In this document: positions 1-33,830 of the stretch, one piece after another
Position numbering within the stretch: the first letter of the stretch is position 1
How the letters are laid out: the number at the start of each line of letters is the position of its first letter
IMG/VR virus record: IMGVR_UViG_2740892219_000011
Source: a virus
Taxonomy: Duplodnaviria > Heunggongvirae > Uroviricota > Caudoviricetes
DNA length: 33,830 nucleotides
Direction: 5' to 3' (one strand)
Notes under the pieces: generated by a model
Seen by the model: only the letters and a program-made list of their open reading frames with translations
Database searches by the model: none
Told to the model about the DNA's origin: nothing
Program-made: the position numbers and the translations under genes

Positions 1-525
1 TTATACAGCTTTCTTTACATCGTTTTCTCTTACAGGGAAATTATGTTCTTTGCCTTCATACTGAGACAAAATCTCTCTCACTTTTTCCGGTGGTAATGCC
101 TGAAGAGTTTGCAGGGTTTTCTGTTGCTCCACAGTAATCCCTAATGCCTCTAATGCCTTATCTTTACTGACAATTGTAGGCATAAGTCCTTTAATCCCTG
201 CTACACGAATGATCTCCACTGCTGCGGCCTGCTCATCTGGTGTTAAGAAACTCATTGCATAAATTAGCCTCTCATCAACTGTATGGACGATTGATGTATG
301 CACTGGTTTATCAGAAAGTGAGGCTCCTTTAATGGCCCTGCGTGTTTCTTCTGGCAGACTGTTGATGTGATACTCATAAGCGACACCTTTCCCACCGTGA
401 CGCTGACGTTTTACCCAATCTTCCGCCACAGCTTTCCTGGTAATGTTAGTCGCCAACTTTGGTACACCAGGCATCCCTTCCAGCTCTTTCGCATTAAACC
501 ATTCTTTGATTTCAAAAGACATCAT
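1..525 (-). CDS. c: Mu-family immunity repressor, 174 aa; stop codon is at window positions 1-3
   Basis: Complete ORF divergent from ner across a 185-bp AT-rich control region. C-terminal segment LQALPPEKVREILSQYEG...VKKAV resembles the Mu Repc C-terminus as I recall it; N-terminus differs from Mu (D108-like immunity?). Confidence 0.8.
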   Translation of the reverse strand: MMSFEIKEWFNAKELEGMPGVPKLATNITRKAVAEDWVKRQRHGGKGVAYEYHINSLPEETRRAIKGASLSDKPVHTSIVHTVDERLIYAMSFLTPDEQAAAVEIIRVAGIKGLMPTIVSKDKALEALGITVEQQKTLQTLQALPPEKVREILSQYEGKEHNFPVRENDVKKAV

Positions 526-710
526 TTAAAATCCTAGTGATTTCAATAGAGACAAAATAAATTCATATAAAAATCATGCTGTTATATGAAATCATGATAA
601 ATCCTTTCAAATCACTATTGATTTAAAAATGATTCCACACTACATTGCACGATATGCCGTGAGCTACTTTATAGCGTAGCTCACGGGGGAATCTGAAAGG
701 ATTACATGAA
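526..710. promoter_or_regulatory. Divergent c/ner operator-promoter region (early promoter, repressor promoter, repressor and Ner operators; transposition enhancer expected here in Mu-type phages)
   Basis: AT-rich intergenic region between divergent c and ner. Contains several copies of TGATTTC/GAAATCA (e.g. near 541-551, 583-598, 608-635) and the dyad AAATCACTATTGATTT. Confidence 0.7.
657..686. promoter_or_regulatory. Perfect 11-bp inverted repeat CCGTGAGCTAC-N8-GTAGCTCACGG; candidate Ner operator
   Basis: Dyad read directly from the sequence, about 25 bp upstream of the ner ATG. Matches my recollection of the D108 Ner site (two 11-bp inverted repeats separated by 8 AT-rich bp). Confidence 0.6.
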
Positions 711-932
711 ATGCATATGAATAAAAGAACTAACCGCCAAGATTGGCACAGAGCTGACATCGTTGCAGAGCTACGAAAACGCAATATGTCACTAGCTGAA
801 TTGGGAAGATCTAATCATCTTTCGTCTTCAACATTAAAAAATGCTTTGGATAAGAGATATCCGAAAGCGGAGAAAATCATTGCAGATGCACTGGGAATGA
901 CACCGCAAGATATTTGGCCGTCTCGATACTAG
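711..932 (+). CDS. ner: Ner-type DNA-binding early regulator, 73 aa
   Basis: Small ORF immediately upstream of transposase A; DWHRADI...IWPSRY motifs typical of the Ner family; D108-like rather than Mu-like N-terminus. Confidence 0.85.
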
Positions 933-939
933 GTGCGCT

Positions 940-2928
940 ATGAAAGAATGGTATACAGCAAAAGAGTTGCTCGGTTTGGCAGGTTTACCAAAGCAAGCCA
1001 CTAACATTACACGTAAGGCACAAAGAGAAGGCTGGGAGTTCAGGCAGGTTGCAGGGACTAAAGGTGTATCATTTGAATTCAATATCAAATCATTCCCTGT
1101 CGCATTACGTGCTGAAATTCTGTTGCAACAAGGGAGAATTGAAACAAGTCAGGGGTATTTTGAAATCGCCCGCCCCACGCTGGAAGCCCATGATTATGAT
1201 CGTGAGGCACTGTGGAGCAAATGGGATAACGCCAGCGATTCCCAGCGCAGACTTGCTGAAAAATGGTTGCCTGCGGTTCAGGCTGCAGACGAAATGCTGA
1301 ACCAGGGGATTTCAACGAAAACGGCTTTTGCGACCGTTGCAGGGCATTACCAGGTCAGCGCATCCACTTTGCGGGACAAGTATTACCAGGTACAGAAGTT
1401 TGCGAAGCCTGACTGGGCGGCTGCACTTGTTGATGGACGTGGAGCATCCCGTCGCAATGTTCACAAAAGTGAATTTGACGAGGATGCCTGGCAGTTTCTG
1501 ATTGCAGATTATCTGCGACCGGAAAAACCCGCCTTCCGCAAATGTTATGAGCGTCTGGAACTGGCAGCCCGCGAGCATGGCTGGAGTATTCCCTCCCGTG
1601 CCACGGCCTTTCGCCGGATTCAGCAACTGGACGAGGCAATGGTTGTTGCCTGTCGTGAAGGTGAACATGCACTGATGCATCTGATACCGGCACAGCAGCG
1701 AACTGTGGAACACCTGGACGCCATGCAGTGGATCAACGGCGACGGTTATCTGCATAACGTCTTTGTACGCTGGTTTAACGGTGATGTGATCCGTCCGAAA
1801 ACATGGTTCTGGCAGGATGTGAAAACCCGAAAAATTCTGGGCTGGCGCTGCGATGTGAGCGAGAACATTGATTCAATTCGCCTCTCGTTCATGGATGTTG
1901 TGACTCGCTACGGTATCCCGGAGGATTTTCACATCACCATTGATAACACCCGTGGTGCTGCGAATAAATGGCTGACGGGAGGCGCGCCCAATCGCTACCG
2001 CTTTAAGGTAAAAGAGGACGATCCAAAAGGACTGTTTTTACTGATGGGGGCGAAAATGCACTGGACAAGCGTTGTTGCCGGTAAAGGCTGGGGCCAGGCA
2101 AAACCTGTTGAACGTGCTTTCGGTGTTGGTGGGCTTGAGGAATACGTTGATAAGCATCCGGCACTGGCTGGCGCATATACGGGGCCTAATCCGCAGGCAA
2201 AACCTGATAACTATGGCGACCGCGCTGTTGATGCAGAGCTGTTTCTGAAAACCCTTGCCGAAGGTGTGGCGATGTTCAATGCCAGAACAGGCCGTGAAAC
2301 AGAAATGTGCGGAGGCAAACTTTCGTTTGATGACGTTTTTGAGCGTGAATACGCCAGAACGATTGTGCGTAAGCCTACCGAAGAGCAAAAACGGATGCTG
2401 TTACTGCCTGCCGAGGCAGTGAACGTTTCACGTAAAGGCGAGTTCGCGCTTAAAGTTGGTGGCTCCCTTAAAGGTGCGAAAAACGTTTATTACAACATGG
2501 CGTTAATGAATGCCGGAGTAAAAAAAGTTGTGGTCAGATTTGATCCACAGCAGTTACACAGCACGGTTTATTGCTACACCCTTGACGGTCGGTTTATCTG
2601 TGAAGCGGAATGTCTGGCACCTGTTGCGTTTAATGATGCTGCGGCAGGCCGTGAATATCGCCGCCGCCAGAAACAACTGAAATCTGCGACGAAAGCAGCA
2701 ATTAAGGCACAGAAACAAATGGATGCACTGGAAGTGGCAGAGCTGCTGCCGCAGATAGCCGAACCTGAAGCACCAGAATCACGAATTGTCGGCATTTTCC
2801 GGCCTTCCGGTAATACGGAACGAGTGAAGAATCAGGAGCGTGATGATGAATACGAAACTGAGCGTGATGAATATCTGAATCATTCGCTGGATATTCTGGA
2901 ACAGAACAGACGTAAAAAAGCCATTTAA
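940..2928 (+). CDS. A: Transposase MuA (DDE transposase), 662 aa
   Basis: Length, position after ner, and long stretches (e.g. [38 protein letters not shown]..., [19 protein letters not shown]) recognisable as MuA; N-terminal about 60 aa diverge, as expected for a different enhancer/operator specificity. Confidence 0.95.
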
Positions 2929-2966
2929 TTAACGTTTAAACAAAATTTAATTACGAGGTTATTCAG

Positions 2967-3905
2967 ATGAATATTTCCGATATTCGCGCAGGACTGCGCA
3001 CGCTTGTAGAAAATGAAGAAACCACCTTTAAACAAATTGCTCTTGAGAGCGGACTTTCTACCGGAACTATCAGTAGTTTTATCAATGATAAGTACAACGG
3101 GGATAACGAGCGTGTTTCACAAATGCTGCAACGCTGGCTGGAAAAATATCATGCAGTTGCAGAACTACCTGAACCGCCCCGCTTTGTGGAAACGCAGACG
3201 GTAAAACAAATCTGGACAAGTATGCGTTTTGCCAGCCTGACTGAAAGTATTGCTGTTGTATGTGGCAATCCTGGTGTGGGCAAAACCGAAGCGGCCCGTG
3301 AATATCGCCGCACCAATAACAATGTCTGGATGATCACCATTACGCCATCCTGTGCCAGCGTTCTGGAATGTCTTACTGAACTGGCGTTTGAGCTGGGAAT
3401 GAATGACGCACCACGCCGTAAAGGGCCGCTCTCCCGCGCCCTGCGACGTCGCCTTGAAGGTACACAGGGGCTGGTTATCATCGACGAAGCTGATCATCTT
3501 GGTGCCGAAGTTCTGGAAGAACTCCGCCTGTTACAGGAATCAACCCGTATTGGCCTTGTGCTGATGGGAAATCACCGGGTTTATTCAAATATGACGGGGG
3601 GTAACAGAACGGTTGAATTTGCCCGTCTGTTTTCCCGTATTGCAAAGCGCACTGCAATTAATAAAACCAAAAAAGCCGATGTAAAAGCTATTGCGGATGC
3701 CTGGCAGATTAACGGCGAAAAAGAACTGGAGTTATTACAGCAGATTGCGCAGAAACCAGGTGCGCTTCGCATTCTGAATCATTCACTTCGCCTTGCCGCC
3801 ATGACGGCTCACGGTAAAGGTGAGCGTGTTAACGAAGATTATCTGCGTCAGGCTTTCCGTGAATTAGACCTGGACGTTGATATTTCAACGCTGCTGCGTA
3901 ATTAA
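2967..3905 (+). CDS. B: MuB ATP-dependent target DNA activator, 312 aa
   Basis: Walker A GNPGVGKT and Walker B LVIIDEADHL visible; size and position downstream of A match MuB. Confidence 0.9.
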   Translation: MNISDIRAGLRTLVENEETTFKQIALESGLSTGTISSFINDKYNGDNERVSQMLQRWLEKYHAVAELPEPPRFVETQTVKQIWTSMRFASLTESIAVVCGNPGVGKTEAAREYRRTNNNVWMITITPSCASVLECLTELAFELGMNDAPRRKGPLSRALRRRLEGTQGLVIIDEADHLGAEVLEELRLLQESTRIGLVLMGNHRVYSNMTGGNRTVEFARLFSRIAKRTAINKTKKADVKAIADAWQINGEKELELLQQIAQKPGALRILNHSLRLAAMTAHGKGERVNEDYLRQAFRELDLDVDISTLLRN

Positions 3906-3920
3906 GAAGGAGAAGAAATT

Positions 3921-4148
3921 ATGATGGCCCGAAATATAAAAATGGCAACGGATGCGCAGAACTGGTTACAGGCGCGCGGGAGTCATGTAAATGAATCATA
4001 TCTCGGCGTGGCGCGTCCGATTCTTGAAATCACTTACCCACCGGTGGAACTGGTAAAAAACGCGGTCAGAATTATGGAGCATAAGTCCGGGGTGGCCCGT
4101 TCTGTATGGACGGCCCGTCTTAATGGTTGCCAGATTATCTGGAGATAA
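3921..4148 (+). CDS. kil: Small early protein, Kil-like (host killing / cell-division inhibition), 75 aa
   Basis: First gene after B with RBS AAGGAGAAGAAATT; position and size match Mu kil as I recall. Function not verifiable from sequence alone. Confidence 0.6.
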
Positions 4149-4150
4149 CG

Positions 4151-4381
4151 ATGTGTATTAAAGCTGAAAAATATATTGAATGGGTTAAACACTGTCAGTG
4201 CCACGGGTTGCCGCTGACGACATATAAATGCCCCGGATGTGGTGAACAGATTATGACGCAATGCTCACCCGAAAAGGAAATTCGGGATTCCCTGACATGT
4301 TGTCCGTGGTGCAGCGCGGTTTTCTTTAAGCAGGTAAAAGGCGCGAAGGTAAAAGCCAGCGCAGTTATTCAGAATCAATAA
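4151..4381 (+). CDS. Cys-rich small early protein (putative zinc-binding), 76 aa
   Basis: ORF with RBS GGAGATAA 6 nt upstream of ATG 4151; multiple Cys pairs (CQCH, CPGCG, CCPWC). The upstream start at 4127 lacks an RBS. Confidence 0.6.
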   Translation: MCIKAEKYIEWVKHCQCHGLPLTTYKCPGCGEQIMTQCSPEKEIRDSLTCCPWCSAVFFKQVKGAKVKASAVIQNQ

Positions 4382-4392
4382 GGAGAAACAAA

Positions 4393-4662
4393 ATGGCAAA
4401 GGTTATCTTTGAGTTTACATGGCTGGAAAGTAGTGACGGTTGCAATGGGCGCAGAGAAGTTCTGGATGCAAAAGCATGTCTTGCAGATATCTCGCCAACG
4501 GAAAATACCGGGCCTCATGATTTACTGGCAAATATCGTCCTGACTATGGCTCCTGAAATTATTAAAAAGGCCAAAGATGAGATGCTGACCACTATGAAGA
4601 AAGTGGGTATGGAAGCTGAATGTGATTTAGTACCACATCCGGTGAATGCGGTTAAACATTAA
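4393..4662 (+). CDS. Hypothetical early protein, 89 aa
   Basis: ORF preceded by strong RBS AAGGAGAAA; tight spacing in the early operon. Confidence 0.65.
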   Translation: MAKVIFEFTWLESSDGCNGRREVLDAKACLADISPTENTGPHDLLANIVLTMAPEIIKKAKDEMLTTMKKVGMEAECDLVPHPVNAVKH

Positions 4663-4682
4663 TTCGCAAAGGAACGCTGACA

Positions 4683-5102
4683 ATGAACGTCAAAATCCGA
4701 AATGAAATTCAGGCATTAATCCGAATTCAGGAACGCAATAACAACGGTGGTGAATTACGCGAGTTTATTTGCGCCAGGAAAGTTGATGATTGTGGTGAAA
4801 AGACGTACCTGATTGCTTTCGACCATTACAGCATCTGTGCGCGTTATTGCGGCGAAAGCATATCCCGCGCCATTGCATTTGGAGGTGCGTTCAACGTGGA
4901 TTTATGGGAGTACGTCATGGACCGGGAATACATCTGCGCATCAGACCCTGAAGCCCGTGAAATGTGGCAGCGTATCTGGCGCGATTACCGGTTAATGGCA
5001 AAAGGCTGGGCGCGCTGCTGTTATTCCTCGCTTGCCCTGAAAGCGGTTCAGTTATCGCTGCGACATATTCCGGCACCACTGCGCGAGCCTCTGCTGTACT
5101 GA
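4683..5102 (+). CDS. Hypothetical early protein, 139 aa
   Basis: ORF with RBS AAAGGAACG; co-oriented in the early operon. Confidence 0.6.
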   Translation: MNVKIRNEIQALIRIQERNNNGGELREFICARKVDDCGEKTYLIAFDHYSICARYCGESISRAIAFGGAFNVDLWEYVMDREYICASDPEAREMWQRIWRDYRLMAKGWARCCYSSLALKAVQLSLRHIPAPLREPLLY

Positions 5103-5402
5103 ATGGTGGCTGACATGAAGTGTAATCGTAAGCGCTGGTCACGCGAAGACCGGGAATTTATCGAAGCCAACGTCGGGAAAATGACCGTTGAAGAAATGGC
5201 GGAAAAACTGAAAGTCGCCACAACCGCCCTCCGGGCACATGCCAGAAGGCACGGAATATCATTGTGTGTATACCGAATCAGTGAGCACGACAAATATTTG
5301 TGTCGTGAACTTTATAAAGAAGGGCTGGATATTCATGTCATTGCCCGAAAGATGGAATTAAGCAATCGGGCTGTATCCAGCATTGTATACAGCGGATATT
5401 AA
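5103..5402 (+). CDS. Hypothetical early protein, 99 aa, possible helix-turn-helix
   Basis: ATG overlaps the preceding stop (TGAATG). Segment MTVEEMAEKLKVATTALRAHARRHG looks HTH-like. An alternative start at 5115 is possible. Confidence 0.55.
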   Translation: MVADMKCNRKRWSREDREFIEANVGKMTVEEMAEKLKVATTALRAHARRHGISLCVYRISEHDKYLCRELYKEGLDIHVIARKMELSNRAVSSIVYSGY

Positions 5403-5421
5403 TTAACAGGAGCTTTAATTT

Positions 5422-5946
5422 ATGGCTAAACCAGCAAAACGTATCAAAAGTGCCGCAGCGGCTTATGTGCCACAAAACCGCGATGCGGTGATTACCGATA
5501 TTAAACGCATCGGGGATTTACAGCGCGAAGCATCACGTCTGGAAACGGAAATGAATGATGCCATCGCGGAAATTACGGAGAAATTTGCAGCCCGGATTGC
5601 ACCGATTAAAACCGATATTGAAACCCTTTCAAAAGGTGTTCAGGGATGGTGTGAAGCGAACCGCGACGAACTGACAAACGGCGGCAAAGTGAAGACGGCG
5701 AATCTTGTCACCGGTGATGTATCGTGGCGGGTCCGTCCACCCTCAGTAAGTATTCGTGGTATGGATGCAGTGATGGAAACGCTGGAGCGTCTTGGCCTGC
5801 AACGCTTTATTCGCACGAAGCAGGAAATCAACAAGGAAGCGATTTTACTGGAACCGAAAGCGGTCGCAAGTGTTGCCGGAATTACAGTTAAATCGGGAAT
5901 TGAAGATTTTTCCATTATTCCGTTTGAACAGGAAGCCGGTATTTAA
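5422..5946 (+). CDS. gam: Gam host-nuclease inhibitor (Ku-like DNA-end-binding protein), 174 aa
   Basis: Sequence MAKPAKRIKSAAAAYVPQNRDAVITDIKRIGDLQREASRLE... is recognisable as Mu Gam, near-identical as far as I can recall. Confidence 0.92.
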   Translation: MAKPAKRIKSAAAAYVPQNRDAVITDIKRIGDLQREASRLETEMNDAIAEITEKFAARIAPIKTDIETLSKGVQGWCEANRDELTNGGKVKTANLVTGDVSWRVRPPSVSIRGMDAVMETLERLGLQRFIRTKQEINKEAILLEPKAVASVAGITVKSGIEDFSIIPFEQEAGI

Positions 5947-6044
5947 TACCACCATTAATATTTAATTAATTCACATTCTTTTAATTATGGCGCGATGCGT
6001 CAGGGGATTGCTCGCGCCTGAAACAGATTACTGAGGAATAAAAC

Positions 6045-6575
6045 ATGGTTGATGCAAAAATTCTGAATGGTGTCAGCACATTATTACGGGCTTACGGACG
6101 CCTGACCTGCGGAGTTCTGGCTGAAAAAATGAATATGCTGCCCTCGTCAATGGTGTATTTCCTGCGTGATGCAGTTGATGCCGGAGTGCTCACCGAATGC
6201 AACGGATTTTATGACGTTCCGCGCCCGCGTCCGACGCCGCCTGTAAGACGAAACGTAACTGAGCAGCCTGCTGTTGATGATGCGGTGTGGTGCAACTGGC
6301 GTCGCTCATTACCCTGGGTGGAAGGTAATACCATCCCCGCGCTGGCAAAAGAGTTTGCGACGGGCGTACTGACCTGTGAATCCGTTCACATCGTTGCAGA
6401 AGTGGACAACAGCATGTGCGAACAGGGTATGCCCCGTTTTGTGATGGCTTATATCGATATCCGGCTTGGGCGTTTTATTTGCAGTTCAAGCGCCTGGAAT
6501 ATCACCGACCATGTACTGCGTTATCTCATTCTTGATTGTTCTCCGGTTCCCGCAGCGGTGCAGGAGGTGGCGTGA
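6045..6575 (+). CDS. Hypothetical early protein, 176 aa
   Basis: ORF with RBS GAGGAATAAAAC upstream of the ATG. Confidence 0.6.
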   Translation: MVDAKILNGVSTLLRAYGRLTCGVLAEKMNMLPSSMVYFLRDAVDAGVLTECNGFYDVPRPRPTPPVRRNVTEQPAVDDAVWCNWRRSLPWVEGNTIPALAKEFATGVLTCESVHIVAEVDNSMCEQGMPRFVMAYIDIRLGRFICSSSAWNITDHVLRYLILDCSPVPAAVQEVA

Positions 6576-7105
6576 TGTTTTTTAAAACGTCAAATTCCGC
6601 AGCACTGCTGGCATGGGACCAGTTTATGGCGGACTGCCTGAAACTACGCGAAGAAGCCCGCCATCTTGATAAGGTTCTGGGCTGTGGTTGCCGGTCAGTA
6701 TTCAGCACAGGTATTGGTGGGCGTCATTTTCATGGCGTGAATTTTCCGGGGAATGAGCGCCCCTTCTCGCGGGAGCTGTGGACCGTACAACGGCCCGCAT
6801 CAGGTAACAGTTGCAGGCCCAGAACTTCACGGATACCTGCTCATCTCAGGGAGCAGGCAAGAGAGCTGGCGAAAATATGGCAGGAGAATATTCCGGTCAC
6901 TTACGCCCGCACAGACGCTCTTTTACCCGCACTGGGACTGGATTTCAGCGCAACAATATTCGGGCCGCTCCAGTGGTTCCGTGTTGGTGATGTGATTTAC
7001 GTCATGACGGGGATGACACCCGCACAAGGCCGCATGACTGAAATCCTTTCTGACGAATTTATCCGGGCGCAAAAACAGGCGGAGGTAAACAATGGAAAAC
7101 AATGA
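6575..7105 (+). CDS. Hypothetical early protein, 176 aa
   Basis: Internal ATG at 6575 preceded by AGGAGG and overlapping the upstream stop (GTGATG); the longer ORF from 6536 lacks an RBS. Confidence 0.55.
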   Translation: MFFKTSNSAALLAWDQFMADCLKLREEARHLDKVLGCGCRSVFSTGIGGRHFHGVNFPGNERPFSRELWTVQRPASGNSCRPRTSRIPAHLREQARELAKIWQENIPVTYARTDALLPALGLDFSATIFGPLQWFRVGDVIYVMTGMTPAQGRMTEILSDEFIRAQKQAEVNNGKQ

Positions 7106-7284
7106 AAAACAATGAAACATCGTATTCGTGGCTGGGGAAATTTACCACGGTGAAACAGGAATGCCCGACCTGCGGTAATGAATCTCCTGAATATCTGAAA
7201 GAGTGCCCTCATTGTGGCGGGCAGAAATGCAACCACTGCGATATGGGCGATGACACGGCGTGCATGAATTGTGAAGGTGAATAA
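7102..7284 (+). CDS. Zinc-ribbon protein, 60 aa, four CxxC motifs
   Basis: CPTCG...CPHCGG...CNHCD...CMNCEG. Start overlaps the upstream stop (ATGA) inside a decamer tandem repeat. Confidence 0.6.
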   Translation: MKNNETSYSWLGKFTTVKQECPTCGNESPEYLKECPHCGGQKCNHCDMGDDTACMNCEGE

Positions 7285-7285
7285 T

Positions 7286-7576
7286 ATGAATAATGAAACT
7301 AAATTTACGCCTAAAGACCTGGATGAAGAACTGGTGAAAGCTAAGATGCTTGAGCGTATGCGCGATGTTATTGAGACTGCAATCAGTAAAGGCTTTTCTG
7401 CGAGAGAGGCCCTTGAAATTATGACACGGGAAATTCATCTCATACGCGACGAAGTTTTGTTGCATAACAAAAAAGCCCACAACAATATTGTTTGTCGTGA
7501 GCTTGGCGTTGATGATTCAGCGGTTATTCCACAGCGTCAGTATCTGTGTGCTCTGATGAGAGGTTCCCGGCATTAA
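7286..7576 (+). CDS. Hypothetical early protein, about 96 aa
   Basis: ATG 7286 preceded by GAAGGTGA. Its 3' end overlaps the convergent minus-strand ORF by about 53 nt, so one of the two calls may be wrong. Confidence 0.45.
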   Translation: MNNETKFTPKDLDEELVKAKMLERMRDVIETAISKGFSAREALEIMTREIHLIRDEVLLHNKKAHNNIVCRELGVDDSAVIPQRQYLCALMRGSRH

Positions 7577-7883
7577 CAATATCCTGCCTTGAAGCCCAGA
7601 GCTTATTGAGCAGCAGATCAACATACTCATCGGCCTCAAAATCCAGTTCTTCGAACGTTTTTCGGTTCTTATAGCTGGCCTGTGTATTTCTGATGATGTC
7701 ATAAGCATCGTGCATGTTGATAACACCGTTTTCAATCAGCTTAATCATCAGATTACCGACCAGCATAAAACCGGTTATACCAAAGAATTTATCCTGGTTA
7801 TTAACAGGGGTGTCTTTCTGGTTTGTTTCGAAATCTGGGTTTTGTTCATCATCCGACACCGTATGTTGTTCTTGTTCAGCCAT
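7524..7883 (-). CDS. Reverse-oriented, highly acidic hypothetical protein, 119 aa
   Basis: Minus-strand ORF with RBS AAGGAAAT 5-7 nt upstream of its ATG. Hand count gives about 24 Asp/Glu versus about 9 Lys/Arg; composition is protein-like. It is the only clearly protein-like frame across 7577-7952 and sits in an AT-richer stretch. Confidence 0.55.
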   Translation of the reverse strand: MAEQEQHTVSDDEQNPDFETNQKDTPVNNQDKFFGITGFMLVGNLMIKLIENGVINMHDAYDIIRNTQASYKNRKTFEELDFEADEYVDLLLNKLWASRQDIVNAGNLSSEHTDTDAVE

Positions 7884-7952
7884 AATATTTCCTTTTATGT
7901 TATTACTGAATATGGCGGTGTTGCAGCACCGCCTCTTTCCGGAGGTACGATC

Positions 7953-8504
7953 ATGAGTCGCACATCCCTGATTAAATTAATCCATGTCGCCCGTCGGGAG
8001 CTACAACTCGACGACGACACTTACCGCGCTTTTCTGATGCAGAAAACGGGCAAAATCAGTTGCCGCGAGCTTACGGTTACGCAACTGGAACAGGTGCTCG
8101 ATGCCATGAAAGAACGCGGCTTTAAGAAGCTGAATAAATACCCCCGTCGCCGCTTTAAGGAACATGTCACACCCCGCGAGAAGGTGTATAAAATCTGGCA
8201 GCAGATGGCAGAAGACGGTTTTATTACCGATGGCGGTGATGTGGCGCTGGACAGATATGTTCAACGCCTGACCGCGAAACGCAACGGCGGACAGGGTGTT
8301 TCCACACTGGCGTGGTGTCATGGCGACACGCTGCTGACAGTCCTCGAAACACTCAAACAGTGGCACATCCGCTGTATTCGTGAAGCCTTTTCCCGTCACG
8401 GGCTTCCATTGCCGGTCAGTCCGTCCGGTCGTGAACTGCGCGGCTATGATGCCATGACGGCGGCTTATGCCCATGCCAGAAAGACACAGAGGATGGCACA
8501 ATGA
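7953..8504 (+). CDS. gemA: GemA-like early protein, 183 aa
   Basis: ATG 7953 preceded by GGAGG at 7941-7945; position directly upstream of mor. The long ORF from 7710 is an artefactual upstream extension. Confidence 0.75.
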   Translation: MSRTSLIKLIHVARRELQLDDDTYRAFLMQKTGKISCRELTVTQLEQVLDAMKERGFKKLNKYPRRRFKEHVTPREKVYKIWQQMAEDGFITDGGDVALDRYVQRLTAKRNGGQGVSTLAWCHGDTLLTVLETLKQWHIRCIREAFSRHGLPLPVSPSGRELRGYDAMTAAYAHARKTQRMAQ

Positions 8505-8890
8505 CGGAAGATTTATTTGGTGATTTGCAGGATGACACCATCCTGGCACATCTTGACAATCCCGCAGAGGATACGTCACGCTTTCCGGCACTGCTGGCGG
8601 AGCTGAACGATTTACTACGCGGGGAATTGTCCCGACTGGGTGTTGATCCTGCCCATTCACTGGAGATTGTTGTGGCTATCTGTAAGCATCTGGGCGGCGG
8701 TCAGGTCTACATTCCACGCGGTCAGGTTCTGGACTCGCTGATTCGGGATTTGCGTATCTGGAATGATTTTAACGGTCGCAACGTCAGCGAACTGACCACC
8801 CGTTATGGTGTCACTTTCAATACGGTTTACAAGGCCATTCGCCGGATGCGACGGCTGAAATACCGCCAGTACCAGCCCTCACTTCTGTAA
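8501..8890 (+). CDS. mor: Mor middle-operon transcriptional activator, 129 aa
   Basis: Paralogous to the downstream C ORF (LGGGQVYIPRG / FNGRNVSELTTRYG versus LGGRQFYIPCG / FNGRNMEELRRQYR); last gene of the early operon, followed by a terminator. Confidence 0.9.
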   Translation: MTEDLFGDLQDDTILAHLDNPAEDTSRFPALLAELNDLLRGELSRLGVDPAHSLEIVVAICKHLGGGQVYIPRGQVLDSLIRDLRIWNDFNGRNVSELTTRYGVTFNTVYKAIRRMRRLKYRQYQPSLL

Positions 8891-8895
8891 ACAGT

Positions 8896-8920
8896 AAAGC
8901 CGGTTAATCCGGCTTTTTTT
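8896..8920 (+). terminator. Intrinsic terminator ending the early transcript
   Basis: Hairpin AAGCCGG-TTAAT-CCGGCTT followed by a 7-T run, immediately after the mor stop. Confidence 0.8.
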
Positions 8921-8967
8921 ACGTCCTCAATATCCTGTGATGAATAACCGTACCGGGGGAAATCATC

Positions 8968-9186
8968 ATGGGTAAAGGCTGGAATGCATCCTTTCATCTT
9001 GGCAGACGTGAGCGGCTGCGTCAGGAGGTTTTGCACCGTGTCGCCGGTGGGCCACGTCCTGCGCCCCGCGACTATACCGGTCATGATGGCACCCACGGCA
9101 GTTATTACATGAAAGGCTGGCAGTCAGTTGATATGCCGGAAATTCTTCATCATTGCCTGCTTTACAGGGAGAAACATTATGTCTGA
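8968..9186 (+). CDS. Hypothetical protein, 72 aa, first ORF of the presumed middle operon
   Basis: ORF with RBS GGGGGAAA. The Mor-dependent middle promoter is expected in the roughly 50 bp between the terminator and this start; not positioned. Confidence 0.45.
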   Translation: MGKGWNASFHLGRRERLRQEVLHRVAGGPRPAPRDYTGHDGTHGSYYMKGWQSVDMPEILHHCLLYREKHYV

Positions 9187-9541
9187 GCGTTCTGCTCGTC
9201 AGTGGCCTGATTTTTTATCGGTGGTGTTACTGGCGCTGTTATTGTGGATAAGTCTGTTTTGTGGCTGGCGCGCGCTGATGTTTTGCTGTGCCTCGGTTTT
9301 CAGTGTTGCTTTATGTGTTGCCGGTGATTGCCTGGATGCGCTGATAATGAGCTGCCGGGTGCCTGAACATTTTGCCCGGTTCGTCTGGCCTCTGACCTGG
9401 CTGGGGAGTCTGTCCGGGCTGGGATTAGCCGTGATGGCCACGTCTCAACTGAAAACGGGTCCTGAGCATGTCATCTGGGCGCTGGCCGGATTGCTGACGT
9501 TCTGGATCTCCTTTCGTTTTCGCGCTCGTCTGTTCGGGTAA
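9179..9541 (+). CDS. Cys-rich integral membrane protein, 120 aa
   Basis: RBS AGGGAGAAA; several hydrophobic helices (VVLLALLLWISLF, LGLAVMA, ALAGLLTFWI). Confidence 0.6.
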   Translation: MSERSARQWPDFLSVVLLALLLWISLFCGWRALMFCCASVFSVALCVAGDCLDALIMSCRVPEHFARFVWPLTWLGSLSGLGLAVMATSQLKTGPEHVIWALAGLLTFWISFRFRARLFG

Positions 9542-9550
9542 AGGGGCACC

Positions 9551-9670
9551 ATGTACAGAAAATTCAGTGATGAATGTTTCGGGCCGTCCACGCTGATTAG
9601 TGCGATAAAAGTGATTGCCCTTGTGGTTCTGATAACCATCAGTGCCGTGGTGTATCTTTCTGTCTGTTAA
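9551..9670 (+). CDS. Small hydrophobic peptide, 39 aa, single predicted TM helix
   Basis: Hand-translated: MYRKFSDECFGPSTLISAIKVIALVVLITISAVVYLSVC, RBS AAGGGG; below the ORF-track size cut-off. Confidence 0.4.
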   Translation: MYRKFSDECFGPSTLISAIKVIALVVLITISAVVYLSVC

Positions 9671-9682
9671 CCGGGGGAAAAT

Positions 9683-10105
9683 ATGCAGCATGATTTATTT
9701 GAACACGATCCGGCAATTCGCCAGTTAATCGGACATATTGATAACATCCCGGCCCCGGAACTGGAATCACGCTGGCCCCGTTCGGTGGTTGATCTGATTG
9801 ATGTTCTGGAAAACGAACTGAAACGCCAGAACGTCAGCAATCCCCGTGAACTTGCCCGTAAACAGGCCGTTGCCCTGTCATGTTTTCTGGGTGGACGGCA
9901 GTTTTACATCCCCTGCGGCGATACGATCCTGACCGCGTTACGCGACGATTTGCTTTACTGCCAGTTTAATGGTCGTAACATGGAAGAACTGCGTCGCCAG
10001 TACCGCCTGTCCCAGCCGCAGATCTACCAGATTATTGCCCGCCAGAGAAAGCTGCATACACGACGTCATCAGCCTGATCTGTTCTCACCTGAAAGCCCAA
10101 AATAA
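9683..10105 (+). CDS. C: C late-gene transcriptional activator (Mor/C family), 140 aa
   Basis: Paralog of mor (shared C-terminal DNA-binding region); located just upstream of the lysis and late genes. Confidence 0.9.
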   Translation: MQHDLFEHDPAIRQLIGHIDNIPAPELESRWPRSVVDLIDVLENELKRQNVSNPRELARKQAVALSCFLGGRQFYIPCGDTILTALRDDLLYCQFNGRNMEELRRQYRLSQPQIYQIIARQRKLHTRRHQPDLFSPESPK

Positions 10106-10126
10106 CCGGCATCCTGCCGGTTATTT
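10104..10126 (+). terminator. Hairpin, probable terminator of the middle transcript
   Basis: AACCGGCA-TCC-TGCCGGTT stem-loop overlapping the C stop, followed by TTATTT (weak U-tract). Confidence 0.5.
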
Positions 10127-10196
10127 CCTGTCACCATAATCCCGCATCTGCCACCTGATTTTTTAGACTGCCATCAGAGCATTTTTTCAGGGAAGC
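10127..10196 (+). promoter_or_regulatory. Candidate C-dependent late promoter upstream of lys
   Basis: Contains CATAATCCCGC...TTTTTT at 10134-10165, similar to motifs upstream of I and of the tape-measure gene. Confidence 0.5.
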
Positions 10197-10715
10197 ATGA
10201 TGGCGGGGATACCAAAAAAACTGAAAGCCACACTGCTGGCTGTAACGATTGCCGGTGGCGGTGTGGGTGGTTATCAGGAAATGACCCGTCAGTCTCTGAT
10301 CCATCTGGAAAATATCGCTTATATGCCTTACCGCGATATTGCCGGTGTGCTTACGGTCTGTGTGGGACATACCGGGCCGGATATCGAAATGCGCCGTTAC
10401 AGCCATGCGGAGTGTATGGCTCTCCTCGACAGTGATTTAAAACCGGTTTATGCGGCAATCGATCGTCTTGTCAGGGTGCCGCTGACGCCATATCAGAAAA
10501 CGGCGCTGGCAACGTTTATTTTCAACACTGGTGTTACCGCATTCAGTAAATCAACGCTGCTGAAAAAACTCAATGCCGGTGATTACGCCGGAGCGCGTGA
10601 CCAGATGGCCCGCTGGGTGTTTGCCGCAGGCCATAAATGGAAAGGACTGATGAACCGTCGCGAAGTGGAAATGGCAATCTGGAATATCAGGGGGGCGGAT
10701 GACCTTCGCAAGTAA
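10197..10715 (+). CDS. lys: Endolysin, T4-lysozyme-like with N-terminal signal-anchor-release (SAR) domain, 172 aa
   Basis: Catalytic spacing E-8aa-D-5aa-T in ENIAYMPYRDIAGVLT; N-terminal weakly hydrophobic Gly/Ala-rich segment KATLLAVTIAGGGVGG typical of SAR endolysins. Confidence 0.85.
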   Translation: MMAGIPKKLKATLLAVTIAGGGVGGYQEMTRQSLIHLENIAYMPYRDIAGVLTVCVGHTGPDIEMRRYSHAECMALLDSDLKPVYAAIDRLVRVPLTPYQKTALATFIFNTGVTAFSKSTLLKKLNAGDYAGARDQMARWVFAAGHKWKGLMNRREVEMAIWNIRGADDLRK

Positions 10716-11085
10716 AAGTTTACTGCTGGCAGCCGTGTTTGCCGCCGTTCTGTCCGGTGTGTTGTGGCACAGGCTGGGCAGCACCCGCCACGATAACCAG
10801 ACGCTGCGCCGTGAATTACAGACGGAGCAACAGGCCCGCCACACGGCTGAATGGTTGTTACACGGTCAGGAGCAAACGATGCAGGTATTTTCCGCTATCC
10901 GTGCCGCAAATCGTGCCGCGCGGCTGGCAGACGAGACAGAACATCATGATGCAAAACAAAAAATTACAACCGCCATTACCGGTGACAATTGCAGCACTCG
11001 TCCTGTGCCTGCCGGTGCTGCTGACAGGTTGCGGGAACTCGAAAAACGCACCCGTGCCATCGGTGGTGCTCCTGCCCGAAACTGA
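10699..11085 (+). CDS. Rz-like inner-membrane spanin (i-spanin), 128 aa
   Basis: N-terminal TM helix (LLLAAVFAAVLSGVLW) followed by a charged, Gln/Arg-rich helical periplasmic domain; directly downstream of the endolysin. Confidence 0.7.
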   Translation: MTFASKSLLLAAVFAAVLSGVLWHRLGSTRHDNQTLRRELQTEQQARHTAEWLLHGQEQTMQVFSAIRAANRAARLADETEHHDAKQKITTAITGDNCSTRPVPAGAADRLRELEKRTRAIGGAPARN

Positions 11086-11287
11086 TGCAGAACTGACGGA
11101 AGCAACACCCGTTCCGCCCATGCCACAGCCCCTGACGTGGGGAGCATCCCTTCTCTGGAATGCTGACCTGTTGATGGCGCTCGGGCAGTGCAACCGCGAC
11201 AAGGCATCAGTCCGGGAACAGGAGACCCGGAGGAAAGAAATTTATGAACGAAGACCAGAACCGGGCGGTGGTGCTGCTGCTCGCTGA
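10946..11287 (+). CDS. Candidate outer-membrane lipoprotein spanin (o-spanin), overlapping the i-spanin in another frame
   Basis: Internal start MMQNKKLQPPLPVTIAALVLCLPVLLTGC with lipobox LTGC and a Pro-rich mature region; start and true end uncertain. Confidence 0.5.
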   Translation: MMQNKKLQPPLPVTIAALVLCLPVLLTGCGNSKNAPVPSVVLLPETDAELTEATPVPPMPQPLTWGASLLWNADLLMALGQCNRDKASVREQETRRKEIYERRPEPGGGAAAR

Positions 11288-11438
11288 ACTCTGGCAGGGG
11301 GATACCCGTGATATTCCCCGCCCGGCGGCGTATGACCCGCCTGTATTGTGTGCCGGTTGCGGTCGTGAGCTGCGGCCTGATGTGCTGAGACAGCAGCCGA
11401 TGGCGAACTACTGCCACTGGTGCCGTGGAGCAGAATAA
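11244..11438 (+). CDS. Small zinc-finger protein, 64 aa
   Basis: RBS GGAGGAAAG; CAGCG...CHWC motifs. Confidence 0.6.
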   Translation: MNEDQNRAVVLLLAELWQGDTRDIPRPAAYDPPVLCAGCGRELRPDVLRQQPMANYCHWCRGAE

Positions 11439-11737
11439 TGGATTTGATTTCAGTTTTAGCGTTATGGCCTTACCTGTTGCCTGTTGTGGCCGGTGGGGCC
11501 GTCTGGGCGATGCGTCGTAGTTTTGCCAGCACCGAGCGTGTGGAGCGTCTTGAAAACCGGATGACCGAAATGGAAACCCGCTACGCCAGCATCCCAGGCA
11601 CAGAAGATGTACACGAAATGCGCCTGCGTATTGCAGAGCTGTCCGGCGATATCCGGGTGCTGTCCCAGCGGGTGCAGTCATTTTCCCATCAACTGGAGCT
11701 GCTGCTTGAAAACGCAGTAAACCGGAGTAATTCATGA
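11438..11737 (+). CDS. Membrane-anchored coiled-coil protein, 99 aa; possible lysis accessory (releasin-like)
   Basis: ATG overlaps the upstream stop (TAATG); N-terminal TM helix LISVLALWPYLLPVVAGGAVWA followed by a helical charged domain. Functional assignment is by position only. Confidence 0.55.
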   Translation: MDLISVLALWPYLLPVVAGGAVWAMRRSFASTERVERLENRMTEMETRYASIPGTEDVHEMRLRIAELSGDIRVLSQRVQSFSHQLELLLENAVNRSNS

Positions 11738-12024
11738 TTAACGATATTCTGACTGAAGACCGTCGTCTGGTCATCCTGCGTTCCCTGATGGACTGCAATA
11801 ACGAAGCCAACGAATCCATCCTTCAGGACTGTCTGGATGCATACGGACACAACGTTTCCCGCGATGTGGTTCGCGGCCAGATTGACTGGCTGGCAGAGCA
11901 GCAACTGGTCACCGTGGAAAACCTGCGCGGCTTTTATGTCGTAACGCTGACCTCCCGAGGTCAGGATGTGGCGGAAGGCCGCGCCCGCGTTGCCGGTGTC
12001 AAGCGTCCGCGTCCCCGTGCATGA
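11734..12024 (+). CDS. Hypothetical protein, 96 aa
   Basis: ORF translationally coupled (ATGA overlap) to the previous gene; immediately upstream of the terminase small subunit. Confidence 0.6.
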   Translation: MINDILTEDRRLVILRSLMDCNNEANESILQDCLDAYGHNVSRDVVRGQIDWLAEQQLVTVENLRGFYVVTLTSRGQDVAEGRARVAGVKRPRPRA

Positions 12025-12035
12025 CAGGAGGCGTG

Positions 12036-12611
12036 ATGGACAGGAAAACACGGGGCCGGGCTTCAAAAGTGGATTTACTGCCGGAAAACGTACGTAAAAC
12101 GCTGCATGAAATGCTGCGTGATAAGGCGATCCCACAGGCCCGCATTCTGGAAGAAATTAACGCACTGATTGAAGACGCTGGCCTGCCGGATGAGATGAAA
12201 CTCTCCCGTTCCGGTCTGAACCGTTACGCGACGAACGTCGAGCAAGTAGGCCATAACCTGCGACAGATGCGTGAAATGACGTCAGCACTGACCGCAGAAC
12301 TTGGCGACAAGCCAATGGGAGAAACCACAAAGCTGATTCTGGAAATGGCCCGCAGCCAGCTTTTTAAGGCCATGATGCGGCAAATCGAAAACCCGGAATC
12401 TGACGTGGATATTGACCTGCTGAAAAATGCCATGCTGGCGGCACAGCGTCTGGAATCCACGGCAATGTCCAGCCACCGGCGCGAGAAAGAAATCCGCCAG
12501 GCATTCGCAGAAGAAGCGGCAAACGCCGTCAGTGAAGAACTGCGCGGGCAGGATGGCATCAGCGAAGAGCTGGAGCAGCGTATCCGTGATGTGCTGCTGG
12601 GTAAGGCATGA
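12036..12611 (+). CDS. D: Terminase small subunit (DNA-recognition), about 191 aa
   Basis: AGGAGG upstream of ATG 12036 (ATG 12021 also possible); position directly upstream of the large terminase. Confidence 0.7.
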   Translation: MDRKTRGRASKVDLLPENVRKTLHEMLRDKAIPQARILEEINALIEDAGLPDEMKLSRSGLNRYATNVEQVGHNLRQMREMTSALTAELGDKPMGETTKLILEMARSQLFKAMMRQIENPESDVDIDLLKNAMLAAQRLESTAMSSHRREKEIRQAFAEEAANAVSEELRGQDGISEELEQRIRDVLLGKA

Positions 12612-12618
12612 GAGGGTT

Positions 12619-14274
12619 ATGAACACCAGAGAAAACAACCTTAAAGCCCTTCATGCCCCCCGAAAAATCAACCTGCGTGAGGAAGCCGAACTGCTCGGCG
12701 TGCATATCGTGACCGATATCGGGGAAGCACAGCCCCGCAATGAACCGGTTTTTCTGGGCTATCAGCGCCGCTGGTTTGAGGATGAAAGCCAGATTTGCAT
12801 CGCTGAAAAATCCCGTCGTACCGGTCTGACATGGGCCGAAGCGGGCCGCAATGTCATGACGGCAGCAAAGCCGCGCCGCCGTGGCGGTCGCAACGTCTTT
12901 TATGTGGGTTCCCGTCAGGAAATGGCGCTGGAATATATCGCCGCCTGTGCCCTGTTTGCCCGCGCCTTTAACCAGCTGGCAAAGGCTGATGTCTGGGAGC
13001 AGACCTTCTGGGACAGCGACAAAAAAGAAGAAATCCTCACTTATATGATCCGTTTCCCTAACAGCGGATTTAAGGTGCAGGCGCTGTCAAGCCGTCCGTC
13101 TAACCTGCGTGGTTTGCAGGGGGACGTGGTGATTGATGAGGCGGCATTTCATGAAGCCCTGGACGAACTCCTGAAAGCGGCCTTTGCTCTCACCATGTGG
13201 GGTGCCCGCGTGCGGATCATATCGACACATAACGGCGTCGATAACCTGTTTAACCAGTACATTCAGGATGCGCGCGAGGGGCGCAAGGATTACAGCGTTC
13301 ACCGCATCACGCTGGATGATGCCATCGCTGACGGGTTGTACCGACGTATCTGTTACGTCACGAATCAGCCGTGGTCGCCGGAAGCGGAAAAAGCCTGGCG
13401 TGATGGCCTGTACCGGAATGCGCCGAATAAAGAGAGTGCCGACGAGGAATACGGCTGCATTCCTAAAAAATCCGGGGGCGCTTATCTGTCACGCGTGCTG
13501 ATTGAAGCCGCCATGACGCCAGCGCGGGATATCCCGATTCTGCGTTTTGAAGCCCCGGACGATTTTGAATCGCTGACACCACAAATGCGCCACGGCATCG
13601 TTCAGGACTGGTGTGAACAGGAGCTGCTCCCGTTGCTCGATGCGCTGTCGCCGCTCAATAAACACGTACTGGGCGAAGACTTTGCACGCCGTGGCGACCT
13701 GACGGTGTTTGTTCCGCTTGCCATCACTCCTGACTTACGCAAACGCGAATGTTTCCGCGTGGAGCTGCGTAATGTGACCTATGACCAGCAGCGACAAATC
13801 CTTTTATTCATTCTGTCCCGTTTGCCCCGTTTTACCGGCGCTGCATTTGATGCCACCGGTAACGGCGGTTATCTGGCAGAAGCCGCCCGTCTGATTTATG
13901 GCCCGGAGATGATCGACTGCATCAGTCTGACCGCCGCCTGGTATCAGGAGTGGATGCCGAAACTGAAAGGCGAGTTTGAAGCGCAGAACATCACGATTGC
14001 CCGGCATCAGACCACACTCGATGACCTGCTTCATATCAAGGTGGACAAAGGTATTCCGCAGATTGATAAGGGGCGCACAAAAGATGAAAGCGGTAAAGGC
14101 CGACGACATGGTGACTTTGCCGTGGCGCTCTGTATGGCTGTCAGGGCGTCTTATATGAATGGTTTTGTTATCGACGAGGACAGCATACAGGCGCTGCCAC
14201 CACGCCACCGTGGTGATGATGTTGATAACGATGATTTTGATGATTATCACCAGTTTGAACGAGGGGGCTGGTAA
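12619..14274 (+). CDS. E: Terminase large subunit, 551 aa
   Basis: In-frame ATG at 12619 after the D stop; size and position upstream of portal. The longer ORF from 12427 overlaps D and lacks an RBS. Confidence 0.8.
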   Translation: MNTRENNLKALHAPRKINLREEAELLGVHIVTDIGEAQPRNEPVFLGYQRRWFEDESQICIAEKSRRTGLTWAEAGRNVMTAAKPRRRGGRNVFYVGSRQEMALEYIAACALFARAFNQLAKADVWEQTFWDSDKKEEILTYMIRFPNSGFKVQALSSRPSNLRGLQGDVVIDEAAFHEALDELLKAAFALTMWGARVRIISTHNGVDNLFNQYIQDAREGRKDYSVHRITLDDAIADGLYRRICYVTNQPWSPEAEKAWRDGLYRNAPNKESADEEYGCIPKKSGGAYLSRVLIEAAMTPARDIPILRFEAPDDFESLTPQMRHGIVQDWCEQELLPLLDALSPLNKHVLGEDFARRGDLTVFVPLAITPDLRKRECFRVELRNVTYDQQRQILLFILSRLPRFTGAAFDATGNGGYLAEAARLIYGPEMIDCISLTAAWYQEWMPKLKGEFEAQNITIARHQTTLDDLLHIKVDKGIPQIDKGRTKDESGKGRRHGDFAVALCMAVRASYMNGFVIDEDSIQALPPRHRGDDVDNDDFDDYHQFERGGW

Positions 14275-15812
14275 TGGGCCGTATTCTGGATATTTCCGGG
14301 CAGCCGTTTGATTTTGACGATGAAATGCAGACCCGCAGCGATGAGCTGGCAATGGTCATGAAGCGCACGCAGGAGCATCCTTCCAGTGGTGTGACGCCGA
14401 ACCGGGCCGCGCAGATGCTGCGTGATGCCGAACGCGGTGATCTGACAGCACAGGCTGACCTGGCCTTTGATATGGAAGAAAAGGACACCCACCTTTTTTC
14501 CGAACTGAGCAAGCGCCGCCTTGCCATTCAGGCGCTGGAATGGCGCATCGCTCCGGCACGTGATGCCAGCGCACAGGAGAAAAAAGACGCCGACATGCTG
14601 AATGAATATCTGCATGATGCGGCGTGGTTTGAAGATGCCCTGTTTGATGCCGGTGATGCCATTCTCAAGGGTTATTCCATGCAGGAGATTGAATGGGGCT
14701 GGCTGGGCAAAATGCGCGTGCCGGTGGCGCTGCATCATCGCGATCCGGCGCTGTTCTGCGCGAACCCCGATAATCTGAACGAATTACGTCTGCGTGATAC
14801 GTCTTATCACGGGCTGGAGCTGCAACCGTTCGGCTGGTTTATGCACCGGGCCAAATCCCGCACCGGGTATGTCGGCACCAATGGCCTTGTGCGCACGCTT
14901 ATCTGGCCTTTTATTTTTAAAAACTATTCCGTGCGTGATTTTGCAGAGTTTCTGGAAATTTACGGACTCCCCATGCGCGTCGGTAAATATCCGACCGGCT
15001 CCACGAACCGCGAGAAAGCCACGCTGATGCAGGCCGTGATGGATATCGGGCGACGTGCCGGTGGCATTATTCCGATGGGGATGACGCTGGATTTTCAGAG
15101 CGCCGCAGATGGTCAGTCAGACCCCTTTATGGCGATGATTGGCTGGGCAGAAAAAGCGATTTCAAAAGCCATTCTGGGCGGCACCCTGACCACAGAGGCT
15201 GGCGATAAAGGTGCACGGTCGCTGGGTGAAGTGCATGATGAGGTTCGCCGGGAAATCCGTAACGCGGATGTGGGCCAGCTTGCCCGCAGTATTAACCGTG
15301 ACCTGATTTATCCCCTGCTGGCACTGAACAGTGACAGCACCATTGATATTAACCGCCTGCCGGGCATTGTATTTGATACCAGTGAAGCGGGTGATATTAC
15401 GGCACTGTCTGACGCCATTCCGAAACTGGCGGCGGGAATGCGTATTCCGGTCTCATGGATACAGGAAAAACTCCATATTCCACAGCCGGTCGGTGATGAA
15501 GCCGTGTTTACTGCTCAACCGGTCGTCATGGATAACGGTCCGCAGAAAGAGGCCGCATTATCCGCTGAAGATATCCCGCAGGAGGATGATATCGACCGGA
15601 TGGGCGTCTCACCGGAAGACTGGCAGCGTTCGGTTGATCCCCTGCTGAAACCAGTCATTCTTTCTGTGCTGAAAGATGGCCCGGAAGCCGCCATGAACAA
15701 AGCCGCTTCATTATATCCGCAGATGGATGATGCAGAACTTATCGACATGCTGACCCGTGCCATTTTTGTTGCCGATATATGGGGGCGTCTGGATGCCGCA
15801 GCAGACCATTGA
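14274..15812 (+). CDS. H: Portal protein, 512 aa
   Basis: Size and order (terminase-portal-F); overlaps the terminase stop. Confidence 0.85.
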   Translation: MGRILDISGQPFDFDDEMQTRSDELAMVMKRTQEHPSSGVTPNRAAQMLRDAERGDLTAQADLAFDMEEKDTHLFSELSKRRLAIQALEWRIAPARDASAQEKKDADMLNEYLHDAAWFEDALFDAGDAILKGYSMQEIEWGWLGKMRVPVALHHRDPALFCANPDNLNELRLRDTSYHGLELQPFGWFMHRAKSRTGYVGTNGLVRTLIWPFIFKNYSVRDFAEFLEIYGLPMRVGKYPTGSTNREKATLMQAVMDIGRRAGGIIPMGMTLDFQSAADGQSDPFMAMIGWAEKAISKAILGGTLTTEAGDKGARSLGEVHDEVRREIRNADVGQLARSINRDLIYPLLALNSDSTIDINRLPGIVFDTSEAGDITALSDAIPKLAAGMRIPVSWIQEKLHIPQPVGDEAVFTAQPVVMDNGPQKEAALSAEDIPQEDDIDRMGVSPEDWQRSVDPLLKPVILSVLKDGPEAAMNKAASLYPQMDDAELIDMLTRAIFVADIWGRLDAAADH

Positions 15813-17112
15813 TCTGGCGTATGCCGCACGCCTCCCGCCAAAGGAGGCTGTCGCGTATTTCCGCGCCAAAGGTTACAACATCACCTGGAACTGGTACGAA
15901 CAACTGGCAGACGCGCACGCCTGCGCCTTTACCGTTGCCAAAGCCACCCGGATGGATGTACTGACCACAATCCGTGAGGAAGTGGAGCGGGCTGTCAGTG
16001 AAGGCATCACCCGTGAGGAATTTACCCGCACACTTGCCCCCCGGCTGCAAAAACTCGGATGGTGGGGAAAACAAATCATCGTGGATGCAGACGGAAACGC
16101 AAAGGTAATCGAGCTGGGCAGTCCGCGTCGTCTGGCAACCATTTATAACGTCAATACCCGTACGGCGTATGGGGCAGGACGTTATGCGCAGATGATGAAT
16201 ACCGCCGATTTGTACCCGTACTGGCAGTACGTTGCCGTTATGGATGGCAGAACACGCCCGGAACATGCGCGGCTGCACAATATGGTTTTCCGGTATGACG
16301 ACATTTTCTGGCAGACGCATTACCCGCCCAATGGCTGGAACTGCCGCTGTCGCGTCCGGGCGCTGTCTGCGGCCCGCATGAAAGAACTGGGGCTACAGGT
16401 CAGTTATGGTACGTCATTCATGAATACCCGCGAAGTGGATGCCGGTACGGATGAAAGCACCGGAGAGATTTTCCGCACATCGTCAACCACGTTTGACAAC
16501 GGTCGGGTAAAAATGACGCCAGATGTGGGCTGGTCATATAACCCCGGTTCGGCGGCATTTGGTACGGATCAGGCACTGATTCGAAAACTGGTGGAAGTTC
16601 GTGACGCGCAGCTGCGTGAGCAGGTTGTTCAGACGCTGAATAACAGCCGGGAGCGTCAGCTTGCTTTTTCCCTCTGGTTTAAACGTCTGGCGAAATCACG
16701 CCGGGCCGGACATGAGGTCCGTACGCTGGGTTTTATGACGGGATCCGTGGCGGAGGCCGTATATCAGCGCACCGGGAATATGCCAGCCCGTCTGCTTGTG
16801 ATGAACGGGAAAAGTCTGGCGACCACTGCTGATGCCGCCCTGAAACCGGAGGATTTACAGCGTCTGCCGTCGCTGATGGCAAAACCACAGGCGGTATTGT
16901 GGGACAGGGAGAACCACCAGTTGCTGTATGTTGTGGCAACCCGCGACGGCACTGCAAAAGTTGTGGTCAGAACATCGCAGGCTGTCAGCAAACAGAATGA
17001 CCGGGCGGATGTGCTGGTCAGTATCAGCCGCGTATCTGCACAGTCGCTTGAAGCCGCGATTGCTGACGGGATGATTGACATACTGGAGGGGCATGTGGAG
17101 GTGAATAAGTGA
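15793..17112 (+). CDS. F: Mu F-like head morphogenesis / minor capsid protein, about 439 aa
   Basis: Follows portal; first ATG at 15793 (the track ORF begins at GTG 15757). Confidence 0.8.
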   Translation: MPQQTIDLAYAARLPPKEAVAYFRAKGYNITWNWYEQLADAHACAFTVAKATRMDVLTTIREEVERAVSEGITREEFTRTLAPRLQKLGWWGKQIIVDADGNAKVIELGSPRRLATIYNVNTRTAYGAGRYAQMMNTADLYPYWQYVAVMDGRTRPEHARLHNMVFRYDDIFWQTHYPPNGWNCRCRVRALSAARMKELGLQVSYGTSFMNTREVDAGTDESTGEIFRTSSTTFDNGRVKMTPDVGWSYNPGSAAFGTDQALIRKLVEVRDAQLREQVVQTLNNSRERQLAFSLWFKRLAKSRRAGHEVRTLGFMTGSVAEAVYQRTGNMPARLLVMNGKSLATTADAALKPEDLQRLPSLMAKPQAVLWDRENHQLLYVVATRDGTAKVVVRTSQAVSKQNDRADVLVSISRVSAQSLEAAIADGMIDILEGHVEVNK

Positions 17113-17579
17113 GTCTTGATATGAACGTTGCCGTGGATGTGCGACGTATTCAGCTTGCACTGGATGAACTGGGAACCGTTACACGTGACCGCGCCATTCC
17201 CCGTGTGATGGCTGCGGCGCTGCTGTCATCCACGGAACAGGCATTTGAACGGCAGGCAGACCCGGATACAGGGAAAGGCTGGGAAGCGTGGAGCGATTCG
17301 TGGCAGGCATGGCGTCAGGATCATGGTTTTGTTCCGGGCAGTATCCTTACCCTGCATGGCGATCTGGCACGCAGCATTACCACCGATTATGGACAGGATT
17401 ATGCCCTTATTGGTTCGCCAAAAATTTATGCTGCCATTCATCAGTGGGGCGGTACACCCGATATGGCACCCCGCCCGGCAGGCGTTCCTGCGCGTCCTTA
17501 TATGGGGCTGGATAAGACCGGGGAACAGGAAATTTTTGATGCCATCAGAAAACGCGTCAGCGCCGCTCTGAGGCAATAA
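17109..17579 (+). CDS. G: Virion morphogenesis protein G, 156 aa
   Basis: Size and position between F and the protease gene; ATGA start overlap. Confidence 0.8.
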   Translation: MSLDMNVAVDVRRIQLALDELGTVTRDRAIPRVMAAALLSSTEQAFERQADPDTGKGWEAWSDSWQAWRQDHGFVPGSILTLHGDLARSITTDYGQDYALIGSPKIYAAIHQWGGTPDMAPRPAGVPARPYMGLDKTGEQEIFDAIRKRVSAALRQ

Positions 17580-17775
17580 ACTGAATCAGACATGAAATCA
17601 GCCGCACAGATTTTTTAAAACGCGCCACGGGATTTTTAAACCGGTATTTAACGGTGTATGAATCCCGTTTTATCTTCCTTCCACTTTCTTTCTCCATTAC
17701 TCAAATAGCATAACCCCAGATTTTCCCGCACCTCCCGCAAACTGACTGCTCACAAACCATGATGAGCAGCAGGAC
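17580..17775 (+). promoter_or_regulatory. Long G-I intergenic region: candidate C-dependent late promoter and possible central strong gyrase site
   Basis: 196-bp non-coding gap in an otherwise tightly packed operon; contains CATAACCCCAGATTTTCCCGC at 17709-17729; lies roughly at the genome centre. Confidence 0.5.
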
Positions 17776-18861
17776 ATGAAAAAACACGCGATTGGCATTG
17801 CCGCACTGAGTGCGCTGTCCATTGACGATGACGGCTGGTGCCAGCTATTGCCTGCCGGTCATTTCAGTGCCCGTGATGGTCGTCCGTTTGATGTGACAGA
17901 CGGTCAGGGGTGGTTCATCGACGGTGAGATTGCCGGGCGTCTGGTTGAAGGCGTTCGCGCGCTCAACCAGGACGTGCTGATTGATTACGAGCATAACCAG
18001 CTACGTAAGGACAAAGGATTACCCCCGGAACAACTCGTCGCGGCTGGCTGGTTTAACGCCGATGAAATGCAGTGGCGTGAAGGTGAAGGGTTATTTATCC
18101 ACCCACGCTGGACGGCGGCGGCCCAGCAGCGCATCGATGACGGCGAATTTGGTTATCTCTCTGCGGTTTTTCCGTATGACACCGCCACCGGTGCAGTGCT
18201 GCAAATCCGCCTTGCTGCGCTGACCAATGACCCCGGTGCCACCGGCATGAAAAAGCTGACCGCACTGGCGGCAGACCTTCCCAACATCCTTCAACAGGAG
18301 AACAAACCCATGAATGAAACGCTGCGCAAGCTGCTTGCGCGTCTTGGGGTGACGGTCCCCGAAAATGCAGACATCACCGATGAACAGGCCAGCGCGGCCC
18401 TGAGTGCGCTTGATGCGCTCGAAACAGATGCCGGAAAAGTGGCGGCGTTGTCTGCCGAACTGGAAAAGGCACAGAAAGCCGCCGTTGACCTGACGAAATA
18501 CGTCCCGGTGGAAAGCTACAACGCCCTGCGTGATGAACTGGCACAGGCGACTGCACAAAGCGCCACAGCAAGCCTGAGCGCCGTTCTGGACAAGGCGGAA
18601 CAGGAAGGCCGCATTTTCAAAAGCGAACGTACCTATCTGGAACAGCTTGGCGGTCAGATTGGCGTGGCGGCACTGTCGGCACAGCTTGAGAAAAAACAGC
18701 CTATCGCTGCGTTATCTGCCATGCAGACCACCACAGCGAAAATCCCGTCGCAGGAAAAAACGGCGGTGGCGGTGCTGTCTGCTGATGAACAGGCAGCAGT
18801 GAAGGCGCTCGGCATTACAGAGGCTGAGTATCTGAAAATGAAACAGGAACAAGAAAAATGA
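17776..18861 (+). CDS. I: Head maturation protease / scaffold fusion protein, 361 aa
   Basis: Position between G and the major capsid gene; Ala/Gln/Glu-rich helical C-terminal half typical of scaffold domains. Confidence 0.85.
   Translation: MKKHAIGIAALSALSIDDDGWCQLLPAGHFSARDGRPFDVTDGQGWFIDGEIAGRLVEGVRALNQDVLIDYEHNQLRKDKGLPPEQLVAAGWFNADEMQWREGEGLFIHPRWTAAAQQRIDDGEFGYLSAVFPYDTATGAVLQIRLAALTNDPGATGMKKLTALAADLPNILQQENKPMNETLRKLLARLGVTVPENADITDEQASAALSALDALETDAGKVAALSAELEKAQKAAVDLTKYVPVESYNALRDELAQATAQSATASLSAVLDKAEQEGRIFKSERTYLEQLGGQIGVAALSAQLEKKQPIAALSAMQTTTAKIPSQEKTAVAVLSADEQAAVKALGITEAEYLKMKQEQEK
18310..18861 (+). CDS. Z: Candidate nested scaffold protein from an in-frame internal start within I
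   Basis: Internal ATG at 18310 preceded by AGGAGAA with suitable spacing; Mu is known to express Z from within I. Start not verified. Confidence 0.4.
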   Translation: MNETLRKLLARLGVTVPENADITDEQASAALSALDALETDAGKVAALSAELEKAQKAAVDLTKYVPVESYNALRDELAQATAQSATASLSAVLDKAEQEGRIFKSERTYLEQLGGQIGVAALSAQLEKKQPIAALSAMQTTTAKIPSQEKTAVAVLSADEQAAVKALGITEAEYLKMKQEQEK

Positions 18862-19775
18862 TTGTCACCCCGGCATCCATTAAAGCCCTGATGACCTCCT
18901 GGCGTAAGGATTTTCAGGGCGGTCTTGAAGACGCCCCGTCGCAGTACAACAAAATTGCAATGGTGGTGAACTCTTCCACCCGCAGTAATACCTATGGCTG
19001 GCTGGGTAAATTCCCGACCCTGAAAGAATGGGTGGGTAAGCGAACCATTCAGCAAATGGAAGCGCATGGCTACTCCATCGCCAATAAAACGTTTGAAGGC
19101 ACCGTGGGTATTTCCCGTGATGACTTCGAGGATGACAATCTGGGTATTTATGCGCCGATTTTTCAGGAGATGGGCCGTTCTGCGGCAGTTCAGCCGGATG
19201 AGCTGATTTTTAAACTTCTGAAAGATGGCTTTACCCAGCCGTGCTATGACGGTCAGAACTTCTTCGACAAGGAGCATCCGGTATATCCGAATGTGGACGG
19301 CACGGGCAGCGCGGTTAATACCTCCAACATCGTTGAGCAGGACAGCTTCAGCGGTCTGCCGTTCTATCTGCTGGACTGCTCCCGCGCAGTCAAACCGCTG
19401 ATTTTCCAGGAGCGCCGCAAACCGGAGCTGGTCGCACGTACCCGTATCGATGACGACCACGTTTTTATGGATAACGAGTTCCTGTTTGGTGCCAGCGCCC
19501 GCCGTGCTGCCGGTTACGGCTTCTGGCAGATGGCTGTCGCGATAAAAGGCGATCTGACGCTGGATAACCTCTGGAAGGGCTGGCAACTGATGCGCTCTTT
19601 TGAAGGTGATGGCGGTAAGAAGCTGGGCCTGAAGCCGACGCATATCGTTGTACCGGTCGGACTGGAAAAAGCCGCAGAGCAACTGCTTAACCGTGAACTG
19701 TTCGCGGATGGCAATACCACCGTCTCCAACGAGATGAAGGGCAAGCTGCAACTGGTTGTCGCTGACTACCTGTAA
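18858..19775 (+). CDS. T: Major capsid protein, 305 aa
   Basis: Size and position after protease/scaffold; followed by a strong hairpin. Confidence 0.9.
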   Translation: MIVTPASIKALMTSWRKDFQGGLEDAPSQYNKIAMVVNSSTRSNTYGWLGKFPTLKEWVGKRTIQQMEAHGYSIANKTFEGTVGISRDDFEDDNLGIYAPIFQEMGRSAAVQPDELIFKLLKDGFTQPCYDGQNFFDKEHPVYPNVDGTGSAVNTSNIVEQDSFSGLPFYLLDCSRAVKPLIFQERRKPELVARTRIDDDHVFMDNEFLFGASARRAAGYGFWQMAVAIKGDLTLDNLWKGWQLMRSFEGDGGKKLGLKPTHIVVPVGLEKAAEQLLNRELFADGNTTVSNEMKGKLQLVVADYL

Positions 19776-19783
19776 CCGTCGTT

Positions 19784-19807
19784 AAAAGGCGGTTCAGGCC
19801 GCCTTTT
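19784..19807 (+). terminator. Hairpin after the capsid gene (terminator or attenuator)
   Basis: AAAAGGCGG-TTCAGG-CCGCCTTTT perfect stem immediately after the T stop. Confidence 0.5.
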
Positions 19808-19841
19808 AACCTGATTTAAAGGAAAAGGAGGAGCATGTGTT

Positions 19842-20252
19842 ATGTCAGGCACTTCGCTTAATTCACAACGGCTGGACACTTCTCGCATCACTTGCACGGC
19901 GATTATTAAATGCCTTCGTCCGGTCTACCGCCGCGCCGGAATCGCCTTTACACGTGGTGAAAACACCGTGGAAGTCACCGAAGAACAACTGGCGATCATT
20001 CGTGCCGACAGCGTGCTGTCTGTGGTATCTGCATCGTCAGCAGAAACGCTCGCTGAGGCTGGGGGGCTGGACGTTCTGGGTGTGGGCGATCTGAATACCC
20101 GTATCCGTGCGACCGTTGCCGGTCTGGATAAGGCAAACCCGGAGCACTTTACCGCAGGGGGAGAACCCAAAGTGAAAGCCGTCAGTGCGGCGCTGGGGGA
20201 ACCGGTGAGCAGTGCGCAAATCAAAGCGGCGCTGGCTGAGGCGGATGCATGA
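19842..20252 (+). CDS. Hypothetical head-associated protein, 136 aa
   Basis: ATG 19842 about 10 nt downstream of AAGGAGGAG. Confidence 0.65.
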   Translation: MSGTSLNSQRLDTSRITCTAIIKCLRPVYRRAGIAFTRGENTVEVTEEQLAIIRADSVLSVVSASSAETLAEAGGLDVLGVGDLNTRIRATVAGLDKANPEHFTAGGEPKVKAVSAALGEPVSSAQIKAALAEADA

Positions 20253-20674
20253 ATTACGCGACGGTAAATGACCTGTGCGCCCGCTATACACGTACGCGGC
20301 TGGATATTCTCACCCGCCCTAAAACAGCGGACGGGCAGCCGGATGATGCCGTGGCAGAACAGGCACTGGCAGATGCCTCGGCCTTTATTGATGGCTATCT
20401 CGCCGCGCGCTTTGTTCTGCCGCTTACCGTCGTCCCCTCACTGCTGAAACGGCAGTGTTGCGTGGTGGCCTGGTTTTATCTGAATGAATCACAACCCACC
20501 GAGCAGATCACCGCTGCCTACAGGGACACAGTGCGCTGGCTGGAACAGGTGCGCGATGGCAAAACAGATCCCGGCGTGGAAAGCAGGACGGCAGCCTCGC
20601 CGGATGGTGAAAACCTTGTGCAGGTGCAGTCTGACGCGCCGGTCTTCTCACGAAAACAGAAGGGGTTTATCTGA
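20249..20674 (+). CDS. J: Head-tail connector / head completion protein, 141 aa
   Basis: Position and size in the Mu late operon order; ATGA overlap with the upstream gene. Confidence 0.7.
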   Translation: MNYATVNDLCARYTRTRLDILTRPKTADGQPDDAVAEQALADASAFIDGYLAARFVLPLTVVPSLLKRQCCVVAWFYLNESQPTEQITAAYRDTVRWLEQVRDGKTDPGVESRTAASPDGENLVQVQSDAPVFSRKQKGFI

Positions 20675-21222
20675 TGCTGGAAGAAACCGAAGCCGCACTG
20701 CTGGCGCGCGTTCGTGAGTTGTTTGGGGCAACCCTGCGGCAGGTGGAACCCCTTACCGGCACATGGACTAACGAGGATGTGCACCGTCTCTTTCTGGCCC
20801 CGCCATCGGTATTTCTGGCATGGATGGGCTGTGGTGAGGGGCGTACGCGTCGGGAAGTTGAAAGTCGCTGGGCATTTTTTGTCGTGGCGGAGTTGCTGAA
20901 CGGGGAACAGGTAAACCGGCCCGGTATTTATCAGATTGTGGAGCGACTGATTGCCGGTGTTAACGGTCAGACGTTTGGCCCGACCACCGGGATGAGACTG
21001 ACGCAGGTCAGAAATCTTTGTGACGACAACCGTATCAATGCCGGTGTGGTGCTTTACGGCGTTCTGTTCAGTGGCACTACCCCGCTGCCGTCCGTGGTGG
21101 ACATGGATTCGCTGGATGATTACGAGCGTCACTGGCAGACCTGGAAATTCCCGGACGAAACCCCGGAATTTGCCGCACATATCAATGTGAATCAGGAAAA
21201 GGATCATGATGCTGAAAATTAA
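20674..21222 (+). CDS. K: Tail terminator / tail completion protein, 182 aa
   Basis: Position immediately upstream of the sheath cluster; translationally coupled. Confidence 0.65.
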   Translation: MLEETEAALLARVRELFGATLRQVEPLTGTWTNEDVHRLFLAPPSVFLAWMGCGEGRTRREVESRWAFFVVAELLNGEQVNRPGIYQIVERLIAGVNGQTFGPTTGMRLTQVRNLCDDNRINAGVVLYGVLFSGTTPLPSVVDMDSLDDYERHWQTWKFPDETPEFAAHINVNQEKDHDAEN

Positions 21223-21412
21223 ACCCGCAGCGGGAAAAGCCATCCGTGACCCGCTCACGATGAAATTACTGGCTCCGGAGGGAGAAGAAAAGCCCCGTAA
21301 CAGTTTCTGGATACGTCGCCTTGCAGCCGGTGATGTGGTTGAAGTCGGGAACACCGAAAACACGGCGGATGATACCGACGCTGCGCCGAAAAAACGGAGT
21401 AAATCGAAATGA
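21206..21412 (+). CDS. Small hypothetical protein, 68 aa
   Basis: ORF between K and the sheath gene with overlapping start and stop. Confidence 0.55.
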
Positions 21413-22896
21413 GCGATATTTCATTTAACGCGATCCCGTCAGATGTTCGCGTTCCTCTGACGTATATCGAATTTGATAACAGTAATGCCGTCAGCGGAAC
21501 ACCGGCACCCCGTCAGCGCGTGCTGATGTTCGGGCAAAGCGGAAGTAAAGCCAGTGCGGCACCAAACGTGCCTGTCCGTATCCGTTCCGGCTCACAGGCC
21601 AGTGCGGCGTTTGGTCAGGGTTCCATGCTGGCACTGATGGCAGATGCATTCCTGAACGCTAACCGCGTGGCGGAGCTGTGGTGTATTCCGCAGGGGAACG
21701 GCACCGGTAATGCTGCTGTCGGTGAAATTTCACTGTCAGGAACGGCAGGCGAAAACGGCTCGCTTGTGACTTACATTGCCGGTCAGCGACTGGCGGTATC
21801 TGTCGCAGCAGGTGCAACGGGAGCGGCGCTGGCTGACCTGCTGGTTGCCCGAATCAAAGGCCAGCCGGATTTACCGGTGACGGCAGAAGTTCGCGCAGAC
21901 AGCGGAGATGATGACACCCATGCAGATGTGGTTCTGAGTGCAAAATTTACGGGTGCATTATCTGCCGTGGACGTGCGCTGGAACTATTACGCGGGTGAAA
22001 CCACCCCTTACGGGATTATCACGGCATTCAAAGCCGCCTCCGGGAAAAATGGCAACCCGGATATCAGCGCAAGTATCGCGGGAATGGGCGATCTGCAATA
22101 CAAATATATTGTGATGCCCTATACCGATGAACCGAACCTGAATCTGTTACGCACTGAATTGCAGGAACGCTGGGGACCGGTCAATCAGGCTGATGGTTTT
22201 GCCGTGACAGTGCTGTCCGGCACGTATGGGGATATTTCTACGTTTGGTGTCAGTCGTAATGACCATCTGATCTCCTGTATGGGGATTGCCGGTGCACCGG
22301 AACCGTCATATCTGTACGCCGCCACACTGTGTGCCGTTGCCAGCCAGGCGCTTTCCATCGACCCGGCGCGTCCGCTCCAGACGCTGACGTTGCCCGGAAG
22401 AATGCCGCCTGCGGTGGGGGATCGTTTTACCTGGTCAGAACGTAATGCGCTGCTGTTTGACGGCATCTCCACGTTTAACGTGAATGATGGTGGTGAAATG
22501 CAGATTGAACGCATGATCACGATGTACCGCACAAACAAGTACGGTGACAGTGATCCGTCTTATCTGAACGTGAATACCATCGCCACGCTGAGTTATCTGC
22601 GTTATTCGCTGCGAACCCGCATCACGCAGAAATTCCCGAACTACAAGCTGGCAAGTGATGGCACCCGCTTTGCCACCGGTCAGGCCGTGGTGACGCCATC
22701 CGTGATCAAAACGGAACTGCTGGCACTGTTTGAAGAATGGGAAAACGCCGGACTGGTCGAGGATTTCGACACGTTCAAAGAGGAGCTGTATGTGGCACGT
22801 AACAAGGACGACAAAGACCGTCTTGATGTGCTGTGCGGCCCGAATCTGATTAACCAGTTCCGCATTTTCGCGGCACAAGTTCAGTTCATTCTGTAA
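21409..22896 (+). CDS. L: Contractile tail sheath protein, 495 aa
   Basis: Size and position followed by a tail tube-sized gene; matches Mu L. Confidence 0.9.
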
Positions 22897-22905
22897 GGAG
22901 CATTT

Positions 22906-23262
22906 ATGGCTGGAAATCAGCGTCAGGGGGTGGCGTTCATCCGTGTCAATGGCATGGAGCTTGAAACGATGGAAGGGGCCTCCTTCACACCTTCCGGCAT
23001 CACCCGTGAAGAAGTGACCGGCTCGCGGGTTTATGGCTGGAAAGGTAAACCACGTGCCGCAAAGCTGGAATGCAAAATTCCGGGCGGTGGTGATATCGGT
23101 CTGGATGAAATCATCGGCTGGGAAAATATCACGGCAGAGTTTCAGGCAGACACCGGTGAAACCTGGATGATGGCGAATGCCTGGCAGGCAGATGAACCGA
23201 AAAACGACGGCGGCGAAATTTCGCTGGTACTGATGGCAAAACAAAGCAAACGCATTGCATAA
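22906..23262 (+). CDS. M: Tail tube protein, 118 aa
   Basis: Small gene directly after sheath; RBS AAGGAGCATTT. Confidence 0.85.
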   Translation: MAGNQRQGVAFIRVNGMELETMEGASFTPSGITREEVTGSRVYGWKGKPRAAKLECKIPGGGDIGLDEIIGWENITAEFQADTGETWMMANAWQADEPKNDGGEISLVLMAKQSKRIA

Positions 23263-23271
23263 GGGGAAACA

Positions 23272-23706
23272 ATGGACGAAATGAATTTAGGTCCTGAAGC
23301 ACAGGAACTGCATGACAGCATTGTGGCAGAAATTCAGTCCGGCGTGCTGAAACTGAAAGACGGCCTGCCGTTCGGCACCGGTGACGAGACTGAAATGCAG
23401 TATGACGTGACACTGCGTGAACTGACCGCAGGCGATATGATTGATGCACAGGCGGCTGCTGAAAAGCTGGTAATGAGCAAGGAAGGTCCGGTGCTGGTCA
23501 GTTCCCCGTCCCGGATGGGACTGGAAATGCTGCGCCGACAGATTGCCAGCGTGGGCTGCATCAAAGGCCCGTTGTCGATGGCGCTGATTCGTAAGCTGTC
23601 TGTCGATGACTTCCAGCGTCTGTCGCTGGCCACAGAAATGTACGACATGGCTGTGGCGGCATCGCTGACGCAAGAACGGGGGCGAGTGGCTGCGGTGCCG
23701 GAATGA
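23272..23706 (+). CDS. Y: Tail assembly chaperone (tape-measure chaperone), 144 aa
   Basis: Acidic protein located between the tube and tape-measure genes; an alternate frame is open from near its 3' end to the tape-measure start. Confidence 0.75.
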   Translation: MDEMNLGPEAQELHDSIVAEIQSGVLKLKDGLPFGTGDETEMQYDVTLRELTAGDMIDAQAAAEKLVMSKEGPVLVSSPSRMGLEMLRRQIASVGCIKGPLSMALIRKLSVDDFQRLSLATEMYDMAVAASLTQERGRVAAVPE

Positions 23707-23850
23707 TATTGAGAAAGCGGCGACAGCGATTGGCGTTATTCTGAAAAGTGGCCCGGAATGGGCCTTATCCCTTCCGCTGTCCCGCTTTTTCCGGCACTGC
23801 CAGCAGGCTAAAACCCTCTCTCAATATCACCGTTAAATCAGGAAATCTCT
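23707..23850 (+). promoter_or_regulatory. Y/tape-measure gap: candidate late promoter motif and candidate frameshift-extension region
   Basis: Contains CTTATCCC...TCCCGCTTTTT at 23764-23790; the +1 frame relative to Y is open across the whole gap. Confidence 0.4.
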
Positions 23851-25923
23851 ATGACCGGGAAACGCTTAAAGGCGTCTGTCATTATTGATCTTAATGGCAA
23901 TCTTTCCCGGCGTTCCCGCCAGTATTCGAACCAGATAAACGCCCTGTCCCGTAGCGGACAAAGTTCCCTTCGTGCCCTGCGTATGGAGGTTGTGCGCGTT
24001 TCTGGTGCCATTGACAGAATGGGTTCTCTGTCAACCCGTACATTCCGAATGCTGTCAGCCGGGGCGCTGGGTATCGCTGGCGTGGGTTACACCGCCAATA
24101 AACTGTTTATTGGTGCAGCCGCCCAGCGTGAGCAGCAGATCATCGCCATGAACTCGCTGTATCACGGCGATAAGGTCAGAGCGCAGGCCATGATGGCCTG
24201 GGCGAAGCAGAACGCGAAGGACACCACGTGGGGGCTGAGTGGTGTTCTTGATGAGATCCGTTCGTCGAAAGGCTTCGGCATGACGGATGAACAGACGAAA
24301 CAGTTCATCACCATGTTGCAGGATCAGGGGGCCATGCACGGCTGGGATTTACCAACTGCACAGGGTGCCTCACTGCAACTGAAACAGATGTTTGCCCGCC
24401 AGCAAATCACAGCGGCGGATGCCAACCTGCTGACCGGTTACGGTATTAACGTTTACCAGACGCTGGCGGATGCACTGGGTAAAGACGTTAAGGATATCCG
24501 CAAACAAGGTGAAAAAGGCAAGCTGGGTCTGAAATCCATTCTGACGGTATTCAGAACGCTGTCAGAACAGTCAAAAGGTGCACAGGCCAGTGCGATGAAC
24601 TCCTGGGACGGGATGTTCGCCCAGATGGAAGCTAACCTGCTTGAATTTCGCATAAAGGTGGCAAACAGCGGCCCCTTTGAAGAAATCAAGAACGAGATGC
24701 GCCGGGTGCTTAACTGGCACGACATGGCGGATAAATCCGGGGAACTTGACGCACTGGCAGAAAACATTGGTCAGAAATTTCTGACCACGTTCAGAACGGT
24801 AAAAATCGCGGCGCAGGAATTATGGCGCTGGCTGAAACCGGGTAAAGATGCGCTGGCATGGGTTGACCAGAATATTGTCAGCCTGAAAAAACTGGCTGCT
24901 GTTCTGGTGTCTGTCTGGCTTGCCAATAAAGCCCTGAGAGCAGGCTGGGCCGTGGCAAAACCCTCATGGCAGGTTGCCAGTTATCCGTTTAAAACCGGGC
25001 GTCGTATGTGGCGCTGGATGCGAAACCGCAAACGTGGGCAGGCAGGTCTGCCGGTCCCGGATGCCATGACGTCTGAGACGCTGTTGCAGGGTATCGGCAT
25101 TCAGCGTGTGTTTGTCATCAACTGGCCCCGTGGATTTGGTGGCTACGGGAGTGGCGGCGGTCGTCGCGGACGGAGCGGCGGAAGAATGGCCCCGCTGTTA
25201 CCCCGCCAGCCGTTATTGCTGTCCGGGCCACAGCCGCTGGCATTACCTGCACCACGCCCTGTACTGGCATTACCCCCACCCGGCGTACCGGTAACAGCAC
25301 GGCCTGCACCATTACCTTTACCCGGTAAATCCGGTCTTCTGAGCAGGCTTGCAGGCAGTGCTGCCGGGCAACTGGTTACGGGAACGGTCGGAAAGCTGGC
25401 TGATGCCGGGCGTGCTGTTGGCGGGTGGTTTTCCGGTATCGGAAACAAACTTGCAGGCAGTGCGATCGGTCGGGTTGTGACAAAAGGTGCCGGGGCGCTG
25501 GGCTGGATGGGGAAAGGTGCCGGTCGTGCGTTGTCACGTCTGGGTGGCCCGGTAATGGGGGCACTCCAGCTTGCCCCCGTCCTGATGGATGAGCAGGCGT
25601 CAACCCATGAAAAAGCAGGTGCAATTGGCAGTACAGCCGGTGCATGGCTCGGCGGTGCCGTTGGCAGCCTTGCCGGACCGCTGGGTACGGTTGCCGGTGC
25701 CACGCTGGGCAGTGTCGCCGGGGAGTATCTGGGCGGTTTTGTAACCGACCTGTATCAGAAATGGACGGCCCCGGATAAGGAACCGCAGGAACAAAAAGTG
25801 AATGCGGAAGCCTCGCTGCGCGTCGAACTTGGCGAGGGGTTACGTCTGGCCAGTTCCCGTGTCACCGAGGATGGTATGGGGCTGAATATTTACGCGGGCG
25901 ATAACTACATTACAGGCTGGTAA
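23851..25923 (+). CDS. Tail tape measure protein, 690 aa
   Basis: Largest tail ORF, downstream of sheath/tube/chaperone; helical N-terminal part and a Gly/Pro/Ala-rich low-complexity C-terminal third. Confidence 0.85.
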
Positions 25924-25927
25924 AACC

Positions 25928-27415
25928 ATGTTTGAAGATGCTTTAAATGCCGTTAATGCTGTCCGGGATAAAATCAGCGGTGGTAAGAAAACAACCGGCA
26001 AAGGCACGTTCCGTAACGTGCCGTTTCTCGTCATCGAGGAGCAAAAACAGGCTGGCGGACGTCGCCTGGTTAAACGCGAGTACCCGTTACGTGATACCGG
26101 CGGCGTCAATGACCTGGGGAAAAAGCTTCGCTCCCGTACATTCAGCGCCTGCATTCTGAACAGCAACGCAGAAACAGCCAGAGATGAAGCGGGTGCGCTG
26201 ATGGATGCTCTTGATGCTCCGGGTAGCGGTGAGCTGGTACATCCTGATTTCGGCACTGTGGACGTCATGGTGGATTCATGGGAATGCCGCACTAAAGCGG
26301 ATGAACTGAATTATTACGCGTTCACCGTTACCGTTTATCCGTCGTTGCAGGATACTGCCCCGGACGCAGAGACAGACACCAGTGCAGCCGTACCTGCACA
26401 GGCCGTTGCTGTAACCGGTTCTCTGGGAGATACGCTGTCCTCTGTCTGGCAAACCGTAAAAGATGGCACTGCGGCGGCAACCGCCGTGATGGAAGCTGTA
26501 ACCGGTGTCATCGATGATATCAGTGATGCGGTGGACAATCTGGGGGTTACGCAGACTGTCAGCGGTCTGATGGGATCGCTTTCTGCGATGAAAGGCTCTG
26601 TGACCAGCCTGATTAACCAGCCTGCCATGCTGGCCTCCTCGCTGATGGGGGCGCTGTCCGGCGTTTCATCGTTATGCGATACCCGGACAGCATTTTCCAC
26701 ATGGAACCGTCTGGCGCAGCGATTCGAACCTCGCCATGCCGCCACCGCAGGCAGACAGGGGACAATCACAACCTCGTACAACAGTCCGGTTGCAGAAAAA
26801 AATATTGCCACACTGAACTACGTCATGCTGGCAGCGGCGCAGACATACCGGGCAGAAGCTGCCAGTCAGGCACTGACTGCGGCACTGGATTTCAGTCGCC
26901 GGATGGATAATGCCGCCCGTGCACCTGTACTGGATGCCCCGTCCACCACAACCGGCACAGCCAGCGGGGCCAGCAGCACATCTGCTACTGTCACACAGGG
27001 ACAGTTACAGTTAACTGCCATAACCCCGGACGGCGGCTTTTCACAGGTATCCTTTTCAGACAGTGGTACAGCCACGCCCCCGGTATTTGAAAGTGTGTCC
27101 GATATCGGAAAAACAGCCGCCATGCTGGGGGCTGCACTGGATACCGTCATTCTGACGGCATCTGAGCAGGGCTTTTCGACAGACAGCGTTCAGCTTACGC
27201 AACTGCGTCTGCTGGTTGTTGCCGACCTGGAAAAACGCGGGCTGCAACTGGCGGGCAGTGAAACGCACCGCCTGCCGGAGACGATGCCTGCAATGGTGGC
27301 CCTGTACCGTTACACAGGAAACAGCCGGAACTGGCAACGGCTGGCCCGCAGGAACGGTATCAGCAACCCGTTGTTTGTTCCCGGTGGCGTCAGTATTGAG
27401 GTGATTAATGAGTAA
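25928..27415 (+). CDS. N: DNA circularization protein N-like tail protein, 495 aa
   Basis: Position after the tape measure; size consistent with Mu N as I recall. Confidence 0.65.
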
Positions 27416-28547
27416 TACCGTCACGCTGCGAACGGATGGCAGGCTTTTTACCGGCTGGACGTCAGTCTCTGTCACCCGCTCGATTGAATCCGTAGCCGGA
27501 TATTTTGAGCTGGGGGTGAACGTGCCACCGGGCACGGATTTATCCGGGCTGGCACCGGGGAAGAAGTTCACGCTCGAAATCGAGGGGCAGATTGTCTGCA
27601 CCGGTTATATCGATTCACGGCGACGCCAGATGACCGCTGACAGTATGAAAATCACTGTCGCCGGACGTGACAAAACGGCTGACCTGATTGACTGTGCTGC
27701 CGTTTACAGTGGCGGGCAGTGGAAAAACCGCACACTGGAACAGATTGCGCGTGACCTGTGCGCTCCTTATGGCGTTACCGTTCGCTGGGAGCTTTCCGAT
27801 AAGGAAAGTTCGGCAGCTTTTCCCGGCTTCACGCTGGACCATTCAGAAACCGTTTATGAGGCGCTGGTGCGTGCCTCCCGCGCACGCGGTGTACTGATGA
27901 CCAGCAATGCCGCAGGAGAGCTGGTATTCAGCCGGGCTGCCAGCACAGCCACTGATGAGCTGGTTCTCGGAGAAAATCTGCTGACACTGGATTTTGAGGA
28001 AGACTTCCGCGACCGGTTCAGCGAATACACCGTCAAGGGGTATGCCCGCGCAAACGGTGCTGAGGGTGATGATATTGATGCGAAAAGTATCGTCTCCCGG
28101 AAAGGGACCGCCACTGACAGTAATGTGACCCGTTACAGACCGATGATCATCATTGCCGACAGCAAAATTACGGCGAAGGATGCACAGGCCCGCGCCCTGC
28201 GTGAGCAACGCCGCAGACTGGCAAAATCCATCACCTTTGAGGCAGAAATTGACGGATGGACACGCAAGGACGGGCAACTCTGGATGCCGAACCTGCTGGT
28301 CACTATTGATGCATCGAAATATGCCATCAAAACCACAGAATTACTGGTCAGCAAAGTCACCCTGATACTGAATGACCAGGACGGGCTGAAAACCCGCGTC
28401 AGCCTTGCACCACGCGAAGGCTTTCTGGTGCCGGTTGAAAGCGACCGTAAAAACAGGAAAGGCGACGACAGTAACGGCGGTATTGATGCGCTGGTTGAAG
28501 ATTATTATCGCAGACACCCGGAGAAAACGCCGCCGTGGAAAGAGTAA
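27408..28547 (+). CDS. P: Baseplate hub protein, 379 aa
   Basis: Order and size in the Mu baseplate cluster. Confidence 0.65.
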
Positions 28548-29128
28548 ATGATTCCGCCCTGAACCGCCTGCTGATGCCGCTGATGCGTCGTGTGCGCCTG
28601 ATGCTTGCGCGCGCTGTTGTTAACGTGATTAACGACGGGCGAAAGGTTCAGAACCTGCAGGTCGGCCTGCTGGATGATGAGGAATCTGATGAAGTGGAGC
28701 GCCTGCAAAATTACGGGCATTTCAGCGTTCCCCTGCCGGGAGCAGAGGCGCTGATTGCCTGTGTGGGCGCACAACGTGATCAGGGGATTGCTGTTGTGGT
28801 GGAAGACCGCCGCTACCGCCCGACAAATCTTGAACCGGGTGATGCAGGCATTTACCACCACGAGGGGCATCGTATCAGGCTGACAAAGGACGGACGCTGC
28901 ATCATTACCTGTAAAACGGTTGAGGTTTACGCTGATGAAAGTATGACAGTTGACACACCCAGAACCACGTTTACCGGCGACGTTGAGATCCAGAAAGGTC
29001 TGGGCGTTAAAGGTAAAAGCCAGTTCGACAGCAATATTACTGCCCCGGATGCCATCATCAATGGCAAATCGACGGATAAGCATATCCACCGTGGCGACAG
29101 CGGCGGAACCACGGGGCCAATGCAATGA
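28535..29128 (+). CDS. Baseplate central spike protein (gpV-like), 197 aa
   Basis: Probable GTG start at 28535 with GGAGAAAA upstream; position in the baseplate cluster. Confidence 0.6.
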   Translation: MERVNDSALNRLLMPLMRRVRLMLARAVVNVINDGRKVQNLQVGLLDDEESDEVERLQNYGHFSVPLPGAEALIACVGAQRDQGIAVVVEDRRYRPTNLEPGDAGIYHHEGHRIRLTKDGRCIITCKTVEVYADESMTVDTPRTTFTGDVEIQKGLGVKGKSQFDSNITAPDAIINGKSTDKHIHRGDSGGTTGPMQ

Positions 29129-29562
29129 CCGATTTAGCCATTATCTGGACGAACGGACGCGGCGATATTGCACAGGATGGCATTGATATGCTGACCGACG
29201 ACAGCCTGACAACCGATGTGACAATCTCCCTGTTTACCGACCGGCGCGCGCTGGATTCTGACACGCTGCCGGATGGTTCAGATGATCGCCGTGGATGGTG
29301 GGGTGACAGTTACCGCGACCGCCCCATCGGTTCGCGGTTGTGGCTGTTATCACGTGAAAAAGCCACACCGGATACGCTGGAACGCGCCAGAGGGTATGCC
29401 GAAGAGGCGCTGGAATGGCTGAAAACAGCGGGCCGGGTAAGTGCGATTAACGTCAGAGTGGAACAGTTACATCAGGGCTGGTTATACCTCTACATTGCAC
29501 TGACATTACCGGATGGTTCCGTTATTCCTTATGAGTTTAAAGCAGCATTTAACGGGGTTTAA
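29125..29562 (+). CDS. Baseplate wedge protein (gp25/GPW-like), 145 aa
   Basis: Size and position; translationally coupled. Confidence 0.6.
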   Translation: MTDLAIIWTNGRGDIAQDGIDMLTDDSLTTDVTISLFTDRRALDSDTLPDGSDDRRGWWGDSYRDRPIGSRLWLLSREKATPDTLERARGYAEEALEWLKTAGRVSAINVRVEQLHQGWLYLYIALTLPDGSVIPYEFKAAFNGV

Positions 29563-30645
29563 ATGGCTTATTCACCACCGACATTATCATCGCTGATTGC
29601 CCGTACAGAACAGAATATTGAACAGCGCCTGCCGGGTAGCTGGCCTCAGGCCCGTGAAAAAACGCTGAGTGCCATTGCTTATGCTCAGGCAGGCCTTGCT
29701 GCCGGTTGTCACGAGCATATTTCATGGGTTGGACGGCAGATTATCCCGTCGACAGCAGATGAAGATGAGTTGCTGGAGCACTGCCGGTTCTGGGGCGTGC
29801 GCCGCAAACAGGCGACAGCCGCCAGCGGCCCGCTGACTGTCACCACATCGGCAGCGACCACCATTCCTGCCGGTACACGCTGGCAGCGTGCTGATGGTGT
29901 GGTTTACAGCCTGGCTGATGCCATTGTGATTGACCGTGCAGGAACGACGGAAATTACCGTTACCGCACTGGCTGCCGGTGAAGCAGGAAATACCGGTGAG
30001 AATACCCTTTTAACGTTGATCACCCCGGTTGCCTGTGTTGTTTCCGATGCCATCACTGTAAAAGGGTTTTCCGGTGGGGCAGATATTGAGAGTGCAGCGG
30101 AGCTGCTGTCACGGCTGGAATATCGTGTCCAGTATCCTCCGTTCGGCGGTAATCAGTTTGATTACGTCCGCTGGGCACGTGAAGTCAGCGGCGTTACCCG
30201 TGCCTGGTGTTTTCCGACATGGAAAGGCGGTGGCACAGTCGGGGTGACGTTTGTTATGGATAACCGGATCAATATTTTTCCACAACCGGCAGATGTGGAA
30301 CGTGTGGCGGATTATATCGCCGGTCATACTGACCCGATAACCGGCCTGATTGTCGGGCAGCCTGATGGTGTAAATGTCACGGTATTTGCGCCAAAGGCAA
30401 AGCCGGTAAATCCACGGATTTATATATCACCGAAGACAGCCGAACTGAAACAGGCTATTACTCACGCCATTAATACCATGTTTTTTAATGAGGTGACGCC
30501 GGGCGGCGCACTTGCCCCCTCCCGTATTATCCGTGCGGTGGCAGGTGTTACCGGTCTGGATGATTTTGAAGTGCGTTTCCCGACAGAGATCCAGCGTTCG
30601 GAGAATACGGAACTGTTAACACCGGGGACAATTGAATGGCTGTAA
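29563..30645 (+). CDS. Baseplate wedge protein (J-like), 360 aa
   Basis: Size and position between the small wedge protein and the tail-fibre-proximal gene. Confidence 0.65.
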   Translation: MAYSPPTLSSLIARTEQNIEQRLPGSWPQAREKTLSAIAYAQAGLAAGCHEHISWVGRQIIPSTADEDELLEHCRFWGVRRKQATAASGPLTVTTSAATTIPAGTRWQRADGVVYSLADAIVIDRAGTTEITVTALAAGEAGNTGENTLLTLITPVACVVSDAITVKGFSGGADIESAAELLSRLEYRVQYPPFGGNQFDYVRWAREVSGVTRAWCFPTWKGGGTVGVTFVMDNRINIFPQPADVERVADYIAGHTDPITGLIVGQPDGVNVTVFAPKAKPVNPRIYISPKTAELKQAITHAINTMFFNEVTPGGALAPSRIIRAVAGVTGLDDFEVRFPTEIQRSENTELLTPGTIEWL

Positions 30646-31178
30646 CACCCTATCAGACGGCCTTTCTGCAATTACTGCCGTCAGGGCTTGCCTGGAATAA
30701 AAGCCCCGACAGCAAATTATCTGCGCTGGCGCAGGCCATCAGCGACGTGATTGCCACTGCGGCGGATGATGCGCGGCAAATGCTGCGGGAGCGTTTCCCG
30801 TCCACATCCCGCTGGTATCTGGGGGAGTGGGAATCATTTCTGGGGTTGCCGGACTGTACCAGCGAAAACGGCACCCTGTCCGAACGCCAGCGGGCTGCCG
30901 CGAATAAAATGCGTATGACCGGCAATCTGAGTCGGCGCTTTTATGAATGGCTGGCTGCGCAGTACGGTTTTACCGTCAGGCTGACGGATTCCACAGAAGG
31001 CCAGTGGGTTACGCAGGTCAATATTTACGGTATTAAAAATTATCGCAACGCAACGGTGCTGGATAATGTTCTGACGCCGTTACGTGTTTATGAATCGGGT
31101 GCGCTGGAATGTTTACTGGAGAAATATAAACCCGCACATCAGATTTATAAATTTGTTTACCATGACGGAGATAACTAA
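30636..31178 (+). CDS. Baseplate / tail-fibre attachment protein (gpI-like), 180 aa
   Basis: Last baseplate gene before tail fibre S. Confidence 0.6.
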   Translation: MAVTPYQTAFLQLLPSGLAWNKSPDSKLSALAQAISDVIATAADDARQMLRERFPSTSRWYLGEWESFLGLPDCTSENGTLSERQRAAANKMRMTGNLSRRFYEWLAAQYGFTVRLTDSTEGQWVTQVNIYGIKNYRNATVLDNVLTPLRVYESGALECLLEKYKPAHQIYKFVYHDGDN

Positions 31179-32299
31179 TGTTTTATATTGATAACGACAG
31201 CGGCGTAACCGTCATGCCGCCCGTATCCGCCCAGCGTAGTGCTATCGTTCGCTGGTTTTCAGAAGGTGACGGGAATAATGTTATCACATGGCCCGGCATG
31301 GACTGGTTTAATATTGTGCAGGCGGAGTTATTAAACACGCTGGAAGAAGCCGGTATTCAACCGGATAAAACAAAATTAAACCAGCTTGCACTGTCCATTA
31401 AAGCCATTATGAGCAATAACGCGCTGCTGATAAAAAATAACCTCAGCGAAATTAAAACTGCCGGGGCATCAGCACAGCGTACAGCACGTGAAAATCTGGA
31501 TATCTGGGATGCCAGCCTGAACAAAAAAGGACTCGTTCAGCTAACCAGTGCCACTGACAGCCCCAGTGAAACGCTGGCAGCCACCGCAAAAGCGGTGAAA
31601 ATTGCGATGGATAAAAACCTCGGTTTACAGGAAACTGTAAAATTAGCTTCGGAAGCGTTATCAACATATGGCGGGGTGGTTAACGGTGATGTGATTATCA
31701 AGGGCATTCTCTCGTTAATTGGGAATGAATTACTTATTGAAAAAGATAATGGCTTTTCTGGTATTCACATCAGAAACAAGAGCACGGTTGCAGGAAGTGC
31801 AAATGGAGTCGATTTCTCATTTGGCGGAGCGATTATGTCATCGCTCATTTGCGGAATAATGGAAAATGGCGCGAACTACATAGATGTTGCATTGTCTCCG
31901 GCAGGCAATATTTCTGACCGCCGCAAGGTTGCATTTACTTTGGATGGAAATATCAGGCAGTTAATTCCCCAGAATGGATGGAGCATTCAGGGGTATACAA
32001 AAAACAGTGATTTTACCCAGGCGATGGCCGATGCTGGCTGGGTACGTTTTCCAAATGGCATCATTTTTCAATGGTGTTGGGGAAATACTGATGCCAGTGG
32101 CTGGGCATCTGCCCCGTTTCCTGTTGGTTGGCCTGTTCGTTGCTTTGGTTTGTTAGCCTGTAACGTTGCTGGTGACTCGATAGCAAGTGCAATTGCGGGT
32201 GTTAAAAGATTAAATGATCGCGATATGCAGGTCACGTTAATGGAAAGGTCTGGGGTTGCTGTTTCTAAACCATTCTTCTGTATTGGTGTGGGGTGTTAA
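31178..32299 (+). CDS. S: Tail fibre protein S, with constant part and G-segment variable part, 373 aa
   Basis: Followed by a tail-fibre assembly gene and by inverted U'-S' on the minus strand; a gix-like recombination site lies inside the ORF. Confidence 0.8.
   Translation: MFYIDNDSGVTVMPPVSAQRSAIVRWFSEGDGNNVITWPGMDWFNIVQAELLNTLEEAGIQPDKTKLNQLALSIKAIMSNNALLIKNNLSEIKTAGASAQRTARENLDIWDASLNKKGLVQLTSATDSPSETLAATAKAVKIAMDKNLGLQETVKLASEALSTYGGVVNGDVIIKGILSLIGNELLIEKDNGFSGIHIRNKSTVAGSANGVDFSFGGAIMSSLICGIMENGANYIDVALSPAGNISDRRKVAFTLDGNIRQLIPQNGWSIQGYTKNSDFTQAMADAGWVRFPNGIIFQWCWGNTDASGWASAPFPVGWPVRCFGLLACNVAGDSIASAIAGVKRLNDRDMQVTLMERSGVAVSKPFFCIGVGC
31609..31634. other. gix-like DNA-invertase crossover site (left boundary of the invertible G segment) inside S
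   Basis: Reverse complement reads TTCCTGTAAACCGAGGTTTTTATCC, closely resembling the Gin/Hin recombination site consensus as I recall it. Confidence 0.6.
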
Positions 32300-32301
32300 T
32301 C

Positions 32302-32778
32302 ATGTCCAGTAAAATATTCTATAGTGCCAGGAATAATACGTTTTTCTTTGAATCCATGAAACCGGACTATGAAAAATCAGGCGCATGGCCTGACGATTTG
32401 GTGGCAGTCACAAACGATATGTATGAAGAGTTTACGGGAAGACCGCCAGAGGGAAAAAAGAGAGGCCGTGATGAATCTGGTTTCCCTACATGGATTGATG
32501 TATCAGAACCAACAACAGAGCAGTTAATCGCATTAAAAGAGCAGAAGAAAAAGGATTTAGCCGAGATTGCGAACACAGAAATTGCCTGGCGGCAGGATGC
32601 TGTTGACGCAGGGATGGCGACAGAAGCAGAAATCACTGTACTGGCTGAATGGAAAAAATATCGTGTGCTGCTTATGCGTATTGATACATCAACCGCGACG
32701 GATATTGAGTGGCCCGCTGTTCCAGACGAACAAAGCGGCAAAGAGAGCAGCGCAGAGGATGTGAAAACGACGCTATAA
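32302..32778 (+). CDS. U: Tail fibre assembly protein, 158 aa
   Basis: ATG 32302 just after the S stop (the track ORF begins at GTG 32293); small acidic protein downstream of the fibre gene. Confidence 0.75.
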   Translation: MSSKIFYSARNNTFFFESMKPDYEKSGAWPDDLVAVTNDMYEEFTGRPPEGKKRGRDESGFPTWIDVSEPTTEQLIALKEQKKKDLAEIANTEIAWRQDAVDAGMATEAEITVLAEWKKYRVLLMRIDTSTATDIEWPAVPDEQSGKESSAEDVKTTL

Positions 32779-32882
32779 TACCAGCACAATTATTATCATT
32801 TTTGTTATTTTGTATTTCCTTGCTTTCCGCAGTCATGTGGATATGGAAAAGCCTGGATGGCCACAAAAGCCTGAGTAAAATT

Positions 32883-32902
32883 AAGGCCCGATAACGGGCC
32901 TT
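32883..32902. terminator. Hairpin between convergent U and U' (probable terminator)
   Basis: AAGGCCCG-ATAA-CGGGCCTT perfect stem immediately 3' of the U' stop on the minus strand, flanked by A/T runs. Confidence 0.55.
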
Positions 32903-32904
32903 TC

Positions 32905-33438
32905 TCATTCTGGTTGTTCGGGGAATGTTACCGGCAGGCTGGAGGTGTCTGTGGATTCGACTTTCTGCGCATAGAGCATCCACTCGGTTAATTTCTGTTT
33001 ATTCTCATCGGAAATGATGCCCAGCCGTAGCTGTGAGTCCCATAGCTGGGTTTTATCCCTGACAAGTTGCAACAGGCTTTGTTTTTCATTCTCTGCCTGC
33101 TGCCTCTGCTCTTCCCCGGTATAAGTTCGCTTTATCACCGCACCATCTTTGAACATCCATTTACCCGAAATATCAGCCCGGCGATTTGCTGTAATATCAG
33201 GTAATTCAACGACGCTTGCGCCTTCTGGATTAATTGCTGAAACATCCTTTTCAATACAAATAATAACGCCGTTATGGTCATAGACCATTTTCAACGTATC
33301 AGACTGGAAATTCTTTTGTTCCTCATACCAGTTTTTTCCATCCTCTGTATAAAGCCATTTGATGTTAAATTGCTTTGTTAGCTGATATTGCTCTTTTGTT
33401 TTAGGATTGCCAGCAGTAATGTTTTTTAAGTGCATCAT
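32905..33438 (-). CDS. U': Alternative tail fibre assembly protein, 177 aa
   Basis: Minus-strand ORF inside the G segment, typical Tfa-like protein, convergent with U. Confidence 0.8.
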   Translation of the reverse strand: MMHLKNITAGNPKTKEQYQLTKQFNIKWLYTEDGKNWYEEQKNFQSDTLKMVYDHNGVIICIEKDVSAINPEGASVVELPDITANRRADISGKWMFKDGAVIKRTYTGEEQRQQAENEKQSLLQLVRDKTQLWDSQLRLGIISDENKQKLTEWMLYAQKVESTDTSSLPVTFPEQPE

Positions 33439-33440
33439 CG

Positions 33441-33830
33441 TTAAATACTCCCCGCGTTATACCACGTCCCATTAATGCAATACTGAATTGGCCTTGCCTG
33501 AGTTGTATCAATTAATTCGTCACGGTTTCCGTTAACTGAACCTGTAACGACATAACCTGACTTATCAGACCAACCAGGCCCATTCCATGTTTGAACAGAT
33601 GACAGTCCTCCTAAACGGACACCTGTAATAAATCGTGAATTACATTCCGCTTTAGTATATGCACCAACATCTCCTGCTGAAGGTTTTCTGGTGGTGGTGT
33701 AAAATTCGGACCAGTCGGCTTCAAAACCATAACCATCACGGGCTGAACGATAAAAGATACCGCCGTTCTTATAATTCACGCGGAACTGTACTGCCGGACA
33801 ACTACCCGTATTCATATTGAAATGAAGAAT
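33441..33830 (-). CDS. S': Alternative tail fibre variable C-terminal part, partial; 5' end lies beyond the window
   Basis: Minus-strand ORF ending at 33441; the frame stays open to the window edge. Gly/Asn/Thr-rich receptor-binding-like C-terminus, unrelated to the C-terminus of S. Confidence 0.7.
   Translation of the reverse strand: MLHFNMNTGSCPAVQFRVNYKNGGIFYRSARDGYGFEADWSEFYTTTRKPSAGDVGAYTKAECNSRFITGVRLGGLSSVQTWNGPGWSDKSGYVVTGSVNGNRDELIDTTQARPIQYCINGTWYNAGSI

Follow-up and report, generated by a model that had tools for sequence, protein, structure and literature searches.

In the window, the whole stretch of 33,830 nt that was analysed, we found between the tail tube gene and the tape measure gene what is, with high confidence, the programmed -2 ribosomal frameshift of phage Mu, through which two tail assembly chaperones are made from one start codon. 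This frameshift is already published and annotated in databases, a textbook recoding case that was found again here, and by itself the finding adds nothing to a known case. The slip site is likewise known, and the new point is a conserved RNA helix downstream of it. The occurrence of the shift and its -2 direction were shown by others; the geometry of the locus, its conservation, its coding signature and the conserved structure were seen in this analysis.

The gp41 locus and its published frameshift

Over the stretch 23200-23900 (701 nt) the window matches Escherichia virus Mu_3F6 at 100% identity and phage Mu (AF083977) at 99.0%. Phage Mu has the same gp41, the same frameshift product and shift site and the same gene order. 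All differences from the Mu reference AF083977 are silent: the extension has three of them, and gp41 has one close to the shift site. The following features make up the locus:

21409..22896, + strand: sheath gene L, upstream of gp41 (AF083977 annotation)
22906..23262, + strand: tail tube gene M, upstream of gp41 (AF083977 annotation)
23272..23706, + strand: gp41 (gene Y), tail assembly chaperone, the zero-frame product of 144 aa with its TGA at 23704-06 (ORF list, translation)
23272..23836, + strand: FS-gp41, 188 aa, as join(23272..23685, 23684..23836), with Arg138, or join(23272..23682, 23681..23836), with Gly138
23681..23836, + strand: extension (G or R)EWLRCRNDIEKAATAIGVILKSGPEWALSLPLSRFFRHCQQAKTLSQYHR in the +1 (= -2) frame, with its TAA at 23834-36 and without a start of its own
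23682..23744, + strand: dead-end -1 frame, which a ribosome slipping by -1 on this G run would read for about 20 codons to the TGA at 23742-44
23851..25923, + strand: tape measure protein gp42, 690 aa, with its ATG at 23851 (ORF list, AF083977 annotation)

The position of gp41 between the tail tube gene M and the gene of gp42, its presumed chaperone client, is that of G/GT-type chaperone pairs, and this order is kept in every annotated relative. The gp41 product is identical to Mu gp41 and matched the Pfam family Gp41_Mu (PF23746) over residues 28-137 with 116.4 bits (E 8.1e-34; curated cut-off 27 bits) and PHROG 508, 'tail assembly chaperone', with E 9e-47. Against Phage_TAC_7 (PF10109; 'E, or 41 or 14') it scored 23.8 bits (E 4.6e-5), below the cut-off of 25 bits, which suggests a weak relationship to this family and, by Pfam's own threshold, no membership. 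No solved structure with a sequence match was found. Promoter-like sites were found on neither strand of 23200-24000 and terminator-like sites were absent from the + strand of this interval; its single terminator-like match is located on the - strand.

In AF083977.1 the equivalent of 23272..23836 is annotated as the two-piece CDS Mu_56 (UIW09302.1), with Mu_41, 'tail assembly chaperone', annotated from the same start. The part of the GenBank record that describes Mu_56 carries the note 'verified -2 translational frameshift in PMID 15469818; tail assembly chaperone frameshift product'. Furthermore, the conceptual -2 product of the window equals, residue for residue, the Swiss-Prot entry P0DJY4, 'Probable tail assembly protein FS-gp41', or UIW09302.1 when it is taken with Arg138. 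Mu is described as the first natural case of -2 frameshifting (PMC5009743, PMC3498833, PMC3458567, PMC3622925, PMC4378225), with a shift efficiency of about 2.2% (PMC3498833). Text searches of the literature for the site sequence returned unrelated papers only. An earlier note on this DNA had proposed a recoded, C-terminally extended tail assembly chaperone, as is indeed recorded under Mu_56 and P0DJY4, and had mentioned a -2 shift for Mu at this position, on which the GenBank note and the reviews agree.

Three-frame translation showed that the +1 (= -2) frame relative to Y has a stop at 23666-68, followed by 55 open codons (23669..23833) and the TAA at 23834-36, with 14 nt between this TAA and the ATG of the tape measure gene (23851). 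The stop-free stretch 23669-23833 of the earlier note was thereby confirmed, with its distance to this ATG corrected from 15 nt to 14 nt; likewise, the -1 frame was rightly said to close early, after 12 codons past the Y stop and not about 13. Early closure of the -1 frame was found in the relatives too. The +1-frame ORF overlaps the 3' end of gp41, has no start of its own and fills the gap to the tape measure gene, which is the arrangement of a G/GT pair and was the same in 91 of 91 loci. When 23669-23850 was shuffled with dinucleotides preserved, 13.7% of the shuffles retained 55 stop-free codons in a given frame; the open frame by itself is within chance, and it is the comparison with relatives that gives it significance.

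The comparison comprised ten annotated phages or genomes with 35-90% gp41 identity, 80 IMG/VR contigs seeded on Mu-like gp41 and 80 contigs seeded on distant relatives, and a scan of genome contigs with a single protein query yielded one locus only. Frame openness was checked in the 91 loci of the first set and the heptamer of the shift site, G_GGG_CGA, in all 171. From the site up to the tape-measure start the +1 frame was open in each of the 91 loci, and the conservation of the alternate frame among Mu-like phages, which the earlier note had named as a check, was thus borne out. The open frame ends between +14 and -23 nt from the start of the tape measure gene in the 11 loci for which this start is annotated or was checked. 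Among the IMG/VR loci surveyed first, it reaches 100-136 nt past the Y stop in the 79 intact ones; locus L039 carries indels.

The records of phage D108 annotate a 48-aa protein here, '41.5', as a separate small gene with its own start. This CDS starts at CTG (window 23690) and the frame contains no ATG, GTG or TTG in 23669-23833, so that the D108 '41.5' is an annotation artefact. In addition, the start of the open frame never lies beyond the heptamer, and the first extension residues, G-E/D, are conserved directly after the site. We give practically no credence to an independent gene here and return to the extension as the C-terminal part of a frameshift product.

Substitution patterns show that the extension evolves as coding sequence. 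Among nine close relatives, the 126 nt past the Y stop have a pN/pS of 0.31 when read in the +1 frame, vs 0.93 for the -1 and 1.33 for the zero frame. The extension of the window differs from that of Mu at 23767, 23770 and 23773, in each case at a third position of the +1 frame. The extension matched PHROG 12783 only (E 5e-30), a family of unknown function, and searched alone it matched no Pfam family.

The shift site and the direction of the slip

The element on which the slip takes place is located near the 3' end of gp41:

23677..23685, + strand: shift site CGG GGG CGA, with the invariant core G_GGG_CGA at 23679-23685, GGG being the P site and CGA the A site

Both its coordinates and its reading in the Y frame stand as first noted. 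G_GGG_CGA is invariant in the 91 loci of the first set (68 distinct) and in the 80 further loci (62 distinct), so that all 171 loci carry a conserved slippery sequence in the ORF overlap, as expected of a G/GT pair, among relatives down to about 37% protein identity. The 171 loci stem from Escherichia, Yersinia, Shigella, Klebsiella, Pasteurella, Vibrio, Shewanella and Alteromonadaceae phages. A position-by-position count over the 68 distinct sequences showed that the bases flanking G_GGG_CGA vary on both sides; the base directly preceding it is G in 47, A in 19 and C in two of them. The upstream codon in relatives is CGG, AGG, AAG, CAG, GAG or TCG, with its last G alone invariant. At the protein level, R-G-R are the sole invariant residues of the aligned and otherwise variable C-terminal tail of gp41, and in some clades a zero-frame stop follows CGA directly (GGG CGA TAG) or one codon later.

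In the 24 long ORFs of the window CGA makes up 5.0% of Arg codons (3.5 per thousand), CGG 12.7% of Arg codons and GGG 18.6% of Gly codons. Of the rare Arg codons that had been proposed to flank the run of five Gs, CGA is indeed rare; the upstream CGG is not required, being replaced in relatives. The window contains GGGGGCGA a second time, at 2046-2053 within the transposase ORF; its register there is another one (ATG GGG GCG AAA), and it was rejected as irrelevant.

On this reading, most ribosomes translate gp41 to the TGA at 23704-06, and a few per cent slip by -2 on G_GGG_CGA (23679-85) when the P site is occupied by tRNA-Gly on GGG and the A site by the rare codon CGA, and read on to the TAA at 23834-36 to give the 188-aa FS-gp41. 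After the slip tRNA-Gly would re-pair with GGG 23678-80, a perfect match thanks to G23678, and tRNA-Arg (anticodon ICG), if already bound, would re-pair at two of three positions with GGC 23681-83, the I:C pair included. The site does not conform to the canonical -1 heptamer X_XXY_YYZ: a -1 move would set tRNA-Arg on GCG, where none of the three positions pairs, and the -1 frame runs into its TGA at 23742-44. PMC3458567 describes for this site a tandem slip by -2 on GG_GGG_CGA; the tRNA-Arg of the A site (anticodon ICG) finds a better match in the -2 than in the -1 frame. Moreover, when a 10-mer of the Mu site was assayed alone in purified in vitro translation, 14% shifting to the frame of the extension was measured (bioRxiv 2025.10.02.679949), with a reporter to which -2 and +1 look the same.

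The databases differ in residue 138 of the product, which is Arg in GenBank UIW09302.1 (...QERG-R-EWL) and Gly in Swiss-Prot P0DJY4 (...QERG-G-EWL). Arg138 is the product of a tandem slip and Gly138 that of a slip in the P site only, two proteins of equal length that differ in this residue. Thus the conflict between Swiss-Prot and GenBank marks the choice between these two modes of slipping.

Mu (GG_GGG) and about three quarters of the first-set relatives allow perfect re-pairing of the P-site tRNA two bases upstream; in variants with only four Gs this re-pairing extends to two of three positions. These variants, with A or C before the heptamer (CAG, TCG, AAG or GAG GGG CGA), account for 21 of the first 80 IMG/VR loci, about a quarter. 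They are real variants and not sequencing errors, since their zero and +1 frames are otherwise arranged as in Mu. At such sites tRNA-Gly would face AGG or CGG after a -2 slip, with a mismatch at the first position. As judged from these sequences, the four-G phages may either tolerate this mismatch or use a +1 shift.

For Mu itself, a +1 slip would lead to the same extension if the P-site tRNA-Gly moved from GGG to GGC while the slowly read CGA left the A site empty, giving a product of 187 aa (...QERG-EWLRC...). Such a slip reaches the same frame as -2, CGA is rare in this phage, re-pairing after -2 is imperfect in the 21 four-G relatives, and the reporter of the 2025 preprint cannot separate the two directions. 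However, database notes and reviews call the -2 shift verified, and the 187-aa sequence is absent from the protein collection as a Mu product. Furthermore, the invariant G two bases upstream of the P-site codon would not be needed for +1. This first G of the heptamer is the zero-frame wobble base of codons that otherwise change, and its invariance fits a backward slip and not a +1 slip; coding cannot explain it either, because the +1 frame is unread upstream of the slip. We consider the +1 slip very unlikely in Mu, and the -2 direction draws on the database notes, on secondary citations and on this comparative argument from the invariant wobble G.

Slippage of RNA polymerase in the G run, adding two Gs or dropping one, might also fuse gp41 and the extension. 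Addition of GG would yield the exact Swiss-Prot product (...GG-EW...), homopolymer runs are classic slippage sites, and two in-frame 187-aa genes of public assemblies (P0002, P0008) and the indels of L039 show a proneness to 1-nt deletion, at the level of DNA or of sequencing. Known bacterial sites of transcriptional slippage, however, use runs of about 8-9 identical bases, and the run here has four or five Gs. Moreover, the invariant CGA and a helix at a spacing of 6 nt make sense only for a ribosomal event. Transcriptional slippage is extremely improbable by our estimate, and the ribosomal -2 shift remains the preferred reading.

A conserved helix downstream of the shift site

The candidate 3' element consists of two distant arms and, in the Mu clade, a domain folded between them:

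23689..23703, + strand: helix 5' arm GCUGCGGUGCCGGAA, with the core GCGGUGCCGG at 23692-23701, 6 nt after CGA (RNAalifold, pair counts)
23713..23789, + strand: inner folded domain, Mu clade only, pairing 23713-20 with 23782-89 and 23722-28 with 23775-81, with an apical hairpin of 23750-54 with 23760-64
23789..23804, + strand: 3' arm of the long-range helix, UUCCGGCACUGC-C-AGC, with the core CCGGCACUGC at 23791-23800, in the extension codons F-R-H-C-Q

The arm 23692-23701 is predicted to pair with 23791-23800, and the helix would close a folded domain of 116 nt and act as a 3' stimulator. The stretch 23686-23808 has a minimum free energy of -59.5 kcal/mol (z -4.34), and none of 200 shuffles was equally stable. 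Folding of 23670-23790 gave no signal (z -0.5), because the 3' arm is cut off in this interval. RNAalifold recovered the closing helix of 23689-23703 with 23789-23804 in the Mu subgroup, within which the inner domain shows partial covariation, and the 10-bp core was paired in 369 of 370 cells and kept in 37 of 37 distinct sequences, taken from all clades whose extension has the peptide motifs '..QCR..' and '..RHC..'. Furthermore, the pairing-probability profile of 37 representatives less than 85% identical rises sharply at nt 7 after CGA, with a pairing probability of 0.885 at nt 7-16 vs 0.578 at 222 control positions (Mann-Whitney p 1.6e-16).

A helix 6 nt after the A-site codon has the classical geometry of a 3' frameshift stimulator, and the conserved structure found here, with its spacer of 6 nt, agrees with the distance of about 5-9 nt expected of such elements. 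In the Mu clade three more pairs can cut the spacer from 6 to 3 nt after CGA. In the part of PMC3458567 that deals with spacing, -2 shifting is said to be favoured by spacers 1-2 nt shorter than the optimum for -1, and the 3-nt option of the Mu clade would fit this preference.

The two arms encode the conserved peptide motifs L-R/Q-C-R and F/Y-R-H-C. Synonymous sites hardly vary in the 3' arm: the mean entropy of third codon positions is 0.23 bits there (four positions) vs 1.26 elsewhere in the extension (31 positions; permutation P 0.0004). With synonymous re-coding of the 3' arm according to phage codon usage, P was 0.006 for the observed Watson-Crick pairing and 0.012 for the observed energy. 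The Arg codon of the 3' arm is CGG, or CGA only opposite U, with CGU occurring once and CGC never; CGU and CGC together make up 72% of the Arg codons of the phage. In one relative (L037) a G-C pair is changed to A-U by a double change that alters both peptides (Cys to Tyr, His to Tyr), and a separate compensatory change of G-C to A-U is present in another (L038). Covariation is thin, with four pairs showing double changes, a number matched by 11 of 500 shuffles, and most helix columns never vary; the shuffle and slid-partner controls favour the helix, to which covariation makes a limited contribution.

Among the clades the predicted 5' arm keeps its place and the partner strand differs. In Mu the partner is about 100 nt away from the 5' arm. 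Clades without a 3' arm of the Mu type have other helices that begin at this place, and in Vibrio- and Shewanella-like phages (z -6.9 and -3.2) the distance to the partner is about 60 nt. The clade of L054 and L068 has a local hairpin of 12-13 bp from the same start point (z -5.5 and -4.8), and a Pasteurellaceae-like clade has one of 11-12 bp at that point; L007 and L008 gave no significant fold. RNAalifold returned no single consensus structure for 33 diverse representatives over all clades, because the partner strand differs among them. A duplex-energy test against mock sites, whose design missed short-loop hairpins, was significant mainly in Mu-type clades (median empirical p 0.075).

Rfam has no family at this locus, and a description of the helix was not found in the literature searched; the primary Mu paper may contain one. 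We infer that the helix is a candidate 3' stimulator of the Mu shift. As the 10-mer alone suffices in vitro, it can only modulate the level of shifting and not create the shift. Tentatively, and with somewhat less than even confidence, we favour a genuine, undescribed stimulator whose 5' arm stayed fixed while its partner moved, together with four-G relatives that tolerate the mismatch or switched to +1.

The chaperone pair and related recoding systems

If lambda gpG/gpGT is taken as the model, the N-terminal part common to gp41 and FS-gp41 would form a coat on gp42, the tape measure protein, and recruitment of the tail tube would fall to the rare extension; a fixed ratio of gp41 to FS-gp41 would be what matters in tail assembly. 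On this inferred chaperone mechanism both proteins would be expected to be absent from the virion. In a recent cryo-EM study of Mu gp41 was not resolved and is called a probable chaperone, and no reports that the gp41/FS-gp41 ratio is required in Mu were found in the literature searched.

The element of the window is the same as phage Mu gp41/FS-gp41 (Mup41 and Mu_56), for which the records cite Xu, Hendrix and Duda 2004 (PMID 15469818). The pairs lambda gpG/gpGT and P2 gpE/gpE+E' occupy the same place between the tail tube and tape measure genes. They slip by -1 on X_XXY_YYZ heptamers, in lambda on G_GGA_AAG, whereas Mu slips by -2 on G_GGG_CGA and its -1 frame is a dead end. The lambda and P2 pairs follow the same logic as Mu: the short form is abundant, and a programmed frameshift close to the 3' end of its gene yields a rare form with a C-terminal extension (PMC5009743).

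Mu serves as the prokaryotic model of -2 frameshifting, and its family-wide heptamer, the four-G variants, the 3' helix (long-range in Mu) and the conflict at residue 138 may possibly be of specialist interest. The helix at a fixed position and the natural four-G variants provide experimental handles on a two-base vs a one-base slip. For annotation, an in-frame invariant G_GGG_CGA with an open +1 frame to the tape measure gene offers a simple and reliable rule. The frameshift product is unannotated in RefSeq NC_000929, SfMu, Yersinia Mu-like phages, Mu_3F6 and many prophages.

Outside the tail chaperones, nsp2TF of arteriviruses (PRRSV) resembles Mu in its natural -2 shift, which produces a C-terminally different protein, and in a -1 frame that stops almost at once (PMC5009743). 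In contrast to Mu, PRRSV is a eukaryotic virus, its slip site is G_GUU_UUU, and its stimulator is a viral protein complex bound downstream and not an RNA helix (PMC5009743). Similarly, E. coli dnaX combines a bacterial slip site with a simple RNA helix a few nucleotides downstream as 3' stimulator (PMC5009743). Unlike Mu, dnaX shifts by -1 on A_AAA_AAG with a local stem-loop and a Shine-Dalgarno element upstream. The Mu locus showed no upstream element, and the partner strand of its helix is located about 100 nt away.

Bases at and upstream of the shift site

At the heptamer G_GGG_CGA (23679-23685), with GGG in the P site and CGA in the A site, not all relatives have the five-G run. Among the first IMG/VR relatives, 21 of the 80 homologous loci carry only four Gs, and the codon preceding GGG CGA in them is CAG, TCG, AAG or GAG. 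A -2 slip in the four-G loci would place tRNA-Gly on AGG or CGG. In several of them a zero-frame stop codon immediately follows CGA (GGG CGA TAG).

Loci with four Gs at the shift site (located at about 1540-1570 in each locus)
L046-L049
L051-L056
L058, L060
L068-L072
L075, L080, L084, L087

Upstream of the heptamer, positions -5 and -4 (23674-23675 in the window) hold the “GA” of a Glu or Asp codon, which is separated from GGG by one codon. Both bases are nearly invariant: of the 68 distinct sequences, 60 have G at the first position and 64 have A at the second, while the neighbouring bases are variable. The near-invariance may reflect a constraint on the protein or a part of the shift signal; the latter is conceivable because, with GGG in the P site, this codon will only just have passed out of the E site. 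The sequence GGGGGCGA occurs again at 2046-2053, within a 662-aa ORF (940..2928) which is presumably transposase A. This copy lies in a different register (ATG GGG GCG AAA) and was therefore ruled out as an equivalent shift site.

Junction residue and in-frame fusions

Two public Mu versions of FS-gp41, the -2 frameshift product, disagree at residue 138, the junction encoded by 23680-23686. Swiss-Prot P0DJY4 reads ...QERG-G-EWLRC, which corresponds to a slip in the P site only, and GenBank UIW09302.1 (AF083977.1 Mu_56) reads ...QERG-R-EWLRC, which corresponds to a tandem -2 slip. In the IMG/VR contig locus L039 (1575-1700) the G run is short by 1 nt, fusing gp41 and the extension in frame; another 1-nt deletion is found in a later G5 run of this locus. 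Two Logan assemblies likewise contain 187-aa genes with gp41 and the extension fused in frame, with the junctions ...QERGEWLRC and ...QERGQWLRC (proteins P0002 and P0008). These fusions represent either homopolymer sequencing errors or a fusion fixed in prophages.

The extension and its annotation

The small GGCCC/GGGCC hairpin (23750-23764) at the tip of the predicted folded domain is kept in the 37 distinct sequences aligned. Since the same bases encode G-P-x-W, constraints on protein and on RNA could not be told apart here. Between the end of the extension and the tape-measure gene, Mu has a 14-nt gap; in more distant relatives the extension ORF runs 8-23 nt past the tape-measure start.

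Loci in which the extension overlaps the tape-measure gene
L006-L011
L057, L066, L073
L088, L092

In phage D108 the extension is recorded as an independent 48-aa gene, “41.5”, with the start codon CTG (L002:991-1137, equivalent to window 23690-23836). The frameshift product is unannotated in the RefSeq Mu genome (NC_000929.1), SfMu, the Yersinia vB_YpM phages and Mu_3F6.

Follow-up and report, generated by a model that had tools for sequence, protein, structure and literature searches.

The closest described systems are the invertible G segments of the Mu and D108 phages, in which alternative tail-fibre ends are exchanged behind one constant part of the fibre gene S. In the annotation of Mu, the boundary of the G segment lies inside S and is followed by U, U', S' and gin. 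The crossover sites recognized by invertases of the Gin/Hin/Cin/Pin type are 26 bp long and consist of two 12-bp inverted half-sites (TTMTCNNAAACC) that flank a 2-bp core. The mechanisms of Mu Gin and Salmonella Hin have been described elsewhere (PMC3575834, PMC3798978, PMC4406740), and the passage of PMC3798978 that cites Kahmann et al. (1985) places the Fis-dependent enhancer within gin.

The DNA analysed here, hereafter the window, is a stretch of 33,830 nucleotides. Judged by sequence comparison, it is an E. coli prophage of the Mu/D108 type (Muvirus) that is near-identical to Escherichia virus Mu_3F6. Positions 1-25000 show 100% identity to Mu_3F6 (LR595867.1) and 98% to both D108 and Mu, and 7 SNPs separate the window from Mu_3F6 over the whole 33.8 kb, with the same content of the G segment. 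The Muvirus gene set, assigned via the annotation of Mu_3F6, Mu and D108, is collinear with that of Mu (c, ner, A, B, ... lys, terminase, portal, tail, baseplate gp44-48, S). The repressor/ner end (1-1127) matches D108, SfMu and Mu_3F6, but not Mu; since the match to Mu begins only at 1128, the immunity region is of the D108 type. Another contig, L093 (DRR827182), matches window positions 5783-27112 with 0 mismatches and one gap of ~10 nt.

The boundaries of the window are gene and contig boundaries, not biological ones. Its start coincides with the stop codon of the repressor gene in the Mu_3F6 record, and the source contig BBVT01000015.1 (GCA_001514865.1; L119) ends 2 nt past the end of the window (L119 19980-19982). 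The window ends inside the invertible segment because the source contig breaks there, that is, at an assembly break. Such breaks at the gix repeat are common, and the short-read contigs of several relatives end exactly at the inverted-repeat unit 31614..31635 described below.

The S-U-U'-S' cassette and its crossover site

The features of the right end of the window are the following:

31178..32299, + strand: tail-fibre gene S as assembled, 373 aa (ORF list)
31178..31613, + strand: constant part Sc, common to both fibre versions; the assembly lacks its last 60 bp
31608..31633, + strand: very probable gixL, in its native 26-bp register (alignment with Mu and Mu_3F6)
31614..31614, no strand: single N, read here as a scaffold gap and printed as A in the window; L119 reads GATANAAACC
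31614..31635, + strand: perfect inverted-repeat unit AAAACCTCGGTTTACAGGAAAC, also found at the right end of G in relatives
31634..32299, + strand: variable part Sv in the expressed orientation, with a gp53-like C-terminal receptor-binding domain (Pfam PF21882)
32302..32778, + strand: U, tail-fibre assembly chaperone for Sv, 158 aa (Caudo_TAP, E 6.6e-36; annotated in Mu_3F6)
32883..32902, - strand: terminator-like hairpin just past the U' stop (consensus scan only)
32905..33438, - strand: U', chaperone of the silent set, 177 aa (Pfam Caudo_TAP, E 2.2e-36)
33441..33830, - strand: silent S'v, C-terminal 129 codons, running off the window (Pfam gp37_C)

Two alternative fibre ends, each with its chaperone, are found on opposite strands behind one shared constant 5' part. 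An earlier note on this DNA had described U as followed by convergent U' and S' genes on the minus strand, and both the ORF list and the Pfam assignments agree with it. The same note had stated that the orientation shown joins Sc to the Sv/U pair and not to S'/U'; this is indeed the layout, with Sv and U on the plus strand and U' and S'v on the minus strand. The assembled S product carries a Phage_fiber_2 domain at residues 113-147 and a Gp53-like_C domain at 290-370, and its intact counterpart in relatives of the same orientation (L098-L101, L117) has 395 aa. Up to position 31614, Sc shows 100% identity with Mu_3F6 and 99% with Mu. On the other side of the site, no match was found between Sv and the Sv of Mu, the expressed end being different from the Mu G(+) Sv, while the Mu match over 32830-33830 (U' and the C-terminal part of S'v) has ~90% identity, the silent set being of the Mu G(-) type. 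Both fusions stay in frame across the site, with products of 395 aa for Sc-Sv and 488 aa for Sc-S'v. The spacer between the convergent U and U' genes (32779-32904) measures 126 bp versus ~28 bp in Mu, and it is conserved in a P2-like prophage (L004).

We assign a probability of about 0.93 to the reading that the feature lying in frame inside S is gixL, the left crossover site of an invertible G segment of the Mu type. Window positions 31580-31640 read ...gcggtgaaaattgcgaTGGATAAAAACCTCGGTTTACAGGAAactgta..., and the 24-mer GATAAAAACCTCGGTTTACAGGAA is found once in the window (31610-31633), with 0 occurrences expected in 100 shuffles. Positions 31614-31633 (AAAACC TC GGTTTACAGGAA) match the Mu gix, so that 20/26 bp are identical; this authentic stretch comprises the inner left half-site, the central TC and the whole right half-site. 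The outer six bases (31608-31613) are TGGATA, which is Sc sequence, while all relatives have TTATCC at this place. Of the canonical gix, the window thus has the right half, the core and, in the left half, the inner 6 bp, the outer 6 bp being replaced at what we read as the scaffold gap. The full native site of the relatives, including those with 0-1 differences from the window, is TTATCCAAAACCTCGGTTTACAGGAA.

The earlier note had proposed a 26-bp gix/hix-like site in S at 31609-31634. A site that chance does not explain is present, although the register was 1 base off, the native one being 31608-31633. Taking the printed 26-mer as the site also holds in part only, as 20 of its 26 bp match gix and its left edge is clipped by the presumed assembly gap. 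The core AAACCNNGGTTT has no second exact copy anywhere in the window. Likewise, no second crossover site was found in the window, and the source contig stops 556 nt short of the place that this site occupies in the relatives.

The 66 bp missing at position 31614

In comparison with the aligned sequences of Mu and Mu_3F6, a stretch of 66 bp (ATGCC...TTTATCC) that adjoins the site core on its left is missing from the window. It consists of the last 60 bp of Sc and the outer TTATCC of gixL, and it is present in every relative examined. Its loss is in frame, with 22 codons of Sc gone (22 aa to K).

In our reading of the sequence records, the missing 66 bp are a scaffold gap in a draft assembly, and not biology. 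The source contig L119 corresponds to window positions 13851-33830 with no gaps and one difference, namely that the A printed at 31614 is an N in the record. A single N placed exactly at the sole structural difference from the relatives is the signature of a scaffold join. No other position at which an N had been turned into a base was detected, either over 13851-33830 against the source record or over 1-18504 against an identical phage. An exact look-up of the 373-aa S product returned no match because the S product of the record has an X at residue 146. In addition, Logan contigs from DRR017168-DRR017170, possibly the runs behind GCA_001514865.1, are identical to the window. One of them, DRR017170_132, matches 12 kb of the window at 100% identity, lineage-specific SNPs included, and extends 4589 nt past window position 27112. 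This figure equals 4501 nt (to 31613), plus 66, plus a 22-nt perfect repeat, and contigs L120 and L121 of relatives end at ...TTTATCCAAAACCTCGGTTTACAGGAAAC. Since the length fits to the base, DRR017170_132 would contain the 66 bp and end where L120 and L121 end. On the basis of the relatives and of this length arithmetic, the gap itself probably holds the same 66 bp. The junction printed in the window was looked for elsewhere as well. Its 23-mer was found neither in IMG/VR nor among the GTDB species representatives or the JGI metagenomes; the junction is spanned by no phage record and by none of 48 complete E. coli genomes with this Sc, and of ten further loci, the 9 that carry this Sc stretch lack it.

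One alternative is that a real 66-bp in-frame deletion took the end of Sc together with the outer 6 bp recognized by the helix-turn-helix, so that the switch would be locked, or greatly slowed, in the Sv/U state. In favour of it, the printed sequence is uninterrupted and the loss keeps the frame. A census of crossover sites (104 natural sites, 92 loci) also speaks for a damaged site: 206 of the 208 natural half-sites begin TT(A/C)(T/C/G)(C/T), no natural site has the outer sequence of the window, TGGATAA was never seen, and a weight matrix gives the left half-site TGGATAAAAACC a lower score than any of the 207 natural half-sites collected. Moreover, it has been reported that the catalytic domain of Gin reads only the central 20 bp, the outer bases being left to the helix-turn-helix DNA-binding domain (PMC3985619), which is the part of the site that the deletion would have affected. 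However, the N of the source record stands exactly at the junction, the junction is seen nowhere else among the IMG/VR, GTDB, JGI, E. coli and phage records named above, the 66 bp are present in all same-lineage assemblies that reach the site, and the length of DRR017170_132 fits their presence to the base. A G segment locked by a 66-bp deletion was dropped as an explanation once the source contig showed the N, and only a very small chance is left to it. It is extremely unlikely that the N is just an ambiguity in base calling where DNA was truly deleted, with the 20-bp catalytic core kept and the recognition-helix part lost; were this the case, the deletion would freeze the host range of the phage in one state. 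The base sequence across the junction would distinguish a gap from a deletion, as the former would give the native ...GATGGATAATGCC...TTTATCCAAAACC and the latter GATGGATAAAAACC.

If the scaffold-gap reading is right, an ambiguous base displayed as a normal one has mimicked an in-frame, site-crippling deletion, which could be reported in error as a naturally locked switch. Short-read assemblies break, or get patched, at invertible segments, and oddities at their junctions call for a comparison with both the source record and the reads.

Two orientations, gixR and gin

The switch point is defined by a change of strand relative to Mu_3F6. Window positions 30600-31614 align to its forward strand at 100% identity, and 31614-33830 correspond to Mu_3F6 32743-34959 on the opposite strand, with 1 mismatch. 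The matches to Sc, both in phages and in the 48 complete E. coli genomes, all stop at 31614, and those to the G segment start there. The proposal of the earlier note that the site divides a constant from a variable part of S is therefore borne out, as the homology of both parts breaks at 31614 in every relative. In Mu_3F6, TTATCCAAAACCTCGGTTTACAGGAA borders the segment towards Sc, and an inverted copy (TTATCTAAAACC... half-site) borders it towards gin.

An exact look-up of the U protein provided ten more loci (L097-L106). The orientation of the window, with an intact gixL, is found in five Mu-like prophages (L097-L101) and in L117. The opposite orientation is found in L103, L104 (which is Mu_3F6) and L106, and where the gene is complete (L103, L104) the flipped S'v gives an S' fusion of 488 aa. 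Two of the relatives in the window orientation (L099, L100) differ from it by 0-1 bases over the shared 6.4 kb, the 66 bp aside. On the other side, the phage of GCA_027218445.1 is identical to the window over 20.7 kb, at 1-18504 (L124) and at 31614-33830 (L106), and has the Sv end joined to the gin flank. As far as sequence identity can tell, records of one and the same phage genotype exist in both orientations, which is a comparison between assemblies and not an observation of switching within one culture. Detection of a single orientation had been named in the earlier note as an argument against inversion; Mu_3F6, L103 and L106 are flipped with respect to the window, L097-L101 and L117. For the source strain, inversion of the G segment appears probable from this comparison of assemblies.

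The right repeat and the invertase gene had been expected beyond the window, and this is what the relatives point to: there is no second site inside, and near-identical relatives have gixR followed by gin. The sequence of gixR is TTCCTGTAAACCGAGGTTTTAGATAA; it starts 2778 bp after gixL, i.e., ~556 nt past the window end, and gin comes next (L097-L101). The inverted second site is present in L097-L101, L103 and L104, and gin in all full-length relatives. The lack of an inverted site and of an invertase gene downstream, which would have spoken against an invertible segment, is not what is seen in L099, L100 and L117, as all three, which are separated from the window by 0-1 bases across 6.4 kb of shared sequence, carry an intact gixR as well as gin. 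In the source assembly, gixR and gin would lie outside both the window and its contig, and their presence is predicted from these relatives. The gin product of Mu_3F6 is a 193/205-aa serine recombinase with PF00239 (Resolvase) and PF02796 (HTH_7) domains, 99% identical to Mu Gin. At the DNA level, the 5' part of its gene has no mismatch with Mu over the first ~120 bp and ~97% identity beyond.

By analogy with the established biology of Mu and Hin, the switch may operate as follows. The late transcript of the tail genes would run through Sc and on into the variable end that is turned towards it. In the orientation of the window, Sc would be expressed joined to the gp53-like Sv and followed by the chaperone U, with U' and S'v silent on the other strand. 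Gin, a serine invertase encoded to the right of the segment, would bind as dimers to gixL and to the inverted gixR, ~2.78 kb apart, and would be activated by Fis bound at the enhancer in the 5' part of gin. Gin is expected to cut both sites at the central TC/GA dinucleotide via a phosphoserine link, the ends being exchanged by subunit rotation. Inversion would then swap the expressed fibre/chaperone pair (Sv-U vs. S'v-U'), and could in this way change adsorption specificity and host range.

It has also to be considered that the segment might be a fossil in this host, that is, that the G layout persists with gin or gixR lost and no inversion taking place. The contig ends inside S'v, and neither gixR nor gin is seen for this assembly; furthermore, natural Mu-like prophages with altered repeats exist, such as SfMu (PMC4406740), and the SfMu-like variant AAAACGTCGG is also found in L108 and L116. 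Nevertheless, breaks at or near the repeat are the expected product of mixed orientations in short-read assemblies, the relatives L099, L100 and L117 keep an intact gixR and gin, and the phage of GCA_027218445.1, with its 20.7 kb of identity, has gin beside a G segment in the opposite orientation, all of which makes a fossil highly improbable. Three further candidates were rejected: a multi-inversion system (Min/shufflon-like), as a scan for extra crossover sites inside G found none; a "deletion" made by Gin via a quasi-site in Sc, as the junction lies 6-7 bp from the cut dinucleotide and the pseudo-site matches poorly; and one illegitimate inversion that moved the 66 bp to the right end, which is unneeded as relatives of the same orientation hold the 66 bp in place.

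Comparison with Mu, SfMu, Hin and the P1- and P2-type systems

The locus holds no new biology: it is the host-range switch of Mu as found in textbooks, and this variant of it, which is widespread in E. coli, had been deposited before as Mu_3F6. Its gene order (gp47, gp48, S, U, U', S', gin, com, mom) is the one of the Mu/D108 G segment. With respect to Mu, identity amounts to 99% for Sc, 99% for the Gin of the sibling phage and ~90% for the silent U'/S'v set, and it is complete for the gix core and the inner half-site. On the other hand, the Sv/U expressed here is not the Mu G(+) pair and carries a gp53-like C domain, S has 395 aa (in the relatives) versus 504 aa in Mu, and the distance between the sites is 2778 bp versus ~3.06 kb in Mu. 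Mu_3F6 and the window are essentially one phage, as the 7 SNPs indicate, although G is opposite in Mu_3F6 and its Sc-gixL region is complete, whereas the window carries the 66-bp loss that we attribute to the gap. A literature search on Mu_3F6 found no paper.

The Hin/hix system of Salmonella shares with this locus the recombinase subfamily, the 26-bp sites, the Fis-dependent enhancer and cleavage at the central 2 bp (PMC3798978). Unlike the G segment, Hin flips a promoter, and the hin gene and its enhancer lie inside the segment; at the present locus, it is coding ends that change places, and gin is located beyond the segment. SfMu of Shigella flexneri is likewise Mu-like, with a G segment between 34-bp repeats (PMC4406740) and an Sc 99.4% identical to that of the window. 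It differs in that one of its repeats has a real 1-bp change, whereas the defect of the site in the window is, in our reading, an assembly gap. The SfMu change adjoins the crossover dinucleotide, and reduced inversion has been suggested by the authors (PMC4406740).

Some variation was observed at the same kind of site in other elements. In the Mu-like prophages L108 and L116 (~2240-2265), gixL has AAAACGTCGG and not AAAACCTCGG, a 1-bp change by the central dinucleotide that resembles the SfMu repeat mutation suggested to impair inversion. Two IMG/VR loci, L011 (~7244, minus strand) and L035 (~8380), have the gix core and inner half with a non-canonical outer half, ACACCTC in L011 and AACGGNA, which contains an N, in L035. 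These outer halves may be decayed sites, different fibre stems or more assembly joins. In the metagenome scaffold L110 (43-1210), gp47 is truncated (179 vs. 360 aa) and immediately preceded by a resolvase/invertase gene, while the adjoining gp48-S region is otherwise normal. The gp48 protein occurs in ~12,000 blocks of the contig collection, and many fibre lengths follow it.

The comparison extends to the Cin/cix C segment of P1/P7 and to the invertible fibre segments of P2-like phages, which have the same type of Sv/U cassette, with homology starting from the core of the crossover site. A P1-like contig (L102) contains the same Sv/U cassette, with an identical U protein, beside a serine invertase and within a fibre of 679 aa. 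L105 has the cassette, likewise with an identical U protein, in fusion with a fibre of the P2 type (607 aa), and in the P2-like prophage L004 a 96% identical copy adjoins a serine invertase. The partner U' gene of L004 is split by an insertion of the IS600 family. The P1- and P2-type systems differ from the window in the constant parts of their fibres, and the P1-type site is TTCTCTTAAACCAAGGTTTAGGATTG, with AA as the central dinucleotide. It has long been held that gix-type sites also act as joints for cassette exchange. The presence of one Sv/U cassette behind stems of the Mu, P1 and P2 types, homologous from the crossover core onwards, fits this view.
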